Below, one piece after another: positions 1 to 64,000 of a DNA stretch of 64,000 nt. The notes below the pieces were generated by a model. It did not search any database and was not told the origin of the DNA. It was given only the letters and a program-made list of their open reading frames with translations. The stretch spans positions 571-64,570 of the forward strand of contig CAZNJW010000003.1 in NCBI GenBank assembly GCA_964573455.1. The letters run 5' to 3'. Within the stretch, counting starts at the first letter, position 1. Each line of letters opens with the position of its first letter. The DNA comes from an uncultured Anaeromyxobacteraceae bacterium. Lineage in GTDB: Bacteria > Myxococcota_A > UBA9042 > DTJE01. Both the position numbers and the translations under genes were made by a program.

Positions 1-760
1 TCGCGACCAGACCGTGCTTCTTCGCGGTCATCTTGACGAAGTACTTGACCAGCAGGGCGACGTCGCCGGCGCGGACGGGACTGGTCATGTCGACCTCGAT
101 CTCCTGCTGTCCAACCGAACCGACCTCGTGATGATGATACTTGACGCCGACACCGGCCTCTTCCAGCGCCACCACCATCTCGTTGCGAATGTTGTAGTAG
201 GCATCGCCGGGCGGACAAGCGTGATATCCGCGGTGCGGCGCCAGGGTTACCGACTGACGGAATCCCTCGACGGCCGACAGCGAGCCCTCGCTGCAGATAA
301 TCCTGGAACTGGCCTCGGCGCAGCCGTTCTTAACCTGAACGTCCTCGGCAAGGTAGAATTCGTATTCAGGGCCGAAATGACAGTCATCGGCGATGCCGGT
401 GGAAGCCATGTACTCGCACGCCCTGCGCAGGATGCCGCGGGGGTCGCGCGGGAACGGATCGAGTGTTCCTGCCTCTTTTACGTCGCATATCAGAGACAGC
501 GTCTTCTCCTCGAAGAAAGGGTCGATGAAGGCGGTCTCGATGTCGGGCACGATGACCATGTCCCCGGCCTCGACCGTCTTGAAACCAGGCATGTTCGAAC
601 CGTCGAAACCGATTCCGGACTCCCAGATCGACTCATCCATCCGCCTGGCGGGGAGAGTCACATGATGGGCACGGCCGGTCAGACTGGTGAACTTGAAATC
701 CACCGTCCTGACATCCTCCTTCCTTATGTACGCGAGCAGCTCCCTGACCGTCGAAAACAT
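1..760 (-). CDS. glnA: Glutamine synthetase type I, N-terminal ~253 codons. The C-terminus runs off the left edge of the window.
   Basis: Not in the ORF track because there is no stop in the window. My reverse-complement translation from ATG 760..758 (GGAGG 5 nt upstream) reads MFSTVRELLAYIRKEDVRTVDFKFTSLTGRAHHVTLP...FGPEYEFYL...YHHHEVGSVGQQEIE. That is the GS beta-grasp plus the start of the catalytic domain. The listed 14..838 + ORF is its antisense shadow. Confidence 0.85.
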   Translation of the reverse strand, partial: MFSTVRELLAYIRKEDVRTVDFKFTSLTGRAHHVTLPARRMDESIWESGIGFDGSNMPGFKTVEAGDMVIVPDIETAFIDPFFEEKTLSLICDVKEAGTLDPFPRDPRGILRRACEYMASTGIADDCHFGPEYEFYLAEDVQVKNGCAEASSRIICSEGSLSAVEGFRQSVTLAPHRGYHACPPGDAYYNIRNEMVVALEEAGVGVKYHHHEVGSVGQQEIEVDMTSPVRAGDVALLVKYFVKMTAKKHGLVA

Positions 761-788
761 CAAAGCCTCCAGATTTCAAAGGATCCTA

Positions 789-817
789 ATCGTCATCCAC
801 CAAACGCGGCCTGTCAA
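789..817 (-). promoter_or_regulatory. Candidate sigma70 promoter for glnA (TTGACA-17 nt-GACGAT)
   Basis: The reverse complement of 812..817 is a perfect TTGACA. After a 17-nt spacer comes GACGAT (789..794), about 30 nt upstream of the glnA ATG. Confidence 0.35.
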
Positions 818-859
818 CATCGAGAGGACGTCTTTTGATGTTCGGCGGCACTAACCTGC

Positions 860-908
860 TGGACTCCAGATTCCTATCGGGGATAATGTTTGTTCAGAAA
901 CCTGAACA
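860..908 (+). promoter_or_regulatory. Candidate promoter (TGGACT-16 nt-GATAAT) followed by the perfect palindrome TGTTCAG-AAAC-CTGAACA (891..908). Putative operator at the transcription start of the symporter gene.
   Basis: GATAAT lies at 882..887. The 7-bp inverted-repeat arms are at 891..897 and 902..908. The RBS AGGAG is at 916..920 and the ATG at 927. Confidence 0.3.
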
Positions 909-926
909 CAGATGCAGGAGCAAGAC

Positions 927-2480
927 ATGAAGGAGCAGAGTAAGACACTGGATCCAAAGGCTGGCCGAGGGGCGTTCAACAGCAGACTGGGGTTCGTGCT
1001 TGCCGCTGCCGGAAGCGCCGTGGGACTGGGTAATCTGTGGCGCTTCCCATATCTCACCTACAAGTTCGGCGGCGGGGCGGGCGACCAGCACGGCGCCGGG
1101 ACCTTCATCCTTCTGTACCTGATCTGCGTCTTTGTCATCTGCCTGCCCGTCATGATCGGCGAGATCCTTGTCGGCAGGCGGGGCCGCAGGAACCCGGTAG
1201 GGTCCTTCAACGCGCTGCGGCCAAAGACCAGATGGAACCTGATCGGATACCTCGGTATCGTCACCGGCTTCCTGATCCTCGCGTACTACACGGTGGTGGC
1301 CGGGTGGACCATCGAATACTCTTACAAGTCTGTGACGAACGAATTCGGCCGCGCGCAGACCGAGATCAGCGATGCCAGCGCGATGGCAGCGATGGCCGCC
1401 GACCTTGGCTTCAGCTCCGGACAGCAGACCGACCTCGAGACCGCCATCGGGCAGATCCGGCAAAAAGCCGGCAGCGAAGAGGCATTCAGGGCGCTTGTCG
1501 ACAAAAAGAAGACAGAGATACTGCCTCAGCAGCTTTTCGAGGATTTCATCGGCAATCCGGTCAAACAGGTGGTCTGGTACCTGGTCTTCATGACGGCTAC
1601 CGTTCTTCTGGTGTTGTGCGGCGTTTCGGGCGGCATTGAACGCGGCAGCAAAGTGATGATGCCGGTGCTCCTGCTGATGCTGCTGGTTCTCGCGGTCAGG
1701 GTGCTGACCCTCAAGGGAGGCGGGCAGGTGCTCGGGTACCTGTTCAAACCAGACTTCTCGACCATCAACGGGCAGATGATCCTTGCCGCCATGGGGCAGG
1801 CGTTCTTCTCGCTCTCGGTCGGTATGGGTGCGGTACTTACATACGGCAGCTACCTGGACAAGGACGCCAGGATTGACACGGCCGCGTACGCGATCCCGCT
1901 GATCGACACCAGCGTGGCGCTGCTCGCCAGCGTTGTCGTCTGCGGCTCCATCTTCTCGTTTGGATTGGTGATGAACGACTCCGGCACGGGCAATCTCTTC
2001 ACCGCGATCCCGGTCATATTCGGCTCGATGCCAGGTGGACGCTGGCTACTTATCCTCTTCTATGTCCTGGTTCTGCTGGCCGCGCTGACCTCGACCATCT
2101 CCCTGCTCGAGGTGGTCGCCTCCTACCTGATCGACGAAAAGAAGATGACCAGACGCCGGGCCGTGCTTCTGGCCGCGTCGGCCATCACTGGACTCGGCAT
2201 CCTTTGCGCGCTTTCATTCAACGTCCTGAAAGACTTGACCGTCGCGAAAAAGACGATATTCGACATGCTGGACTTCGTCACCTCGAATCTGTTCCTTCCC
2301 ATCGGGGGCATCCTGATCGCGGTCTTCGTCGGGTGGGTACTGAAGGATGAAGAGAAACGCCCGGAACTGCTGGGTATGCCGACCCCTGTCTACCGCACGT
2401 GGAATTTCCTGCTCCGCTACGTCACCCCAATCGCGATTGCGGCGGTCTTCGCCGGTCAGTTCCTGATCAAACAGGTGTAA
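927..2480 (+). CDS. Sodium-dependent transporter, neurotransmitter:sodium symporter (NSS/SNF) family
   Basis: The ORF 912..2480 carries the N-terminal signature RGAFNSRLGFVLAAAGSAVGLGNLWRFPY and about 12 hydrophobic segments. I prefer ATG 927 (AGGAG 6 nt upstream) to ATG 912. Confidence 0.9.
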   Translation: MKEQSKTLDPKAGRGAFNSRLGFVLAAAGSAVGLGNLWRFPYLTYKFGGGAGDQHGAGTFILLYLICVFVICLPVMIGEILVGRRGRRNPVGSFNALRPKTRWNLIGYLGIVTGFLILAYYTVVAGWTIEYSYKSVTNEFGRAQTEISDASAMAAMAADLGFSSGQQTDLETAIGQIRQKAGSEEAFRALVDKKKTEILPQQLFEDFIGNPVKQVVWYLVFMTATVLLVLCGVSGGIERGSKVMMPVLLLMLLVLAVRVLTLKGGGQVLGYLFKPDFSTINGQMILAAMGQAFFSLSVGMGAVLTYGSYLDKDARIDTAAYAIPLIDTSVALLASVVVCGSIFSFGLVMNDSGTGNLFTAIPVIFGSMPGGRWLLILFYVLVLLAALTSTISLLEVVASYLIDEKKMTRRRAVLLAASAITGLGILCALSFNVLKDLTVAKKTIFDMLDFVTSNLFLPIGGILIAVFVGWVLKDEEKRPELLGMPTPVYRTWNFLLRYVTPIAIAAVFAGQFLIKQV

Positions 2481-2536
2481 CAGTCATTTCTGTCGTGGGT
2501 CGGGAATCCTGGATTGGAAAGACACCGGCAGCGGGA

Positions 2537-2929
2537 TTACTTCTGTTCCGTTTCGTCGCACTCTTCTTCGGAGTCACCGCAGCAGCAGCATTCTTCCTCG
2601 TCCTCGAGGTCATCCTCGTCGAGGTCGCCGCACTCCAGCATTTCGTCGAGAAGTTCGTCAATCGCCTCGCGCACGCCCTCGGCCTCGTTTTCGAGCTCCT
2701 CGAGATAGGCGTTGAGGCTCTGAAGCATTTCGGCGCGGCTGATGAACTGACGCCTGAAACCAAACTCGGGGCTCCCCTTACCTTCCATACAGAATTCCTT
2801 TACCGGCCTTCCGGGCCAGTCATCACGAAGATCTCGCATCGGACGTCCAGGCCAGTCGCCGGGCCGGTCGTCGTTACAACCACATTCACAATCGTGCCAT
2901 TGATCTGTCATGAAGCGCCTGTTTGACAT
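2537..2929 (-). CDS. Small hypothetical protein (130 aa) with Cys clusters (HDCECGC, CCCCGD), a duplicated DWPGRP motif, a central helical segment and a very acidic tail. Possibly a DUF5320-like or metal-binding protein.
   Basis: ORF 2537..2953. The internal ATG at 2929 has GGAGG 5 nt upstream and fits the TSS predicted from the promoter at 2966..2994. I cannot assign a family with certainty. Confidence 0.6.
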   Translation of the reverse strand: MSNRRFMTDQWHDCECGCNDDRPGDWPGRPMRDLRDDWPGRPVKEFCMEGKGSPEFGFRRQFISRAEMLQSLNAYLEELENEAEGVREAIDELLDEMLECGDLDEDDLEDEEECCCCGDSEEECDETEQK

Positions 2930-2965
2930 CGATGCCTCCAGAAAAGTCGCCATTGACCGTTAAGC

Positions 2966-2994
2966 ACTATATTGCCGTCACCTTGTGGTGTCAA
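2966..2994 (-). promoter_or_regulatory. Near-consensus sigma70 promoter TTGACA-17 nt-TATAGT for the small Cys/acidic protein gene
   Basis: The reverse complement of 2989..2994 is TTGACA and of 2966..2971 is TATAGT, with an exact 17-nt spacer. Confidence 0.55.
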
Positions 2995-3035
2995 AGCACA
3001 ACAACGGGATTGGGCGGGAAAACGGAGAAATCCGG

Positions 3036-3106
<71 letters not shown>

Positions 3107-3122
3107 ATATAAAAGCACGCTG

Positions 3123-3152
3123 ATATTACAGGCCCGCCACGTCTTTTGTCAA
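3123..3152 (-). promoter_or_regulatory. Near-consensus sigma70 promoter TTGACA-18 nt-TAATAT for tRNA-Cys
   Basis: The reverse complement of 3147..3152 is TTGACA and of 3123..3128 is TAATAT. The -10 element ends about 16 nt upstream of the mature tRNA 5' end. Confidence 0.55.
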
Positions 3153-3179
3153 CAAGTCAGTTCAGGTGGGGAGTGTGTT

Positions 3180-3210
3180 GCCAGCCCCCGGGAAGCCCCC
3201 GGGGGCTGGC
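3180..3210 (-). terminator. GC-rich hairpin (13-bp stem, 5-nt loop) starting 7 nt after the stop of the giant gene. Terminator-like, but no U-tract follows.
   Basis: GCCAGCCCCCGGG-aagcc-CCCGGGGGCTGGC read directly from the sequence. The lack of a T-run lowers confidence that it is an intrinsic terminator. Confidence 0.45.
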
Positions 3211-3216
3211 CATGTC

Positions 3217-6200
3217 TCACTGGCAGAGGCCGGCCACGCAGGTTCCGGAGGCGCAGTCGGTTCCGTAGACGCAGTGCTTGCCGGCGATGCAACGGTTGCA
3301 GACCCGGCCACCGCAGTCGATGTCGGTCTCGGACTGATCCATGATCCTGTTCCAGCAGGAAATCACCACGGTGACGCCCTCGTAGGTGCCGAGTTCGGTG
3401 CCAATGGAGTTGGCCCCCGTCGCAGGACGTTTTCCGAGCGGAACGCTCGGCGCGAACTGGATGAATCCGGTTTCGGTCGAAACGGGGCCTTCGTATCCGG
3501 CGTTGCCGAACGACGGGGTCGCGTTCGTGATCTTGCAGCCCGCGCAGCAGCCACCAACATCACAGCAGTATCCTGACTGGCAGAACTGCGAGATGCAGTC
3601 GGAATCCTCGTTGCACGGCTGCTCGTTCGGCAGGTCAGCCACACACTCGGCGGTCGAGTAGGTCGGCGGCATCGGGTCGCAGTGGGCGTTCGCGTCGCAC
3701 ACCTCGTCCATTTCGACCGTGGTACCGGCGTCGTAGCACGTCGTCGGGCAAGCCGGGTCGATCTGGTCCACATCGCCGTTGCAGTACACAGGCAGGAAGT
3801 AACCGCAGTCATCGGAAACCTGGCCGAGGTCGTATACACAGGCCGAGTCTTCCGGTGCGTACTCGGAGCCGCACTGCGAGTCAATACAGGTCGCCAGTGT
3901 CTCGGTACCCTGACACGTCGAGTAATCGCTGCAGGAAGGCGGTGCCCAGTAACCACCGCGCGGCTCGACAACCGGGCAGTCGGTATTGCGGTTGCAGCAG
4001 TCGCCGAAGTCGCAGCAGAAATCGTTCTGGCAGTGTCCGATACCGCCAGGCAGCCACTGCTGGTTCAGACAGTCGATGTCCTGCTCGCACGGACCGCCGT
4101 TTGGCACGAGCGGGATGCAGATCGCGTTGGTCGGGTTGTTGTCATCCCAGTCGCACCTTGCGTCGTCGTCGCACTTGCTGTCATCCGGGACGCCGTCTGT
4201 CAGACACGAAGTGAGACACACGGTGCCACCACCATTCCACGGTTCAAGCCAGGTCGCTCCCGGGCAGGTGGACGTCGGTGAAATCGGACAGAGTGCCGGC
4301 AGATACGCGCCACAGTTGTCGGCGAGGGCGCCGCCACAACGGCAGTCGTCACGAACCAGCTGATCGCCGCACTTGTTGTCGACGCAGACCGGATCCTTTC
4401 TGTGTCCTTCACACACCAGGTCGCCCGTGATCGGGTCGGAGACGGTGTCGCAGGATGCCGGGGTCGTGTAGATGCCCGGGCAGGTCGCGGCGCCCTGCTC
4501 GTCGCTGGACGGGCAGCAGTCACCTTCGCTGCAGCAGAATCCGTTCTGGCTGTGCCCCGAGATGCAGTCCGAATCCTCGTTGGATGGAGCGCCGTTCGGC
4601 AGGTCGACCGTGCAGAACATGGCGCGCAACGACGGATCGGGATCCGGGTCCGTGGCAACGACCGGATCGCAGTGCGCATTCGCATCACAGTCGGTGTTGG
4701 AGGTGCAGTAGCTGAGGCAGTCCGGCTTGATCTGGACGGCCGGGGGCAGCGGGCCCTCGTCGCCGCAGAACATGGAATAGTAGAAACCGCACCTGTCGGA
4801 TTCGACCGTATCGTCGCACGCCGTGTCGTCCGGAACCTCGGTCTTGACACACTGGTTGTTGACACACCTGGCGTCCCAGCGAATGCCCTGACAGAAGTTG
4901 ATCGGGTTGAGCGGATCCGTCATGTCCGGGTCATTACAGATCGGTTCCTCGCTGTAGACGCCCGCGCCGACACGGTTACAAATCAGGTCCGCCTCCATCC
5001 AGGCCGGATCGATCCAGAGCAGGTTCGGGTCCTGGCCGTCCTCGGGTACGACCCACGGTTCGGTCGGACAGCAGTCGCCGCCGTCGCAGCAGAAACCGTT
5101 CTGGCAATGCTGGCTGACGCAGTCAAGGTCCTGCTCGCCAAGGATCAAGTCGTCGCAGTCCGCGCCGTTCTCAAGCAAGGTCTGAACGCGAAGCTCGAAC
5201 CTGAAGGGAGTGTACGCGAACATGCCGCTGTTGGTATCCACGCCGACGTAGTAGTCGCCCGGCTGGAGCTGGAGATCGACGACTGCCGGATTTGTATCGG
5301 TCGTCTCTGAACACCTGAGGGAACCGGCCGCGCAGGTCGCGCCCGCCGAATCCTTCAGGAACAGCACGAGACGGTTGCCAGGAACCGGCAGCAGCTTGAT
5401 GGTGACGCGCTTGGGCGTCAGAAGATTGAACTTGTAGAGGCGGTCGGGGCCTTCGAGACCGCCGCAGCCTGAGTCGTTGACGGAGTTGATCGCGCACTGG
5501 AGCGTGCCATCAACGAACACAGACGGGTTGACGTCCTGGTTGCCCAGGTCGATCGGCGTCTCGCAACGGCTGCCGAGATTCAGGGTCGGGTCATCCGAGC
5601 CCTTCATGTACATCGACCAGTCATGAATCGTGCCGGAGCTGCCGGAAACGACGTCGCAAATCTGGAGCGTCCAGACGCCGTCGATCTGTTCCCCGTTGAG
5701 AGCGCACATCGGCTGACCCGACGTCGAGATACCCGGGTAGGTAATCGGGAACGAAAGATCGAAGGTGTTGGCGAAGCCATCGTTATCGCCGCCGAGATTG
5801 TGCCACAGACGATGACGGGCACCCTGAGGATCGATCAGATCCATCTGAAGGTCTCCGACCGCCTCGTGGCTGAGCCTGACCTTGATCTCGATGTCCTTCA
5901 CGTAGGCGAAGCCGGTGCTGACCGGCAGTGTGATACTGGTGCATCCGTTGACGCCAACGCGCTCGTTGATCGGCAGGTCGACCGTTCCACTCGCCGCCTT
6001 GTAGCACATGCCGTCCGAGCAGGTCGGGTTGCAGCCGCCAAGCGGGTAGCCGTCAATGCCGCCCACGCAGGAGTCCTCGAAGCCGCAGTCATCGTCGCCG
6101 GCGTCAAACGGATGCTCGCCACCGCACGGGCCGTTGCAGTTCTGCATGCGTTCGTGCTCGCAGTACCCCTGGATGCAGAGGTCCTCGGTGCAGGCATTCG

Positions 6201-9200
6201 GCTCGTCGCTGCAGGGGGTGCCGTCCGGGAACGCTCCCCTGACGCAGAGGTGGCCGCCCCAGCCGACGTTCTGGCAGATACCTTCGTTGCAATCGTCGCC
6301 GGTGTCGGTGCAGTCGACCATCGTGCCAAAGCCGCACATGCCGTCGGTGCAAACGTCGTCCGAACAGCCGAGTCCATCGAACTCGCAGGGGGTGCCATTA
6401 TCGGCGTTCCATTCGGCGCAGGTGTCGGTCTGCTCGTCGCAGTAGCCCTCGACGCACGACGAACAGTAACCATCCGAGCAGTCGAAATCCGTCACGGCGC
6501 AGTCTCGTGCGGCACCGCCCAGACAGGTGCTGAGATCGTCCTCGCCAACCTGGCAGTAGTCCTGAATCGTGCAGAACTGACCATCCTCGCACGGGGTGTA
6601 GTTCAATGCGTTCTGCATCTTGCAGCTGCCGTCGAACGGATCGCAGACGTTGCGCCTGCATTCGATGCCGGGATCGTCGCACATGACCGGTCCGTCAGAC
6701 AGTTCGCACATCTTGTCGTCGTTGCAGATCCAGACGGAACCGTTGCAGAGATTGCCGTCATCGAGGCACGAGGAAGCAAGGCCGTCTCGACATTCGCAGA
6801 CAAGATCCGGGCCTGGCATGCACATGCCAGCGCTGCAGAAGTCGCCCTTGTTGCAGGTCTCGCCGTCGTCGCAGGTCGTGCCGTCTTCCGCCTGAACCGT
6901 GGTGCACTGATCCAGGTCCTCGGAGCAGAAGCCGACCATGCAGGTACCATTCATGTAGCTGCAGTCGACCGGATCGCCGCCCTGGCATGTGCCGGCCGAA
7001 CAGAAGTCGTCACCGGTGCAGAACAGGCCATCGTCACACGGGGCGCCGTTGGCCGAATTGACGACAGCACATTCGCCGGTATCTGCCTGGCACACGTTCG
7101 CCTGGCACGGATCGTTGCTGGGCTCGCACTGCTTCATCGAATGCACGCAGACCCCGCCGGTCGACACGTTCGTGCATGAATCGAGCGTGCACAGGTTGTT
7201 GTCGTCGCACTCCGAGTTACGGAAGCAACCGGCGCTGACGACGTAGATCGTGAAGTAAACGAGCTGACCGGTCATGCCGGTGACGTTGTCCCACACCTTC
7301 AAGGTCCAGTCGCCGGCCACCGGGAGGCGGCGGTAATCAATCATCTGGCCGGGACCAACAACGGGATCCCAGTCGTACACGTCGTGGAAGCCCGGGTTCG
7401 TTCCGCCCTTGGAGTCGCGCAGCCTGACGCACACGTCCTCGTGGCACAGTTCCGCGCGCAGGTCGCCCGCGGCTTCATGGATCGTGCGAATCTTGACCTT
7501 CACATTGGATACGTAGCCGGTAGCGTTGACGTGCAGTACCTTGGTGAGACCGGCCGGATCGTTATCGGGAATGTCGCTGGGCAGGTCGGTGATCCAGTCG
7601 TACTCGTAAGGCTGGCCCTCGATCGTGCGGCAGACGCACAGCGAATCGCCAGTGAGCGGGTCGACATCATTGATCGGGTCACAGACGCGATCCTCGGTCT
7701 CTGCAACGAGGCAGACCTCGTTGCGGAAACAGTCGTCGTGCGTGGAACAGGGTCCGCCACAGGCCTCGATGACCTCATTGATACACTGGCCGGTGGCAGG
7801 GTCGCAGGAGTCGACCGTGCAGGTCAGTCCGTCGTCGCAGCCCTTTGGCGTGAACACGCAGACTCCACCTTCGCAGGACGCGGTCTGACACAGGGAAGCG
7901 GGGCAATCCGCGACATCGTCGCAGGACACGTCGGCCAGTTCCGCGAACAGATGCCATTCCTCGAACTTACCGTTCGAAAGGGAAGGATCCGTGTCTTCGG
8001 CCACAACGGTCCACGTACCGACCGAGCCCTCGCCGTCGAATGCGGTCAGCGGCTCGGCCGAGGGAACGCCGATGTCGTAGGTTTCATAGATATTGGCCTT
8101 CGCGTCGGTGAAGCTGCTGTTACGCACGATCGCCGAGGTGCCCGACGGGCTGGTGACGGTCAGCTTCACGTCGCCACGGTACTCGTGGGCGACACCGATC
8201 TTGAAGTTGGAGTTCGCAATCGCGCCGTTGGCCGCCACATTGACCGCACATGACGCCATGACCGGAGCCGCGCCGAAGTCGGTCTGACAATCGGCGTCAA
8301 ACCTGAATCCGGGGATGTCGACACAGTAACCGACCGACTTGTCGCAGGCCTGGTTGATCCCGCAGGACAGGGTCCCATCGGGCCGGTACTTGTCGTTCTC
8401 GCAGGGGATGCAGTCCTGGACCTGAAGGTTGACGCACTGGCTGGCGTTACAGTAATCGGTCGTGCATACCTCGAAGTCCTGACAGTTTTCAACACTGGTG
8501 CAGGGCGGATAGCCGTTCTCGAGGAAGTTCAGATACATCGACATGAGCTGATTCGTGGTCATCGCACCGCTGTATACATAGGCACCGAACGGCAGGGACG
8601 CGCCGATGGTTCTGTAGACTCCACCCTCGATCGCGCCCTCGTAGGATACGGCCAGGGCAAACGGGTCGTTCGGGTTCGAATTGCGGAGGATTTCGCGGCC
8701 ACCTCCCTCGGAGACATGGCGCAGCTTGTCGATCCATGCGTTAACACCTGCGTCCTGGGCAACGGCGAACTCGGCACCGTACAGGAAGTTCTTGCCGGAG
8801 ACCGGACCCGCGACGCGAACGGTTCCGCCGTCCGAGGTGGCTTCCGTCTTGAAGTACGGATGCAACACCGTTTCCGGCTGTGAAAAGGCAGGCGTGTAGA
8901 AGAACTCGCCGCCTTCGAGGTAGACGCGGCCACCGGCGTCCAGGAAAAGGCGCAGGCGGGCGGCGTCCATCGGCGTCACCCTGGCGTAGCGGCCCTTCAC
9001 TCCGAGAACCGCAAAAACGCCGTCATATCTGGTCAGATCGGGAACCATCGCAAGGTTGGTGATAATCTGCGCCTTGCGACCGGAATCCTTGATCGCCTGC
9101 TTGATCATGACGGCGCTGGGGTCGTTCATGCCGTTGGGCGACCATACGATGTAGCCGTCCTCAAGCAGGACCGTCAGGTCGAATTTTGTCAGCGACTCGA

Positions 9201-11763
9201 ACGGCGAGTGCAGCGGGATGTTCGCTTCGGTACTGTATTCATCCTGGGACACCAGACCCATCCGGTAGGAGCCGGCGGTTTCCTCGTTGCAGGATGGCTT
9301 TATGTCGATACCGCAGTAGTAGTAACCGTTGACCGTCATTGGAACTCCGCAGACCAGCTGAACCATGCCGGGCAGCGTATCGCAGAATCCAGACTGGCCG
9401 ACATCCGGAGCGCCGGAAGTGAATACCGGCCGATCGAGCGGCTCGCTGTCCAGTCTGGAAAGCGGGTTTCCGTAGAAACCCCAGGTCTGGTTGCTGGCAT
9501 CCCGGTCGTAGTAGCACATGTACAGCCTGGTCCAGTCGCAGGATCCAACCGTGAGAGCGGGCATCTCGCCGTAATTGGCGGACTCGGCCACCAGGGTGCC
9601 GGTCTGGGTGTTGCAGACGGTGCCGTCCTGAGGACACCTGAAGGCCCTGGCCTTGACGAACTCGTTGCTGACACCGGCCGCGACCTTGACGTCATCGATC
9701 TGCCATGAATCGATCATGTAGGTGGTTCCCGGAGCCGTGTCGATCATGAAACCTATCTTCAGTGTGGGAGAGAACTTGATCGCGTCCGGGACCTCGGCCG
9801 ACATCAGGTCGTACTCGAGGTCATGATTGACCATCTCCTCCCAGACGAGGTATCCGGGATTGAACGAATTGTTCGCGCTGGCCACGACCTTCAGCCTGAC
9901 GTATTGACCGGGCGCCGCGTGCTTGTATGACATCCTCCACTGAACGGTGGTTTTCTTCAGTGTCTCGTTAAAGGTGTCCCGGGCGGCGGTCATGCCGTCG
10001 AGCTGCGGGGTGATGGCCACGCTCTTGACCACTATCGTGGGCAGCGGATCCCATGTGAAGGCCAGGTGTGTGTCGGGACCGAGTTCATCCACTTCACCGT
10101 TGAGCTTCCAGTGGGATACCGCGTTAGTCTGGAAATCCTGGAAGGTCCACCCGATTTCCTGGAAGGATCCGGTTCCGTCGAACGGCTGGATGTAGGGCAG
10201 ATCGACCTTGCAGTTCGGATTGACCGGGTGCGCGCACACACGGCGCCCTGAAATCGGTTCCAACTCGCAGCGTTCGAGCGTGCACGGATTGCCCTCGTCG
10301 GGGCAATCCGCGTGATCCTCGCAGCAATCGGAGGTGTTCCAGGAGTGACGGCAGCTGTTAAGGGCGCACCTGTCGATTGTGCAGATGTCGCCGTCGTCAC
10401 AGTCGTTATCCTGGGTGCAGCAGTCAGCCTGCATCTTTTCGTGCAGACACTGATGTCCCCAGCAGGAATCGTAGGTGCAGTAGTCACCGTCGTCACATTC
10501 GGCATTCAGGTTGCAGCAGTTTTCAACCGGCTCGCCGGCCGAACACAGATTGGTTGAAAGGTCACAGAAGTCCGGGGTGCAGAATTTCTTGTCGTCACAC
10601 TGGGCATTGGCGAACGCGTTGCGCTCGATTTCACTGGCCCAGGGAAGTCCCGTGACCGGATTGACGGATGCGGGCGCGTAGCAGCAACCAGGGTTGATGT
10701 TGTATGCCGAATACACGCAGCGGTTGTTCGTGCAGTAATCGGCATTGCACGGATTCTCGTCCAGACAATCCGAAACGTCGTGGCAGCAGCCGTCGATCTC
10801 GGTGTTGGTACACGTGAGCGTGTTCACGTTGCAGAAGTCCTGGGTGCAAGGCTCGGAGTCGTTACAATCGGCGTTCACCAGACAGCAACCGGGCACGCGG
10901 GGGTTCTCGCAGACGCCAGCCGAGCAGGCATCGTAGGTGCAGGCATTTCCGTCCAGACAAGTCGGATGATTCTGTTCGCGGTAGCCGTCGTTCCGGGCGC
11001 CGGGGGTTCCCTTGTCGCCGGAACCGAACACTGTGGAGGCAACTACGAAATCCAGGTCTCCCCACTCGGCGGGATCGGCAGGGAACTCTGGGAAGAACAA
11101 CGCTTCGTTCTCAAGCGAGTGATGCCTGAGACCGATCGCTGCCCCGGCCGGCGCCGATGTCGTATATCCCTGCATGGGACCGTACACCACCCTGTCGACC
11201 TCGACACCCTGCGGGTCAAGCAGCAGGACCGAGTCGCCGCCGTTGATCAAGGCGAAGTTCGTCAACTGGTAGGCGCAGGTGACGCCGCCGTTGGTGGACT
11301 GATTGGCGTTGCGGCACAGCACCAGGTAACCACCGGAGGGAATTACCAGTTCACCAACGATCTGGTGGACGCCGGGACCGTCTTCGGCGATGAACCAGCC
11401 CGCCAGATCGACCGGCGCGGAGGTCGGGTTGTACAGCTCAATCCATTCACCAGAGGCATCGCCGACCGCGACCGAGTCGATCAACAATTCGTTGATAACG
11501 ACATGATTGACCACAGGCTCGCAGGTCCTGGCTTCACGTGGCACGAGCTGGCGATCCTCGAGAGGCGCCGACTCTTCCGCGCGAACGGTTTCGGGACCCT
11601 TCGTCTCGGGCGCGCCCAGTTCGGACACGCCGGCATCGGTTGCAGTCGTCGCTGTCATCGCGCCGACGACGGCGTGATTGTCAACGCCGTTTTCCGAACA
11701 ACCGGCGATGGCCCCGGCCACAAAAACGGCCAGAACCGCAAGACTGATGGGATGGAGCTTCAT
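3217..11763 (-). CDS. Giant (2,848 aa) cysteine-dense secreted lipoprotein. Mosaic of a lamin-tail (LTD)-like domain, Cys-knot repeat blocks, a MAM/jelly-roll-like domain, three proprotein-convertase-type P-domains, a PPC-like domain and a repeated C-terminal knot region.
   Basis: Single uninterrupted ORF 3217..11811. Start placed at ATG 11763 (AGGAGG upstream), which gives MKLHPISLAVLAVFVAGAIAGC (signal peptide plus lipobox). Domain motifs read from the translation are mapped in the findings. Confidence 0.9.
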   Translation of the reverse strand: MKLHPISLAVLAVFVAGAIAGCSENGVDNHAVVGAMTATTATDAGVSELGAPETKGPETVRAEESAPLEDRQLVPREARTCEPVVNHVVINELLIDSVAVGDASGEWIELYNPTSAPVDLAGWFIAEDGPGVHQIVGELVIPSGGYLVLCRNANQSTNGGVTCAYQLTNFALINGGDSVLLLDPQGVEVDRVVYGPMQGYTTSAPAGAAIGLRHHSLENEALFFPEFPADPAEWGDLDFVVASTVFGSGDKGTPGARNDGYREQNHPTCLDGNACTYDACSAGVCENPRVPGCCLVNADCNDSEPCTQDFCNVNTLTCTNTEIDGCCHDVSDCLDENPCNADYCTNNRCVYSAYNINPGCCYAPASVNPVTGLPWASEIERNAFANAQCDDKKFCTPDFCDLSTNLCSAGEPVENCCNLNAECDDGDYCTYDSCWGHQCLHEKMQADCCTQDNDCDDGDICTIDRCALNSCRHSWNTSDCCEDHADCPDEGNPCTLERCELEPISGRRVCAHPVNPNCKVDLPYIQPFDGTGSFQEIGWTFQDFQTNAVSHWKLNGEVDELGPDTHLAFTWDPLPTIVVKSVAITPQLDGMTAARDTFNETLKKTTVQWRMSYKHAAPGQYVRLKVVASANNSFNPGYLVWEEMVNHDLEYDLMSAEVPDAIKFSPTLKIGFMIDTAPGTTYMIDSWQIDDVKVAAGVSNEFVKARAFRCPQDGTVCNTQTGTLVAESANYGEMPALTVGSCDWTRLYMCYYDRDASNQTWGFYGNPLSRLDSEPLDRPVFTSGAPDVGQSGFCDTLPGMVQLVCGVPMTVNGYYYCGIDIKPSCNEETAGSYRMGLVSQDEYSTEANIPLHSPFESLTKFDLTVLLEDGYIVWSPNGMNDPSAVMIKQAIKDSGRKAQIITNLAMVPDLTRYDGVFAVLGVKGRYARVTPMDAARLRLFLDAGGRVYLEGGEFFYTPAFSQPETVLHPYFKTEATSDGGTVRVAGPVSGKNFLYGAEFAVAQDAGVNAWIDKLRHVSEGGGREILRNSNPNDPFALAVSYEGAIEGGVYRTIGASLPFGAYVYSGAMTTNQLMSMYLNFLENGYPPCTSVENCQDFEVCTTDYCNASQCVNLQVQDCIPCENDKYRPDGTLSCGINQACDKSVGYCVDIPGFRFDADCQTDFGAAPVMASCAVNVAANGAIANSNFKIGVAHEYRGDVKLTVTSPSGTSAIVRNSSFTDAKANIYETYDIGVPSAEPLTAFDGEGSVGTWTVVAEDTDPSLSNGKFEEWHLFAELADVSCDDVADCPASLCQTASCEGGVCVFTPKGCDDGLTCTVDSCDPATGQCINEVIEACGGPCSTHDDCFRNEVCLVAETEDRVCDPINDVDPLTGDSLCVCRTIEGQPYEYDWITDLPSDIPDNDPAGLTKVLHVNATGYVSNVKVKIRTIHEAAGDLRAELCHEDVCVRLRDSKGGTNPGFHDVYDWDPVVGPGQMIDYRRLPVAGDWTLKVWDNVTGMTGQLVYFTIYVVSAGCFRNSECDDNNLCTLDSCTNVSTGGVCVHSMKQCEPSNDPCQANVCQADTGECAVVNSANGAPCDDGLFCTGDDFCSAGTCQGGDPVDCSYMNGTCMVGFCSEDLDQCTTVQAEDGTTCDDGETCNKGDFCSAGMCMPGPDLVCECRDGLASSCLDDGNLCNGSVWICNDDKMCELSDGPVMCDDPGIECRRNVCDPFDGSCKMQNALNYTPCEDGQFCTIQDYCQVGEDDLSTCLGGAARDCAVTDFDCSDGYCSSCVEGYCDEQTDTCAEWNADNGTPCEFDGLGCSDDVCTDGMCGFGTMVDCTDTGDDCNEGICQNVGWGGHLCVRGAFPDGTPCSDEPNACTEDLCIQGYCEHERMQNCNGPCGGEHPFDAGDDDCGFEDSCVGGIDGYPLGGCNPTCSDGMCYKAASGTVDLPINERVGVNGCTSITLPVSTGFAYVKDIEIKVRLSHEAVGDLQMDLIDPQGARHRLWHNLGGDNDGFANTFDLSFPITYPGISTSGQPMCALNGEQIDGVWTLQICDVVSGSSGTIHDWSMYMKGSDDPTLNLGSRCETPIDLGNQDVNPSVFVDGTLQCAINSVNDSGCGGLEGPDRLYKFNLLTPKRVTIKLLPVPGNRLVLFLKDSAGATCAAGSLRCSETTDTNPAVVDLQLQPGDYYVGVDTNSGMFAYTPFRFELRVQTLLENGADCDDLILGEQDLDCVSQHCQNGFCCDGGDCCPTEPWVVPEDGQDPNLLWIDPAWMEADLICNRVGAGVYSEEPICNDPDMTDPLNPINFCQGIRWDARCVNNQCVKTEVPDDTACDDTVESDRCGFYYSMFCGDEGPLPPAVQIKPDCLSYCTSNTDCDANAHCDPVVATDPDPDPSLRAMFCTVDLPNGAPSNEDSDCISGHSQNGFCCSEGDCCPSSDEQGAATCPGIYTTPASCDTVSDPITGDLVCEGHRKDPVCVDNKCGDQLVRDDCRCGGALADNCGAYLPALCPISPTSTCPGATWLEPWNGGGTVCLTSCLTDGVPDDSKCDDDARCDWDDNNPTNAICIPLVPNGGPCEQDIDCLNQQWLPGGIGHCQNDFCCDFGDCCNRNTDCPVVEPRGGYWAPPSCSDYSTCQGTETLATCIDSQCGSEYAPEDSACVYDLGQVSDDCGYFLPVYCNGDVDQIDPACPTTCYDAGTTVEMDEVCDANAHCDPMPPTYSTAECVADLPNEQPCNEDSDCISQFCQSGYCCDVGGCCAGCKITNATPSFGNAGYEGPVSTETGFIQFAPSVPLGKRPATGANSIGTELGTYEGVTVVISCWNRIMDQSETDIDCGGRVCNRCIAGKHCVYGTDCASGTCVAGLCQ

Positions 11764-12172
11764 AGCGCCTCCTTGACCGGTGATGACACCTGCCACGCAA
11801 ACATTGCACACCCGCCGTGACCAAGATCAGGACGACCCGGCAAAAAGCCAATCCTTCCGGCCGGTTACCCAGCAACGGACACACTCGGATCACGGAGGAA
11901 ATAATCCACCGGGTTTCTTTTGCAGCAGGAACCGTGCCACAACACACCCGGATTTCTCAACTGCCTTTCTTACGCGCCGCAGCCACGCCCACGAATCACT
12001 GTCTGACAAGCCGAGGCGTCAGCGAAAGAGGTTCACCACGCGGACAGAGTCAGCACACATTCGCCGTCCGCCCCTTTCCCTGTTAAGAAAAGTACGGGTA
12101 TACTACCGGCCTTATGGCTGGTTCCCGCCGGTTTTGGGCCGCCATGTCGTTTCCGACTCCCTGGAGGTGATC

Positions 12173-12670
12173 ATGAATCGTGTTCTCTCTACGCTGATTG
12201 TTGTGACAGCGCTGGCCGTCATGTCAGGCTGCACGCCGACCCCCGCCGGTGATGGATCTTCTGCGGCAGGTAGCGCTGCAACACAGGAACCGGCCGGAAA
12301 TGAACCCGCGGCCGCCCCCGCCGCCGCGCCCGCCGCCGAACAGAAGGCTGAGGCGCCGGCCGAGGCCGCGAACACGGAAGCGGCGAAGACCGATCCCGCC
12401 ACCGAGGACAAGCAGGAAGAGGCCGCCGAGGATCCGGACGACGAGGCTGTTGGCGGCGACGATTCGTCGGTGGATCGCGAAAAGCTGGCCAAGGCCTACG
12501 AAGAGGTCTACTGCGCCCAGAAAAAGAACGAAATGAGCAAGATCCTGGACATCTACAAGAAGTACGGCTTCGAGACGCCCGAGGATTTCGTCTCCATGTG
12601 GATGGACGCCACCAGGGACACTGCCTGGGTCTCGAAGCTCGCCCACGAAGTTGCGTCGAAATGCAAATGA
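12173..12670 (+). CDS. Hypothetical lipoprotein (165 aa): Ala/Pro/Glu-rich linker plus a small helical C-terminal domain
   Basis: Inside ORF 11780..12670. ATG 12173 follows GGAGGTGATC and gives MNRVLSTLIVVTALAVMSGC (lipobox). The upstream 130 codons look non-coding. Confidence 0.65.
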   Translation: MNRVLSTLIVVTALAVMSGCTPTPAGDGSSAAGSAATQEPAGNEPAAAPAAAPAAEQKAEAPAEAANTEAAKTDPATEDKQEEAAEDPDDEAVGGDDSSVDREKLAKAYEEVYCAQKKNEMSKILDIYKKYGFETPEDFVSMWMDATRDTAWVSKLAHEVASKCK

Positions 12671-12684
12671 TTCCGGCTCCGCGG

Positions 12685-13494
12685 TCAGCCGGCTTCCGTT
12701 GATCCTGCCGGGACTGCAGGTACCACGAACAACCTTCCGTCGGTCTCCTTGATTCCGATATAGAAATCGCAACCGAAAACCTTCCTCAGGACAGGATAAA
12801 GCATGACCTGGTCCGGGCTGCCGAACGCCTCCACACGACCTTCGCTGACCAGCATCAGGCGGTCGCAGACCATCAGGGCCACGTTCAGGTCGTGTATGGC
12901 CGAGACGACACAGAGTCCTGTTTCGCGCGCCCGGGCCGACAGACCACCAAGGATCCGAAGTGAGTGGGACACGTCGAGGTTGGCGGTCGGTTCGTCAAGC
13001 AGGAGCAGTCTTGACCCCTGGGCCACGGCGCGCGCGATAAGAACGCGGCGCTGCTCACCAGCGGAAAGCTCCGCGTATTGCCTGCCCGCGAACGCGGCGA
13101 CATCAGCGAATTCCATCGCGTCGCTGACAGCATCGCGATCCCGGGCGCTTTCGAACACGCCCGACAGGTGGCAGGTCCTTCCCAGCGCGACCAGTTCACG
13201 CACTGTCAAAGGAAACTCCGCGTGCAGTGACGCAGACAGAAAGGCGGCCAGGCGCGCGGCCTCGCGGCGGGGAATGGACGCCGGATCACGCCCGAACACC
13301 CTGACCTGCCCGGAATCCGGCCTGATTAGACCGGCAGCGAGGCGCAGGATCGTCGACTTGCCCGCACCGTTCGGACCGATGATGCCTATCAACTCCCCCG
13401 GATGAAACTCGGCAAGGACTCTGTCGGCGGCCGGAACGGACGAGCCCGGCCAGGAGAACGCGACCGAATCAAACCGCAGCGGGCAATCGCTCAT
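12685..13494 (-). CDS. btuD: ABC transporter ATP-binding protein, FepC/BtuD type. B12 import is inferred from operon context.
   Basis: Walker A GPNGAGKST, signature LSAGEQRRV, Walker B LLLLDEP. ATG 13494 overlaps the upstream permease stop (ATGA). The ORF-track start at 13659 is an upstream extension. Confidence 0.8.
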   Translation of the reverse strand: MSDCPLRFDSVAFSWPGSSVPAADRVLAEFHPGELIGIIGPNGAGKSTILRLAAGLIRPDSGQVRVFGRDPASIPRREAARLAAFLSASLHAEFPLTVRELVALGRTCHLSGVFESARDRDAVSDAMEFADVAAFAGRQYAELSAGEQRRVLIARAVAQGSRLLLLDEPTANLDVSHSLRILGGLSARARETGLCVVSAIHDLNVALMVCDRLMLVSEGRVEAFGSPDQVMLYPVLRKVFGCDFYIGIKETDGRLFVVPAVPAGSTEAG

Positions 13495-14492
13495 CTGTTG
13501 CCCCTCCGCAGCAGCCACACGAAAACAGGGCCTCCAACAAGGGCGGTGAGTACGCCGACCGGTGCCTCGGTCTCGAAGACAGGGAACAGCAGTCTGGTAG
13601 CCACGTCCGCCAGCACCAGGAATGCCGCGCCGGTAAACATGCTGGCCGGAAGCGCCCACCGGTGATCGGATCCGACCAGCACCCTCACCCCGTGCGGGAC
13701 GATCAAACCAACGAAACCAATCATCCCGGACACCGAAACGGCAGAGGCGACCAGAAGCGAGCCGGCGGCGAGCGCCACCCTGGTCACCCTGTGGGTATCC
13801 ACTCCCACGGAGGCGGCGTCCTCATCACCGACCGTGAGCGCGTTCAGGGCCGGGGAGATCATGAAAAGCGTGACCCCACCCGCCACGGTCATGGCAACGG
13901 TCATTCCAATCGCCCACGGCCCCCTCACGTCCGACGAGAGAGTGCCCATCAGCCACATCAGCATCTCCTGCGCCTTCTGCGCCTTGACGACCGACTTGAT
14001 GAACATGATGACCGCGGATGCGAAGGTGTTGAAGATAACGCCGACGAGCAGAACCTCCCAGACATTGATGCGCCCTCGCGAGTCACGCGAAAGCCATGAG
14101 GTCGCGGCAATCGATAAGAGCCCGAATACAAAGGCGAACAAAGGGACACCAGCCTGTCCAAGAATGACCGAAACCGGCAGGATCATGGCCAGCGTGCCGC
14201 CAACCGCCGATCCACCCGCCACACCGATTACGTAAGGGTCGGCCAGTGGATTTCTGAGCACCGCCTGAAAGGCCATGCCTGCGGCTGCGAGCGACGCTCC
14301 CACCGAGGCGCCTATGATCGTTCTTGGAAGCCGTTCGCGAAGAAGGATGGCGCGGTCGAGAGGAGAATCTCCCGTGACAGCCCCGAGCAGATCTATCGTG
14401 GTTGCCCCGAACGCGACCGATAGAACCATGGACGCAAGGGCGCCCAAGGCCATCAAGATCAGGACGAGAGTTCTGTCGGGACGAACTTTCAA
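13491..14492 (-). CDS. btuC: FecCD-family ABC permease (BtuC-like)
   Basis: 333 aa and about 9-10 TM segments. Typical FecCD end ...GVLTALVGGPVFVWLLRR. The TTG start overlaps the stop of the upstream binding-protein gene. Confidence 0.8.
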   Translation of the reverse strand: MKVRPDRTLVLILMALGALASMVLSVAFGATTIDLLGAVTGDSPLDRAILLRERLPRTIIGASVGASLAAAGMAFQAVLRNPLADPYVIGVAGGSAVGGTLAMILPVSVILGQAGVPLFAFVFGLLSIAATSWLSRDSRGRINVWEVLLVGVIFNTFASAVIMFIKSVVKAQKAQEMLMWLMGTLSSDVRGPWAIGMTVAMTVAGGVTLFMISPALNALTVGDEDAASVGVDTHRVTRVALAAGSLLVASAVSVSGMIGFVGLIVPHGVRVLVGSDHRWALPASMFTGAAFLVLADVATRLLFPVFETEAPVGVLTALVGGPVFVWLLRRGNR

Positions 14493-15346
14493 AGTTTCCC
14501 TCCACGATCAAGGATGGCCCGGATATCCGCGGCCAGAGCAGCGGCGGCAGCCACGGCGTCCGGGCCGGGCAGCAGGATCGTCTCGTCCGGGATGTGAACC
14601 ACCGGAGCATCGATTCCGGAGTCCGCGAGGATCCTGGCCGAAGGTTCCCCGCCAGCGATACCGTCGATGATCAACTCGGGGCGGGCCTTCAGAACCTGCT
14701 CGATCGACCAGGTCGGAAAGGTGACGGTATCTGAATCAACCGCGTTTTCAAGTCCCATCGCCGACATCAACTGACCCTGGAACGACGATGGACCGGCGAC
14801 CACCAGGGGTCTGGTGCCCACTACGAACAACGCGCGACGGCGTGGCATCCCGGTCGCGAGCGAGTCGAGCCCTCGATCAAATTCTCCCACCAGCCGGACG
14901 GCCTCGGCATCGGTACCCGTCGCTCGGCCGATCGCCATGATCGATCGCCTTACGTCGTCGAAGTCCTCGAACTCGATTGGCAGGAAGGAGACTCCCGCCG
15001 GATGCAGAATCTCTACCAGACGACCCCTGAGAACCGCTGGAGATCCGATGACGACGTCCGGCCGAGCCTCGGCGACAGCCTCAACCGAGACATCCAGTAT
15101 CCCGCCGACCCTCGGTATGGTCCTGGCAGCTTCGGGTCTTTCGCAGTAACGCGTGACTCCGACAAGGCGATCACCGGCGCCAAGCTGGAACACGATCAGC
15201 GTGGCAGAGGGTATCAACGACACGATCCGGGCTGTGGCGGGAGTTGATTCGGTACGGGGAACAGGCCGAACTCCTTCCCCGCACGCGCATGCCAGAAACG
15301 CGCATAGAAGCAGTGTCGAGCGAAATATCATGCGTCGGATCGTCAT
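14489..15346 (-). CDS. btuF: Periplasmic substrate-binding lipoprotein of the cobalamin/siderophore ABC type (BtuF-like)
   Basis: ATG 15346 (GGAGG upstream) gives MTIRRMIFRSTLLLCAFLACAC, then RIVSLIPSATLIVFQLGAGDRLVGVTRYC (PBP type 8 motif). The ORF-track start at 15757 is an extension. Confidence 0.75.
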   Translation of the reverse strand: MTIRRMIFRSTLLLCAFLACACGEGVRPVPRTESTPATARIVSLIPSATLIVFQLGAGDRLVGVTRYCERPEAARTIPRVGGILDVSVEAVAEARPDVVIGSPAVLRGRLVEILHPAGVSFLPIEFEDFDDVRRSIMAIGRATGTDAEAVRLVGEFDRGLDSLATGMPRRRALFVVGTRPLVVAGPSSFQGQLMSAMGLENAVDSDTVTFPTWSIEQVLKARPELIIDGIAGGEPSARILADSGIDAPVVHIPDETILLPGPDAVAAAAALAADIRAILDRGGKL

Positions 15347-16527
15347 TCGACCTCCCGAAGCGAGCCGTCGGTGATGTCTACTGCCACCAGCCTGTTCAAC
15401 TTCAGACACGAAACCCAGGCGGTCACGCCTCGATCCGACGGTTCCAGCGCAAGGTCCCATGGATTGCAGTTGACCGGCAGCGCCAGCGTCCGGACGTCGC
15501 CCGTGACGCTGTCCACCACAGACAGGCTGTTGCTGCCCGAATTGACCACATACAGATTCCCGTCCAGCAGCTTCATCCGGTTCGGGGTCAGCAGGTTGCG
15601 GGCGAGCTTCCTGACTCCGGCGGCTGGACCGGAGGCCGTGTCGAACGAAAGCACCTGGTTGGCAAGCCCCATCAGCAGATAGGTCGTGACACCGTCGGAC
15701 TCGATATCGAGAAGGCCGTCCAGCAGGCCGGCCTGTCCGACAACGATCGGGCCCCACGGTTCATCGACCACGGACAATCCGACAGGATCCAGAAGCTGCA
15801 CCTTGTCATCGTTGAAAAGTCCGACCATCAACAGGCCGTCCGGTCCCGGCGAGACAAGCGTCGTGTTCTGCGCGTCCCCGGGTCCCAGGAACACGGGATT
15901 CGAGGTGCCGCGAATAGCAGTTCCCGTCTCCAGATCCACAACGAACAGAGCCGCGACGGTGCCGCTGGCGACCCAGGCCAGTCCATCCTTCACGACCATC
16001 CCCGAAGGATACCCAACGACAGTCCCTTCGAGGTTCGGCAACGGGATCACGACCGAAGGCGAAACGGCCGTTTCGATGCCGTCGAGGTCGAAACCGCACA
16101 AGCCGCCTGAGGTCACTGGACGCACTATCGATTCTTCGCTGTCAAACGATGTCTGCCCTGAACACAGAACCCAGAGGCGATCGCCGGAAACGACGACCTC
16201 CTGCGGATTCTCGCAGGGAAGCCCAATCATGTTCAGAACGACCGCGTCCGAGGCGTCGACGACGGTAACGAACCCTTCTCCATACACCAGGCTGGCACCC
16301 TGGTATGCAAAATTTGCGTTTGCCACGAAGACTCGATCCTGCCAGAAGGCCACACCCTCGGGCCGCGAAAAGGCACGATCGGATGGTAAGCCCGGAACGT
16401 CCTTTTCATACTGATCCCGAAGCCCGCCTTCATCGCCTCCGAACGGTTCCTGGACGCATCCGAACCAGACTATGGTCGACAACGCCAGCAGACACGGCAG
16501 CCTGTTCATCATGCGTTTGTTTCTCAT
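15343..16527 (-). CDS. Beta-propeller (YncE/YVTN-like repeat) probable lipoprotein encoded between the TonB-dependent receptor and the ABC importer. Candidate surface B12-capture protein.
   Basis: Signal peptide ending ...IVWFGC. Repeated blade-like segments (VFVANANF..., LWVLCSG..., AWVASGT..., LYVVNSGSNSLSVVD, AWVSCLKLNRLVAVD). ATGA overlaps at both ends indicate translational coupling. Confidence 0.7.
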   Translation of the reverse strand: MRNKRMMNRLPCLLALSTIVWFGCVQEPFGGDEGGLRDQYEKDVPGLPSDRAFSRPEGVAFWQDRVFVANANFAYQGASLVYGEGFVTVVDASDAVVLNMIGLPCENPQEVVVSGDRLWVLCSGQTSFDSEESIVRPVTSGGLCGFDLDGIETAVSPSVVIPLPNLEGTVVGYPSGMVVKDGLAWVASGTVAALFVVDLETGTAIRGTSNPVFLGPGDAQNTTLVSPGPDGLLMVGLFNDDKVQLLDPVGLSVVDEPWGPIVVGQAGLLDGLLDIESDGVTTYLLMGLANQVLSFDTASGPAAGVRKLARNLLTPNRMKLLDGNLYVVNSGSNSLSVVDSVTGDVRTLALPVNCNPWDLALEPSDRGVTAWVSCLKLNRLVAVDITDGSLREVE

Positions 16528-18440
16528 ATATCTATCCTGACCGTGCCGAAGGCGGAAAAGCCGGGCAGCGGCTGCTGAAGGAAGTCGACGGCGTCGGTCT
16601 TGTTGGTGACGTTCATGAAATCCAGGCTGAGGGTCAGCGAAGGAATTGGCTTGACCAGCAACCTCACGTCCAGGCGGAACCTGTCTTCTTCCATCACCGA
16701 CTCGAACGCGTCAAGGTAGAACCCGGACTGCCACGAAGGCTGCAGCAGGAGTTTGAACGGACCGCCCGAGAAGGCCAGTTCGCCGATCACCGAGTGTTCC
16801 GGCCTGGCCGGAAGCCACATGCCCGTGGACGAGACCGTGGCGTCAAGCCATGTATAGGCGACGGATGCCCTGAACCACCTGTACTCCGCGGCAGCGGACG
16901 CCTCGACTCCCCTGATAACGGCCCGTCCAGAGTTGGAGGCGCGAATGACGAACGCGGAGACAGGCGCAAACGTGATCATGTTGAAACCGTAGTTCTCGAA
17001 ATACGAGGCCTTCAGATTCCACCACGATCCGCGTCCGGCCTCGATCCCGAAGTCCCAGGCAAGCGAGTCCTCAGGCTCCAGATCCGGGTTGCCCTGGACG
17101 AATCCGCTGTCGAAATAGAGTTCCTCGAAGGTTGGCAGTCTGAACGAGCGCCCGACATTCGCGGACAGACGCACGAGAGAATGCGGCTGGTACCATATTC
17201 CGAGGGACGGGACCGGCCTGAAACCGAAACCGGAGTCGTATTCGAGTCTCAGATCGAAAGCGACCTGCCAGTTGTCCTCCGGTTCTCCGGCAACGAAACC
17301 GACGATCCCGGCCAGGGTTCCCCTGCTTGGCCAGTGGTTGGCCTGACCGGCCCTGCGGACGCTGCCGCGGTCGTATCCTCCGTCAGCCCCGAAACGGAAC
17401 GCGAAGCGTTTCCAGGGTGCGGCAAGCGTGGAAAAGCGCGCGCCGAAACCGCCTGACATCAGCATCGTGTCCTGTTCAGCTCCCATGTTCGGATCGGAGT
17501 CACGGTATCCGAACGCCAGGAACCTGCCGTAAAGATCCGCCGAAGTGGCACCGCGCCGGCCGAACAGCCGTGGTCCCCGCCATCCGACACCTGCGACGAC
17601 CCTCGTGTCATCACCGAGTGCGGTCACAGACGGAAACTGCTCCATGCCGGCGATCTCGCGGTCCACCCTGAAGACCTCGACCAGCGCCTGAAAACTGTGA
17701 CCATCAAGCGGCTCCGACTCAACCTTCAGCATGCCCTCGAAAGCGGTGGACGCATTGTGCAGACGATCCCTTCGCGCCCCGTTCGAATCGGTGAATCGGA
17801 ACCCGCCACCGGAGTGGGAGAACCCGGCCGCGGCCATCACGCCGGTCACCGAGGCCTCATCCGCGAACACATGCGCGTGCGACGCCTTCAATCGAACGGT
17901 CGAGAATGATCCGCCCGACAACAACGCCGTGGTTCTGTCTCCGTTGTCCAGGATGGCGGGAGTCCTGGCGTCGATTGTACCGCCGGCCGCGTCGCTTCCC
18001 CTGACCGCTCCCAGTCCGCCCCTGGACACGTCCAGCGCGTCGAGCGGAAGAAGACCGAGTGAGTTCAGGTCGGCCCCGCCCATGAAAACCGAGTTCAAGG
18101 GAATACCGTCCAGCGCCAGCAGCGTGGACCTGGGGTCAGCCCCCCGGATGGATATCGAAACCGCCTGACCGGGGCCACCGTTGTCGCGCACCATCACCGC
18201 CGGGGCCGTTTTGACCGCCGCGGACGGGCCGGCAGGCGATTCGATGGCGGCAGGATCCGATACCGTCGTGGTCCCGGGACTCTCCCTCGCGAGGGGGTCG
18301 CCGCTCACAGGATCGCCAAAGACATCGATCCCGGGAACATCAATCATGACAGGTTGTTCCTGCGCCGAAGCGGACCGGATCAGTAACAGACAGACCAAAG
18401 CCGGAAAAGACAGGATGAAGCGGAAGATACCTGCAGACAT
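16524..18440 (-). CDS. btuB: TonB-dependent outer-membrane receptor. BtuB-like, judged from the riboswitch and operon context.
   Basis: ATG 18440 gives the signal peptide MSAGIFRFILSFPALVCLLLIRSASA. Plug motif GQAVSISIRGADPRSTLLALDGIPLNS, followed by a long beta-barrel with alternating-residue strands. Confidence 0.8.
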   Translation of the reverse strand: MSAGIFRFILSFPALVCLLLIRSASAQEQPVMIDVPGIDVFGDPVSGDPLARESPGTTTVSDPAAIESPAGPSAAVKTAPAVMVRDNGGPGQAVSISIRGADPRSTLLALDGIPLNSVFMGGADLNSLGLLPLDALDVSRGGLGAVRGSDAAGGTIDARTPAILDNGDRTTALLSGGSFSTVRLKASHAHVFADEASVTGVMAAAGFSHSGGGFRFTDSNGARRDRLHNASTAFEGMLKVESEPLDGHSFQALVEVFRVDREIAGMEQFPSVTALGDDTRVVAGVGWRGPRLFGRRGATSADLYGRFLAFGYRDSDPNMGAEQDTMLMSGGFGARFSTLAAPWKRFAFRFGADGGYDRGSVRRAGQANHWPSRGTLAGIVGFVAGEPEDNWQVAFDLRLEYDSGFGFRPVPSLGIWYQPHSLVRLSANVGRSFRLPTFEELYFDSGFVQGNPDLEPEDSLAWDFGIEAGRGSWWNLKASYFENYGFNMITFAPVSAFVIRASNSGRAVIRGVEASAAAEYRWFRASVAYTWLDATVSSTGMWLPARPEHSVIGELAFSGGPFKLLLQPSWQSGFYLDAFESVMEEDRFRLDVRLLVKPIPSLTLSLDFMNVTNKTDAVDFLQQPLPGFSAFGTVRIDI

Positions 18441-18469
18441 GCCCCTTGTCCCCGAGGAGTACAGTCCAT

Positions 18470-18665
18470 CGTTTCCGGGCAGGTCTCCTGGCTTGGGGGG
18501 AACGGCCGTGGCCGAAAGTTCTTCCGCCTTCCCGGCAGGTGCCAGTGGCATTCCGGAAGAACCCTGGAAAATCCTCCCCCGTCACAGTGGCGGGACCGCG
18601 CGGGAATCACACCCGCTTCCCTCTCCGGGACGCATCGCGTCCACCCGGAAAGAACGCAGCAACGG
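18470..18665 (-). promoter_or_regulatory. Cobalamin (B12) riboswitch in the 5' leader of the btuB-like operon
   Basis: The minus-strand read contains the conserved core AGGGAAGCGGGTGTGATTCCCGCGCGGTCCCGCCACTGTGAC. It also contains ...GCCACTGGCACCTGCCGGGAAGGC... and a B12 box AAGCCAGGAGACCTGCCCGG (about 18474..18496), ending about 35 nt before the ATG. Confidence 0.85.
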
Positions 18666-18727
18666 TCTCACAGACGAACGATTATTTCAAGGAGGAGAGA
18701 AAACGGGCCTGGGACGGGTGCCTGGAA

Positions 18728-19561
18728 CTACGGGCAGGGGCAGGCCTGGTTGCACGCGACCGCGACCGGCGAACCACCGACCGGGCAGTTGTTGATCTCG
18801 CACTTGTTATTGTAGTCATTGCCGTCAACACCGCAGAGCGGGGCGGAGGCCATTCCCTCGCACGGCTCGCAAACGATGATGCATTCACCGAAATTGGAGA
18901 ACATCGTGCGCTCGATCGTGACGCAGCCCTTCGCTTTCTTCAGCAGGCAGAGGTCGTCGTATTCGGTGACGCCGTCGATGTCGCAGACCTTGCCGCAATT
19001 CTGAATCGGCTGAGACTGGGCATCACACTCGTCCACAAGGTCGCAGGGACATTCATCGCAACTGGTACGGCGAAGCAGGAAGTTGGTTTCACCGGTGATC
19101 AGGCACTCGATCTCGCCTCCGCATCCGGGGCAGTCGGGCGCGTCGGCGCAAAGTTCACACGCGGCGCATGAGGCGCTGTTGTAAGTGACCTCGTCGATGC
19201 CGCACACCGGTTCGTTGACGGTGGTATCGCAGGGGCACATCGGCGGCACGTACGTGTCGATACCGGTGTCCTCGACAACATCCGTCTGGACGTCGGCATC
19301 GTCATCTACATCGGTCTGAACGTCTTCGTCCGTGTCAGGAACCGCAGTGTCCTTGCCATCATCGCGGACGGTGCTGTCCTTTTCACCAGGATCGCTGAGG
19401 TTATCCGGAACGAGGGTGTCCTGGACGTCTTCGGGGACAAACGTATCTTCGACATTCGTATCATTGCCGGTATCCAGCGGGGGTGGATTCCCGTCACCAC
19501 AGGCCATGGCAAAAGACGCCGCGGCAGCCATTACGACGAAAACGCTTGTTTTTCTGGACAT
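18728..19561 (-). CDS. Secreted lipoprotein with an acidic D/T/V-rich linker and about three Kazal-type (serine-protease-inhibitor-like) Cys domains
   Basis: ATG 19561 (GGAGGG upstream) gives MSRKTSVFVVMAAAASFAMAC. Kazal signatures are CDTTVNEPVCGIDEVTYNSASCAAC and CEGMASAPLCGVDGNDYNNKCEINNC. A degenerate middle copy reads CGKVCDIDGVTEYDDLCLLKKAKGC. Confidence 0.8.
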   Translation of the reverse strand: MSRKTSVFVVMAAAASFAMACGDGNPPPLDTGNDTNVEDTFVPEDVQDTLVPDNLSDPGEKDSTVRDDGKDTAVPDTDEDVQTDVDDDADVQTDVVEDTGIDTYVPPMCPCDTTVNEPVCGIDEVTYNSASCAACELCADAPDCPGCGGEIECLITGETNFLLRRTSCDECPCDLVDECDAQSQPIQNCGKVCDIDGVTEYDDLCLLKKAKGCVTIERTMFSNFGECIIVCEPCEGMASAPLCGVDGNDYNNKCEINNCPVGGSPVAVACNQACPCP

Positions 19562-19659
19562 CAAATCCCTCCGGATACGTTGTTCACAGCAGTCGAGAGC
19601 ACCCGGAAACCCGGGGTTATCCATGGAATGCCGACAAACATTTTAATGTAATTGGCTTT

Positions 19660-20607
19660 TCAGGGCAAGAAGACTCGAATGGTCGTCTGAAGATAGAATC
19701 CGCCCGCGTCCCAGACATCGTGGGCATAGCCGACATCGACAGCCACGATCTTCGACACGTAGCCGATTCCCAGCGATACCCGCATCTCGTCAACCTGGAC
19801 TCCGTCGTTGCCGGTGTGACCGACACGATCCCAGTTGAACCCGGCACGCAGCGCGACCACGTTCTGGACCATCACCTCAAGGCCGCCCATCAGGCTGGGC
19901 GTGGCGACACCGAAGGTCGAAAAGTCCACATCGCAGTCCAGTCCGAAATTGACGATCGAATGGGAAATTCCGATTCCGACGCCCAGCTTTCTAGGGGCCA
20001 GAGCCCAGGTCCGCCTGCCGAACCCGGTCGAGTTCTTGATCTCGACGTTCGCGAGGTTTCCGGACTGGGCCGCGTTCTGGATCAGGTTCTGGCCGGTGAC
20101 CCCGACGTAGAAGATGTTCATGATCCCGAGCAGCAAACCGAGATCCATGTCGGCATACCAGCTTGAATCGGTCACGTCGGAACGTACGTTCATCACCCTC
20201 ATGGTCAGGCCCGCGCCGATGAAGATGACTTCGTTCGCCCACTTCGTCGACAGAGCTGAGCGGATGTCGTGGGTCATGGTGTCGTCGCCCTCGTCGGCAT
20301 ACCCGAATACATACGACAATCCACCGGATACCCACTTGTTAGTGGTCGAATCGACGAACGAGGCCGACGCCTGGTGCCACTGAGCCCAATGCGAATAAGC
20401 GTACCCCATGTTCACGGAGTACTGGTTGATCTGCGGAATGGTCGCGGGATTGAAGGAAAGGCCGTCGGCACCCATCCCGACAGCGCGCACCGCGTCGCCC
20501 ATCGACAGCGAACGCGCAGTCGAACTATCGGTCCTGGCAACGGCGGTCAGGGGAACAACGGACAGACCGGCCAAAAACAGGGCCGTGATCACGCAAAGGC
20601 GTTTCAT
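19660..20607 (-). CDS. Outer-membrane beta-barrel protein of unknown family. Its N-terminal GMGxA...NPA motif resembles FadL/PorV-like proteins.
   Basis: ATG 20607 gives the signal peptide MKRLCVITALFLAGLSVVPLTAVA, then SLSMGDAVRAVGMGADGLSFNPA. Amphipathic beta-strand periodicity runs throughout. Confidence 0.6.
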   Translation of the reverse strand: MKRLCVITALFLAGLSVVPLTAVARTDSSTARSLSMGDAVRAVGMGADGLSFNPATIPQINQYSVNMGYAYSHWAQWHQASASFVDSTTNKWVSGGLSYVFGYADEGDDTMTHDIRSALSTKWANEVIFIGAGLTMRVMNVRSDVTDSSWYADMDLGLLLGIMNIFYVGVTGQNLIQNAAQSGNLANVEIKNSTGFGRRTWALAPRKLGVGIGISHSIVNFGLDCDVDFSTFGVATPSLMGGLEVMVQNVVALRAGFNWDRVGHTGNDGVQVDEMRVSLGIGYVSKIVAVDVGYAHDVWDAGGFYLQTTIRVFLP

Positions 20608-20816
20608 TTCGACAACCGCCGGTTCCAGATGGTGAAGACCTGCCATCCCGCGATCGGATAGATGCGGGAACGATTTGTCTAACGGTATTGATGCAGGCGT
20701 GAACTGTCAAGAAATCGGCAGGATTGTAGACAGATTACAGTCGCCGGGATATGGTCTTGCGACCATGGTGGTGCTAGGCTGAAAGGCCTTGATGAAACCG
20801 CATCCGGAGGATTTCG

Positions 20817-21536
20817 ATGAACGATAAACGCATAGTGGTCGTAATCCCGACCTACAACGAGGCGGAAAACGTCAGGAACATCGTTCCGCAGGTGCTGGCG
20901 GCGCTCCCGAACGCCGACGTGCTGATCGTGGACGACTCCTCGCCGGACGGCACCGGCGATATCGTCAAGGAGATGGCTCTCGGGGAACCACGCATAGGAC
21001 TCCTGTCGCGCCGCGGCAAGGAAGGTCTCGGCAAGGCGTACATCGCCGGGTTCAAACGCTGCCTTCAGGAAGGCTACGACATCATCTTCCAGATGGACTG
21101 CGACTTCTCGCACCAGCCGTCCCACCTGACGGAGTTCATGGCGGCGATTCAGGACAATGACTTCGTGATCGGCTCCAGGTACATGCCCGGCGGACGGACC
21201 ACCGACTGGGGATTCCACCGCAAGTTTCTGTCCAGGGGCGGCAACCTGTATGCCAGGATCATTCTCGGTGTGAAGGTCTCCGATCTGACGGGCGGGTTCA
21301 AGTGCTGGCGGCGCGAAGTCCTTGAAGGTATCGACCTGGACACCATCGCGGCCGCGGGATACGCATTCCAGATGGAGATGACATTCAGGGCGCTGAAAAA
21401 GGGATTCCGTCTCAAACAGATCCCGATCGTCTTCCCGGATCGCACGAAGGGTGAATCAAAGCTGGTCGGCGGGATCTTCTGGGAAAGCCTGGGTATTCCC
21501 TTCCGGATCAGATTCGGCAGCCGGAAGGCATCGTGA
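20817..21536 (+). CDS. Polyprenol-phosphate mannosyl/glycosyl-transferase (GT2, Dpm1/Ppm1-like)
   Basis: IVVVIPTYNEAENV...ADVLIVDDSSPDGTGDIV...GLGKAYIAGF...MDCDFSHQP are classic GT2 polyprenyl-P-sugar synthase motifs. GGAGGA RBS. Confidence 0.85.
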   Translation: MNDKRIVVVIPTYNEAENVRNIVPQVLAALPNADVLIVDDSSPDGTGDIVKEMALGEPRIGLLSRRGKEGLGKAYIAGFKRCLQEGYDIIFQMDCDFSHQPSHLTEFMAAIQDNDFVIGSRYMPGGRTTDWGFHRKFLSRGGNLYARIILGVKVSDLTGGFKCWRREVLEGIDLDTIAAAGYAFQMEMTFRALKKGFRLKQIPIVFPDRTKGESKLVGGIFWESLGIPFRIRFGSRKAS

Positions 21537-21537
21537 A

Positions 21538-22716
21538 CTAGCTGATCAGGATCAATTCTTCCTGCTGGGGTCCGCTGACCTCCACCGAACCGTCCTGCCT
21601 GATGAAAACGTCGATCTCGGATCTGACGGCCATCCGTCCCGGCAGATAGATTCCCGGCTCGACCGAGAAACAGATTCCGGGCACCAGCCTGCGCAGATCC
21701 CGAGTTTCGAGGTTGTCGATGTTGACACCGTTTCCATGCACGTTGACGCCGATTGAGTGACCTGTCCTGTGGATGAAAAACTCACCGTAACCAGCGGCCT
21801 GGACTACCGACCTGCACGCGTCGTCGACTTCGTAGCCGAAACACTGCTGATGGCGCGCGAACCGCTCGCGGACGAACTCCACCGCGGCCTTGCGGGCGTC
21901 CCGGACCACGTTGAAGATCTTGAGGTACTCATCCGGAGGATTGGTTCCCACGAAACCGACCCATGTGATGTCGTAGAAGATGGCGCCGGGCCGTGCCAGC
22001 TTCGCCCACAGGTCGATCAGTACCGTGTCGCCCTCGCGAATCACTACCGTATTTTCAGGCGTGGGTTCGAAATGCGGGTCGGACGGATGTCCGTTGACCC
22101 CGACAATCGGGAATTCGCCCATGCAGTCCAGGCCCTGTTCCTCGAACCTGCGGATAATGAAACGCTGGACGTCGTATTCGGTCAGTCCCTTTCCATTCTT
22201 GACTGAATCGCCGATCAAGGTGAACGCCTCGTCCTTGATAGCGTGAATCAACCTGCCGGCCTCGACGTGCGTCTGGTAACCAGCGTCATCTATCACTGCC
22301 TCGAAGACCTGAACCAGGTCAGCCGATGATCCGATGCGGGCGCCGGCGGCCCTGACCAGGTCAATCATGCCCGCGTCCACGAGACTGACGTATGGAATGG
22401 CGTCGTCCGGGGAGTACTGCATGGCGACGTTCTTTCCCCGCAGCATGCGTTCCAGTTCATCGGCGAGGTCGCGCCAGGAAAGATAGGTGCGTTTCTCGCC
22501 GGGAAGCGAATCCAGGCGGGACGGTTCGACCTTGCTGACCAGGCGAATTGGCTCGCCTGAGGATGGGACGAGGTAGAACCAGCGTCTCGACGTGAACTTC
22601 TCGAAGTCGAGCCCCAGGATGCGGTACGCGATCGCGTCCCTGTTGTTGAAGTCACAGAACAGCCAGCCGTCGAACCCGGCCTCGCCCACCGCTTTCTGAA
22701 GCTTGCGGATGTCCAT
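21538..22716 (-). CDS. M24-family metallopeptidase (Xaa-Pro aminopeptidase/dipeptidase-like)
   Basis: Pita-bread fold motifs YDITWVGF, HRTGHSIGVNVHG and FSVEPGIYLPG. GGAGG RBS. Confidence 0.85.
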   Translation of the reverse strand: MDIRKLQKAVGEAGFDGWLFCDFNNRDAIAYRILGLDFEKFTSRRWFYLVPSSGEPIRLVSKVEPSRLDSLPGEKRTYLSWRDLADELERMLRGKNVAMQYSPDDAIPYVSLVDAGMIDLVRAAGARIGSSADLVQVFEAVIDDAGYQTHVEAGRLIHAIKDEAFTLIGDSVKNGKGLTEYDVQRFIIRRFEEQGLDCMGEFPIVGVNGHPSDPHFEPTPENTVVIREGDTVLIDLWAKLARPGAIFYDITWVGFVGTNPPDEYLKIFNVVRDARKAAVEFVRERFARHQQCFGYEVDDACRSVVQAAGYGEFFIHRTGHSIGVNVHGNGVNIDNLETRDLRRLVPGICFSVEPGIYLPGRMAVRSEIDVFIRQDGSVEVSGPQQEELILIS

Positions 22717-22754
22717 CGATACCTCCAGATACCATCAGGAAAAACGAAAAACGA

Positions 22755-23612
22755 TTATCGATCGACCTGCCCGCTTCCACAAGCGTATGGAACGCCGGCC
22801 AGTTCACCGATGAAACGGGCGAGCCCGCCCTTCTCGAGGATAAACCCGCGATCCGTCAGGCCATGGTACTCGACCCAGCCATCGCGCGGGAGCCATCGCT
22901 CGCTGGTCGCGAATCCAGGCAGACGATGCCCGTGCCAGGTGCCCTGGACCGATACCCTGACCTGCAGGCCGTATCTTGGAGGAATCAAGGTCGGGAAGGT
23001 TGATACCTCGACCCGGGCACCTTCCATCCAGCCGCTGGCGGAACCACATTCGAAGACCGTGCGCGGAGGACTGACCTCGAGGCCGGCGTCCGCCAGGGCG
23101 GCAATTTCGGTTACGAGATTCTCTCTGGGCTTGAACACGAACCGGTACCAGTAGGAACGCGAATCCGGCAGCACGACCAGGCTGGATCCGAAGAAAGCGA
23201 ACGACGACATCACCGACACGAAAATCGTTGTAAGTGGAACAGGCGCCAGAAAGCTGAGATCCACCTTCTGTTCGGCCTTCAACATCACCACGATCAACAG
23301 GCCTGTCTGAATCAGACTGAGGATCCCGGCCCAGCCCCTGAAACGGTCGCCCCAGACGATGGTGCCCGCGATGGTCACCAGGGCTATCATGTGCGGAAAG
23401 GCGAGCCACGAAAACCGATCCAGAGCGATCGATATTCCACTGGTCTCGACCCAGGAATGGCCCCAGTCGGCAAAAAGCAGGGCCACGACCAGAATCTGCA
23501 TTCCAGCAGCCAGGGCATAGAGCCAGTCCGCGGCCCGGCGACCGAACCTGACCACCCATACCAATCCGGCTATTCCAATGGCCAGACTGGTTATTCCGAA
23601 TACCAGTTCCAT
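22755..23612 (-). CDS. Hypothetical membrane protein (about 5-6 N-terminal TM helices plus a soluble ~120-aa C-terminal domain)
   Basis: ORF 22755..23615 (TTG). The adjacent ATG 23612 is preferred. No recognisable family motif. Confidence 0.55.
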   Translation of the reverse strand: MELVFGITSLAIGIAGLVWVVRFGRRAADWLYALAAGMQILVVALLFADWGHSWVETSGISIALDRFSWLAFPHMIALVTIAGTIVWGDRFRGWAGILSLIQTGLLIVVMLKAEQKVDLSFLAPVPLTTIFVSVMSSFAFFGSSLVVLPDSRSYWYRFVFKPRENLVTEIAALADAGLEVSPPRTVFECGSASGWMEGARVEVSTFPTLIPPRYGLQVRVSVQGTWHGHRLPGFATSERWLPRDGWVEYHGLTDRGFILEKGGLARFIGELAGVPYACGSGQVDR

Positions 23613-23648
23613 CAAGTCACCGGATTCAATGAAACGGAACGGTCAACC

Positions 23649-25088
23649 CTACCAGATACCGGAACGCAGATACTCGTCGATCGAATGCGCGGCCCGACGG
23701 CCGTCCCCCATTGCCAGGATGACTGTGGCGCCGCCACGCACGATATCGCCTCCGGCCCAGACCCCCTTCATGGAAGTCCTGCCGGTCTCCGGGTCGGCAA
23801 TGATGTTACCCCATTTGTCGGTGTTCAGAGCCGACGTCGAGGCTGTGATAATCGGGTTCGCGCCGTTGCCGATGGCGCAGATCACGACATCGACCGGGAT
23901 CACGAACTCGCTGCCCGGAATCGGGACCGGTCTGGGCCTGCCGCTGCGGTCCGGCTCGCCGAGCGCCATCTTCAGGCATTTCACGCCGGTCACCCAGCCC
24001 GACTCATCGGCCAGGATCTCGATACCGTCCTGAAGCAACTCAAACCTGACTCCTTCCTGTCGGGCATGATGGATCTCCTCGACCCTGGCCGGCATCTCGG
24101 ACTCGCCGCGTCGATACATGATGATCGACTCTTCGGCACCAAGCCTGAGCGCGGTTCTCGCCGCGTCCATCGCGACATTTCCGCCGCCAAAGGTCAGGAC
24201 TCTACGGCCGCGCACAACCGGCGTATCGGATGTCGTGCCAAAGTTGTATGCGTCCATCAGGTTGGCCCTGGTCAGGTATTCGTTCGCGGAATAGACGCCC
24301 AGAGAATCCTCGCCCGGTATCTTCTTGAACCAGGGCAGCCCGGCACCGGTGGCGATAAAGACCGCGTCGAAGCCTTTGTCGAACAACTCCGGTATGGTCA
24401 TGGACTTGCCAATCGCCATGTTCCGGACGATCTTGACGCCTTTCCTCTCGAGCGCATCGACCTCGTAGTCGACGATCGATTTCGGCAGACGGAATTCAGG
24501 AATTCCATAGACCAGCACGCCACCTGTACGGTGAAGGGCCTCGAACACGGTCACTTCGTGACCCATCGAGTTCAGGTCTCCGGCCGCGGTCAGGCCGCCC
24601 GGACCAGACCCGATAACGGCGACCCTTCGTCCTGTCGGGGCAGTGGTCGGCACATCCTCTGCGGCAGGGCCGTTATCCCTGTCCCAGTCGGCCACGAAAC
24701 GCTCCAGTTTCCCGATCTGAACGCTCATCTCCGGGTTCTTGCGCGACTTCGCGACGGTGCACACCGCCTGGCACTGTTCCTCCTGGGGACATACACGCCC
24801 GCAGACGGCGGGCAGGCAGTTGGTCTCCTTGATCCGGCAGGCGGCCTCGTGGAAACGGCCATCGGCCACCATCCCAATGAACCCGGGAATGTCCACGGCC
24901 ACCGGACAGCCGGAAACACACGGCCGGTTGCGGCACAGCAGACACCTGGAAGCCTCGCGCATCGCCTCCTCGGGCGAATAGCCGAGCGGAACTTCATTAA
25001 TGTTGTGCCGACGAACCGAGGGATCCTGCTCGCGCATTGGAACGGGATCAATCGCAAGCCTTTCACGGGGGGTGAGTCTGTCAGCCAC
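23649..25088 (-). CDS. nfnB: GltD-like NADPH-dependent oxidoreductase, large subunit (NfnB/SudA type)
   Basis: N-terminal Fe-S motif CLLCRNRPCVSGCPVAVDIP. Two Rossmann motifs, VAVIGSGPGGLTAA and VLTFGGGNVAMDAA. The GTG start overlaps the upstream gene by 8 nt. Confidence 0.8.
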   Translation of the reverse strand: MADRLTPRERLAIDPVPMREQDPSVRRHNINEVPLGYSPEEAMREASRCLLCRNRPCVSGCPVAVDIPGFIGMVADGRFHEAACRIKETNCLPAVCGRVCPQEEQCQAVCTVAKSRKNPEMSVQIGKLERFVADWDRDNGPAAEDVPTTAPTGRRVAVIGSGPGGLTAAGDLNSMGHEVTVFEALHRTGGVLVYGIPEFRLPKSIVDYEVDALERKGVKIVRNMAIGKSMTIPELFDKGFDAVFIATGAGLPWFKKIPGEDSLGVYSANEYLTRANLMDAYNFGTTSDTPVVRGRRVLTFGGGNVAMDAARTALRLGAEESIIMYRRGESEMPARVEEIHHARQEGVRFELLQDGIEILADESGWVTGVKCLKMALGEPDRSGRPRPVPIPGSEFVIPVDVVICAIGNGANPIITASTSALNTDKWGNIIADPETGRTSMKGVWAGGDIVRGGATVILAMGDGRRAAHSIDEYLRSGIW

Positions 25089-25962
25089 GCTTAATCTCCC
25101 GGAGCCTCTCTTCGAGATGGCACGCGTGTTCCCTGCGGAACGAGTCGTATGAGGCTTTTTCGTCGGTCTCGTACATGCGCTGCCTTTTCATCATCGCGTC
25201 GAAATCCACGCCGTGTCCGTCGAACTCAGGGCCGTCCACGCAGACGAATCTGGTCTCGCCGTTGACGGTGACCCGGCAACCGCCACACATGCCGGTTCCA
25301 TCGATCATGACGGTATTAAGGCTGACCATCGTCGGGATGCCGTATTCCTTTGTCAGAAGCGAGACCATCTTCATCATGATCGGCGGTCCGATCGCGACGA
25401 CAAGATCGACCTTCTCGCCGCTGGACAGGAGATCCCGCAATGCATCGGTCACGAACCCCTTCCGACCATACGACCCGTCATCCGTGACGGGGATCAGGTC
25501 GTCCGAGGCATCGCGCATCTCGCGCTCCATGATCAACAGATCCCGCGAACGTGCGCCGATGACCGAGGTCACTCGATTACCGGCAGCCTTCATCGCCCGG
25601 GCGATGGGATGAGTCGGCGCGACGCCGATTCCTCCACCCACGCACACGACGTGTCCGTACAGTTCGACATGTGTCGGCCTGCCGAGCGGACCCGCGATAT
25701 CCGAAAGCTCCTGTCCTGCCTCAAGCAGGGCCATCTCTGCCGTTGTACGGCCAACGACCTGGTAGACAAGCGTTATCGTGCCCGCCACCGGATCGGCATC
25801 CGCGATGGTCAGCGGAATCCGCTCACGCCCTCCGCCTGGCCGCACTATCACGAACTGACCAGCCTTCCGATAGCCGGCCACATGCGGCGCGTCAACGACC
25901 ATTCGGAACACGGAGGGCGCTATCGAGTCGTTACTGTGAATCCTGAATCCGGGCTGCGTCAT
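25081..25962 (-). CDS. nfnA: PyrK-like FAD/NAD(P)-binding plus 2Fe-2S subunit (NfnA/SudB type)
   Basis: RIPLTIAD, VCVGGGIGVAP and C-terminal CGGCRV...FVCVDGPEF motifs. Adjacent to and overlapping the GltD-like gene. Confidence 0.8.
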   Translation of the reverse strand: MTQPGFRIHSNDSIAPSVFRMVVDAPHVAGYRKAGQFVIVRPGGGRERIPLTIADADPVAGTITLVYQVVGRTTAEMALLEAGQELSDIAGPLGRPTHVELYGHVVCVGGGIGVAPTHPIARAMKAAGNRVTSVIGARSRDLLIMEREMRDASDDLIPVTDDGSYGRKGFVTDALRDLLSSGEKVDLVVAIGPPIMMKMVSLLTKEYGIPTMVSLNTVMIDGTGMCGGCRVTVNGETRFVCVDGPEFDGHGVDFDAMMKRQRMYETDEKASYDSFRREHACHLEERLREIKRG

Positions 25963-25993
25963 CTGGTCCTCCGGAAGGGGACATATGTTCTGT

Positions 25994-27781
25994 CTATTCG
26001 GTCTGAGCCGGCTGTTCGGGAGCGGGGGGCTGTGCGGCGGCAGGAATTTCAGCGGGTTTGGCGGCTTCTTCGCGGGCGCGTTCTTCTTCGGAGATCTTTT
26101 TCGTCAGCGCCTCGAGTTCAACCAGTTCGCCGGACGCCGCGGCACGGGATCTGAGGTTTTCGTACCACTCACCCCACATGGAAAGGCGCTTGAAAATACC
26201 GAGTTCGGCCGCCACGGCCTCGATTTCCTGTTCCGTCGGCTCCACGCCGGAAACCGAACCTTTGAGCCTTATCACGAACACGCTGCCGCTGCCCTCGGGT
26301 TTGACCGCCCTGGCCAGAACGCGCGACTCGGTGGTCAAACCGGCCAGTTCATCGATTAAGCCTTCCTGGTTGCCGATTCCCGGCACCACGGCCGGGTTGA
26401 AGTCCATCATGGCCTCAAGCGTGGCAGGAACGGCCGTAATATCGCCGGTTTCGCCGATCCGAATCGGTGAATGCGGCGCGTACTGCGCGTTGAGACCGGC
26501 CGCGATTTCGGACAGAGCCGCGTCCGGAGCGGCCTGCATCGCGGCGATCGCCCGCGAGGTCAGGTCATCGAGACCGGCGGCGACCTTCTGCTCGCCGATC
26601 AGGCGGCGCGCAATCAGTTCAAAGGAACGGTCGAAGTCGGGATCGACCTTCGGACGGCGAATATCGAGCATCACCAGGAACCAGCCCCTGGCGCTGCGAA
26701 TCACCGGAGAAAGCTGCATCTCGACCAGACCTTCCATCGCACCGGCAACCTCGGCGCCATAAAGCGTGTCGATCGCCTCGGGGGTAAGCGCGGTCATCGC
26801 CCTGCCACCCAGCGACCTGGTCGTCTCGTCCTCGGAGCTGGCCCTGGCCATGGCCTCGATGGCGTCGCGCAGTCCGACGCCGGAGTATCCCTTCAGCGCG
26901 TCCGCGGCGGCGTTGGCCCTGGCCTCGTCGGAGAACTGGACGATGTGGAAATCGTAACCGGCGTCCACCGCGAATTCGTTCCTATGCTCCTCGAAGTACT
27001 TCAGGGCTTCTTCCCTGTTAGCCTTCATCCACGCGGATACCTCGCGCTGGGAGCCGACGAGCGCGGCCGAGAGCAGCGCAGGCGACAGTTCGAGGAACTC
27101 GTAGGAACGGACGTTCTTGCGCTGCGCGGCCACGAAACGCGCCTCGCGCGGAGGAACGACCTGGGCGGCGGTGACGAGTCCGATCATCTTTTCACGCTCG
27201 ATCTCGCGCGCAACGAAGTCCTCGAACTCCGGGAACTTGACGTTAAGTTCGTAACGGACCCAGTTCTGGTAGCCCTGGGCCTTGAATTCGCCGGTCGCCG
27301 GATCGGAGAAACGCTTCACGATCCGTTCACGCACCTCTTCCGGGGTGGCGATCAGGCCGTTCTTCCTGGCCTCGTTCGAAACGAGCCAGGTCTCAATCAT
27401 GTCATCGGCGACCTTACGGTACTTGGTCATCGAGACCTTGCGCGGGTCGGTGCCGAACGCGATGAACCGGCTGTCCCCGGGGAACATCTGGAAACGCGTG
27501 CGCATGTACTGCATGGCCTGCTGGATCATCTCACGCGACGGTTCCTGTCCCGGGTAGGGGGGATCCATCGTGAGACGCAGGCCCATCTCGAGATCCTTCG
27601 AGTCGATTACGGTGTCCCCGACCTTCACCAGTTCAACGGTCTCGGGCGCTGCCATGCTGCCGTTTCCACCGCCCGTGCGCGTACCCATCATGTTGAATGA
27701 CAGGATGAACACGAAGATGATGACGCCGAACAGGACATAGATGATTACTGATTTCGAGTGTTTTCTAAGCTCTGCAAGCAT
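25994..27781 (-). CDS. ppiD: PpiD-like membrane-anchored periplasmic chaperone/peptidyl-prolyl isomerase
   Basis: MLAELRKHSKSVIIYVLFGVIIFVFILSF (N-terminal anchor), then a long SurA-N-like region and a degenerate parvulin segment. ATG 27781 (AGGAG 7 nt upstream) is preferred to the track's TTG 27808. Confidence 0.75.
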   Translation of the reverse strand: MLAELRKHSKSVIIYVLFGVIIFVFILSFNMMGTRTGGGNGSMAAPETVELVKVGDTVIDSKDLEMGLRLTMDPPYPGQEPSREMIQQAMQYMRTRFQMFPGDSRFIAFGTDPRKVSMTKYRKVADDMIETWLVSNEARKNGLIATPEEVRERIVKRFSDPATGEFKAQGYQNWVRYELNVKFPEFEDFVAREIEREKMIGLVTAAQVVPPREARFVAAQRKNVRSYEFLELSPALLSAALVGSQREVSAWMKANREEALKYFEEHRNEFAVDAGYDFHIVQFSDEARANAAADALKGYSGVGLRDAIEAMARASSEDETTRSLGGRAMTALTPEAIDTLYGAEVAGAMEGLVEMQLSPVIRSARGWFLVMLDIRRPKVDPDFDRSFELIARRLIGEQKVAAGLDDLTSRAIAAMQAAPDAALSEIAAGLNAQYAPHSPIRIGETGDITAVPATLEAMMDFNPAVVPGIGNQEGLIDELAGLTTESRVLARAVKPEGSGSVFVIRLKGSVSGVEPTEQEIEAVAAELGIFKRLSMWGEWYENLRSRAAASGELVELEALTKKISEEERAREEAAKPAEIPAAAQPPAPEQPAQTE

Positions 27782-27866
27782 TAATGGGCTCCTGGGATCA
27801 AAAGACAAAAGCGGCAGGAGTTTACTTCAAACAGAAAGGCTGTGCAACACGCCCAAATGCCCGGCA

Positions 27867-29093
27867 TCAAACATCTTCCAGCAGATGTCCCATCCGGGAT
27901 TTCTTCGTCTCCAGGTAGACCCTGTCCCGCTCGCCCCTTGGGGGCAGCTCGATCCTGACACGTTCAACCACATCAAGGCCGAAACCGGACAGGCCCACTA
28001 TCTTTCTGGGGTTGTTGGTCAGCAGTCTGAGTTTCCTGAGACCGAGGTGTGCCAGGATCTGGGCTCCGGTGCCATATTCCCTGAGATCCGGGGCGAAACC
28101 GAGGCTGGTGTTCGCGTCCACTGTGTCAAGACCGCTGTCCTGAAGGGCATAAGCCTTGATTTTATTGGCGATTCCTATGCCGCGCCCCTCCTGCCTGAGG
28201 TAGAGCACGACACCGCCCTCGGCGGCCACGCGTGCCAGGGATGCGTCAAGCTGCAGGCCGCAGTCGCACCTTCTGGAGTGGAACACGTCTCCGGTAAGGC
28301 ATTCTGAATGGACGCGCACCAGGGTCGGACCTGGTCCGATCTCGCCCCTGACCATGGCCACATGGGCGATGCCGCGAACCGTGTCCTCGTAAACCACGGC
28401 CCTGAAGCGGCCCCACTCGGTTTCGACGAACGCAGAACCGACCGCCCTGACCAGAAGCTCCTTCTGCATCCTCCAGGCGATCACGTCGGCCACGGTCACG
28501 ACGGGGATATTGTTGTCACGACCGATCCTGACCAGTTCATCATGGCCGGCAGCGGAACCGTCGTCCGACAACACCTGGCATATCACCGCCGCGGGCGTGC
28601 GTCCGGCCATCCGGCACAAATCCACCGACGCCTCGGTCTGACCTGCCCTTGCAAGCACGCCACCCGGAACCGCCCTGAGCGGAAAGACGTGACCGGGAAC
28701 CACGAAATCGCCCATGGTGGCCTTCTCGTCGCACAGGTCTTCTATCGTACGCGCCCTGTCGAACGCGGAGATGCCGGTGGTCGTCCCGACCCTGGAGTCG
28801 ATGGACACGGTGAACGCCGAACCGAAATGCGCCGTGTTCCGGCTGGCCATCATCGGCAGTCCGATGCGGTCAACCATCTCGTGCGACATCGCCACGCATA
28901 CCAGGCCGCTGGCTATCTTGGTCATACGGTTGACGGACTCGGGAGTAACTGTGTCGGCGGCGAAGATCAGATCGCCTTCGTCCCCGCGATCGCGGTCGTC
29001 GACGACGATCGCCATCCCACCGATACGAATGGAATCCAGGGCCTCGGCCACGGTCACCGCTTCCTGTCTGTTGCCATCAGTGCTGGCGGACAT
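27867..29093 (-). CDS. ribBA: Bifunctional 3,4-dihydroxy-2-butanone-4-phosphate synthase / GTP cyclohydrolase II
   Basis: The last 408 aa of the 729-aa track ORF. Motifs [49 protein letters not shown]. Start at ATG 29093. Confidence 0.92.
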
Positions 29094-29185
29094 AAAGACA
29101 CCCTCGACGACAGTTTCGTTGGTCGCGCCGATGCCCGGCGGACCGGCCGAATGATGACAGCCAATCATAGCCAAGTCAACGCGAC

Positions 29186-29214
29186 GGGGGACGGGAACAG
29201 GGACGGGGACAGGG
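29186..29214 (+). other. G-quadruplex-type motif G5-N2-G3-N4-G3-N2-G4-N3-G3 in the ribBA/tolQ divergent intergenic region. It is C-rich on the ribBA leader strand.
   Basis: GGGGGACGGGAACAGGGACGGGGACAGGG read directly. It explains the PVPVPVPVP run in the spurious extension of ORF 27867..30056. Confidence 0.5.
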
Positions 29215-29284
29215 AGACGTCGGGAATGCCGAAGCTCAGACGAAGCGCATGCTCTGCACGCGTTTCGGGTGCCCCGACCATAAA

Positions 29285-29293
29285 TGCTATAAT
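29285..29293 (+). promoter_or_regulatory. Extended -10 element TGcTATAAT, candidate tolQ promoter
   Basis: Perfect TATAAT at 29288..29293 with a TG at -15/-14, 35 nt upstream of the tolQ ATG. The -35 element is weak. Confidence 0.45.
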
Positions 29294-29327
29294 CGCGACC
29301 CGGGCCTGGCCCGATGTGGAGGTTCAG

Positions 29328-30035
29328 ATGGACGGCGGGGTTACGGAATCTTTCGGCATCAACGTATTCGAACAGGTGATCGCATCCAGGGGGATGGTTC
29401 TTTTCGTCCTGCTGCTGCTGATTTCCATGTCGCTGGTCTGCTGGTTCATCATCGGCGTGAAGGCATGGGCCTTCAGGAAGATGCGGAAGCAGACCGAGGA
29501 ATTCATCAAGGCGTTCTGGCACGCGCAGAACCTGGACGAGGTTCGCGAGTCCGCACGACGCCTGTCTGATTCGCCTGTGTCGCGCATGTTCTCGGCGGCA
29601 TGGACCGAGATGAAACGCAACAAGGACGGCCAGGGTTCGAGCGGCCCGATCGGCGGGGAGTCCGACTTCGGATTCCAGAACGTCGAAAGAACCCTGAGAC
29701 GCGCAGTGCAGGAAGAGACCACCAGGCTTGAAAAGCTGACGCCCTTTCTTGCAACGACGGGCTCGGCCGCTCCGTTCATCGGACTGTTCGGCACGGTCTG
29801 GGGCATCATGAACGCCTTCGCATACATATCCCCGGATCGTCCGGTCCTTGAAACGGTGACCCCGCATATCGCCCAGGCCCTGGTCGCGACCGCAATCGGC
29901 CTGCTGGCCGCCATCCCGGCGGTCATGGCGTTCAACTACTTCAACTCGAAGATTCGGGTACTGGTCGTGGAGATGGAAAACTTCTCGATCGATTTCCTGA
30001 ACATCCTGAAACGCCACTTCTTCAGGGAGCGCTGA
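29328..30035 (+). CDS. tolQ: TolQ (MotA/TolQ/ExbB proton-channel family)
   Basis: The C-terminal 235 aa of track ORF 28308..30035. Three TM segments, with [26 protein letters not shown] and [30 protein letters not shown]. Confidence 0.88.
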
Positions 30036-30073
30036 CGGCAAGGAGCCGAGCGGCACCGGTACTGGAGGTTTCG

Positions 30074-30655
30074 ATGGGAATGGGCAGTAACGGCGGCAAC
30101 CGCGGGATGATGGCCGACATCAACGTGACGCCGCTGGTCGACGTGATGCTGGTTCTGCTGATCATCTTCATGATCTCGTCGTCAATCGAGACCATGCAGG
30201 TCCAGCAGGAGAAGCAACGCATCGAAAAGACCACGAACGACCAGGATCTGGACAGGAACGTTCCGGTCAATCTGCCGAAAACGAACGCGGAACCGGTGAA
30301 CCTGGCCGAAGAACAGAAACTGGTGCTGTCAATCACACCCGACGTCAGATTCTACCTGGGCGAGACGATGATCCTCGACTGTCTGGCCATTGCTCCCGGC
30401 ATCAAGGATACGGTTACCGGAAAATCCAGGCGGACCTGGGGTGCCGAGGATGACACGGCATTCATCCCCTGCCTGGACTCGCTTGTGAAGAAACTGGAGC
30501 CGAACGCGAAGTTACAGGCCGACAAGGAACTCTATCTTCGGGCGGATCGAAGCCTCCCGTATGGCCTGACCCTGAAGGTCATGGCCAGGATCAGGGCCGC
30601 CGGGATCGGCAAATTCGGTCTGGTGTCGGACTCCGAACCCGTTGTGGAGCAGTGA
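30074..30655 (+). CDS. tolR: TolR (ExbD/TolR family) with an extended periplasmic domain
   Basis: [21 protein letters not shown] motif. GGAGG RBS. Confidence 0.85.
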
Positions 30656-30664
30656 TGCAGGGCC

Positions 30665-31603
30665 ATGGCGCGGGCGCGCCGGAAGGGTGCTGAAACGATG
30701 GAATGGCTGGACAGGGCTACGGCTGCTCTTGGCCTGCCGGACAGGAACACATTCCTGACCGGTCTGGTCCTGACCGTCGTGATCCACGTGTGCATCTTCA
30801 CCATGCTGGCGACAGCCGGGGGCACACCTGCCGATCCACTCGATCTCCTGATGGCCGGGACCCGTCGCATGTGCGGTGACCAGCGCTGCGCCGAGGCCCC
30901 GTTCATGTCCCTTCGGCGAGGGCCGGATTCCACGGACGGAATGGACACAGGCATCATCGAGGCGTCGGTGATTCCCATGCTCGGGATGGCGAAGAAGCAG
31001 CCGGGACAACTGCCCAGATTCCAGAAATACGAGCAGGCCGAGACCACCGAGGAAGCTGTCAACATATCGAAAAAGAACGAAAAGACCTCCGCTGTGGACA
31101 ACAAGGAAGTAAAACCTAAGAAGGCGGAACTGGATCGACGCCGCAAAAACAAGGATCTGGGCGACATTCTCGGCAACGCCCCGCGGGTTGACGATCCCAG
31201 GGCCAGCGCGACCGCGCTCGATCGCATCATCGGGTCCGAGCTTGGTTCGGTGCATGGCAGCGGCACGGAGTTCCGCGAGGGGAGCGAGTATGGCGCGCGG
31301 GTCGGCGAGGCGATTCGGAGCAAATTCACGGTGCCGCCGTACCTGACCGATGCCCAACTGAAAAAGCTCAATGTAATCATAAAGATTACTAAGATAAGCG
31401 CCGCCGGTCAGATCATTGAATTCAAGGTTGAACGGCTGTCGCAAGACAACAATTTCAACAACGCCGCCCTTTACGCGATCAAGAGGTTCTCCTCGAAGGA
31501 CGGCGGCAACGCATACCTCCCATCACCAGATTCGAAGACGCTCGACCTGGTCAACCGGCGCGGCATCACGGTCGAACTGAACGGCGCCCTCTTCAGGAGA
31601 TGA
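30665..31603 (+). CDS. tolA: TolA-like energy-transducing protein (N-terminal anchor, Lys/Glu-rich linker, TolA/TonB-C-like domain)
   Basis: TM segment FLTGLVLTVVIHVCIFTMLA, charged linker KKNEKTSAVDNKEVKPKKAELDRRRKNK, C-terminal YGARVGEAIRSKFTVPPY.... Positioned between tolR and tolB. Confidence 0.65.
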   Translation: MARARRKGAETMEWLDRATAALGLPDRNTFLTGLVLTVVIHVCIFTMLATAGGTPADPLDLLMAGTRRMCGDQRCAEAPFMSLRRGPDSTDGMDTGIIEASVIPMLGMAKKQPGQLPRFQKYEQAETTEEAVNISKKNEKTSAVDNKEVKPKKAELDRRRKNKDLGDILGNAPRVDDPRASATALDRIIGSELGSVHGSGTEFREGSEYGARVGEAIRSKFTVPPYLTDAQLKKLNVIIKITKISAAGQIIEFKVERLSQDNNFNNAALYAIKRFSSKDGGNAYLPSPDSKTLDLVNRRGITVELNGALFRR

Positions 31604-31604
31604 C

Positions 31605-33002
31605 GTGACGGACACGACAGCGAATCGACGCGTCGGGACGGTCATCGTCGCGGCACTGATCGCGGGCTCAATCGCGGGCGGAGCCGCGCCAGCCCTGGCG
31701 CGTCCGGAAGTTCGCGCGTCTGAGGGGCCGATGCCCGCGGATACGAGATGCGGCGAGTTCGGGTGGGATCCGAAAATCCAGGCTACCGTACCGGTCGCGT
31801 GGCCGCTCATCATGGATCTGTCGGCCAGAGGCGCCCTTGCCGTGGAGTCGGCCAATCTGGCTGACGCCATCGCGATGCAGTTGAGGATGACGGGTTCGTT
31901 CTCGGTGCTGCCGCGCGACGCTGCGCCTTCGGGCGGGGCGATAACGTGGATTTCACCGCTGGCCTTCGACTACCTCGGATGGCGTGAGGCCGGCGCATGG
32001 ATGGTCATCACCGGCGAGCTCGACCTGGAAGACGACGGCCTGGCCAGATTGACCATGTCGGCCTATTTGACCGAGGAAGGAGACGTGCTGCAGATGACCG
32101 GCACGTCCGCATCCATGCCGGTCGCGGATCTGGTCACGTTCGGGCGCCGGTTCGTCGACTCGATCACCGCGTGCGTGACCGGCTGTCCCGGGATGCTCTT
32201 CACCAGGATCGTGTACGCCAGGAAGGCGCCCGGCACGACCAAGGAAATCTGGATGACCGACGTCGGATCGGGCCTCCAGGTTCAGATCAGTTCCGACGGA
32301 TCTCTTGCCGTGCTCCCCGCGTGGGGACCGGGAGGCGCCGTGGCCTGGACTGGATACTCGGCCGGAAACCCGGATCTCTATCTCGATAAGAAACTCTTCG
32401 GTTCGAGACCAGGGCTGACCACCGGCGTCTCTTTCGCCCCCGATGGAACAGTTGCCGCCCTGGCATGGGGTCACGAGGCATCCACGGACATATACCTGGT
32501 CGATCCCATTTCCGGCAGGACTGGCAAACGCCTGACTTCCGGCAGTGGCGACAACATGAGCCCGTCGTGGTCACCGGACTCGAAGAAGATCGCCTTCGTC
32601 TCGGACAGAAAGGGATTCCCGACCATCTTCACGATGGACAGGGACGGAGCCAGCCAGCGGGCACTCCCGATTGCGGGAAACTACAACACCGGCCCGGACT
32701 GGTCGCCCGACGGGACGCGTATCGCCTGGCAGGGCCGGGGTGAAGGCGGCCGGTTTTCGATCTGGGTGCTTGATCTGGCGACAGGCCAGGCCAGAAGAGT
32801 CAGCCGCGGAGGGTTCAACGACGAGGAGCCGTCCTGGTCGGCCGATGGGAGATTCATCGTCTATACGTCCACGCGGAACGGCAGGAAGCGACTCTATGTA
32901 ATGAAGGCTGACGGCAGTGACGCGACACCCGTTTTCAACGACGATGCGGAGTACTTCACACCTGCATGGGAACGACGGATTCCGTCAATAAAGAGCAGGT
33001 GA
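31605..33002 (+). CDS. tolB: TolB periplasmic beta-propeller protein
   Basis: Repeated PSWSPDSKKIAF, PDWSPDGTRIAW, PSWSADGRFIVY propeller blades. GTG start after AGGAGA. Confidence 0.88.
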   Translation: MTDTTANRRVGTVIVAALIAGSIAGGAAPALARPEVRASEGPMPADTRCGEFGWDPKIQATVPVAWPLIMDLSARGALAVESANLADAIAMQLRMTGSFSVLPRDAAPSGGAITWISPLAFDYLGWREAGAWMVITGELDLEDDGLARLTMSAYLTEEGDVLQMTGTSASMPVADLVTFGRRFVDSITACVTGCPGMLFTRIVYARKAPGTTKEIWMTDVGSGLQVQISSDGSLAVLPAWGPGGAVAWTGYSAGNPDLYLDKKLFGSRPGLTTGVSFAPDGTVAALAWGHEASTDIYLVDPISGRTGKRLTSGSGDNMSPSWSPDSKKIAFVSDRKGFPTIFTMDRDGASQRALPIAGNYNTGPDWSPDGTRIAWQGRGEGGRFSIWVLDLATGQARRVSRGGFNDEEPSWSADGRFIVYTSTRNGRKRLYVMKADGSDATPVFNDDAEYFTPAWERRIPSIKSR

Positions 33003-33046
33003 CGGTTACGGCCACGGCGGGCCGGGCCGATACGGGAGGAATTCAG

Positions 33047-34360
33047 ATGGGGGATACTTTCGGAAGACACCGAACCACGCGGACGCCGGCACTGCTCGGG
33101 GCACTCGGCGCGGTCGAGGCGCCTCAATCCGTTGACCATGACGGCGCGTTTCCGATAGTCATCTCGGCGGCCAGGGGCACGCGTGTCAAGGATGCGGATC
33201 AGAACCGCTACCTGGATATGACCTCGTTCTTCGGCGCTTGCCTGGCCGGGCACCGACACCCGGCGGTTATCGGCGCTGCAAGAAAGGCTGTAGGAACGCT
33301 CGTCCACACCATGGGAGACGTGTTTCCGGATCAGTCGAGGGGCGCGCTGCTGAAGAAGCTGCAGTCGTTGATGCCCACCCCTGATTACAAAGGTCACCTG
33401 TCGTTGAACGGGGCGGACGCGGTGGAGACTGCCCTGAAATTCGCCGCAGCTTATACCGGAAGGGGGGGCGTGATCTCATTCGAAGGCGCCTACCATGGTC
33501 TGTCCGCCGGGGCGCTGGAGGTGACCTGGCGCCAGGATCTGAAGACCGCCTTCGCTCCATGCCTGTCAGGCAGGGCCGTTTTCGCCCCATGGCCGGCGAC
33601 GGACGGATCCGACATGGACGCCGTGCTGTCCAGGGTGGAACAACTTGCGGGCACCACGATCATGAACTCGTTCGGGGCCGACATTGGAAGGCCGGGGGCG
33701 CTGATCGTGGAGCCGATACAGGGAAGGGGCGGTATCAGGGTTCCCCCTCCTGGTTTCCTGAGCGCCCTTCGCGATATCTGTTCCAGACACGACATCGTGT
33801 TCATCGCGGATGAGATCTACTGCGGCTGCTTCAGAACCGGAACATTTCTGGCGTCCGAGTCCGACGGGGTCGCGCCGGACATCGTCTGCCTTGGAAAGGC
33901 GCTTGGAGGCGGCTTCCCGATATCGGTGGCGATGATGCGCGACGAAGTGGCGGCGGCTGTTGCCTCGTCAAACGGGGAAGCTGTCCATACATCGACCTTC
34001 ATGGGATGGCCGGTCTCCTGCCAGGCGGCGATCGCCAGCATCGTCGCTCTGGAGAGGATGGCGCCGGCGGCGCGGGCCGGAACGATCGAGGCCCGGATCA
34101 GGCAGAAAGGAGATCTCTGGATCGAAAGGTTCGATTTCGTCCAGGGCATCCGAGGACGAGGCGCGATGCTCGGGATTTCGGTCACGCCCGGGACCGCGAT
34201 GAAGATCGCCGCTCAAGCGCTTCGAAACGGCGTCATCGTACTCCCCGAGGGATGCGGTGACGACGTGGTGGCGCTGACGCCGCCGTTGCCGATCTGCTGC
34301 GGCGACCTGGACAACGCTCTGAAAATACTGGAAGAGACATTTGAAACGGTACAGTTATGA
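33047..34360 (+). CDS. Class-III (omega-type) PLP-dependent aminotransferase
   Basis: AEGAYHG-like FEGAYHGLS, DEIYCGCFRTGTFLASE, PDIVCLGKALGGGFP (PLP-Lys). ATG 33047 after GGGAGGA. The track ORF starts earlier, at 32966. Confidence 0.85.
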   Translation: MGDTFGRHRTTRTPALLGALGAVEAPQSVDHDGAFPIVISAARGTRVKDADQNRYLDMTSFFGACLAGHRHPAVIGAARKAVGTLVHTMGDVFPDQSRGALLKKLQSLMPTPDYKGHLSLNGADAVETALKFAAAYTGRGGVISFEGAYHGLSAGALEVTWRQDLKTAFAPCLSGRAVFAPWPATDGSDMDAVLSRVEQLAGTTIMNSFGADIGRPGALIVEPIQGRGGIRVPPPGFLSALRDICSRHDIVFIADEIYCGCFRTGTFLASESDGVAPDIVCLGKALGGGFPISVAMMRDEVAAAVASSNGEAVHTSTFMGWPVSCQAAIASIVALERMAPAARAGTIEARIRQKGDLWIERFDFVQGIRGRGAMLGISVTPGTAMKIAAQALRNGVIVLPEGCGDDVVALTPPLPICCGDLDNALKILEETFETVQL

Positions 34361-35430
34361 ATGAACGGGACTCGGGCAGCATGATCAGGACGTTGATTGT
34401 CCAGGCCGCGTCGAATCCGGCCGGCCTTGACGACAGAATTTTCGCCGACACGGCCATTAAGATCGCCGGGACTCAGGGCCGTCTGAACGGTCTAAGGCCA
34501 TTGACCGGGGAAAGGCTGGGGCTGGACGCGATCGACCCGCTCCCGGAGACGGCTTTCAAAATGATGACCGTCGCGACCTTTCCGCCGTCCGAGGCGGTAG
34601 CGGAATTCCTCACATCGGGCACCACGTCGGGAAACCGCGGTCGGCTGCTTGTACGCGACATGGATCTGTACCGACTGTCGGCCGTTGAAGGTTTCCGGCT
34701 TTTCGGGATGTACGGTGACGCGCCTCGCCGGTTCCTGAGCCTGATTCCGGGCGCATCAGCCAGACCGTCGTCCTCGCTGTCGTGGATGGCCGACTTTGTG
34801 GCCGGCGCGTTCGACGACACCGGAGGCAAATTCGTGGCCAGTGACGGCTCGCTTGACGGCGGTTCGGTCCTGGAGACGCTCGCCCGGTCGCGCAGTAGCG
34901 GTGAACCGCTGTTCCTGCTCGGAACGTCGCTCGATTTCCTGGCTCTCTTCGATTTCCTCGCGTCCCAGAAAAACGCCCCGGTTCCAGCACCGGGAAGCAG
35001 GATGATGCACACCGGCGGCGCCAAGGCTTCGGGGCGCGAGATCACGCGCGAGGATCTGCGCGAGAGGGCCGGGACGCTTCTGGGAATCCGGGAAGAAGAC
35101 GTCATAGAGGAATTCGGGATGACCGAACTGTTCTCGCAGGCCTACGACTCACCTGTGGTGACACCGGGACCGCGACGACTGGTTCCCGTTCCATGGATGC
35201 GCACGAGGGTTCTGGACCCGCGCACCTTGACGGACGTTCCCGATGGTGCCCGTGGACAGCTCGTTCATTACGACCTGGCGAACGTCGACACATGCATCGC
35301 GCTGATCGCGGCCGACACGGCCACCAGGATCCACAACGGATTCGCCGGCATCTCAAGGTCGGCCGGCGCTGCGACGCGCGGATGCTCGCACGAGGCTGCG
35401 TCGTCGGTGAGGGAATGGAGAACTCGATGA
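34357..35430 (+). CDS. LuxE-family acyl-protein synthetase / acyl-adenylate-forming enzyme
   Basis: Size and motifs of the LuxE family: FLTSGTTSGNRGRLLV (adenylation P-loop analogue), MMHTGGAKASG, EEFGMTELFSQAY. ATGA overlap with the aminotransferase stop. Confidence 0.72.
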   Translation: MNERDSGSMIRTLIVQAASNPAGLDDRIFADTAIKIAGTQGRLNGLRPLTGERLGLDAIDPLPETAFKMMTVATFPPSEAVAEFLTSGTTSGNRGRLLVRDMDLYRLSAVEGFRLFGMYGDAPRRFLSLIPGASARPSSSLSWMADFVAGAFDDTGGKFVASDGSLDGGSVLETLARSRSSGEPLFLLGTSLDFLALFDFLASQKNAPVPAPGSRMMHTGGAKASGREITREDLRERAGTLLGIREEDVIEEFGMTELFSQAYDSPVVTPGPRRLVPVPWMRTRVLDPRTLTDVPDGARGQLVHYDLANVDTCIALIAADTATRIHNGFAGISRSAGAATRGCSHEAASSVREWRTR

Positions 35431-36626
35431 AGACCGCGACCGCCGACATCCTGCGCGAAATCAGAGACGGCTGGCTGGCGTCCGTGTCAGTCGACAGCCT
35501 CGTCCCGGGGCCATTCCTCGAATCCGGAGACGTGGCAAGACTCGAGGAATCGACCGGATGGAGCGGCGCACACCTCGCCGAGGCGGTGCGAAGAGCGTTC
35601 TCTCCGTTCTGCGACAAGGACCTGTCTGGCATGTGTGAGGCCGGCCCAGGGTCGAACGCCGGTCTGGAAATGCTCGCGATCCTCGCCGGACGCGTTCCGG
35701 CGCTCGCAGTCAAGGTCGCTTTCCACTGCGCGGCCGCCGGAGTCCGTGCCGCGATCAAGCCATCATCGCTGGAACCGATCTTCGCCGGGCTTCTGGCAAA
35801 ATCATTCAGTCGGGTCGGCGGGGACGATTTCGTGTCTCTCGTACCGCACGACCGATCGCAATCGACGGATTATGTCGGAAAAGCCCCCCTGTGCCTGGTA
35901 TACGGTTCGGACAGAACGGTATCGACGGTGATCGCCGCGCGGTCAGGAAAGCCAACGTTGACCGGACCTCACATGGAGTCGTTCGCGGTCGTGTTCGCGT
36001 CGGCGCTATCCACGTTCGAACAGGCCCGAAAGGTAGCGGAGGATATCGCCGTTGACACGGTCGTCTACGACCAGGACGGCTGCCTCTCTCCGGTTGCCGC
36101 GCTTGTCCAGGAAGGCGGCGCGGTCACGGTCGTCAGGTTCGCCGAGATGATCCTCGACGCGATGCTCGCCACGAACCTGAAGCCTGGAAGGCTCGAAATC
36201 GACGACCTGGCCGCTCTTCGGATGTTCGAACGCGAGGCGGCGCTTTCCGGCAATATCGATTCCGTCATCCGTTCGAGCGTCGGGATTCCACCGCTGGTCG
36301 TCCTGTCCGACCACGTCAGACGCGGACCCGGGATGCGCACTCTGCAGATAGCGCCCTTCGCTCAAGGGGTCGACTCCATCCCGGATCTGACCGCAATCGT
36401 CGGGCACATCGAGGGCAGGGTCCAGGGCCTGGCCGCTGCTGGCCGCCCGGATCAAATCGATGCCATGTTGAAGGCTTTCCCGCGATTCAGCCCGAACTAC
36501 CTGTGCGAGCCGGGCCGCATGCAGGACCCGCCCGCCCTGTGGAACGAAAACGGATACGTTCTTTACCGGGAACTGATGAGTCCGATCAACGCGACGGTGA
36601 AAGGGCCGATGCCACGGCCGTCTTGA
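35427..36626 (+). CDS. LuxC-family acyl-CoA/acyl-protein reductase (aldehyde-forming)
   Basis: The C-terminal 399 aa of track ORF 35193..36626. Catalytic-Cys motif VVYDQDGCLSPV, comparable with the LuxC QxACSSP motif. ATGA overlap with the luxE-like stop. ATG 35415 is an alternative start. Confidence 0.72.
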   Translation: MKTATADILREIRDGWLASVSVDSLVPGPFLESGDVARLEESTGWSGAHLAEAVRRAFSPFCDKDLSGMCEAGPGSNAGLEMLAILAGRVPALAVKVAFHCAAAGVRAAIKPSSLEPIFAGLLAKSFSRVGGDDFVSLVPHDRSQSTDYVGKAPLCLVYGSDRTVSTVIAARSGKPTLTGPHMESFAVVFASALSTFEQARKVAEDIAVDTVVYDQDGCLSPVAALVQEGGAVTVVRFAEMILDAMLATNLKPGRLEIDDLAALRMFEREAALSGNIDSVIRSSVGIPPLVVLSDHVRRGPGMRTLQIAPFAQGVDSIPDLTAIVGHIEGRVQGLAAAGRPDQIDAMLKAFPRFSPNYLCEPGRMQDPPALWNENGYVLYRELMSPINATVKGPMPRPS

Positions 36627-36659
36627 AGCCCCGCGGGCGGGAACGCTGCGACGGGAACC

Positions 36660-39047
36660 TCACATGCCCAGACCGGCGGTCTCCGCTTCCTCGGGGGGCG
36701 CCACGGGCGTGGGCTCGGGCACGTCTGACTCCGTGCTGTCGTCCGTGATGGGGGTCGCCATCACCAGGCTGAAGTAGTCGCTTTCCCAGTGAACCGTCTC
36801 GACCTTCCACGAACGGATGTTCTCAAAACCGCTGACGCCCTGTTCACGCAGTGCCTTCGTCTCCTTGTCGAGGGACGACTTCAGGCTGGAGGCCCGGTTC
36901 GGCTGTGTCAGCGCGAAGAAACGGTATCCGTGGTTCAGGTCTTCAAGATACGGCTTCAACTGGGTCGCCTTCATCAGCGGCTTGATCTCGCTGTGCGTGA
37001 AATAGGTCTCACCGCGCCACGTAATCAGCCACGCCACCACGTCTTCCCGGCAGACCCGCTTCGTGTTGTATCCAAGCGAATCGGGAATGAAGCCGAGGCC
37101 GGCCTTCTTAAGCAGCGGAGTGTAGGTGTCCTCGACTTCCGGAGCGTTCGGAAGCAACTCGCAACGCTGGAAGTAGTCCTCGAAAATGTACTTCTGGGAC
37201 CAGGACGGCGACAGCAGTGGCATGTAGAAATTCAGCCCCCACCATGCCAGGACAAGCGAGATGCCCCACAGGGCGGCCAGCCCGCCCTTTCGGAACCGGC
37301 CCGCGAAGATCATCACCACGAAACACACCGAAGCAACCACCAGCCAGGCGGCCAGGAATGTCCTGTACTGTAGCGGCGGGGCCTGAATTATCTTCTGCAG
37401 CGTCGGGCTGGTGTGTCGGTAGAAGGTCGAGTCCTTCCACTTCAGGTCGGTTCCCTCGTTGACGGTCGCATCGGGGTCGTTCGGCAGATGCGTCGGCAGA
37501 GGCCTGTCGTACTTGTATGTGAACATCTGCCTGAATACCTGCATGTCGGAACGGATGAAGAGGCCGACCGACAGCATTATCGCCAGACCGGCAATCGCCG
37601 CGAATCGCGCGATCCAGGAACGATCTTCAAGGAAGTCCTTCACCACCAGCGCCGTGACAAAGATGGTCGGGAACACGGCCGGAAAGATGTAATGGTGATA
37701 TTTGGTCGCCGACAACGTGAACAGTATGTACGAGAAGAATGCCCATACATACAGCATCAGTCTCATCCGCGAACCGGGCGACGCATCCTTCAGACGCAGT
37801 TTCGAGAGACCGAACAGGACCAGCGGGATGAAGGCGATCCATGGGAAGGTGCCGATCGAGAGCCAGCGCATGAAGTGTTCAAACGTGCCGGTGTCGATCT
37901 GGTGGACGCCTGCTCCGAGCCGGTTGAAATGGTCGTGAACCAGGAACCTGTTGTAGAAGCCCATTCCGTGCCGGCAGAACATCCCGACGTACCACGGCAG
38001 CATGACGAGCGCGAAGAAAGACAGGCCACGGCCGAGGTCGAGCCTCTTGAGCAGACGCCATTCACCCGACAGCAGAAGATAGAGAACCACGATGGCGCCG
38101 GGCAGGCAGAAGCCGAGCAGTCCCTTGCCCAGCGTCGCGTACCCGAAGAACATGTACGCGGTCCACAACATGAAACGCCGGATCCAGCGATCCCTGCCCT
38201 CCGGGGTCAGCAGTGTTCCAGCCCGGTACTGGCGGTAGAGCGGAACGAATACCGCGGCCAGAAGCGCGACCGTGGCGAGACCGTACAGGATCGCGTGCAG
38301 CCAGCCGCTCTTCTGGAACAGGAAACCCACGCGTGCGATGCCGCTGAACCTGGCGACGTTCCCCTCTGGGAACAGGTCCAGAGCGACGTTTACGATCTGG
38401 GGCACCGCGGTGGTCAGGAACAGGGCCAGCACCGCTGCCAGCCGGACGAACAATCCACGATTCGACGACTCCAGCCTGGGGGCGTACATCGCCGCGCACA
38501 GGAAGAGCATCCCGACGGTCATCGTGCCCGCATAGGGCAGATCGGACAGGAAGAAGAACATCGGCGCCGTCAGGAGCATGCCGGCGGCCATCAGACCTGT
38601 TTTCCGGTTGAAGATCAGCGACATGCTGACATACGAGACAAGGACGACGATGGCACCGAGGAAGGCCAGGAATATGCGGATCGCCCAGTCTCCGAAGCCG
38701 ACCAGGTGCATACCGATGATGTCGCCGTACATGATCAGGACGGGCTTGGAGAAGAACCACTCGCCGGTCGGGGATTCCCCGCCGATCTTGTCCTTGTAGC
38801 CCCACCACGGCGACAGCGTGTCGTGGTTCTCGAACATGTATCTGGCGGTCTCGCCGTAGTGCGTCTCCCAGCAGTCCCAGAGGCCGAATGATCCGGCCCC
38901 GATAAAGAACAGCAGCGAGGCGACCATGAACACCATCAGACGCACCAGCCATTCATGTCTCTGGCGGCCGCGAACGACGATATCGTCAAAATCGGTGGCG
39001 AGGATCGGGGAAACCGTCCCGACCGGTCTTTCTTCTGTGTTATCCAA
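36660..39047 (-). CDS. GT-C fold glycosyltransferase of the ArnT/PMT (GT83/GT39) type, about 795 aa, with a soluble C-terminal domain
   Basis: First-loop motif GLWDCWETHYGETARYMFENHD, comparable with the DE..YAE..REM motif of ArnT/PMT. More than 12 TM helices. I prefer TTG 39047 (GAGG 6 nt upstream) because ATG 39158 would overlap the upstream gene by 40 nt across an AT-rich stretch. The start is uncertain. Confidence 0.78.
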   Translation of the reverse strand: MDNTEERPVGTVSPILATDFDDIVVRGRQRHEWLVRLMVFMVASLLFFIGAGSFGLWDCWETHYGETARYMFENHDTLSPWWGYKDKIGGESPTGEWFFSKPVLIMYGDIIGMHLVGFGDWAIRIFLAFLGAIVVLVSYVSMSLIFNRKTGLMAAGMLLTAPMFFFLSDLPYAGTMTVGMLFLCAAMYAPRLESSNRGLFVRLAAVLALFLTTAVPQIVNVALDLFPEGNVARFSGIARVGFLFQKSGWLHAILYGLATVALLAAVFVPLYRQYRAGTLLTPEGRDRWIRRFMLWTAYMFFGYATLGKGLLGFCLPGAIVVLYLLLSGEWRLLKRLDLGRGLSFFALVMLPWYVGMFCRHGMGFYNRFLVHDHFNRLGAGVHQIDTGTFEHFMRWLSIGTFPWIAFIPLVLFGLSKLRLKDASPGSRMRLMLYVWAFFSYILFTLSATKYHHYIFPAVFPTIFVTALVVKDFLEDRSWIARFAAIAGLAIMLSVGLFIRSDMQVFRQMFTYKYDRPLPTHLPNDPDATVNEGTDLKWKDSTFYRHTSPTLQKIIQAPPLQYRTFLAAWLVVASVCFVVMIFAGRFRKGGLAALWGISLVLAWWGLNFYMPLLSPSWSQKYIFEDYFQRCELLPNAPEVEDTYTPLLKKAGLGFIPDSLGYNTKRVCREDVVAWLITWRGETYFTHSEIKPLMKATQLKPYLEDLNHGYRFFALTQPNRASSLKSSLDKETKALREQGVSGFENIRSWKVETVHWESDYFSLVMATPITDDSTESDVPEPTPVAPPEEAETAGLGM

Positions 39048-39118
39048 CGTGGACCTCAAAGACACAAATCGCGCGAATTTTAACGGGTTGAGCAGAATTT
39101 GCAAGGAAGGCCGGAGTA

Positions 39119-39577
39119 TCAGGAACGCGCGACACCGACAAGCCACCATACCAGCCACGCTGCCGCGAACAGGTATGGGATGAACCCGAGACCGCGCGTC
39201 CGTGTCCAGAAATCGGACAGCCTTTCAACGCGGCCGGCACCGGAAACAAGGGTAAGCAGCAGCCTGACAGGCAGGGCGAGGACGGCCGCGATCGCCAGTG
39301 TGGCCACGAACGGATGGATGTTGAAGGCTGTGGCGGGATCCAGTCTGGCCAGGGCCTGAAGAGTATGCACCGTGCCGCATCCGGGACAGGGATGTCCGGT
39401 CAGCAGCCTGAACGGACAGATCACCGGAAACGACGAAAATGAGCTTTCAGGGATGATGTATACAATGACGGCGAACGCGAGGCCGGAAAGGAAGAACCAC
39501 CACCGGGAAAAAAGCCGCGCGAGCTGAACGATGGCGCGCCGACCACATGCGTCGAGCCGGGAAGGAAACACGGACAT
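39119..39577 (-). CDS. DUF2752-family membrane protein
   Basis: Hallmark CPFRLLTGHPCPGCGTVHT motif plus flanking TM helices. Confidence 0.75.
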   Translation of the reverse strand: MSVFPSRLDACGRRAIVQLARLFSRWWFFLSGLAFAVIVYIIPESSFSSFPVICPFRLLTGHPCPGCGTVHTLQALARLDPATAFNIHPFVATLAIAAVLALPVRLLLTLVSGAGRVERLSDFWTRTRGLGFIPYLFAAAWLVWWLVGVARS

Positions 39578-39587
39578 CGGTTGCGGC

Positions 39588-39956
39588 CTAGCGCCGAAGG
39601 GGAAGACCGTTGCTGTCCTTGATCTGGCCGACCGCGATCAGGATGAAGTCAACGAGCCACCAGATGCCGCAGCCACCACCGGTCAGAAGTTTGACGATAC
39701 CCAGACCGATGTGGCCCAGGTAGAACCGGTCGACCCCGAAATAACCGAGGAAGAGCGACAGAAGCAGTGCCACCAGCCATTCCTTGGTCGAGAACAGCGC
39801 GGGGATGGAGGAGAGCTTGAACCACGCGCCATCAGGTTTGCGGACCATCGTCTCGGAGTTGACCTCGCCGCGCATCAGCATGCTGGAAAGGTCCTGCATC
39901 GTGTAGGGTCCCATCTCGACACCGCGGATCATCGCAAAGTAGCTTTCCATTTCCAT
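39588..39956 (-). CDS. GYF_2 (DUF4339)-TM2 domain protein
   Basis: N-terminal GPYTMQDLSSMLMRGEVNSETMVRKPDGAWFKL (GYF-like), then the TM2 motif FLGYFGVDRFYLGHIGLGIVKLLTGGGCGIWWLVDFI. Confidence 0.8.
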   Translation of the reverse strand: MEMESYFAMIRGVEMGPYTMQDLSSMLMRGEVNSETMVRKPDGAWFKLSSIPALFSTKEWLVALLLSLFLGYFGVDRFYLGHIGLGIVKLLTGGGCGIWWLVDFILIAVGQIKDSNGLPLRR

Positions 39957-40273
39957 TGGAGTGACTCCTGTTCAAACAAGCCGCCGCAACACATCCCGGG
40001 GTCAAGACCATTCGGGAACGGTAACGATAATCCGGGATTGACTGAGTGATTCTAGCCCAATACATGGCGCACTGGAAGAAGTGTTAAGAAATTTTTAATG
40101 ATGTTAAACACCGGTAAAAGTTCCATTCCCGCGGGGGCGCGCCCCTTGACTCCACAACGGCCAGTGTCCAGACTTCAACCCGTCGCGCCGGGAATTGGTG
40201 CGCCCGTGATGCCCCAGACGGGTTTACCGGTGGAACAGACCGGATTGATGAAAGGATTGCTTGGAGGCCTCCA

Positions 40274-41263
40274 ATGGAACAGGACGTTCGGGTTCTCACA
40301 GAGATGGTTCGAAAGGAGAGCGAATTCGTTGATCGACTGACCTCCGAGGTCGGACGCGTGATTGTCGGTCAGAAGGACCTGGTGGATCGCATACTGATCG
40401 CCCTGCTTTGCCGCGGTCACGTTCTGATCGAGGGCGTGCCGGGCCTGGCCAAGACTCTGACCGTCAAGACGATCGCCCAGACACTCGATTCGTCCTTTGC
40501 AAGGGTTCAGTTCACGCCCGACCTTCTGCCAGCCGACCTGACCGGAACGCAGATTTACAACCAGTCGGCGCAGACGTTCTCGGTCCGCAAGGGCCCCATC
40601 TTCGCCGGGATCGTGCTGGCCGACGAGATCAACCGCGCCCCGGCCAAAGTCCAGAGCGCCCTGCTGGAAGCGATGCAGGAACGCCAGGTGACGATCGGCG
40701 ACAAGACCTTCCCGCTGCCCGAGCCTTTCCTGGTGCTTGCCACGCAGAATCCGATCGAGCAGGAGGGAACCTACCCGCTGCCCGAGGCTCAGATAGATCG
40801 ATTCATGCTGATGGTGAAGGTGACCTACCCGACCAGGGACGAGGAACTCCAGATCATGGATCGCATGGCCCTTTCGACACCGGCCAGTGTCGGCAAGGTT
40901 CTCGGGGCCGACGAATTGAACAGGGCACGCTCGATGATGTCCGAAATCTACATGGATCAGAAGGTCAAGCAGTACATCGTCGACATCGTGTTCGCCACCC
41001 GCGACCCGGAGGCGGCGGGCGTCAAGGATTTGGCGGGCTACGTCAAATACGGCGCATCCCCGCGCGCGACCATCGCCCTGTCGGAAGCGGCAAGGGCCCA
41101 CGCCTTCCTGCGCCACCGCGGTTATGTGATCCCCGAGGACGTGAAGTCGGTAGGTCTCGACGTGCTGCGGCACAGGGTAATCCTGTCCTACGAGGCCGAG
41201 GCGGAGAACCTGTCCGCCACGGACGTTCTGAACCGGATCTTCGATTCGGTCCAGGTGCCGTAG
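40274..41263 (+). CDS. moxR: MoxR-family AAA+ ATPase
   Basis: GHVLIEGVPGLAKT (Walker A), ILADEINRAPAKVQSALLEAMQE (Walker B/sensor), LATQNPIEQEGTYPLPEAQIDRF. GGAGG RBS. Confidence 0.92.
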   Translation: MEQDVRVLTEMVRKESEFVDRLTSEVGRVIVGQKDLVDRILIALLCRGHVLIEGVPGLAKTLTVKTIAQTLDSSFARVQFTPDLLPADLTGTQIYNQSAQTFSVRKGPIFAGIVLADEINRAPAKVQSALLEAMQERQVTIGDKTFPLPEPFLVLATQNPIEQEGTYPLPEAQIDRFMLMVKVTYPTRDEELQIMDRMALSTPASVGKVLGADELNRARSMMSEIYMDQKVKQYIVDIVFATRDPEAAGVKDLAGYVKYGASPRATIALSEAARAHAFLRHRGYVIPEDVKSVGLDVLRHRVILSYEAEAENLSATDVLNRIFDSVQVP

Positions 41264-41281
41264 TCCACACGGGGCGGTGAA

Positions 41282-42208
41282 ATGAAGACGGAAAAAGACC
41301 TGCGAACACTGTTATCCAGAGTCCGCCGGATCGAGATCACGGCTCAGAGACTGGTCAACGAACAGTTGTCCGGGCGATACCACTCGGTATTCAAGGGCCG
41401 TGGCATGAGCTTCGACGAGGTGCGCCCGTACACGCCCGGCGACGAAGTCAGGATGATCGACTGGAACGTCACCGCCAGGACCGGCGAACCGTATGTGAAG
41501 CGCTTCGTCGAGGAACGTGAACTGACCATCATGATCCTTGCCGACGCATCCCTCTCGATGGACTTCGGCCTGTCGAGCTTCCCGTTCATGGAGAGGCACG
41601 GCAGTGTCGCGGTGGCTGATACGAAGCGTGAGCTGGCCGCACAGATCGCGGCCGCGATCGCGCTTTCGGCCCAGATGAACAACGACAGGGTCGGCCTCAT
41701 CACTTTCGGCGACGAGGTGACCAGGTTCATCCCGCCGCGCAAGGGGCGCAGACACGCGCTTCACGTCATCAGGGAAGTCCTGACGATGGAGGCGGCAGGC
41801 AGCACCACCGATCTGGGTGGCGCGCTCGATTACCTGGGTCGGGTCCTGAAGAAGAGAACGGCCGTGTTCATTCTGTCGGACTTCGAGGTGCCCTCGTTCG
41901 AGTCCCAGTTGAGGGTCGCCGCCAGGCGCCACGACGTGCACGGCATGGTTGTTCGCGACCACTTCGAGGACAACCTGTTCGAAGGCGGCATCGTGACCAT
42001 CAGGGATCAGGAGACGGGGGCGCTCGTCCCGGTCAGCACCGATCGCTCCTTCCTGGAACGTTACCGCGGCGAGGTCGCAAGACACCTCGACGAGGTCGAG
42101 ATGGTGTTCAGGCGTCAGAGATTGCCGCTCTCACGGTTCTCCACTTCCGAGCCCTGGGATCGGACGCTTTCCGCTCATTTCGCGCGCCTGAAGGGGAAGG
42201 CACTGTGA
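41282..42208 (+). CDS. DUF58 protein (MoxR-associated, VWA-like fold)
   Basis: GRYHSVFKGRGMSFDEVRPYTPGDEVRMIDWNVTAR is the canonical DUF58 motif. Positioned after moxR. Confidence 0.85.
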   Translation: MKTEKDLRTLLSRVRRIEITAQRLVNEQLSGRYHSVFKGRGMSFDEVRPYTPGDEVRMIDWNVTARTGEPYVKRFVEERELTIMILADASLSMDFGLSSFPFMERHGSVAVADTKRELAAQIAAAIALSAQMNNDRVGLITFGDEVTRFIPPRKGRRHALHVIREVLTMEAAGSTTDLGGALDYLGRVLKKRTAVFILSDFEVPSFESQLRVAARRHDVHGMVVRDHFEDNLFEGGIVTIRDQETGALVPVSTDRSFLERYRGEVARHLDEVEMVFRRQRLPLSRFSTSEPWDRTLSAHFARLKGKAL

Positions 42209-43221
42209 GGCAGGTATTGTCCATGAACAGACTGTTGACAGCCGCACTGGTCCTGACAATGACGCTTCCGGCCCTTGCCCTGGCCGACCCGACGGAAGGC
42301 GTGACCGTGACCGTCGACCAGGTCGGGCCGGTCAATGTCGGTAGTTCTTTCGTGATCACATACCGGTTCGGATACCCGGAGGGCACGAAGCTCTATTTCC
42401 CGGATCAGCCCTCGACCGGGACCCTGGAGAGAATCAAGGTCGAATCGACCATGCCAAGGATCCTGGGCACCGGAACCGCCGAGACCCATTCGCTGACCTT
42501 GATGGCGGTCAGGCTCGGAAAGACCGGGATCGCCCCGCTTGACGTCCCCGTGGTCGGCCCGGATGGAGACACCGGCGTGTTCAAGACCCCCGGAGTCGAG
42601 ATCACGGTCGTGTCCACGCTCGGTAACGAGAACGATCCTCAGCCCGCGCAGTTCGGCGAACCGGTCAACCTGGTGGTTCGAAACGACTTGCTGCTGTGGA
42701 TCGTCGGGGCGCTGCTGGTGGCCGCGATCGCGGCGGCTGCGGGCATCTTCGCGTACAGGCGTTATCGCGCCTGGGTTCTTGCGCACACACCACCGCCGCC
42801 GCCCGAGCCGCCGGAGGTCACGGCTTACAGACGACTGTCCGAGATCGAGTCCATGGGTCTGATCGAGTCACTCCGCTTCAAGGAGCTTGCGCTGCTGGTG
42901 TCCGAGGTGGTCAGGGAATTCCTGGGCGCCCGGCTCGGTTTCCCAGGCACGGACTCGACAACCTGGGAGACGCTCGACTTCGTGAGACAGGTCGCGGGTG
43001 AAGGCGGGGCCGGAACCCTGAAGATCGAGGAGCTGGAGGACTTCCTGAGCCTGTGCGATCTGATCAAGTTCGCGAAGTTCCAGCCATCCGCGCAGGACGG
43101 CGCCTCGTTGCTTCAAAGAGGACGCGGCATCGTTTCGAGCGCGATGACGGGCGTCGTGACGGACACGCCGGTGAACGAACCGGCAGTCCCGGCCGCCACG
43201 GGAGGCGATGATGAGATTTGA
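42205..43221 (+). CDS. Bat-cluster membrane protein: signal peptide, BatD-N-like Ig-type domain, one TM helix, DUF4381-like cytoplasmic tail
   Basis: The tail EVTAYRRLSEIESMG...VREFLGARLGFPG...T.E.L...DLIKFAKFQP resembles DUF4381/BatD C-termini. The GTG start overlaps the DUF58 stop. ATG 42223 is an alternative start. Confidence 0.6.
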   Translation: MRQVLSMNRLLTAALVLTMTLPALALADPTEGVTVTVDQVGPVNVGSSFVITYRFGYPEGTKLYFPDQPSTGTLERIKVESTMPRILGTGTAETHSLTLMAVRLGKTGIAPLDVPVVGPDGDTGVFKTPGVEITVVSTLGNENDPQPAQFGEPVNLVVRNDLLLWIVGALLVAAIAAAAGIFAYRRYRAWVLAHTPPPPPEPPEVTAYRRLSEIESMGLIESLRFKELALLVSEVVREFLGARLGFPGTDSTTWETLDFVRQVAGEGGAGTLKIEELEDFLSLCDLIKFAKFQPSAQDGASLLQRGRGIVSSAMTGVVTDTPVNEPAVPAATGGDDEI

Positions 43222-44317
43222 TTCGCCGCTGATGCTGTTACTGCTGATTCCGCTTGCCGCGGTGGTCGCTTTCGGCCTGTTTCGTCTGTTCAGGCGTCCG
43301 GCCCACCTGAGATTCCCCACGGTCGTCCACGCCAATGTCGCCGGGCGCGGACTCAGGGCGAGGCTTGCGATGCTTCCCCAGATAATGATCGCCGTCGGAC
43401 TGACGTTCGCGATCCTGGCGCTCGCGCGGCCTCAGGTCAGGGATCCCGAGAATCTTCGGGGCGAGGGTGTCGACTTCGTCATCGCGCTCGACATGTCGTC
43501 GTCGATGAACGCGGTCGACGTTTCGATGGATCGGATCAAGGCGCTGCAGGCGATCGGCCGGGAACCCCCAAACAGGTTCGAGACCGCGCGCAAGGTCCTG
43601 AAGGACTTCATCGCGTCGCGTGAGTTCGACCGTGTCGGCCTGATAATCTTCTCGACCCACGCCTGGGTGAAGTTTCCGTTGACCCTCGACCGCAACGCGG
43701 TCGCTGGAATCCTCGACGGTCTCATCCTGGACAACGGGCTGCGCAACGAAGCCGGGCAGTGCACGAACGGATGCACCATCATGGGGGACTCGACCGCCAT
43801 CGGCGACGCTCTTGCCCGCTCGTTCAAACGACTTGAGGAATCCGACACCGCCAGCAGGAACATCATCCTGATCACGGATGGTGACAACAACGCGGGATCC
43901 GCGACGCCATCCAGCATCGCCGAGTTCATCGCGAAGGAATCCGCGGAACGGCCTGTCAAGGTGTTCTCGTTCCTTATCGGCGACAACGAGGACACCTACT
44001 GGCCCGCGATCAACCCGATGACCGGACGCCAGATGGTCGGCCCGGACGGACTGAGACTTTACCAGCCCACCGGCCGGGAGGTCTCGGTCAACCCCGACCT
44101 TCTTCAGGAAATCGCCGATCTGACCGGCGGAAAGCTCTACGTGGCCCCGTCGGCGAAGGACTTCATCAAGGACTTCGGGGAAATGGAGAAGACCGAATTC
44201 TCGGCTCCGGCGATAAGCAACTTCAAGGAGGCTTTCGCCTGGCCGCTCGGACTCGCGATCTTTTTCTGCCTGACCGGCGCGCTGCTCTCGGTGACGGTCC
44301 TGCGCCGCTGGCCATAG
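43208..44317 (+). CDS. batA: BatA-like membrane-anchored von Willebrand factor A (VWA) protein
   Basis: N-terminal FDSPLMLLLLIPLAAVV...ARPQ, MIDAS motif DFVIALDMSSSM, C-terminal TM helix. Confidence 0.8.
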   Translation: MMRFDSPLMLLLLIPLAAVVAFGLFRLFRRPAHLRFPTVVHANVAGRGLRARLAMLPQIMIAVGLTFAILALARPQVRDPENLRGEGVDFVIALDMSSSMNAVDVSMDRIKALQAIGREPPNRFETARKVLKDFIASREFDRVGLIIFSTHAWVKFPLTLDRNAVAGILDGLILDNGLRNEAGQCTNGCTIMGDSTAIGDALARSFKRLEESDTASRNIILITDGDNNAGSATPSSIAEFIAKESAERPVKVFSFLIGDNEDTYWPAINPMTGRQMVGPDGLRLYQPTGREVSVNPDLLQEIADLTGGKLYVAPSAKDFIKDFGEMEKTEFSAPAISNFKEAFAWPLGLAIFFCLTGALLSVTVLRRWP

Positions 44318-44332
44318 CCACAGGAGAGAAAG

Positions 44333-46891
44333 GTGTTCAACTTCGAATCGATTCATTGGGGAAACGCCGGCATGTGGTGGCTGCTGCTGCTTCCGCTGGT
44401 CATGATACCCGCCTGGATATCGTACGAGGTCTTCCACCGGAAGGTGTCGCGCGCCTTCAGCGGCGCCAGTCTACTGCCCGGCATGCTCGGAGGACCAGGT
44501 TCCGGCCGACGCCTGGCCACCTTCATCTGCGTGTTTCTCGCGCTTGAAATGTTCTCGGTGGCCGCGCTCAGACCGAAATACGGCCTGAAGGACGTGACCG
44601 TCAAGGGTACTGGAGTGGATGTCGCCATCGTGCTGGATTCGAGCCGCTCGATGAAGACGACCGACGTCAAACCCGACCGCATGGGCATTTCCACGCTCAC
44701 CATCTCGAAGATGCTCGAGCAGGCGGCTGGAAACCGATTCTCGCTCGTGCCTTTCGCGGGCATTGCCTTCATACAGAGTCCCCTGACCGTGGACTACGGC
44801 ATCATCAGGCAGTACATGAACGACCTGAGGGTGACCGACATGCCGGTCCCGGGTACCGCACTCGGACGCGCGCTGGCAACTGCGGGAAGGTCGCTCGGCG
44901 TCGGGGTGGACGGCTTCAGAGGTTCGGCCGGAAAGGCCATCATCGTGTTTACGGACGGAGAAAACCACGAGGGAGAGCCCGAGGCAATCGCGAAGGAACT
45001 GGCCGCGAAGGGCGTCAGGATCTTCACGGTCGGCGTGGGAACTCCTGAGGGAATGCCCCTGCCGGAACTGGATGAAAAGGGTGTGGTCACAGGGATCTCG
45101 GCCGGCGAAGACGGTGAATCCCCGATCATCTCCAGACTGGACGAAGACCTGCTCAGGAAACTGGCCGACGCCACTCAAGGACGCTACTACTCTCTGTCTA
45201 CGATCACTTCATCTGCAACGGTGGCCGACGCCCTCGCCGGGGACATCGACGGACTGATGCGCGAAGAGTACCTGACCGCGGTCGAAAGACTTCTCGAGGA
45301 ACGTTTCCAGTACCCGCTTGGCGCAGGCATTGTTTTGATGCTGCTGCCGTTTCTGTGGTTGGGCGGCGGTCGGCGAAAGATCGCGGGAGCGGCGGTCGGA
45401 CTGATAATTCTGTGCTCTGCTCCGGCAACGGCAGCAGAGCCTTTCGAGCACCCAGTTCTAGCCACTCTGTTCAACCGTAATCAGCCGGACGTGAAGGCTG
45501 CCGTACGGATGCTCAACGAGGGTCGGTACGGGGATGCGCTGAAGGCGCTCCAGGAAGTGGCGGCCAAACACCCACCGGCGCCGGCTATCGACTATAACAT
45601 CGCCGTTGCAGCCATGAAGGCCGGTGAACTGGACACCGCGGCGCAGGCAATCGACAAGGCCATCGCGCTGAACAAGACGCTTCCGCTCCAGTCCCCCCAG
45701 CGCCTGAGAGACTCCAGACTGAACGCCACCCGCGGCTCCATACACGTCGAGAAAGCCAGAAAAACGGTGAAGGAAGGAGGAAGTCTCCGTGACGCGCTGC
45801 CCTCCTACAGGCAGGCACTGGATTCCTTCAAGACCGCGCTGCTGCTCGAACCGGACAACGCCGATATCAGGCGCGCCCTGGAGATCGTGTCGATGGCGGC
45901 CTTCCCGGCTTGTTCAAGCCTCGACGACGAATACGAATCGAACGACACCCAAGGCGCGGCCGGCGTTCTCACTCCGGATCAGCAGACCGGATTGATTCAG
46001 CCCAGGCTGCTGCTGTGTCCGGACAATGAAGACTGGTTCGCGATCGACCTCAGGCCCGGCGAGACGCTGGCGCTGTCCGCTGTAAAACCAGCGGCCGCCC
46101 AGCCGGACGAGCAGGCGGCGCAGGCGGCCGGACAGCAGCAGCCTCCCGCGGACGAGCCGGCGCCCGTCGATGTCCGGCTGACGTCAGCAGATGGCCTGGA
46201 ACTGGCCGGGCCTGGCAAGGCGATGCGGCATACCTCCACGGGAGAGCAGCCCCAGCGGGTCTTCGTCCAGGTGACGGGGACCTCACCGGATGACGGCACG
46301 GAATACGTGCTCAAGGCAGTATTGATCCCATCCTGCCGGGCCGGTGGGGACGATCGGCTCGAGGACAACGACACGCTGGGTTCGGCGGCCGAGGTGCAGG
46401 ACGGAGACCTGGATCTCAGGATCTGCCAGCTTGACGACGACTTCTTTACGTATACCCTGCCAGAGAAGACCGCCCGAAAGGTCACCCTCAGCTTCGAAAC
46501 GGGCGAGGGGCCCCTTGAATTGGCGGTGATCGGCGCGGACGGTACCCCGGTGGCGGTCAACACGGAGTTGACCGAGGCCGGCCAGGTGAAGACGGCCGAG
46601 CTTCCCGAATCCGAGGCAGCGACAACCTGGACGCTCGCCGTGGCCGGTGGTGGCTTCGAGGGCTTCTACAGGTTGAGCATCTCGGAATCCGAAGGCGACG
46701 GGAACGGCGGGGGGCAGGACGACAAGCAGCAGGATCAGGAACAGGAGCCTCAACCGCAGGACAAGCCGGCGGGCTCCCAGGCGATCCGCCAGCTTGTCGA
46801 CGAACTGGACAGCAACCGCGAAAACCTGGACGCGCAGGAGGCCCGACGGAACTCGGCCATCGGGGATCACGCGCCCGACAAGGACTGGTGA
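44333..46891 (+). CDS. batB: BatB-like VWA protein fused to a TPR (BatC-like) segment, two PPC-type (pre-peptidase C-terminal-like) domains and an acidic tail (852 aa)
   Basis: VDVAIVLDSSRSMKTTD (MIDAS). TM around aa 320-350. TPR-like GRYGDALKALQEV.../YNIAVAAMKAGELD. Two copies of the E.ND..G.A...(20-30 aa)..D.D(W/F)F..L..(G/K) pattern at 45905..46330 and 46335..46700. The GTG start follows GGAGAGAAAG. Confidence 0.75.
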   Translation: MFNFESIHWGNAGMWWLLLLPLVMIPAWISYEVFHRKVSRAFSGASLLPGMLGGPGSGRRLATFICVFLALEMFSVAALRPKYGLKDVTVKGTGVDVAIVLDSSRSMKTTDVKPDRMGISTLTISKMLEQAAGNRFSLVPFAGIAFIQSPLTVDYGIIRQYMNDLRVTDMPVPGTALGRALATAGRSLGVGVDGFRGSAGKAIIVFTDGENHEGEPEAIAKELAAKGVRIFTVGVGTPEGMPLPELDEKGVVTGISAGEDGESPIISRLDEDLLRKLADATQGRYYSLSTITSSATVADALAGDIDGLMREEYLTAVERLLEERFQYPLGAGIVLMLLPFLWLGGGRRKIAGAAVGLIILCSAPATAAEPFEHPVLATLFNRNQPDVKAAVRMLNEGRYGDALKALQEVAAKHPPAPAIDYNIAVAAMKAGELDTAAQAIDKAIALNKTLPLQSPQRLRDSRLNATRGSIHVEKARKTVKEGGSLRDALPSYRQALDSFKTALLLEPDNADIRRALEIVSMAAFPACSSLDDEYESNDTQGAAGVLTPDQQTGLIQPRLLLCPDNEDWFAIDLRPGETLALSAVKPAAAQPDEQAAQAAGQQQPPADEPAPVDVRLTSADGLELAGPGKAMRHTSTGEQPQRVFVQVTGTSPDDGTEYVLKAVLIPSCRAGGDDRLEDNDTLGSAAEVQDGDLDLRICQLDDDFFTYTLPEKTARKVTLSFETGEGPLELAVIGADGTPVAVNTELTEAGQVKTAELPESEAATTWTLAVAGGGFEGFYRLSISESEGDGNGGGQDDKQQDQEQEPQPQDKPAGSQAIRQLVDELDSNRENLDAQEARRNSAIGDHAPDKDW

Positions 46892-48729
46892 TGTCTGTCT
46901 TGAACATGAAGTTCCGGGATCGCGGATGGATTTCTTCCGCCCTCGTCGCGCTGGTCTTCCTGCTTGTTCTGTCGAACGGCAGGGAGGCGTTGTCGGCGCG
47001 CGGTCCTTCAATCGAGGTGAACGTTGACAGTACCTCGATCTACCGCGACGAAGAACTGGTTCTACGGATCACCGCCAGCGGCTCGTACGACAACATCGAG
47101 ATGCCGGCTCTGGAAGGGTTCTCGGTCACAGGAAGGTTCGAAGGCCGTTCGTTCTCTTTCGGAACCGGTGGCTCGTTCAGCGAGAGAACCATCACGATAA
47201 ACGCGATGCCTGATCGACCCGGCAGACTTGTCGTGGGGCCAGCGCGGCTGCTGGTCGACGGCAAGGCCGTCGCCTCCTCGCGCCCAATCGAGATCACGGT
47301 CAAGGACGAAGACGCTCCCGCCGTCGCGCCAAGGGGCGGAAGACAGGACATCCGATCCATCTTTCCCCGTATTCAAACGCCGCGACAGGAACCTGTGAAG
47401 GCGCCCAGAATCGTGGCGACCATCGCCCCGGGTCAGGAAGACCAGGGAACCATCACCGCCTACACCGGCCAGCCGCTGGTGCTCGAATACATACTCCTGA
47501 CCCCCACCCCGCTCGACTACTGGTCGATCACCGTTTCGGCCAAGCCGACTCTGGATGGATTCGTGGTCAGGGAGGCGCCACGTTCACAGCTGACGTCCGA
47601 ACAGGTCACCATGGATGACGGCACCTGGTACCGGACCCAGGTGTGGAAGGTAGCACTGACCCCGATCAACGCCGGCGAACTCGAGATATCGCCACTCAAT
47701 CTGGCCGCGGTATTCCGCGGTTTCCAGGACTATCGTGTCGTATCGGATCGATTTCTCCTGACGGTCAGGGACGTTCCAGCGGATGCCCCCGCGGGTTTTT
47801 CGCCCGGCGTGCTCGGTCGCTTCGAAGTCAGTGCCGGGATCGACAGCGACGTCATCGCGCACGGCGAGACCACGACTCTGACGATCAAGGTCGCCGGGGC
47901 CGGAAACCTGGCCGCGCTGACCGCGCCGAAGGTGATCGCGGACACCGGTATCAGGGTCGATGCCTTCGCCTCCTCCCAGGCGGATGACGAAATCACCATC
48001 GGTTCCGACGGACTGACCGGTTCAAGGACGTTCAGGTACCTGCTGACCCCCCAAAAGGCCCCGCCTCAGGGGACCGTCGACTCGTTCAAGGTGCGAATCG
48101 CTCCGGTGGTCTTCTTCGACTATGTGTCGGGAACCTGGAACAGCTCCGAGACGGACGAGATGACTCTGTCGGTCAAGGGTTCGATCGAGACACGGGACAA
48201 GGCGACGCGACGCTTACCCGGTCTGGGGATCATCGAGAAGAGTGATCTGGCTCAACCCGCGCCGCCTCGAGGTTTCTGGCTGACTCCGCGCAGGCTCCTG
48301 GCGCTGATGGCCCTTCCGATCCTGATCCTGTTGGTGATATCGGCGGTATCCCTGGCTCGTCGCCGCCGGCCGGGAAAGCGGGCCGAGGCAAAAAAGGCGC
48401 TTGGCCGTGCGATCGCCGGGGTAACGAAACTGGAAAGACAGGCAGTGGCGGACATGGACTTCTGGAACGGCGTGGACGCGACAGTCAGGGACTATGTCGG
48501 CAGGAAGTTTGACATCCAGGCCACGGCAATGACCCCTTCCGACATCGCCGCGGGACTGGCTGCCAGAGGCGTCCCGCGAGACGTGCTGGATGACCTCGTC
48601 AAGCTGCTGGACGAATGCTCGCTGGCACGATTCGCCGGGGTGGCCGCGGGAACGGATCGTGGCGTGGCCGCCGGAGCGGCGCGCTCATGCCTGGCCGCGC
48701 TCGACCGCTGCGACGGAGGTGCAAGATGA
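46888..48729 (+). CDS. batD: BatD-family ('oxygen tolerance') protein
   Basis: Signal peptide, repeated Ig-like segments (VLRITASG..., ITAYTGQPLVLEYIL..., TLTIKVAGAGN), a late TM helix, and the tail FWNGVDATVRDYVGRKF...LLDECSLARFAG. Overlaps the batB stop. Confidence 0.7.
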   Translation: MMSVLNMKFRDRGWISSALVALVFLLVLSNGREALSARGPSIEVNVDSTSIYRDEELVLRITASGSYDNIEMPALEGFSVTGRFEGRSFSFGTGGSFSERTITINAMPDRPGRLVVGPARLLVDGKAVASSRPIEITVKDEDAPAVAPRGGRQDIRSIFPRIQTPRQEPVKAPRIVATIAPGQEDQGTITAYTGQPLVLEYILLTPTPLDYWSITVSAKPTLDGFVVREAPRSQLTSEQVTMDDGTWYRTQVWKVALTPINAGELEISPLNLAAVFRGFQDYRVVSDRFLLTVRDVPADAPAGFSPGVLGRFEVSAGIDSDVIAHGETTTLTIKVAGAGNLAALTAPKVIADTGIRVDAFASSQADDEITIGSDGLTGSRTFRYLLTPQKAPPQGTVDSFKVRIAPVVFFDYVSGTWNSSETDEMTLSVKGSIETRDKATRRLPGLGIIEKSDLAQPAPPRGFWLTPRRLLALMALPILILLVISAVSLARRRRPGKRAEAKKALGRAIAGVTKLERQAVADMDFWNGVDATVRDYVGRKFDIQATAMTPSDIAAGLAARGVPRDVLDDLVKLLDECSLARFAGVAAGTDRGVAAGAARSCLAALDRCDGGAR

Positions 48730-49529
48730 AGCTCTTCGGCTTTGCGATCGCCCTCGCGTCCCTCCTGACCCTGTTCATTGCTCCGGCCGCCGGGGCCACC
48801 ACCGTCGGACAGATGTTCGAGGAAGCGGTGAGCGTCTTCAACGACTCCGACTCCCCCGAGGACTACGGCAAGGCGGCGGAGACATTCAGGACGCTTCACG
48901 AAACGTACAGGATCCAGTCGCCTGAACTCCTGCTGAATCTGGGCGTTTCGGAATTCCTGTCGCGCGATGACGGCGAAGACCGGGCCGGCGAAGCGGTACT
49001 GGCATTGTCCAGGGCGATTCGTGTCGCGCCCGACAGCCTTGCCGCCGGTCTCGCGCGGAAAAACCTCCAGCAGATTCGGAGAACCCTGAACGAGACGCAG
49101 TCCGGCCGAACGTCGGGCGGTTTCGTTTTCGCCCCGTACAACGACACGTATACCGCTTTGTTCTCATGGATTAATCCGGACATCGCCGCAGCGGTTTTCA
49201 TCCCGGCGTGGTTCATTCTGATCCTGATTCCCGTGTTCAGGCGCCGCGTCGGACGCAAGCCGTTGATGGCAACCGCCGCGATCATGGCTCTCATTGTGGT
49301 CGCCTCGGGCGTGGCCACCGCGGGCGCATTGAAGGTGAAGGGGTACACGACCGGCGTGCTCCTTGATTCCTCCCCGTGTTTCGACGAGCTGCTGTCGATC
49401 GAACCTGCCGGAGAACTCCCGGAGGGACTGGAGTTCAGGCTGGACGGAAAGAAGGACCAGCGTGTCCGGATCACGTTGTCTTCAGGGCGTACCGCATGGG
49501 TCCCCGCGGATCGTGTCGGCGTTCCGTGA
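48726..49529 (+). CDS. BatE-like protein: TPR-like N-terminal part, two TM helices, SH3b-like C-terminus
   Basis: ATG 48726 overlaps the batD stop (ATGA). Signal peptide MKLFGFAIALASLLTLFIAPAAG. The C-terminal RVRITLSSGRTAWVPADRV looks SH3-like. The track ORF 48615.. is an upstream extension. Confidence 0.55.
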   Translation: MKLFGFAIALASLLTLFIAPAAGATTVGQMFEEAVSVFNDSDSPEDYGKAAETFRTLHETYRIQSPELLLNLGVSEFLSRDDGEDRAGEAVLALSRAIRVAPDSLAAGLARKNLQQIRRTLNETQSGRTSGGFVFAPYNDTYTALFSWINPDIAAAVFIPAWFILILIPVFRRRVGRKPLMATAAIMALIVVASGVATAGALKVKGYTTGVLLDSSPCFDELLSIEPAGELPEGLEFRLDGKKDQRVRITLSSGRTAWVPADRVGVP

Positions 49530-49604
49530 CCGGGTCGGCCGGCACACGTATTTCTCGGTTTTGAAACATTATTCCGTGCGATTCGAATCATGCTCCTGAT
49601 ATTG

Positions 49605-49634
49605 TTGTGCTTTACCGTCACCTGAAACTAGAAT
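49605..49634 (+). promoter_or_regulatory. Candidate sigma70 promoter TTGTGC-18 nt-TAGAAT upstream of the large TPR gene
   Basis: Hexamers read at 49605..49610 and 49629..49634, in one of the few AT-richer intergenic stretches. Confidence 0.3.
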
Positions 49635-49669
49635 CAACACAAGTTGAATGCAAAGCCCGGGGGAATAAG

Positions 49670-52600
49670 ATGGATCTGCTCGCCATCCAGATTGAATCGC
49701 CTCGTCACATAGCGCGCACTGTCAAGGCAGCGGTCACAGACAGTCAACCGATGAATACCGCCATGCTGCTTCTTTACTCGGCCCATAGATTGCTGAGGCT
49801 TGCATGCGGTTGCTGCAGGAAGCCGGGGATGCTCGACATGCGTTCGTTCGATTCAATGATCGAACATCTGCTTGACGGTAGCCGACAGGAAGACCGACAG
49901 ACCGGCGTTTCCATGCCTGCCGCGCTGAAAGGCCCGCTCCTCAGCGGTGACGTGGCTGATGCCATGAAGGACCTGGCGACGACGGCGTCGTCGCTTCTGG
50001 GCGCTGAGACGACCTTGAACCGCACCACGCGCGAATGGCAGACCGTAGCCGAAGGACTGTCCGGAATCATTAAACGCCTTGAACCTCTGGCGATCTGCAT
50101 GAGAACCGCGGCAGGCGACGGCAGGGGAGGCCTGCATGTCGCGGCCGGAACCGATGGATTCGCCTTCACCAGGATTCCAGGGTACTCGGCACAGGGAACC
50201 ACTATCCTTTTCAGGGACGGAACCGCGATGGAAGAATACGGGCCGGCGGCGGCGGTGGACAGCCGGCCTCCCGAGCCACTGATACCGTGGCCATCCTCGC
50301 GAAGGGTCTGGGAGACCATTGACGGCCTCGTCGTCAATCTGGACGGAAGGCTCGCCGCTCCGCTCGCGCCTGTGAGCGGCCAGCGGGCGCTTGCCAGGCT
50401 TCTTGCCTGGACAAGGGACGAAGCCTGGGACACGGCTCTCAGACTGGCTCGCACGGCCTCGGGCGAGGCGGCGGCCGAGTACCTGCTGCTTAAGACGCAC
50501 GAATCGGAAGAATGGCGGGATGCCGCATCGATTCAGTCGCTGCTGGACTTCGTATCCGAGCACGACCAACCTTCAGAACAGTTCTCCCGATGCGCACTCG
50601 AATGCGGTGTGCTGTCCGAGGCCGGCGCCATTCAGAGTTCGGACTATGCCGCTGCCGCGGACGCGCTGGTGGTCAGGCAGCAGTTCGAGTCCGGAAAGGA
50701 CAGAGCACGCACCCTGCTCAAGCTGGCCAATATCTATCAGGATCGGCTGAACGACCGCACTGCGGCCAGACTCTGCATGGTCAGGGCTCTCGAGGCGGAT
50801 CCCGGTGATACCGACATCCTTGAAGCGCTTCTGGATCTGCTGTCGGAGACGGGACATGAGGCCGAAGCCACGCTTCGCGAGGTCTTGTCGGGACTGACCG
50901 GGCTGGCTGCGACACTGAAAGGCGGGCCCGGCGAAAGTTCGATCCTGGCGGCTGTTGTCCGTCTGGCCGCAAGACTCGGGGATCGGGCGACATCCGACAC
51001 TGCGGTGGCAAGACTGCTCGACATCGAGCCGGACTCGATCGAACTTCTTGCGACCATACGCGACAGGTTCGAAGACAGCGGCAAACTGGTCGAGGAATGC
51101 CGTCGCAGGCTGGAACGGACCTTCAAACCGCAGGCGCGAGGCATCTGTCTGCTTCAGATGGCCGAAGGGCTTGGGAAAATCGGACGCCTGTCGGAAGCTG
51201 CGGATTGCGTCAAAGAGGCCTCGGCACTTCTGCCGGTGACGTCGGAAAACCTCAAGGCGATGGAGAGCATTCTGAGGGACGCCTCTGAATGGACGACCCT
51301 GATAGGCATTCTCAAGCGACGCGCCGATATGGCGGCGACCATCGAACAGGCAAGGCCGGCACTCATGGAGATGGCCGACATAGCCCTGAACAGGCTGGAG
51401 TCGCCGGTTGTCGCGCTGTCCGCGCTGTCCAGGCTTGATGGCCTGTCGGACCCCGAGGTCGACAGACTTCTTTTCAAGGTTCATTCCGATCTGGGACTGT
51501 TCGCCGATGCCGCCTCGGATCTCAAGCGAATCATCGCGACAGGGGCGGCGGCGAACGAACGCCTGGCCCTGGCCAGGATCTGCCGGGACAGACTGGGCCA
51601 GCCCGCCGAGGCGGCTGCCTGGTTCAAGGCCGCAGCGCCTGATCTTGAAGGCGATGAACTGGCCCGTGTCGCTCTGGAACTCGCGGACCTGCCGGGTATC
51701 GGAACGGCAGACCAGGTGGTGGCGGACACGCTGAACAAAGCTCTCCAGGCCACTGACGACGACATGCTCAGGGCCGAAATTCTCAAACGTCTCGGCGGTA
51801 GGGAAGGCGGCGGGGATTCACAACCATCGGGCTTGCTGGCGACTCACCTTGAAGAGGCGTTGAAACTGAACCCGAACGACCACGAGTGTGCGATCCGCCT
51901 GGCCGGGATCTATATGAACACCGACCTTGCCGAAAAGGCGGCTGCCGTGCTCGAACCTCCGGCCAGGGCCGCGGCCGCCGAGGGAAAGACGGAACTGGAG
52001 GGCAAGCTCAGAATGATGGCGGCGAAGGCCGCCTCGCGATGCTTCGATCACCAGACAACGCGTCGGCATCTCGTCCGGGTTCTCGAACTCCGGCCCGATG
52101 ATGTCGAGGCCAGGCGCCTCCTCGCATCCACGCTTCTGGCGCTTGGGGAAGCGGACCTTGCAGGAGAACTGCTTTACTCGCTTTCCGGACCGGACGGTTC
52201 GCTGACCGCAGCCGAGGCGCCGATGATGCGTGAACTTGGCCGGGCCCAGTCCGCGAAAGGCGCGCATGCGGCGGCACTCGATTCCCTGGCGCGAGCCTGG
52301 GCTCTCGATCATGACCTCTCCGAGGACGTGCTTCGAGAACTGGCGGACACCGCCTCGGCCGCAGGTAACCGCGAAGCGATGATGTCCTGGCTGAAACGGC
52401 TGGTGAATAACGAAGCCAGGTCTCCCAGACGTTTCACCGACCTCATAAGGCTTGGCGACGCGGCGAAAGCCGACGGGGACAGCGCATCGGCACTGCAGTG
52501 GTACCGGATGGCCGCCGACGAGGACTACTCGAAAAAGGTGGCGCTGCACAAGGCTCTCGAGGTCTCCCTCGAATCAGAGGACAACACACGCGCCACAGGT

Positions 52601-54028
52601 CTTCTGGAAGAACTGATCGAGCAGGAACAGGATGACCTCAGGAAGTCGGACTACCACCTGGCTGCGGCCATGCTTTACAAGGACAGCCTCGGAAACGACG
52701 CTGCCGCGATAGACCACCTCATCCTGGCCGTGTCCCGCAATCCGGCCAATTCACAGGCCGCAGAGGTGCTGGACGGCAGGCTGACTGACCTCGGGATGTT
52801 CGAGGAACTGGCGGAAAACCTGCAGCTCAGGGCACGCCACTTCCGGATATCGGGTGACGAGAAGGCGCTTCTCGAAACCTTGTCAAGTCTCGGAGATATC
52901 TTCGAATCCAGGCTGCACAACGCCGCCAGGGCCGCCGAGGCATACGAACAGATCCTGGTCGTCTCGCCGGGCCACGTTACGGCGATGCACCGTCTCGCTT
53001 TCTGCCAGGCAAGAATACCGGGGGCCGAGGGCCAGGCGCTCGACTCGCTCAGGAAGGTGATCAAGGCGGATCCGACATCTGTCGATTCCTACCGGGCGCT
53101 ACGGGACCTCGCACTGCTTTCGAACGACAGCGACCTGGCGACCCGCGCCAGCACGGCGCTGATCGTACTGGGCCAGGGCGACGAGTCTGACTTCCATCTG
53201 GCCGCGAAGAACCGAGCCGCTGCGCTCCACCTGAAGATGGACCAGATTCCTGCCGACGTGTTCACCCGAAGGGTGGCGGGTGAACTCGACCCACAGATCG
53301 CCCGGCTGTTCGCCCTTCTTCATCGCCCGATTCTTCGGACCATTCCGTTCAAGAAACCGGCGGATCTGGGGCTGACCGAGGCTAACCGCGTGGCCATGGA
53401 AGAGGACGGCCTGTTCCAGAAGATGGCGGACGCCGTTTCGCACGTGTTCGATGTCGACCTGCCCGACTTCTGGCACGCGCCCGGTACCAAGGGGCTGAAA
53501 AAGGCACCTTTCCCCGGGAAGGCGATAATCGTCGGCGACGACCTGGTGACAACCAGGCGAGGCAAGGATCTCAGGTACTCCCTGGCCAGGGCGATCATCT
53601 CTTTCATACCGGGCGCCGAACTGTGTGGAGTGCTCGACGCCGCGTCGATGAGACTGTTCTTCCAGGCCTCGCTGAAGATGGTTTTCCCTGATTATCCCCT
53701 GCCTCAGGACACCGCGACCGCCGCCGATCTGGCGCCGGCCCTGTCGAAGAACCTGTCCGAATCCGAACTTGAGGAGATCCGCAGGATCCTGACCGGATTT
53801 GCGAAGACGCACAGACCGGTGGACTTCGCGGCCTACATGCGCGCGGTGGACAGAATCGCGGGCAGGGCGGGACTCTTCATGGCCAACGACCTCGAGGTCG
53901 CGGCAGACCGTTCCCTGGCGTCAGACCTCATACTCTCGGATTTCGAGCCCGAGGATCGCGTGGTGGACCTGTGTTCCTGGGCCGTCTCCGCCGACTACAC
54001 CGAGTTGAAAAGACTGATGATCGGATGA
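49670..54028 (+). CDS. Large (1,452 aa) TPR/helical-repeat protein of unknown function with a distinct ~330-aa non-repeat C-terminal domain
   Basis: ORF 49607..54028. ATG 49670 follows GGGGGAATAAG. It contains many Ala/Leu-rich TPR-like pairs (e.g. LKLANIYQDRLNDRTAARLCMVRALEADPGD, AAEAYEQILVVSPGHVTAMHRLAF). No catalytic motif seen. Confidence 0.7.
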   Translation: MDLLAIQIESPRHIARTVKAAVTDSQPMNTAMLLLYSAHRLLRLACGCCRKPGMLDMRSFDSMIEHLLDGSRQEDRQTGVSMPAALKGPLLSGDVADAMKDLATTASSLLGAETTLNRTTREWQTVAEGLSGIIKRLEPLAICMRTAAGDGRGGLHVAAGTDGFAFTRIPGYSAQGTTILFRDGTAMEEYGPAAAVDSRPPEPLIPWPSSRRVWETIDGLVVNLDGRLAAPLAPVSGQRALARLLAWTRDEAWDTALRLARTASGEAAAEYLLLKTHESEEWRDAASIQSLLDFVSEHDQPSEQFSRCALECGVLSEAGAIQSSDYAAAADALVVRQQFESGKDRARTLLKLANIYQDRLNDRTAARLCMVRALEADPGDTDILEALLDLLSETGHEAEATLREVLSGLTGLAATLKGGPGESSILAAVVRLAARLGDRATSDTAVARLLDIEPDSIELLATIRDRFEDSGKLVEECRRRLERTFKPQARGICLLQMAEGLGKIGRLSEAADCVKEASALLPVTSENLKAMESILRDASEWTTLIGILKRRADMAATIEQARPALMEMADIALNRLESPVVALSALSRLDGLSDPEVDRLLFKVHSDLGLFADAASDLKRIIATGAAANERLALARICRDRLGQPAEAAAWFKAAAPDLEGDELARVALELADLPGIGTADQVVADTLNKALQATDDDMLRAEILKRLGGREGGGDSQPSGLLATHLEEALKLNPNDHECAIRLAGIYMNTDLAEKAAAVLEPPARAAAAEGKTELEGKLRMMAAKAASRCFDHQTTRRHLVRVLELRPDDVEARRLLASTLLALGEADLAGELLYSLSGPDGSLTAAEAPMMRELGRAQSAKGAHAAALDSLARAWALDHDLSEDVLRELADTASAAGNREAMMSWLKRLVNNEARSPRRFTDLIRLGDAAKADGDSASALQWYRMAADEDYSKKVALHKALEVSLESEDNTRATGLLEELIEQEQDDLRKSDYHLAAAMLYKDSLGNDAAAIDHLILAVSRNPANSQAAEVLDGRLTDLGMFEELAENLQLRARHFRISGDEKALLETLSSLGDIFESRLHNAARAAEAYEQILVVSPGHVTAMHRLAFCQARIPGAEGQALDSLRKVIKADPTSVDSYRALRDLALLSNDSDLATRASTALIVLGQGDESDFHLAAKNRAAALHLKMDQIPADVFTRRVAGELDPQIARLFALLHRPILRTIPFKKPADLGLTEANRVAMEEDGLFQKMADAVSHVFDVDLPDFWHAPGTKGLKKAPFPGKAIIVGDDLVTTRRGKDLRYSLARAIISFIPGAELCGVLDAASMRLFFQASLKMVFPDYPLPQDTATAADLAPALSKNLSESELEEIRRILTGFAKTHRPVDFAAYMRAVDRIAGRAGLFMANDLEVAADRSLASDLILSDFEPEDRVVDLCSWAVSADYTELKRLMIG

Positions 54029-54043
54029 TGGCGTGATCCGCGG

Positions 54044-56290
54044 TCAGTAATCGACAGCGTCGCCGATCCCATAGTCGACCACGGGGACGAAGATCCTGCC
54101 GTAGAGTTCCATGCGCTCTTCAGGCGAAAGGTAGATGGCGCCGTACCTGACCAGGTGTTCGGCGACTTTCCGGCAGTAGTTCCTGCCCTGGTTGTAGGGA
54201 ATCATCTCGACCATCTCGTCCAGCGGCAGCCCGCGGTTCTCGAGCATGAAACGTCGGATGGCGGGCGCGCCCGAATTGTACGCGGCGGACGCGAACACGA
54301 TCTGTCCCTTGAAGTCGCGATAAAGGTCGGACAGATACTTCGTGCCGAACAGTATGTTGACGCCGGGATCGAAGAAAGAGTCCAGTTCCCAGCGGATACC
54401 GACCTGTCCGCCGACGATATGCGCGGTCGCCGCGATCATCTGCATGGCGCCGAGGGCGGCGACATAGCTGACCTGGCTGGCATCGTAGCGGCTCTCCTGA
54501 CGCATGATCGAGTAGACCCACAGTTCAGGAATGCCATACTGACCGGCGGCGGCCGAAACGAGGGGCCTGAATGCCCTCGGGTAACGGGCCATCCAGTACA
54601 GGCCGGCTTCCGGTTCAGGCGACCGACTCCTGCGAAGACCACGAATCTTCTCCGAACGCTTCAGAAGGGCGTTGTACTGTTCGGTCGCCTCCGACTGCGT
54701 GATCAGGAACCTTGCCAGTTCGGCGCCGGCAAGATGACGTTCGGCCCGCGCGGATACCTTCCTGTAAAGCTTCAGTGCCTCACCAGGTTCGCCAACGGCG
54801 GCCAGGGCTCGAACCTCGCGCAGGGTGGCGATGACATCCGGCGGCATCGAACCGGTGTACCACAGTGGCGCCGGATCCCTCTGGACGGCTGCCGGCGCGG
54901 TCATCCAGGCCGGCAGGGGAATGTTTTCGTACTCCTTCAGACGATAGGCCGCCAGAACCGAGTACCAGGTCATCGGGTAGCGGTTGATGACCTCCCGCAT
55001 CCAGGACCCGGCCTGTCTGGAATTTCCCAGCCTGTGCCAGGCCACGCCCCCCCAGTACATCGCCTTGCCGGCCACGAGGCAGTTTCCGAGTCTCTTCATC
55101 TGACCAAAGACCTCGATCGCCTCGCGATACCTGCCCAGACGGAACAGCGACCAGCCCTTGAACCAGATCATGTAGCTGTAACGATCGGATTTTCTGTACA
55201 TCTTCAGAAAACGATCTATCTCGGGCAGCGCCTTTTCGTACTCGCGGTGATCATAGGGAAGCCATGCCAGATAGTAGTGGGCCAGCATTCGCTGAGGCTT
55301 AGCGCCCGACCGGATGTACTCACTGAAACAATTCGCGGCGTTGTCGTAGTCCTCCAGCCTTGCCCAGGCCCTTCCAAGAAGGAATGTGCCCTCGGGACCG
55401 GTTCCGACACCACGGGCCCTCGCGTACTGCATCAACTCGACAGTCTCCCGCGGTTTGTCACGCACGTGGATGAGATGCGACCTGGCGAGTTCCCAGGCCA
55501 GTCCGGGAGAATCGTCTCCCCTTGCCCTGAGCATCTCGAGCGTCGACTGGTAATTGATGAAATCCCACGCTTTGTAGAAGGCATCGGCGCGCTCCCTCAA
55601 CTCGCCGTCCGTCAGGCTTCCGGCTTCAAGACCGGTTTCCCCCGCGGCTGCCGTGTCCGGCATCTCCACGAACAGCCTTCGCAGAAGCAGCGACCTTTCA
55701 GGTTCGGGCGACGCCATCGCCCGCAGCAACCTGGCGCGCGCCTCCCTGCTGCGCGCGGGCCTTGCGGACAGAACCTTTACGGCCTGCTCCCGGGCGCCGT
55801 CGGGATTGCCGTCTTCAAGCATGGCGTATCCACTCAGCAGCCTGGCCTCGGCCTCATCCGGCGAACCGGGGAAACGATCGATGAACGACGCCATCCGCGC
55901 CGCACCCGCTGGATCGCCGGCTGCGAGAGCCGCCCGCCCCTGCTCAAACGACACGATGGATCTGAGGGACGGCGGAATCGAATCTTCCTTGATGCCTTCC
56001 AGCAACCGGACCGCATCGGCGGCACCGGCTTTGGTGTCCGGCATCGCCCTGGCCTTCACCACACGGGAGATCGAGTCCCAGGACGACCCAGGCTCGAATT
56101 CCGCGCCGGACATGGTGGCTGCCGCGTACCCGTAAAAGCCGAGACGGTTCAGCGCGGACGCCTTCACGAGTCTCGCGTACGCGTCTTCGCCTGGATCCGA
56201 ACCGGCAGTTCCGGCCCGGGCGGCGACGGCCAGCAGGGCGGCCGGAATAAGCAGCGCGACCAACGTGACCCTGTTTCCGGCGTCCATCAT
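54044..56290 (-). CDS. slt: Soluble lytic murein transglycosylase (Slt70-like: superhelical N-terminal domain plus SLT catalytic domain)
   Basis: Catalytic region IPELWVYSIMRQESRYDASQVSYVAALGAMQM...AAYNSGAPAIRRF. Signal peptide present. Confidence 0.85.
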   Translation of the reverse strand: MMDAGNRVTLVALLIPAALLAVAARAGTAGSDPGEDAYARLVKASALNRLGFYGYAAATMSGAEFEPGSSWDSISRVVKARAMPDTKAGAADAVRLLEGIKEDSIPPSLRSIVSFEQGRAALAAGDPAGAARMASFIDRFPGSPDEAEARLLSGYAMLEDGNPDGAREQAVKVLSARPARSREARARLLRAMASPEPERSLLLRRLFVEMPDTAAAGETGLEAGSLTDGELRERADAFYKAWDFINYQSTLEMLRARGDDSPGLAWELARSHLIHVRDKPRETVELMQYARARGVGTGPEGTFLLGRAWARLEDYDNAANCFSEYIRSGAKPQRMLAHYYLAWLPYDHREYEKALPEIDRFLKMYRKSDRYSYMIWFKGWSLFRLGRYREAIEVFGQMKRLGNCLVAGKAMYWGGVAWHRLGNSRQAGSWMREVINRYPMTWYSVLAAYRLKEYENIPLPAWMTAPAAVQRDPAPLWYTGSMPPDVIATLREVRALAAVGEPGEALKLYRKVSARAERHLAGAELARFLITQSEATEQYNALLKRSEKIRGLRRSRSPEPEAGLYWMARYPRAFRPLVSAAAGQYGIPELWVYSIMRQESRYDASQVSYVAALGAMQMIAATAHIVGGQVGIRWELDSFFDPGVNILFGTKYLSDLYRDFKGQIVFASAAYNSGAPAIRRFMLENRGLPLDEMVEMIPYNQGRNYCRKVAEHLVRYGAIYLSPEERMELYGRIFVPVVDYGIGDAVDY

Positions 56291-56293
56291 GAT

Positions 56294-58876
56294 TCAACCG
56301 ATTATGGGACTGTCGTAGAGCCTGACCAGATCCGACGGCAGGTACCGCCTTCCCATCAGCCCGGACAGCCAGTCATACGCATTTGCGGCCGGTCTGGCGG
56401 CTCGCCCAGGCCACAGGATGGTCCAGACGTTCTCTCCGGGGACAAAAGGCGACGGACACAGATGTTCCAGGCCGACTGGCATCTCAATAAGCCTGCCGCC
56501 ATCAAGAACGCCGAGCAGGCATGTCGCTTCCTCCGGCGGAACCGGGCACGAAAAAGCGAACCTGGTCGGTCTGAATCCGGCGCGACGGCCATGCATCGGC
56601 TCGACCGAAAGAAAGACCATCCCGTCGATCGAGGCCTCGTTCAATCTTGCCGGATCGGGCGGAGTCGCGGTGTGGAGCCGGGCATCCACCCATTCCCCGA
56701 CCGAACGATACCCAACGGCCATCGGTTCGCAGTACGAAAACCTCGGCATCGGATGAAAGCCCCCGGAAAAGACCGGTTCGTAGCCCGCCCGCTTGAAGAT
56801 CCTGGGCACATGCTTGACCAGGTCGATCTGGGAAAGCCACGAAGACGCACCCGACCTGGTGTAGACGATGTGCCAGCCGGTGGGTGGCTGAATCGGCTCA
56901 ACCCCGATGACTGGAGCCAGACCTTCTCCGTCGGCGGCCACGGTTCGACGAACCTTCGCAAGCTCACGCGGCCTGCACCCGGTACCGCACCCATGGCAGA
57001 CGACGCCGGAATCGAAAGAGGCCGCGGACATCAGGCCGTCAAGAGGCTTCTCGCAAGGTCTCGTGGTCACGGCTTCGAATGCCTTGACGCGCTCGCGCGC
57101 CAGGAAATCGACCGACACGTTCATGTCGGCGATCTGCCAGGGCAGTGCCGCGCCGGCGGGAACCTCCCGCAGGAACACGTCGCGGTCCACGCCGGCATTG
57201 AGGAACGCGGCGTCCCACAGGTCCGGACTGAACGTCTCGGTCCAGTTGTCGAAACGGCACCCGGCCTCGAAGGCGGCCTGAACTACGTCCGCCAGCGACC
57301 GATCACCCCGCGCCATGACGCACTCGAGCCTGCTTATCTTCTGGTCAGGGTACTTGAAGGTGACCCCGGTGCGCCTGGACGCCTCCCTGATGATGGCCTG
57401 ACGCCTGGCGACCACATCGGGATCGGCCATCCCCTCCCACTGGAACGGGGTATGTGGCCGGGGTACGAACACCCCGACCGCGGCGTTCACGTCGGCACGC
57501 CCATGGCCGCGACCGACCTTCAGGACCTTGCGCGCCAGTTCCACGATCGCCGCCACGTCATCGTCGGTCTCGGTAGGCAGACCAAGCATGAAATACAGCT
57601 TCAGACGCTGCCAGCCGGCCCCGAAAGCCCTCGCGGCGGCATCCAGCATGTCCTGTTCGGTGATGTTCTTGTTGATTACGTCGCGCAGGCGCTGGGAGCC
57701 GGCCTCAGGGGCCAGTGTCAGTCCCGCGGCCCTGACCGCCTTCATGTCCTTCAGGACTGCTTCCGACAGGCCGTATGCCCTGAGGGAAGACACCGAAAGG
57801 GTCACGTTACGGGGAGTCACGCTGCCCGACATCGCGGCCACCAGTGATGGCAGGGCCGGATAGTCCGCTGGCGAAAGGGCGCCAAGCGAGACCTCTTCGT
57901 ATCCGCAGGCGGTTATCGCGGCCAGACTGTCGCGAAGCACGGTTCGCGGATTCCGGTCACGCAGCGGTCTGTATGAAAAACCGGCCTCGCAGAACCGACA
58001 TCCCTCGGAACAACCGCGAGCGATCTCGATAGAGACCCGGTCGAAGACCGCGCGGTTCCAGGGCATGATGGTTCGAACCGGGATTGGCCAGTCCTCGAGA
58101 TTCGGAATGAACACACGACGAACCGTTGCTGGAACGCCTTCGACCGCGGGCTCCGGGACCAGCCATCCGGCCAGCGGGTCGGGCCTGGTCACATAAAAGC
58201 CCGGAACGAAGACCCCGGGCATGCCAGCAAGCCTTTCAAGGATGCTCCGTCTGGCCACGCCCTCCCGGCGCATGGAACCGACCAGCCTGACTATCCCGGC
58301 GATCGAGGCCTCGGCCTCGCCAATGAAGAAGGCGTCGAAGAACGGCGCCATCGGTTCCGCGTGGGAGGCGCAGGGTCCTCCGCCGAGGATCACAGGGTCG
58401 GAATCGCCGCGATCGGCCGCCCTGAGCGGGATCCCGGACAGATCCAGGGCCGCCAGCACGTTCGTGTAGCACAGCTCGTGCTGAAGCGAAAAACCGAGCA
58501 CATCGAATGATCTCAGGGGGCGCCAGCTCTCCAGCGACACCAGAGGCATTCCGCGCCGCCTCAGCTCTGCCTCCATGTCGATCCAGACCGAGAAAGCGCG
58601 TTCAACCCTTATGTCCGGCTGCGACGCCAGTATCGAATAAAGGATCTGCGTGCCCAGGTGTGACATCCCGACTTCGTAAACATCGGGAAAGACGAGAGCG
58701 ATCGAGTTAGGGGCTTCGACGTTCAGTGTGGTGCCGAATTCGCCTCCGGCGTACCTCGACGGCTGGCGCACCTCATGCAGGAACGACATCCACGGATGCA
58801 CCGGTTTCGGGCACCCCGCGGCGGCATCGACTCCAGCGCCGTCGTAAATTGGATCTACCACGTTTCCTCCAGTCAT
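56294..58876 (-). CDS. Radical SAM protein (B12-binding-like N-terminal domain plus CX3CX2C core) fused to a DUF2344-type C-terminal domain. This corresponds to TIGR03960/TIGR03936-type proteins fused in one chain.
   Basis: IEIARGCSEGCRFCEAGFSYRP (CX3CX2C), 860 aa. The C-terminal ~230 aa resemble the 'radical SAM-linked' protein that is usually a separate gene. The start overlaps the rnb stop by 1 nt. Confidence 0.8.
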   Translation of the reverse strand: MTGGNVVDPIYDGAGVDAAAGCPKPVHPWMSFLHEVRQPSRYAGGEFGTTLNVEAPNSIALVFPDVYEVGMSHLGTQILYSILASQPDIRVERAFSVWIDMEAELRRRGMPLVSLESWRPLRSFDVLGFSLQHELCYTNVLAALDLSGIPLRAADRGDSDPVILGGGPCASHAEPMAPFFDAFFIGEAEASIAGIVRLVGSMRREGVARRSILERLAGMPGVFVPGFYVTRPDPLAGWLVPEPAVEGVPATVRRVFIPNLEDWPIPVRTIMPWNRAVFDRVSIEIARGCSEGCRFCEAGFSYRPLRDRNPRTVLRDSLAAITACGYEEVSLGALSPADYPALPSLVAAMSGSVTPRNVTLSVSSLRAYGLSEAVLKDMKAVRAAGLTLAPEAGSQRLRDVINKNITEQDMLDAAARAFGAGWQRLKLYFMLGLPTETDDDVAAIVELARKVLKVGRGHGRADVNAAVGVFVPRPHTPFQWEGMADPDVVARRQAIIREASRRTGVTFKYPDQKISRLECVMARGDRSLADVVQAAFEAGCRFDNWTETFSPDLWDAAFLNAGVDRDVFLREVPAGAALPWQIADMNVSVDFLARERVKAFEAVTTRPCEKPLDGLMSAASFDSGVVCHGCGTGCRPRELAKVRRTVAADGEGLAPVIGVEPIQPPTGWHIVYTRSGASSWLSQIDLVKHVPRIFKRAGYEPVFSGGFHPMPRFSYCEPMAVGYRSVGEWVDARLHTATPPDPARLNEASIDGMVFLSVEPMHGRRAGFRPTRFAFSCPVPPEEATCLLGVLDGGRLIEMPVGLEHLCPSPFVPGENVWTILWPGRAARPAANAYDWLSGLMGRRYLPSDLVRLYDSPIIG

Positions 58877-60903
58877 CAGGCCACGTTCAACGTCACGTGA
58901 TCGCGCCGCGGGTCGACCTCGCGTACCACGACCGAGATCGGACTGCCCGGCTGTATGTTTCCGGCGCCGGACAGGGGCAGCACCAGGCCGGTGTCCAGGA
59001 GCTCGACCAGCACGCGGGCTCCTATCCGCGAGACCACCTCGCCATCCACCCTGCTCCCGGTAAAGGTCTGCAGATATTTCAAGGTCCAGTACCGTCTGGC
59101 CTCGCGTTCGACCCTGGTCACCAGTTCGCTCCTGGTCTCCAGCTCGCCGAATACCGCCATGAGCTTGTCCTGATCCATCGGAGCAACTCCGTCCTTCAGG
59201 AATCCCTTGATCTGGAGGTGGGCCAGAAAATCCTGGAATCGCCTGAGCGGGGAGGTCACCTGTGTGTATCCGACCACCCCGAGCGAGTAATGATAACCTG
59301 GTATCGTCGTCAATTCGCCGCGTTTGAGCGTCCGCAGCATGGTGTACGACAGCGCCCGCGACCCGGCCGGAAGACCCTTCAGGCGCTCGGACACGTCACC
59401 ATCAGGCGGATCCTGGCGCCTGTACACGACCGGAATCCCGTTTTGCCTCGCGAAGCGCCCGGCGACAGCACCGGCCAGGATCATGAACTCCGCCACCAGT
59501 CGACGCGACCTTGAGGTCCGTGGAAGGTGGCGGACTATGGGAAGGCCGTCGACGACCTTCACCGAATATTCGTCCCTGTCGAGCATCACCGCGCCATCGG
59601 CGATACGTCTGGTGCGCAGAGCCCCGGCCAGCGCGTCCAGCAGATCAAGCGTTCCAGCCCAGACAGGACGGATTCCCGAGCCCGCCAGGATGTCGTCGGC
59701 CTCGTCATAGGTCACGCGAGCCTCCAGCCGCCCTCGGAACACGCCTATGGACGAATCCAGGACGGTTCCATCGGGAGCCACGGTCACGGCGAAATCGATC
59801 ATCGATCTGTCACCTTCGGCGGACAGCGACAAAGCCGCCTCCGAAAGCGACTTCGGAAACATGGGCACTGTCATCGTAGGCAGGTACAGAGACGAGGCGC
59901 GCTCCATTCCGGCAGTGCCGACAGGCCCATGCAGGTCGATAAACGCACCCGGATCCGCGACGATGACATGAACCATGGTGCCGCCCGGGACCGGCTCGGC
60001 CATCAGCGCGTCGTCCACGTCCCTGGTCGTCTCGTCGTCTATCGCGAGCGGCCCGCTGCCGGCAACCCATTGAAGGGGAGGAGCGCTGCACACGGACGCT
60101 TCGTTCGCCACATCGATCGCCGCCGCCTCGACCGCCGAATCGAACACAAGCGGTATGTGGTTGCGTCTGATCGAAAGAATTTCATCAGGATCGGCGGCAT
60201 TCAGCCTGACGAGGTAATCGAAGGCGCAGACGTCCGGCTCGGCTGCCGGCGCCCCGCGCAACAAGGAAACCAGCTCGATTCCACGCCTGCCGTCACGTCC
60301 GTCCGGACCATCGTACACCAGGGCTTGAAGCCAGCCGATCCCCGATGCCAGCGCCGAATCACCACTGTCAGGGGAGGAATCCAGCGCGGCCTTGACCGCG
60401 GCGAGAACCGCCGTCATGCGGGCCCGCTCCTGTTCGTCGCGCTGCCGTGCCCTGATCGCCGACTCGACCGTCTGCGCCTGGGCTGGCTGGTACGAGCCGT
60501 CCTTCCTTAGCTTGAAATAAATGCCGTCGCTCTCGATGACCCAGGCGGTGGCGGCCAGCGCGGCCGGATCGGAGGTCGAAAACAACAGCTCGGCCAGCTC
60601 GAGCCCGGTGACCGTTCCGGCATCGGCAAGCAGTTCCCAGGCCCCGGCCAGATCGGCTGTGACGACCATGGCCTTGAGCCTTTCGGCGAACGCGGCCAGG
60701 CCGCCGACAGCGGACTGAAGCGGATAGGCCGGCACCTTGACAGCAGACTTGAAGAAGACCCTGTCCCCGGACCAGGTGGTCTGAACACCGTCTACCGTGA
60801 GAACCGTGAACCTGCCCGCGCGCTCGTCAAGCACGACCCCGGCGGCAGGTCCGCTGTCAAAAACGCCGAGGACCACACGCCCGGCATCAGCAGTTCCCAT
60901 CAT
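58876..60903 (-). CDS. rnb: RNase II/RNase R-family 3'-5' exoribonuclease (RNB domain plus C-terminal S1-like domain)
   Basis: RNB motif I AIDDETTRDVDDALM, plus YTQVTSPLRRFQDFLAHLQ. Start ATG 60903/60900 lies immediately after AGGAGG, so the exact start is uncertain. Confidence 0.85.
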   Translation of the reverse strand: MMGTADAGRVVLGVFDSGPAAGVVLDERAGRFTVLTVDGVQTTWSGDRVFFKSAVKVPAYPLQSAVGGLAAFAERLKAMVVTADLAGAWELLADAGTVTGLELAELLFSTSDPAALAATAWVIESDGIYFKLRKDGSYQPAQAQTVESAIRARQRDEQERARMTAVLAAVKAALDSSPDSGDSALASGIGWLQALVYDGPDGRDGRRGIELVSLLRGAPAAEPDVCAFDYLVRLNAADPDEILSIRRNHIPLVFDSAVEAAAIDVANEASVCSAPPLQWVAGSGPLAIDDETTRDVDDALMAEPVPGGTMVHVIVADPGAFIDLHGPVGTAGMERASSLYLPTMTVPMFPKSLSEAALSLSAEGDRSMIDFAVTVAPDGTVLDSSIGVFRGRLEARVTYDEADDILAGSGIRPVWAGTLDLLDALAGALRTRRIADGAVMLDRDEYSVKVVDGLPIVRHLPRTSRSRRLVAEFMILAGAVAGRFARQNGIPVVYRRQDPPDGDVSERLKGLPAGSRALSYTMLRTLKRGELTTIPGYHYSLGVVGYTQVTSPLRRFQDFLAHLQIKGFLKDGVAPMDQDKLMAVFGELETRSELVTRVEREARRYWTLKYLQTFTGSRVDGEVVSRIGARVLVELLDTGLVLPLSGAGNIQPGSPISVVVREVDPRRDHVTLNVA

Positions 60904-61909
60904 CCTCCTGTCCGGCGCGATCGGCCTCGTCGACGGCCGGTTGTGTTTCGACCGGCGCCTCCAGCCCGGTCGTGTCGATCCCCTTCCGGCGTTGGACGAT
61001 GTACATCACGAGACCGAAAAGGAACAATGGAATGCCAAGTGTCTGGGACGTGGACATCCCGAGAATCTCTCCGCGCTGATCCGCCCGCAGGAACTCGATC
61101 GCGAACCTGGCGACCGCGTATGCCATGCAGAAAAGGAAGAAGAGTTGTCCGGAGAACCGCTTGCGCGGCCTGACAAAGAAATAGAGCCAGAGGAATATCA
61201 GCAGGCAGGCCGCCGCCTCATAGAGCTGCGTGGGATGGACCGGCAAAGACTCGGCGGCCGATTTCGCGATCAACCCCTGGTCGACATGCAGCTTCCAGGC
61301 GGGGCTGCCTTTGGGAAACGCGAGCCCGGGCGGCGCGGCGCAGGTGGTCCCGAAGCAGCAGCCGGCCAGAAAGCACCCGACCCTGCCGAAGACCAGACCG
61401 AGCGGGATGGCGAAGCCGGCAAGATCGCCGACCTCCCACAGGGGCTGACCACGCCTTTTGATGTACACGATTCCAACCAGGGCGGCCAGCGCAAGACCAC
61501 CGTAAAAGGTCAGCCCGCCGTACCAGAACTTCAGCGCGCGCAGGCAGTCGCGCTTCTGGTGGCACAGGCCGGTGTCGACCTGGCACACCTGGCCACGCCG
61601 GGCGTCGACGCACTGCTGGTCCTTGAAGCACTTCCTGTCACCCGGCAGAGGTTCACCCTCGACCTTCATCGGGTCGACACAGAGGTTCACGTAGTCCTTG
61701 AACTGCCCGTCGGCGACCACGTGCATCAGGCGCGCGCCGAGAAGACCCGCGATGATCAGGATGATTCCCAGGTCCAGGATCAGATTATTCCTGCGCCCCC
61801 GGGCCAGCCAGTCGCGGTGCGCCAGCAGAATCACCGCGGTGTACCCCGCCATCAGCATCGTGAAGTAGGCGGGGAAGTCCAGTCCGAGGATGGTGAAAGT
61901 ACCGTGCAT
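60887..61909 (-). CDS. lgt: Prolipoprotein diacylglyceryl transferase with a ~60-aa Cys-rich insertion and a C-terminal extension
   Basis: IIAGLLGARLMHV, FWYGGLTFYGGL, GRVGCFLAGCCFG, PVHPTQLYEA are canonical Lgt motifs. GGAGG RBS. Confidence 0.88.
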   Translation of the reverse strand: MHGTFTILGLDFPAYFTMLMAGYTAVILLAHRDWLARGRRNNLILDLGIILIIAGLLGARLMHVVADGQFKDYVNLCVDPMKVEGEPLPGDRKCFKDQQCVDARRGQVCQVDTGLCHQKRDCLRALKFWYGGLTFYGGLALAALVGIVYIKRRGQPLWEVGDLAGFAIPLGLVFGRVGCFLAGCCFGTTCAAPPGLAFPKGSPAWKLHVDQGLIAKSAAESLPVHPTQLYEAAACLLIFLWLYFFVRPRKRFSGQLFFLFCMAYAVARFAIEFLRADQRGEILGMSTSQTLGIPLFLFGLVMYIVQRRKGIDTTGLEAPVETQPAVDEADRAGQEDDGNC

Positions 61910-62021
61910 GCGGCCTCCAGGTCAGTCCGCGGGCTATTGTACTACCTGACGTCGTTTTGTCCGATTGAAAGGCCTGTGTGTTGTCTGTGAATCAACTTAT
62001 GGAAACGCGGGGAGTTTCAGA

Positions 62022-63761
62022 TCAGAAGATACCGCCGAACAGATCGGCCAGCGACACGCAGAGGTGCTGCGGCATGCTGGGGGAGAGCTGTCCACCCGGG
62101 CAAACCAGTTCGATCATTGCCGCGAACTGGCCGAGCAGGCTGCCGAGCGCGCAGATCATCGACAGGTCCATGCATTCCTTGCCGTTCAGACAGTCGTCGG
62201 CCGTCTCACATCCGCAGTAGCCGGAGCCGGAGGTCATGCCTTCCATGCCGGGCATCATGCCACCGCCCATGACTCCCATGATCAGGAGCATCAGGTCATA
62301 GCAACTCTGGCCGGGGGCGCAGCAGGCCGAGGCGCCGTCGCAGGTGCCGGACGGGTCGAAGCACAGACCCTTGGTCGCGCCCGAAACCGTGGCGCAGCCC
62401 ATTTCACCACCGGTCGATGTGGGCGGGCAGTCGGAGGCGTCCTCGCAGGTCGCCAAGCACTGGCCTTCAACCGGCTGGCATATGGCACCGGTCTCGTCCA
62501 TGCATGAGTACAGGGGATCACCGACGCAGGTGCAGCCGGAACGGATCAGGGCGCAGTCCTCGTCGACCATGCACTGAACACACTGTTCAGCGCCGCCGAC
62601 AACCGCGCATACCGGGAAGGAGTCCGAGCAGAGGCCATCGCACGGAACGACGCCCTCGCAGGTGCCGTCCGGGTTGCACACGCCGGTCGCGTCCTCGAAG
62701 CGCAGACAGTCATCGTCCTTGCAGCACTGCTTGCACTTGTTGTCATCGCACATGATGGTACCCGAGCCGCACGTGCTGATCTCGCAGGTGTGGGTGTCGG
62801 TCTTGCACATCTCATCCTCACCGCAGTCGTCGTTGTTGCGGCAGGCGACACAGCCACCGTCAAGCGGCCACGGGGTGGGATCCTGGCAGCCCTTGCAGCC
62901 GACTGTGGTCGGAACGCAGATCTCGACGCCCTTACCGTTGTCGTTGCAGGTGTAATTGACCGAGTCCGTGCAGGTGCTGTTGACGCACTCGGGCACGCAC
63001 ACGCCACTGGCTTCGCCGGCGGTTGCCTTGTAGCAGCGCAGACCGGCGGCGCAGTCGTAGTCGTACATGCACTGGAAGCATTCCTCCTGGCAATCCTTGC
63101 AACTGCCGCTGCTGAAGTCACAGCACTTGCCCTCATCGCAGGGGGTGTCGAAGGTGCAGGCCACGCAGTTGAACTGCACGGGCAGACACGACTTCGAGGT
63201 TCCCTGGGCGTAGCAGGTGTAGCCGGGCAGGCAGTTGCCGTCATTGTTGCAGTCGCGCAGGCAGTGCTTCTCGGAGCCGACCGGCTGGCAGGTGTAGCCG
63301 GTGCCGCAGTCGCTGGGGATCGTGCACGACTTGCAGTCGTTGATCTCGGTGATCGGCGGCAGTTCGGCGGGCACGTCCTGTTCAACGGCGGTGTCTTCGC
63401 GCGGAGTGTCACTGTCGATGATGTCTTCGACCACGTCAGCGGGATTCGAGTTATCGACACAAATTCCGTCCTGACAGGTCTGGGGCGCTTGACAGAGCTT
63501 GGTCACGTTGTCACACAGCGGGGCCGAGCAGAACTTCCATCCAGCGTCCTTGCCAACCAGTTCGCCGGCAACGCAGATCTCGCCGGTGGTGCAGTCACCC
63601 TTGCCGTTGCAGACGCGTTCGACGCAGACAAGATCTACGCCGCACACTTCGCCGGCTGGACACTCCTCACTGGTGGCACAGGTCTTGTCGGTTGCGCCAC
63701 AACCGGCAATGACCAGGGCCGTAAAGGCACCAAGCGCGACCACAAAAGCGGTCTTTTTCAT
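62022..63761 (-). CDS. Cysteine-rich secreted lipoprotein (580 aa) with a Met/Gly-rich motif near the C-terminus
   Basis: ATG 63761 (GGAGAAGG upstream) gives MKKTAFVVALGAFTALVIAGC (lipobox). Dense Cys spacing throughout (e.g. CTTGEICV, CQDGICV, CKDCQEECFQC). The motif MLLIMGVMGGGMMPGMEGM lies near the end. Confidence 0.8.
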   Translation of the reverse strand: MKKTAFVVALGAFTALVIAGCGATDKTCATSEECPAGEVCGVDLVCVERVCNGKGDCTTGEICVAGELVGKDAGWKFCSAPLCDNVTKLCQAPQTCQDGICVDNSNPADVVEDIIDSDTPREDTAVEQDVPAELPPITEINDCKSCTIPSDCGTGYTCQPVGSEKHCLRDCNNDGNCLPGYTCYAQGTSKSCLPVQFNCVACTFDTPCDEGKCCDFSSGSCKDCQEECFQCMYDYDCAAGLRCYKATAGEASGVCVPECVNSTCTDSVNYTCNDNGKGVEICVPTTVGCKGCQDPTPWPLDGGCVACRNNDDCGEDEMCKTDTHTCEISTCGSGTIMCDDNKCKQCCKDDDCLRFEDATGVCNPDGTCEGVVPCDGLCSDSFPVCAVVGGAEQCVQCMVDEDCALIRSGCTCVGDPLYSCMDETGAICQPVEGQCLATCEDASDCPPTSTGGEMGCATVSGATKGLCFDPSGTCDGASACCAPGQSCYDLMLLIMGVMGGGMMPGMEGMTSGSGYCGCETADDCLNGKECMDLSMICALGSLLGQFAAMIELVCPGGQLSPSMPQHLCVSLADLFGGIF

Positions 63762-63810
63762 TTTTCCTTCTCCTGACAAGACTTGGATCAAAAAATCGCA
63801 AAGCCACGGC

Positions 63811-63840
63811 ATTATAAGGGATCGGAATGGAATAGTTCAA
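63811..63840 (-). promoter_or_regulatory. Strong candidate sigma70 promoter TTGAAC-18 nt-TATAAT for the Cys-rich lipoprotein/lgt operon
   Basis: The reverse complement of 63835..63840 is TTGAAC and of 63811..63816 is TATAAT, about 50 nt upstream of the ATG. Confidence 0.5.
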
Positions 63841-64000
63841 GCGTCGCGTGCTTGTATGTGAAGAAATCGTAAACAGCTTGTAATCCTTGCTTTTTTGGTC
63901 ATCCGTCATCACCGGCAAGCGACTCGGACAAGAAATCCTCACCCGATGACCGCCCTTGAAACAGGCGTCTAATCGGGACTTTACAAATCCGTTTGAACAG

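Follow-up and report, generated by a model that had tools for sequence, protein, structure and literature searches.

The 64,000-nt stretch of DNA analysed here (the window) carries on its minus strand one uninterrupted ORF at 3217-11763. It encodes 2,848 residues from an ATG and spans 8,547 nt, or 13.4% of the window, as against the 13% given by an earlier reading of the letters alone (the sequence-only reading). The program-called ORF is longer and begins with a GTG (3217..11811). The ATG at 11763 follows caAGGAGGcgctATG, with AGGAGG lying 4 nt upstream, and the stop codon is at 3217-3219. The uninterrupted frame, the AGGAGG-ATG start and the lipobox AIAGC claimed by that reading are all seen in the sequence. 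The product has a mass of ~303 kDa. Its N-terminus reads MKLHPISLAVLAVFVAGAIAGC, and a homologue of 39% identity shows the counterpart MKLHPIW...LFALGC.

At least six independent assemblies carry the same 2,848-aa protein. Because these assemblies agree in length and the homologues are colinear, an assembly chimera or a frameshift, which the sequence-only reading had allowed for, is unlikely. No paralogue of the giant gene is found by tblastn within the 64-kb window.

MKLHPISLAVLAVFVAGAIAG with C22 matches the lipobox consensus [LVI][ASTVI][GAS]C, which marks a bacterial lipoprotein as an Lgt/LspA substrate. Lipobox-type N-termini are found also in homologues, as TVAGC (P0002), FALGC (P0022) and WVAGC (P0008). 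The +2 residue is Ser. For the giant lipoprotein an outer-membrane anchor is the likeliest placement, and it may alternatively be placed in the inner membrane or face the periplasm. Neither Pfam nor NCBIfam finds a T9SS sorting domain (Por_Secre_tail or CHU_C) at its C-terminus.

Table 1. Features of the giant gene and its divergent neighbour, the former in N- to C-terminal order with residue ranges.
Feature	Position	Strand	Basis or remark
Small divergently transcribed lipoprotein gene, 165 aa	12173..12670	+	Adjoins the giant gene more constantly than any other gene
Signal peptide and lipobox (aa 1-22, ...AIAG before C22)	11698..11763	-	Sequence
Lamin tail domain (LTD), aa 86-195	11179..11508	-	PF00932, 64.1 bits vs cutoff 34.3, E 1.8e-17
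Cys block 1, Dicty_CTDC type, aa 266-518	10210..10968	-	Seven C-[TN]-x-[DE]-x-C units; PF00526
Jelly-roll domain, CBM/MAM-like by fold only, aa 519-700	9664..10209	-	AF2 model and Foldseek
Mostly-beta linker domain with conserved Cys, aa 701-858	9190..9663	-	DSSP of AF2 model
Class-I-glutamine-amidotransferase-like (GIFT / GH42-domain-B-like) alpha/beta domain, aa 859-1088	8500..9189	-	AF2 and Foldseek
Cys block 2, aa 1089-1185	8209..8499	-	Cys density; kept in homologues
P-domain 1, aa 1186-1275	7939..8208	-	PF01483, 45.1 bits (match aa 1188-1272)
Cys block 3, aa 1276-1400	7564..7938	-	Cys density; present in homologues
P-domain 2, borderline, aa 1401-1508	7240..7563	-	PF01483, 21.9 bits vs cutoff 21 (match aa 1419-1506)
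Cys block 4, long Cys-rich spacer, aa 1509-1945	5929..7239	-	6-8 Cys per 50 aa
P-domain 3, aa 1946-2055	5599..5928	-	PF01483, best-scoring stretch aa 1956-2051
PPC-like segment, below threshold, aa 2056-2195	5179..5598	-	PF04151, 20.8-20.9 bits vs cutoff 25.9
Three tandem Cys-rich units U1-U3, aa 2196-2407, 2408-2565, 2566-2730	3574..5178	-	Motif positions and unit alignment
C-terminal region, aa 2731-2848	3220..3573	-	Fourth G-Y-C-C motif, Cys-free stretch, terminal 8-Cys knot

The giant protein is very acidic (pI 4.05; 429 Asp and Glu vs 142 Lys and Arg) and contains 227 Cys, or 8.0%, whereas the mean for the window's remaining long ORFs is 1.85%. These Cys concentrate exactly where the sequence-only reading had placed its Cys blocks. 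Among the eight full-length homologues, conservation is 91.9% at the Cys positions and 12-54% at other residues; of the 227 Cys, 202 are retained in at least seven. Such conservation is consistent with Cys pairs that form structural disulfides at an oxidising, extracytoplasmic site. The protein would be rich in disulfides, with ~113 of them possible in the Cys blocks.

The LTD, read earlier from its motifs, scores well above the Pfam gathering score and is present in all eight full-length homologues. The block of C-x-x-D-x-C units, also read earlier, comprises seven that start at aa 275, 306, 339, 395, 429, 461 and 494. When isolated as aa 260-520, it passes Dicty_CTDC with 32.2 bits vs a cutoff of 27, but the whole protein stays just under it with 25.9, its best stretch being aa 1519-1542 inside Cys block 4. 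All three expected P-domains pass PF01483, the second only narrowly, though its segment is fully covered in each of the eight homologues. The whole-protein match to this family amounts to 96.2 bits over two stretches, the better of which lies in P-domain 3.

The accessory nature of P-domains is known. The giant protein has them in common with the kexin/furin convertases, from which the database names 'P-domain-containing' and 'subtilisin-like proprotein convertase family protein' derive, but the convertases' Peptidase_S8 is absent here, as there is no match at E<=0.1 across the whole protein and no match to a subtilase catalytic domain in the PDB. The PDB sequence searches with aa 516-1095, 1096-2190 and 2191-2847 return only a weak match (E 0.048) of P-domain 3 to residues 457-558 of an extracellular serine protease chain of Aeromonas sobria (3hjr/3wqb). 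The homologue P0074 bears the JGI database name 'subtilisin-like proprotein convertase family protein', which overstates its domain content.

Toward the C-terminus, the PPC domain proposed by the sequence-only reading finds support below threshold only, with E about 7e-4 here and E<=0.01 in two of the nine family members (the giant protein and eight homologues). What had been called repeated knot modules are three units in tandem, some 160-210 aa long and delimited by G-F/Y-C-C-x-x-G-D-C-C motifs, each unit beginning with G-F-C-C-x-x-G-D-C-C. These units have no Pfam match in the giant protein or its homologues and no PDB sequence match. The region after them is the least well covered segment among the homologues. 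Altogether ~27% of the protein (U1-U3, the C-terminus and the mid beta domain) lacks an assignable fold family.

The NCBIfam scan of the whole protein returns nothing, and cohesin, dockerin and thrombospondin type 3 repeats are absent in the Pfam scan. A catalytic domain, which the sequence-only reading had not recognised either, is found by none of the Pfam, NCBIfam and PDB sequence searches.

The core of the protein is modelled by AF2 over aa 516-1100 with pLDDT of 89.4 and pTM of 0.84. It occurs also alone, in the lipoproteins P0002 (839 aa) and P0004 of about 830 aa; from this and the pTM value, the core is a unit. The core module is 93% identical to that of a sludge-digester MAG. The first domain of the modelled stretch had been taken as MAM/jelly-roll-like, and the jelly-roll fold stands, as its Foldseek matches include meprin (which has a MAM domain), CBM27/16/22/61, the Kgp K3 adhesin, Fbs1 and reelin. 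Membership of the MAM family does not, since PF00629 has no match at E<=10 in aa 515-705, and the jelly-roll segments from the giant protein and eight homologues yield no Pfam match at E<=0.01. The linker domain that follows is the least conserved segment of the core and has no Pfam match in the giant protein or homologues.

The third domain of the modelled stretch, previously an unassigned alpha/beta-looking segment, is real and now has a fold class. Its own AF2 model (aa 859-1088; pLDDT 94.6, pTM 0.92) adopts a flavodoxin-like GATase1 fold in Foldseek, with probability of 1.00 to TrpG (1qdl_B), PabA domains and GH42 domain B. GH42 beta-galactosidases are the best fold matches (TMq about 0.57, ~250 columns), and the matches include the N-terminal domain of IFT52 (TM 0.62/0.65, rmsd 4.5) and the ThuA-like protein 4pxy. 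A VWA-type adhesin fold was considered and rejected, as no VWA appears in the top 50 Foldseek matches and the amidotransferase-like class dominates them.

No Cys occurs in aa 851-1050. The alpha/beta domain has a sole Cys, at the border on its C-terminal side, and therefore lacks a candidate nucleophile. The Cys-His-Glu triad is absent, and no Cys, Ser or His is conserved across 35 divergent family members. In the same members, the motif E950-G951-G952-(D/E)953 is invariant or nearly so. As read from the strand order of the model, it follows a beta-strand in the apparent topological position of the amidotransferase nucleophile elbow, and it could mark a catalytic instead of a binding site. The domain is predicted from the model to be non-catalytic and of the GIFT / GH42-domain-B-like fold. 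It shares with GIFT domains (IFT52 N-terminus, GldG, OST48/Wbp1), GH42 domain B and ThuA-like proteins both this fold and the lack of a candidate catalytic Cys, but differs in being extracellular, in its own E-G-G-(D/E) motif and in sequence, with identities of 10-14%. Sugar binding has been proposed for GIFT domains (PMC7226087).

Word-indexed homologue searches gave only five and four matches, and an exhaustive profile search revealed a family of 1,171 representative clusters (50% identity) that share the alpha/beta domain. No Pfam or NCBIfam model matches this family; within Pfam, the GIFT/ABC_transp_aux model (GldG, IFT52, OST48) is among those with no match in the domain or in 10 short relatives. 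In Myxococcota the domain is attached to giant lipoproteins; in Bacteroidota, Calditrichia and Gemmatimonadota its partners are secreted peptidases, gingipain-like ones among them. Many distant relatives bear a Por_Secre_tail/CHU_C sorting domain.

In the gingipain-like proteins, the alpha/beta domain lies ~300 residues downstream of C25 and before the PKD and T9SS sorting domains, and elsewhere it accompanies peptidases of several unrelated catalytic types. On both accounts it behaves as an accessory module, so far as domain arrangements tell. The co-occurrence suggested a degenerate C25 catalytic subdomain, which is rejected, as in the same proteins C25 spans ~aa 250-607 whereas the alpha/beta domain spans ~940-1120. 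Although the domains are homologous (E 1e-20 or better), the T9SS peptidases possess a propeptide, a catalytic domain, PKD domains and Por_Secre_tail, none of which is present in the giant lipoprotein.

The giant protein has homologues that are colinear with it end to end, P0014 with 46% identity over 2,936 columns and P0022, P0008, P0013 and P0019 with 38-41%. The same domain order is kept in at least eight full-length homologues, and every segment is covered in eight, save the C-terminus of P0013, a partial sequence truncated there. Many Myxococcota MAGs carry giant-gene loci, some with paralogues. Database names for the homologues go no further than 'P-domain-containing', 'lamin tail domain-containing' or 'hypothetical', and none among those found has a characterised function. 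The sequence-only reading had matched the domain combination to no described family; this holds for characterised families, but the combination is not a one-off. Judged by sequence, these giant lipoproteins of LTD, CTDC repeats, core, three P-domains and Cys units are a conserved, unnamed family of Myxococcota.

Beside the giant gene, the small lipoprotein gene is found in loci from about ten further genomes by tblastn. Its product matches no Pfam family and has a C-terminal domain conserved among the window, L003 and L004. Also adjoining the giant gene is a cluster for a TonB receptor, an NHL propeller and BtuF-, BtuC- and BtuD-like proteins, preceded by a cobalamin riboswitch (114 bits) that is found at L004, L008, L010 and L018 as well. 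The arrangement recurs in lineages with the core only about 41-48% identical, but the linkage is missing in P0020, P0074 and L022. The genes downstream of the giant gene are not conserved across the loci, and no peptidase gene is a conserved neighbour.

A few further features were noted around the giant gene. In close relatives, it is followed by a tRNA-Cys gene. At one locus, a second very large ORF (2,709+ aa, with no Pfam match recorded) lies directly downstream. Also recurrent nearby are Cys-rich proteins whose Kazal-like Pfam matches are weak and mostly sub-threshold.

On balance, the giant protein is probably, though far from surely, an outer-membrane-anchored, acidic, disulfide-locked and non-enzymatic binding scaffold or adhesin. 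This reading comes from the finding of only binding or accessory modules and of an alpha/beta domain with no candidate nucleophile Cys. The sequence-only reading had likewise proposed a surface-tethered scaffold rather than an enzyme; its anatomy is right and no catalytic domain was found, while the scaffold role fits but stays interpretive.

We infer the outer-membrane or surface location, the type of ligand and the role of the acidic motif as follows. The protein would be exported and then lipidated at Cys22, with the N-terminal LTD sitting beside the membrane anchor. Ligand binding would fall primarily to the compact core, which comprises the CTDC repeats, the CBM-like jelly roll, the beta domain and the amidotransferase-like domain; its ligand would probably be a glycan or other polymer held at the invariant acidic E-G-G-(D/E) motif. 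Binding or spacing surfaces would be added by further beta-rich modules, namely the three P-domains and the PPC-like segment. Through their disulfides, the Cys blocks would serve as spacers that are rigid, resist proteases and keep the modules off the cell.

Other readings put the same modules to different use. A structural protein of a surface matrix or lattice, whose amidotransferase-like domain oligomerises and whose Cys-rich repeats form a cross-linked coat with no foreign ligand, is unlikely. GH42 domain B, found in the best fold matches, is a trimerisation domain, and Dicty_CTDC repeats, above threshold here, occur in slime-mould matrix and spore-coat proteins. The large size, acidity and disulfide richness, the paralogues in some genomes and the second giant ORF at one locus also suit a matrix. 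However, one lipid-anchored copy is atypical of S-layer proteins, and the alpha/beta domain is a single accessory module in T9SS peptidases. By the Pfam family description, the Dictyostelium CTDC proteins have the C-T-x-D-x-C repeat type in common with the giant protein, but are eukaryotic and share no other domain with it. A tethered enzyme, in which the amidotransferase-like domain is a new hydrolase family using Glu950 and Asp/Glu953, is very unlikely. The near-invariance of the motif would suit a catalytic site, and the fold class holds true enzymes such as TrpG and PabA, with the S51 and S66 peptidases also using it. Against these stand the want of a nucleophile Cys and of a conserved Ser or His, the closest structures (GH42 domain B, IFT52 and ThuA-like), which are non-catalytic or of unknown activity, and the addition of the domain to proteins already equipped with catalytic domains of many types, as is typical of accessory modules. 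Still less probable is a docking scaffold for secreted peptidases, anchored by the LTD and recruiting or activating proteases at the surface through the P-domains. Its model is the 'planctosome' anchor proposed in a planctomycete (Andrei et al. 2019, PMC6461901), a protein of 2,210 aa in which repeats part multiple P-domains and which also carries an LTD and a signal peptide. By architecture, both combine an N-terminal signal and an LTD close to it with spaced P-domains, and neither has a catalytic domain; the frequent peptidase fusions of the alpha/beta family and the nearby Kazal-like proteins are in keeping with such docking. But the planctosome itself is only hypothetical, its anchor has the thrombospondin type 3 repeats and cohesin that the giant protein lacks along with dockerin, and conserved neighbours include no peptidase gene; moreover, the lipobox, the CTDC-type repeats, the jelly-roll/beta/amidotransferase-like core and the three large Cys units are unlike the anchor.

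The neighbourhood raises a corrinoid (vitamin B12) scavenging accessory, in which the giant and the small lipoproteins capture cobamides or cobamide-carrying material and relay it to TonB-dependent uptake, in distant functional analogy to the surface relay of BtuG and BtuH in Bacteroides. We consider this decidedly unlikely. In its favour, the riboswitch-preceded uptake cluster stays beside the giant gene in diverged lineages, in contrast to the downstream neighbours, and Bacteroides is known to catch B12 with surface lipoproteins (PMC6143338). Like the giant protein, Bacteroides BtuG and BtuH are lipoproteins encoded beside riboswitch-controlled BtuB-type uptake genes, but no sequence or fold similarity to it was found; if anything at the locus is BtuG-like, it would be the 394-aa NHL/beta-propeller protein. 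An opposite-strand gene separates the giant gene from the operon, and hence the giant gene is not under the riboswitch. The incomplete linkage, the other neighbours of the stand-alone core lipoprotein P0002 and the lack of any known B12-binding domain in the Pfam scan further weaken the case, and the synteny could be explained by shared ancestry within one bacterial order. An equally doubtful extension is that the core is an unrecognised extracellular ligand-capture or catalytic device, forming with the small lipoprotein and the corrinoid operon a cobamide- or nutrient-scavenging relay outside Bacteroidota. If true, the alpha/beta domain of T9SS peptidases elsewhere would have a common, undescribed binding or enzymatic function.

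Aside from its alpha/beta domain, the giant protein is an ordinary large modular adhesin-like surface protein. The alpha/beta domain defines a large extracellular family that has no database model, with its 1,171 clusters, a confident structural model and a sharp motif. Naming and testing it would better annotate thousands of 'hypothetical' surface proteins. Protease-type names are misleading for the giant lipoprotein family, as 'subtilisin-like proprotein convertase' is, because no protease domain is present. This family is conserved in Myxococcota but unstudied, and here an uncultured myxobacterium spends 8.5 kb on a protein that probably shapes its contact with particles, polymers or other cells.

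The giant gene is a single unbroken frame on the minus strand (mechanical ORF 3217..11811). Its ATG at 11763 is preceded by caAGGAGGcgct and opens the N-terminus MKLHPISLAVLAVFVAGAIAGC, a signal peptide with a lipobox at its end, as the sequence-only reading had it. Because a 39%-identical homologue begins alike (MKLHPIW...FALGC), the start is placed at 11763, which makes the protein 2,848 aa long. The mature protein computes to 302.6 kDa with a pI of 4.05. Its 227 Cys (8.0%; 176 TGC and 51 TGT codons) cluster in blocks located where that reading placed them; the mean Cys content of the window's other long ORFs is 1.85%.

Features of the giant protein (aa) and its neighbourhood (window nt)
Feature	Position	Strand	Details
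LTD (lamin tail domain)	aa 86-195		Pfam, 64 bits
Seven C-x-x-D-x-C units	aa 275-494		motif positions
Dicty_CTDC repeats	Cys block 1		Pfam, 32.2 bits; cutoff 27
P-domain 1	aa 1188-1272		Pfam, 45 bits
P-domain 2	aa 1419-1506		Pfam, 21.9 bits, barely over cutoff 21
P-domain 3	aa 1956-2051		best stretch of 96.2-bit whole-protein Pfam match
tRNA-Cys(GCA)	3034-3106	-	111 nt past giant-gene stop, same strand
Promoter-like site	3152-3123		beside tRNA-Cys(GCA)
Small lipoprotein gene, 165 aa	12173-12670	+	between uptake operon and giant gene, divergent from the latter
Upstream cluster		-	giant-gene strand; TonB-dependent receptor, NHL/beta-propeller protein, BtuF-, BtuC- and BtuD-like components
NHL/beta-propeller-repeat protein, 394 aa	15343-16527	-	between BtuB-like receptor and BtuF-like binding protein genes
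Cobalamin riboswitch RF00174	18461-18663	-	114 bits, E 8e-28; directly upstream of TonB-dependent receptor gene

The anatomy first read from the sequence holds well against Pfam domains, Cys counts and models. Pfam scores bear out the LTD, the C-x-x-D-x-C block and the three P-domains, the second being borderline. The repeated knot modules prove to be three tandem Cys-rich units of ~160-210 aa sharing the opening motif G-F-C-C-x-x-G-D-C-C, and a fourth motif of this type begins the C-terminal region. The proposed PPC-like segment stays below threshold (20.8-20.9 bits vs the Pfam cutoff of 25.9), reaching E<=0.01 in two of nine family members, namely the window protein and eight homologues. An NCBIfam scan of the giant protein gave no match.

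An AlphaFold2 model of aa 516-1100, built from an alignment with 14 homologues, is confident (pLDDT 89.4, pTM 0.84) and so suggests that the three domains within pack as a single unit. In Foldseek searches against the PDB, the first domain matches jelly rolls: MAM-bearing meprin, CBM27/16/22/61, Lys-gingipain K3 adhesin, Fbs1 and reelin. The earlier label 'MAM/jelly-roll-like' is therefore correct at the fold level only, and Pfam finds no MAM sequence match in the window protein or the eight homologues.

The alpha/beta domain, modelled separately with 35 sequences (pLDDT 94.6, pTM 0.92), falls by Foldseek into the class-I glutamine-amidotransferase fold class, with matches to GH42 domain B, a ThuA-like protein, TrpG, PabA and the IFT52 N-terminal (GIFT) domain (TM 0.62/0.65). 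Sugar binding has been proposed for GIFT domains (PMC7226087). Unlike in real class-I amidotransferases, the triad is absent, since aa 851-1050 hold zero Cys and the family alignment has no conserved Cys, His or Ser in the domain. Invariant instead are E950-G951-G952 and then D/E953. Judged by strand order, this motif would come after the strand bearing the nucleophile elbow in real amidotransferases.

An exhaustive profile search with this domain retrieved 1,171 representatives at E<=1e-3, of which 526 reach E<=1e-10. The domain has no Pfam or NCBIfam model even in short relatives mostly filled by it. Among 50 shorter relatives surveyed for domain co-occurrence, T9SS sorting tails accompany it in 20 and Peptidase_C25 with a propeptide and an Ig domain in 10-12; PKD domains and dockerin also co-occur, and C1, S8, C11, C13 and M6 peptidases and a peptidyl-arginine deiminase do so singly. 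Where C25 is present, its catalytic domain spans ~aa 250-607 and the alpha/beta domain ~aa 940-1120. Hence the latter is an accessory module there, and its separate position rules out a protease subdomain.

The domain combination had been called unmatched, which needs softening, as colinear end-to-end homologues point to a conserved, uncharacterised myxobacterial family. They are P0014 (2,881 aa, 46% identity over 2,936 columns), P0022 (3,030 aa, 39%) and P0008, P0013 and P0019 (38-41%). In a nine-sequence alignment, all segments from the LTD to the last Cys-rich unit recur in the homologues except for the missing C-terminus of the partial P0013, with the amidotransferase-like domain ranking among the most conserved. 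Conservation reaches 91.9% at Cys positions vs 12-54% at other residues.

The window protein itself already sits in a public cluster that groups 18 proteins at >=90% identity, whose names go no further than 'proprotein convertase P-domain-containing', 'lamin tail domain-containing' or 'hypothetical'. At least six of these are full-length 2,848-aa copies from NCBI, ENA, JGI and Logan assemblies, which speaks strongly against an assembly chimera or a frameshift. In a 94-96% identical MAG (GCA_035358395.1, locus L001, 9522-11382), annotation splits the giant gene into a 126-aa gene and a partial 461-aa protein at a contig end. The case illustrates how members of the family end up in pieces under partial names ('lamin tail domain-containing protein, partial').

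When species-representative genomes were scanned, the full core (CTDC-type repeats, jelly roll, beta domain and alpha/beta domain) turned up only in MAGs of Myxococcota, under the labels Anaeromyxobacteraceae, Myxococcales or 'Deltaproteobacteria'; the nearest is a sludge-digester bin at 93% identity. Some genomes carry two or three paralogous loci. The core also stands alone in complete lipoproteins of ~830 aa, P0002 (839 aa) and P0004. Adjoining P0002 in locus L002 are a separate 486-aa LTD protein (1618-3078) and a GH79-like gene, so the LTD and the core can be encoded as separate neighbouring genes. In locus L004, the P0008 homologue is directly followed on the same strand by a second very large gene (17863-25810, >=2,709 aa) that has no Pfam match on record and extends past the fetched locus.

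The tRNA-Cys keeps its position in four related loci (L007-L010, 66-93% core-module identity), not in more distant ones. Its place next to a gene with 227 Cys codons may be coincidence or local tRNA-Cys supply. Elsewhere in the window, a minus-strand ORF at 62022-63812 has 80 Cys in 596 aa (13%). It has no Pfam match, and no resemblance to the giant protein could be detected. Another Cys-rich ORF, upstream of the riboswitch (18728-19624, minus strand; 298 aa, 29 Cys), has a sub-threshold Kazal_1 match; in L004 and L006, too, the giant gene has Cys-rich neighbours whose Kazal matches are weak or faint.

Since the riboswitch directly precedes the receptor gene, the upstream cluster is marked as a corrinoid-type uptake operon. 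By gene position alone, its NHL protein may recall Bacteroides BtuG, a B12-capturing beta-propeller lipoprotein. The intervening small lipoprotein has a lipobox (VMSGC), an Ala/Pro/Glu-rich linker and a conserved C-terminal domain of ~70 aa (...YCAQKKxEMxKILxIYKxxGFxTPxEF...) but matches no Pfam family. The whole arrangement recurs in ~10 further genomes, down to 41-48% core-module identity, with the riboswitch confirmed in four (L004, L008, L010, L018), while the genes downstream of the giant gene vary. This recurrence favours an accessory role in corrinoid scavenging. However, the linkage is absent around P0020 and P0074 and in L022, and the divergent small lipoprotein gene puts the giant gene outside riboswitch control. 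The functional tie is possible but weak, and such a role is quite unlikely.

The identifiable parts of the giant protein are all binding, spacer or accessory modules, and its sequence indicates export, lipidation and strongly constrained disulfides. We lean towards a binding scaffold or adhesin tethered to the outer membrane, with a core that would bind a polymeric or glycan-like ligand. That the protein self-associates into a matrix or lattice is improbable. No characterised full-length homologue turned up, nor did Pfam, NCBIfam or PDB sequence searches show a catalytic domain, and an unrecognised Glu/Asp-dependent enzyme is very unlikely. A peptidase-docking scaffold would resemble the hypothetical planctosome anchor (PMC6461901) in its LTD and multi-P-domain layout, yet we give it the least weight.

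The binding scaffold proposed in the sequence-only reading is a reasonable idea, still unproven. Of the new results, the most useful is that a large amidotransferase-like extracellular domain family, undescribed before, has been defined.

Follow-up and report, generated by a model that had tools for sequence, protein, structure and literature searches.

The window, the whole 64-kb stretch of DNA that was analysed, contains a three-gene cassette (the trio) encoding a class-III aminotransferase, a LuxE-like protein and a LuxC-like protein, located directly behind a tolQRAB operon (29328-33002, + strand). The features of the locus are given below; the aminotransferase residues were placed by alignment to Escherichia coli GabT and 14 orthologues.

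29328-30035, + strand: tolQ (Pfam and NCBIfam matches; gene calls on the identical contig L142)
30074-30655, + strand: tolR (same evidence as tolQ)
30665-31603, + strand: tolA (same evidence as tolQ)
31605-33002, + strand: tolB (PD40 repeats and TolB_N; TIGR02800 E 3.7e-71)
33034-33039, + strand: Shine-Dalgarno sequence GGGAGG, read from the sequence, 7 nt before the aminotransferase ATG
33047-34360, + strand: class-III (PLP) aminotransferase, 437 aa (PF00202 E 4.8e-87)
33500-33502, + strand: aminotransferase Leu152, at the position of GabT Arg141
33725-33727, + strand: aminotransferase Arg227, at the position of GabT Glu211
33896-33898, + strand: aminotransferase PLP Lys284
34271-34273, + strand: aminotransferase Ala409, at the position of GabT Arg398
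34357-35430, + strand: LuxE-like acyl-protein synthetase, 357 aa (PF04443 E 8.7e-9, 35.2 bits against a gathering score of 24.9)
from 34612, + strand: TSGTT motif of the LuxE-like protein
35023-35025, + strand: Lys223 in the HTGGxK motif, invariant among homologues
35383-35385, + strand: Cys343 in the invariant C-terminal RGCS motif; the protein ends 14 residues later
35427-36626, + strand: LuxC-like acyl-thioester reductase of the ALDH fold, 399 aa (PF05893 E 1.4e-13, 50.9 bits against 21)
36081-36083, + strand: Cys219 in the YDQxGCLSP motif, invariant in 16 homologues
36660-39158, - strand: ArnT/PMT_2-like GT-C glycosyltransferase, 832 aa, convergent to the trio (PF13231, weak; NF009784 E 7e-12)

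The spacer between the end of tolB (33002) and the ATG of the aminotransferase (33047) is 44 nt long and includes the Shine-Dalgarno sequence. No terminator-like site was found on its + strand, the terminator and promoter scan being at chance level. The public gene call for the aminotransferase begins at 32966; the start at 33047 is preferred on the grounds of the orthologue alignment and of the Shine-Dalgarno sequence. ATGA start/stop overlaps join the aminotransferase to the LuxE-like gene (34357-34360) and the LuxE-like to the LuxC-like gene (35427-35430). Neither pal nor cpoB is present after tolB in the window, and no LuxD or luciferase (LuxAB) domain was detected in any window ORF scanned. 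A 575-aa 'TolQ' ORF was rejected as an antisense shadow of ribBA. The ArnT/PMT_2-like gene is found in L001, L004, L011, L013, L014 and L031 and is absent from the other Myxococcota loci; it is probably not part of the trio module, and is a neighbour kept only in the closest relatives.

The aminotransferase carries Lys284 within the motif LGKALGGGFP, and the equivalents of the PLP-binding residues Lys268, Asp239, Glu206 and Thr297 of GabT are invariant, which together with the PF00202 match identifies it as a class-III enzyme. GABA and acetylornithine aminotransferases match its sequence best (E 1e-58 to 1e-74), and it shares with GabT, ArgD and OAT the fold, the PLP-binding Lys/Asp/Glu/Thr set and the overall length (30% identity to E. 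coli GabT). It differs from them in the active site. In every aminotransferase of the clade that was examined, Arg141 is replaced by Leu, Arg398 by Ala, Ser or Thr, Glu211 by Arg, Gln242 by Tyr or Phe, and Ile50 by Phe (GabT numbering); Gln242 corresponds to Tyr258 in the window protein. As both Arg141 and Arg398 are replaced, this enzyme cannot recognise omega-amino acids and glutamate in the usual two-arginine manner. The features that define GABA, acetylornithine and ornithine aminotransferases (Arg141, Arg398, the Glu211 gate and a score above the curated cut-off) are all lacking, and every NCBIfam score is below half of its cut-off (e.g. 249 bits against 574). To our knowledge no characterised enzyme has this active-site pattern. 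The genes of the trio are at present annotated as 'aspartate aminotransferase family protein' and 'hypothetical'.

The LuxE-like protein is an ANL/PaaK-type adenylation domain in which the C-terminal ANL subdomain is replaced by a short tail with a conserved Cys, as is typical of LuxE acyl-protein synthetases, where this Cys accepts the acyl group. The motifs TSGTTSG and HTGGAK are present. RGCS is retained by 30 homologues, the most distant at 31% identity, and its columns are invariant in 14 and in 30 homologues. The AF2 model (pLDDT 90.5) has PaaK-family enzymes as fold neighbours, and the best PDB sequence match is LuxE (7xc6_E). In LuxE, a C-terminal motif TRxxKGCxLS with Cys364, and Lys238, have been described (PMC9157457); the RGCS Cys and the HTGGxK Lys correspond to these two residues. 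The score against the NCBIfam LuxE equivalog NF052244 is 34.5 bits (cut-off 550), and the protein is not assigned as an orthologue of the lux-operon LuxE.

The LuxC-like protein has, beside the YDQDGCLSP motif, a KPSS.EP cofactor motif. LuxC (7xc6_A) is its best PDB profile match and the top fold match of its AF2 model (pLDDT 87.9; TM 0.72). NCBIfam LuxC gave no match for the window protein, and its relatives score 66 bits against the NF052251 cut-off of 750; like its partner, it is not a lux-operon orthologue, and the lux context (luxD, luxAB) is absent. The LuxC-LuxE fatty acid reductase of Photobacterium phosphoreum (PDB 7XC6) is the best sequence match for both proteins. The likeness extends to the missing ANL subdomain and the Cys tail of LuxE, the catalytic Cys in a YDQxxC context of LuxC, and the adjacent, coupled genes. 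However, the sequences are just about 15% identical, the LuxC-like protein lacks some 80 residues at its N terminus, luxD, luxAB and luxG are missing, and an aminotransferase gene is joined into the operon.

The original prediction had described these three genes as lying 44 nt after tolB on the same strand, translationally coupled by ATGA overlaps, with class-III, LuxE-type and LuxC-type motifs and without LuxD or LuxAB, and its authors were aware of no characterised system of this arrangement. The coordinates, domain matches and motifs agree with it throughout, and a characterised system with the three-gene arrangement was not found in the present analysis either. Two checks named at that time were also favourable: the aminotransferase is placed outside the amino-acid-metabolism families, being below every NCBIfam cut-off and devoid of the carboxylate-binding arginines of GabT and ArgD, and the co-occurrence of PF00202, PF04443 and PF05893 with linkage to tolB revealed a co-conserved trio.

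The trio is intact in 13/13 related genome loci, all from uncultured Myxococcota, and is usually located downstream of tolQRAB. Among metagenome loci of the clade, 56 had enough flank to judge, and LuxE/LuxC genes adjoin the aminotransferase in 45 of these. The gene orders are AT-E-C and E-C-AT, with one LuxE-LuxC fusion; the LuxC-like gene adjoins its LuxE-like partner in all trio loci and is fused in L040. LuxE/LuxC linkage is spread across the whole aminotransferase tree. Eleven judgeable loci have no LuxE/LuxC beside the aminotransferase; four of them have queE, and the remaining ones, like genome loci such as L028 and L029, have neither. The trio was found without tol in L009, L018, L019, L022 and L027, and in L007, L015, L016 and L017 it is separated from tolB by unrelated genes. 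A Gfo/Idh/MocA oxidoreductase is a repeated neighbour of the trio, in about 12 loci. As all 13 genome loci and many metagenome loci keep the trio complete, its arrangement is not due to chance. It is conserved and widespread, and very probably acts as one functional unit of three enzymes.

As judged from the conserved catalytic residues, the trio very probably converts a carboxylic acid to an aldehyde and then to a primary amine. The LuxE-like enzyme would adenylate the acid and transfer the acyl group onto its own C-terminal Cys343; the acyl group would be handed to Cys219 of the LuxC-like enzyme, where NAD(P)H would reduce it to the aldehyde, and the aminotransferase would convert this aldehyde to the amine. 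This logic, already proposed in the original prediction, is borne out by the orthologues, in all of which the C-terminal Cys of LuxE type, the catalytic Cys of LuxC type and the PLP Lys are unchanged; the kept PLP Lys, Asp and Glu, the ATGA coupling and the 7xc6 matches also back it. The sequence from acyl thioester to aldehyde to primary amine is known from TabE/TabA (tambjamine BE-18591), TamH and PigE; TabE belongs to the LuxC-like ALDH group, and amination is performed by a class-III enzyme, as in the trio. Unlike the trio, these systems are part of secondary-metabolite clusters, draw on ACP or CoA thioesters and work without a LuxE partner, whereas the trio is surrounded by housekeeping or envelope genes. 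PigE is among the NCBIfam matches of the aminotransferase, but at 215 bits against a cut-off of 850.

The sole recurrent clue to the substrate of the trio is queE, the gene for 7-carboxy-7-deazaguanine (CDG) synthase. In 16 loci of three sublineages it immediately precedes the aminotransferase gene in the same orientation, with gaps of 7-14 nt where measured. Aminotransferase identity between these sublineages is 53% or less, and the order queE-aminotransferase-ksgA occurs in two of the loci, with 46% and 66% G+C. Usually queE clusters with queC and queD; none of queC, queD and queF was found near any of the 16 loci. The net chemistry of QueC plus QueF, COOH to CH2NH2, is the same as that proposed for the trio. 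The reading preferred for the window, though held tentatively, is that the trio turns the carboxylate of CDG into the preQ1 aminomethyl group in place of QueC and QueF, an assignment taken from gene context only, in relatives and not in the window. The substrate would be CDG, the product of QueE, and the product preQ1 (7-aminomethyl-7-deazaguanine); 7-formyl-7-deazaguanine, which appears as an intermediate in no paper of the literature searched, would take the place of the nitrile preQ0.

Several observations agree with the CDG reading. The aminotransferase pocket, without the carboxylate-binding Arg141 and with aromatic Phe and Tyr, fits a neutral aryl aldehyde, and the PaaK-family enzymes closest in fold to the LuxE-like model have aryl and heteroaryl acids as the substrates that they adenylate. 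Among alpha-, beta- and gamma-Proteobacteria, tol-pal is commonly followed by queEC (PMC12204202), and the position after tolB could be the myxobacterial counterpart of that synteny, without envelope meaning. Other observations weigh against it. The queE-linked relatives lie in the other main branch of the aminotransferase tree, with 38-45% (aminotransferase), 30-39% (LuxE) and 25-30% (LuxC) identity to the window proteins. Neither queE nor any other que gene occurs in the 64-kb window or in any Myxococcota-type locus. In one of the queE-linked sublineages LuxE/LuxC are absent up to a distance of 8 kb, adjacency to queE may go back to just two or three events, and the 11 judgeable metagenome loci without LuxE/LuxC beside the aminotransferase also speak against the reading. 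The recurrent Gfo/Idh/MocA oxidoreductase also counts against preQ1, since it has no role in that scheme. No Rfam match to a preQ1 riboswitch was obtained in 21 loci or in window positions 27000-37500, which is weak evidence as such riboswitches are not universal.

In a wider and still more guarded form of the CDG reading, the trio might be a non-orthologous replacement of QueC and QueF that works via an enzyme-bound thioester, and would constitute a second, widespread bacterial queuosine route. The two routes would be alike in converting the CDG carboxyl to the preQ1 aminomethyl group at the cost of ATP and NADPH, and also in their genomic partners (queE adjacent in relatives; a position after tol, as for queEC in Proteobacteria). 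They share no homology: QueC is a PP-loop ATPase acting via amide and nitrile and QueF a tunnelling-fold nitrile reductase, whereas the trio would proceed through thioester and aldehyde and take its nitrogen from an amino donor instead of ammonia, as far as an assignment from gene context goes. The second route would be present in Myxococcota and possibly in Gemmatimonadota and Armatimonadota; the latter two are named from few source-given names of related aminotransferases, the queE- and LuxE/LuxC-linked loci being untyped metagenome contigs.

The original prediction had favoured a different substrate: the LuxE/LuxC-like pair would reduce a long-chain fatty acid, and the aminotransferase would form a long-chain alkylamine for an envelope lipid or lipid anchor. 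This would account for the links of Myxococcota trio loci to tolQRAB, Lgt, Lnt and glycosyltransferase genes (GT-C, GT28, GT4). The only characterised LuxC-LuxE pair acts on myristate (PMC9157457), the LuxC-like TabE and the omega-transaminase TabA of tambjamine BE-18591 together provide a precedent for an alkylamine, and in the pocket the carboxylate-binding arginine is gone while Phe, Tyr and Leu have been acquired. A distant LuxE-LuxC pair in L026 lies 4 kb from an acyl-ACP thioesterase; however, the L026 aminotransferase is a canonical Glu211/Arg398 enzyme outside the clade, and IS110 separates it from the pair. The idea has no specific support, and we consider it unlikely. Trio proteins score only 0-70 bits against the LuxE and LuxC equivalog models (cut-offs 550 and 750), and so are remote from the fatty-acid enzymes; across 55 non-redundant loci, neither an acyl-ACP thioesterase, ACP or acyltransferase gene nor any other lipid gene is a repeated neighbour of the trio; and the wider family is linked to queE, its contexts in other phyla being the housekeeping genes queE, ksgA, priA and thyX. 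Tol linkage, earlier read as a sign of an envelope role, needs no such role, because tol-pal followed by queEC is a documented synteny (PMC12204202), and the nearby envelope genes vary by locus, sit as inserts between tolB and the trio and look like tol neighbours. The convergent ArnT/PMT gene, read in the same way, loses that meaning through its restriction to the closest relatives.

There is also a small chance that the same acid-to-amine chemistry acts on another carboxylate, such as a sugar acid or uronate, or a small polar acid, and yields an amino building block for a glycoconjugate or other metabolite. Some Myxococcota loci carry genes for GT28+HEAT, Glycos_transf_4, PMT_2/TMEM260 and carbamoyltransferase proteins as inserts that separate tolB from the trio, the recurrent Gfo/Idh/MocA dehydrogenase is of a sugar/inositol type, L030 has an epimerase-family gene, and the partner of Arg227 in the pocket could be an anionic group of the substrate instead of the amino donor. 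Against this, no sugar-nucleotide gene or glycosyltransferase is kept with the trio beyond single sublineages, the queE adjacency is left unexplained, sugar aminotransferases of glycan pathways are normally of the DegT family, and no enzyme of LuxE/LuxC type with activity on sugar acids is known to us. That the genes form no common pathway, a housekeeping ArgD/GabT-type aminotransferase merely neighbouring a LuxE/LuxC pair, is very improbable: the best database matches point that way, but the scores far below family cut-offs, the loss of Arg141 and Arg398 in every clade member, the ATGA overlaps, and a linkage that persists in deep lineages through rearranged gene orders and a LuxE-LuxC fusion speak against it.

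If the preQ1 reading is true, a second queuosine route has been missed by genome annotation, and predictions of queuosine prototrophy are wrong for several poorly cultured phyla; the trio would also be a natural acid-to-aminomethyl cascade for heteroaromatic acids, of interest in biocatalysis. If the fatty-amine reading is true, the trio would be a candidate gene set for making alkylamine lipids in bacteria, a process to which no genes were found to be assigned. On either reading, it is a conserved and widespread three-enzyme module without a characterised member, and its aminotransferase has a distinctive active site.

The trio lies directly after the tol genes, and the layout of this part of the window is as follows:

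surA and ribBA (27867-29168; DHBP synthase / GTP cyclohydrolase II), minus strand, on the 5' side of the tol genes
tolQ (29328-30035, 235 aa), tolR, tolA and tolB (ending at 33002), plus strand, followed by the trio
33047-34360, plus strand, gene 1: class-III aminotransferase of 437 aa, with a Pfam Aminotran_3 match along the whole protein (E 4.8e-87)
34357-35430, plus strand, gene 2: LuxE-like protein of 357 aa (LuxE PF04443, 35 bits, above the gathering score)
35427-36626, plus strand, gene 3: LuxC-like protein of 399 aa (LuxC PF05893, 51 bits)
ArnT/PMT_2-like GT-C gene, convergent to the trio, and a DUF2752 gene, minus strand, beyond the trio
40274-48729, plus strand, after the DUF2752 gene: Bat-type (MoxR-DUF58-BatA-D) operon with a MoxR AAA ATPase, DUF58, two vWA proteins (one with TPR repeats) and BatD

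Both trio junctions show an ATGA overlap. The spacer between tolB and gene 1 is 44 nt long and contains GGGAGG 7 nt 5' of the gene 1 ATG, with no terminator-like site on the plus strand. The motifs, gene identities, position after tolB and ATGA coupling described in the original prediction were all seen in the window, and the observation is confirmed. A promoter and terminator scan of 27500-40300 gave counts at chance level, uninformative with regard to an operon. In public gene calls the aminotransferase (464 aa) begins at 32966, so that it overlaps the 3' end of tolB; the alignment of orthologues and the Shine-Dalgarno sequence favour 33047 as the true start. A 575-aa ORF resembling a TolQ with an N-terminal extension and a 188-aa ORF before it (together within 27741-30035, plus strand) were rejected as antisense shadows, since the latter and the first ~340 codons of the former run antisense to ribBA. 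These shadow ORFs yield tblastn matches even in relatives. Neither pal nor cpoB was found after tolB (tolB to trio, 31605-36626) or among the scanned window ORFs, and the trio occupies the place held by pal-cpoB(-queEC) in Proteobacteria.

Among PDB entries, the LuxE-like protein best matches LuxE from the 7XC6 complex. Two features set LuxE apart from other adenylate-forming enzymes: it has no C-terminal subdomain, and its short tail carries TRxxKGCxLS, with Cys364 as the acyl acceptor (PMC9157457). The window protein is just as short, with an invariant RGCS (Cys343) at its end; RGCS and HTGGxK both persist across 14 orthologues and across 30 homologues with identities as low as 31%. Its AlphaFold model (pLDDT 90.5) is nearest to PaaK-family enzymes adenylating aryl and heteroaryl acids. 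The LuxC-like protein carries an invariant YDQxGCLSP (Cys219) and a KPSS.EP cofactor motif, and LuxC of 7XC6 is its top match by both sequence profile and fold (TM 0.72). Against the lux equivalog models the LuxE-like protein reaches 34.5 bits (cut-off 550), the LuxC-like window protein gives no match to the LuxC equivalog, and the proteins of relatives score 47-70 bits (cut-offs 550 and 750). Given the conserved motifs and scores so far below the cut-offs, the window proteins probably work like LuxE and LuxC but are not lux orthologues. Their substrate is not readable from the family name.

The aminotransferase scores less than half of the cut-off in every NCBIfam model (best 249 bits versus 574). 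When family members were aligned to E. coli GabT, the equivalents of the PLP residues Lys268, Asp239, Glu206 and Thr297 were kept in all of them, but Arg141 is replaced by Leu and Arg398 by Ala, Ser or Thr throughout. Within the clade Glu211 is changed to Arg, Gln242 to Tyr or Phe and Ile50 to Phe, and the pattern extends to more distant members source-named Gemmatimonadota and Armatimonadota. As both arginines are replaced, the clade has lost the two-arginine mode of recognising omega-amino acids and glutamate. The pocket has one arginine at the position of the gating glutamate and is more aromatic than that of GabT; judged from these residues, it would fit an uncharged aldehyde substrate. 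The aldehyde substrate first proposed for this enzyme agrees with a pocket lacking both GabT arginines, which does not discriminate between an alkyl and an aryl aldehyde.

Close relatives of the LuxC-like protein are few (16 clusters in a word-indexed search, ~20 representative clusters above 250 bits), whereas 268 clusters of the wider family reach an E value of 1e-30 or better. When one genome was scanned for each species, 13 loci turned up, all in uncultured Myxococcota or 'Deltaproteobacteria' MAGs, and the trio is intact in every one. It stands directly 3' of tolQRAB in the window type and in the related locus L023. Inserts between tolB and the trio consist of GT28+HEAT plus Glycos_transf_4 (L007, L017), a PMT_2/TMEM260 GT-C (L015), or three unknown genes and a carbamoyltransferase (L016). 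Loci without tol have beside the trio Lnt-melibiase (L009), a TSP3/MopE repeat protein (L018, L022, L035), RNase II and a radical SAM gene (L019) or AA_kinase-SSB-unknown (L027). Since the trio is intact in all 13 loci while the flanks differ, it is the constant unit; tol is a frequent, non-obligatory neighbour and the envelope genes are variable.

Further features of these loci were recorded. The Bat-type operon adjoins the trio block in the closest relatives too (L001, L004, L013, L014). In the window, RNase II and a large radical SAM gene (Radical_SAM_N2 + DUF2344) are 20 kb away from the trio (56294-60903, minus strand), whereas in L019 they stand directly upstream of it (39-4206), which indicates local rearrangement within one synteny block. 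L019 alone has a ~2 kb insert without a convincing ORF between the LuxE-like and LuxC-like genes (7883-9902). Elsewhere in the window, a cobalamin riboswitch (18461-18663, minus strand, 114 bits) precedes a TonB-dependent receptor (16524-18551) and a Peripla_BP_2 / FecCD / ABC transporter set (12685-15757), probably a B12 uptake operon. A 2864-aa ORF (3217-11811, minus strand) encodes a Lamin Tail Domain and proprotein-convertase P-domains, with a tRNA-Cys gene just downstream (3034-3106, minus strand); in L009 the trio is followed by a comparable LTD/CotH giant of 1562 aa.

Metagenome contigs were scanned with an aminotransferase profile; the pattern EPIQGRGG gave at least 520 relatives. From these, 80 loci were retained, and their ORFs were searched using profiles of the LuxE-like and the LuxC-like protein. 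LuxE and/or LuxC stands beside the aminotransferase in 45 of the 80 loci; neither occurs within at least 3 kb on both sides in 11, and 24 are too short for the call. Gene orders include aminotransferase-LuxE-LuxC and LuxE-LuxC-aminotransferase. LuxE-LuxC fusions of ~790-850 aa were also seen in other lineages (representatives P0335, P0350, P0382, P0396). A rough neighbour-joining tree places the Myxococcota branch as sister to all other members and shows linkage to LuxE/LuxC scattered across the whole clade.

Clustering of the neighbours in 55 non-redundant loci revealed only two recurrent partners outside Myxococcota: a Gfo/Idh/MocA oxidoreductase (~12 loci) and a small radical SAM protein, QueE, the 7-carboxy-7-deazaguanine (CDG) synthase. 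The latter matches TIGR04349 (cut-off 300) at 306-307 bits in two loci and at 255-293 bits in a further five, and the four models ranked next are always other QueE models. In 16 loci (15 non-identical) queE directly precedes the aminotransferase on the same strand; these loci form three sublineages with aminotransferase identity of at most 53% between them:

first sublineage: L040, with a fused LuxE-LuxC of 848 aa (9290-11836) after queE and the aminotransferase
second sublineage, with LuxE/LuxC: L048, L049, L053, L056, L081, L103, L108 and probably the short L096
third sublineage, without LuxE/LuxC within 8 kb: L050, L058, L074, L085, L093 and L110 (46-67% G+C), with the order queE-aminotransferase-ksgA in L074 and L085

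No ORF in any locus or in the window matched E. coli QueA, Tgt, QueC, QueD or QueF; QueE alone matched. The oxidoreductase is of the inositol/sugar dehydrogenase type and lies before queE or after the aminotransferase (e.g. L048 5305-6489, L066 3118-4380, also L076, L083, L109 and others). In one sublineage a small conserved ORF (~85-110 aa, core MSLRI...ARR...VLLVDQE.G.TFH), without Pfam or NCBIfam match, lies between queE and the aminotransferase (L048 7563-7877, L049 7626-7964, L103 686-1018 and others). Four loci have a ~1.4 kb segment between the aminotransferase and LuxE-like genes with a minus-strand ORF of ~480-490 aa (including L049 9157-10596, L056 2815-4293 and L053 9102-10583), for which no family match was found.

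The trio very likely carries out acid to aldehyde to amine chemistry. CDG carries a carboxyl group, which the known pathway turns into the aminomethyl group of preQ1 (7-aminomethyl-7-deazaguanine) in two stages: QueC, driven by ATP, converts CDG to the amide and then the nitrile preQ0, and QueF reduces the nitrile to the amine with NADPH. In the proposed route a LuxE-type step would activate the CDG carboxylate, a LuxC-type reduction would yield 7-formyl-7-deazaguanine, and transamination would give preQ1, with the same net result as QueC plus QueF. queE without its usual partners and with the trio alongside is what non-orthologous displacement classically looks like. According to a 2025 survey, the genes commonly found downstream of tol-pal in alpha-, beta- and gamma-Proteobacteria and in Acidithiobacillia include queEC (PMC12204202). 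In Myxococcota the trio holds the place that queEC has there, a second line of evidence that applies to the window itself. On these two grounds conversion of CDG to preQ1 is tentatively preferred for the trio of this window, at somewhat less than even probability and with serious limits. The queE link belongs to the main branch of the aminotransferase tree that does not include the Myxococcota proteins, and these show 25-30% (LuxC), 30-39% (LuxE) and 38-45% (aminotransferase) identity to that branch. No que genes occur in the window and its close relatives, and Rfam models detected no preQ1 or other riboswitch near the trio in 21 related loci and the window. Identity matrices of LuxE and LuxC do not set the queE-linked lineages apart from others, and so give no verdict on the window substrate. 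Viral contigs scanned with the aminotransferase profile held only distant class-III enzymes (at most 29% identity), hence no phage 7-deazaguanine link.

The original prediction was an alkylamine made from a fatty acid for an envelope lipid. Its acid to aldehyde to amine sequence stands; the fatty or lipid product is not supported, as no lipid gene recurs beside the trio, and we regard it as unlikely despite the LuxE/LuxC family names, the hydrophobic aminotransferase pocket, the TabE/TabA precedent and the envelope genes nearby. The sole acyl-ACP thioesterase found, near the distant LuxE-LuxC pair of L026, was discounted because the aminotransferase there is canonical and outside the clade and an IS110 lies between the genes. 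The Thermus PGLN paper, on Deinococcus/Thermus glyceroyl-alkylamine lipids that could be a home for a fatty amine, does not name the gene of the alkylamine step. Another polar carboxylate feeding a glycoconjugate would fit the glycosyltransferase inserts and the Gfo/Idh/MocA partner, but this has no precedent, leaves queE unexplained and is also doubtful; the oxidoreductase fits none of the models. That the aminotransferase is a housekeeping amino-acid enzyme merely neighbouring LuxE/LuxC is highly improbable in view of its active-site residues, the translationally coupled genes and co-conservation across deep lineages (13 of 13 genome loci, 45 metagenome loci). In line with the original prediction, the trio is co-conserved and the low NCBIfam scores place the aminotransferase in no amino-acid-metabolism family.

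The literature search found nothing joining LuxC/LuxE with Myxococcus, describing the trio in Myxococcota, mentioning 7-formyl-7-deazaguanine, linking deazaguanine or queuosine with LuxE/LuxC homologues, or treating PA0974-PA0976. Two papers were set aside: a galactosyrin preprint, where lux is only a reporter, and an Aeromonas flagellin-island paper, whose cluster is of another type and has ACP and FabG-like genes. The chemistry of the trio is a new combination of known enzyme kinds, and a role in preQ1 formation, if confirmed, would add a new branch to a pathway that is already well studied.
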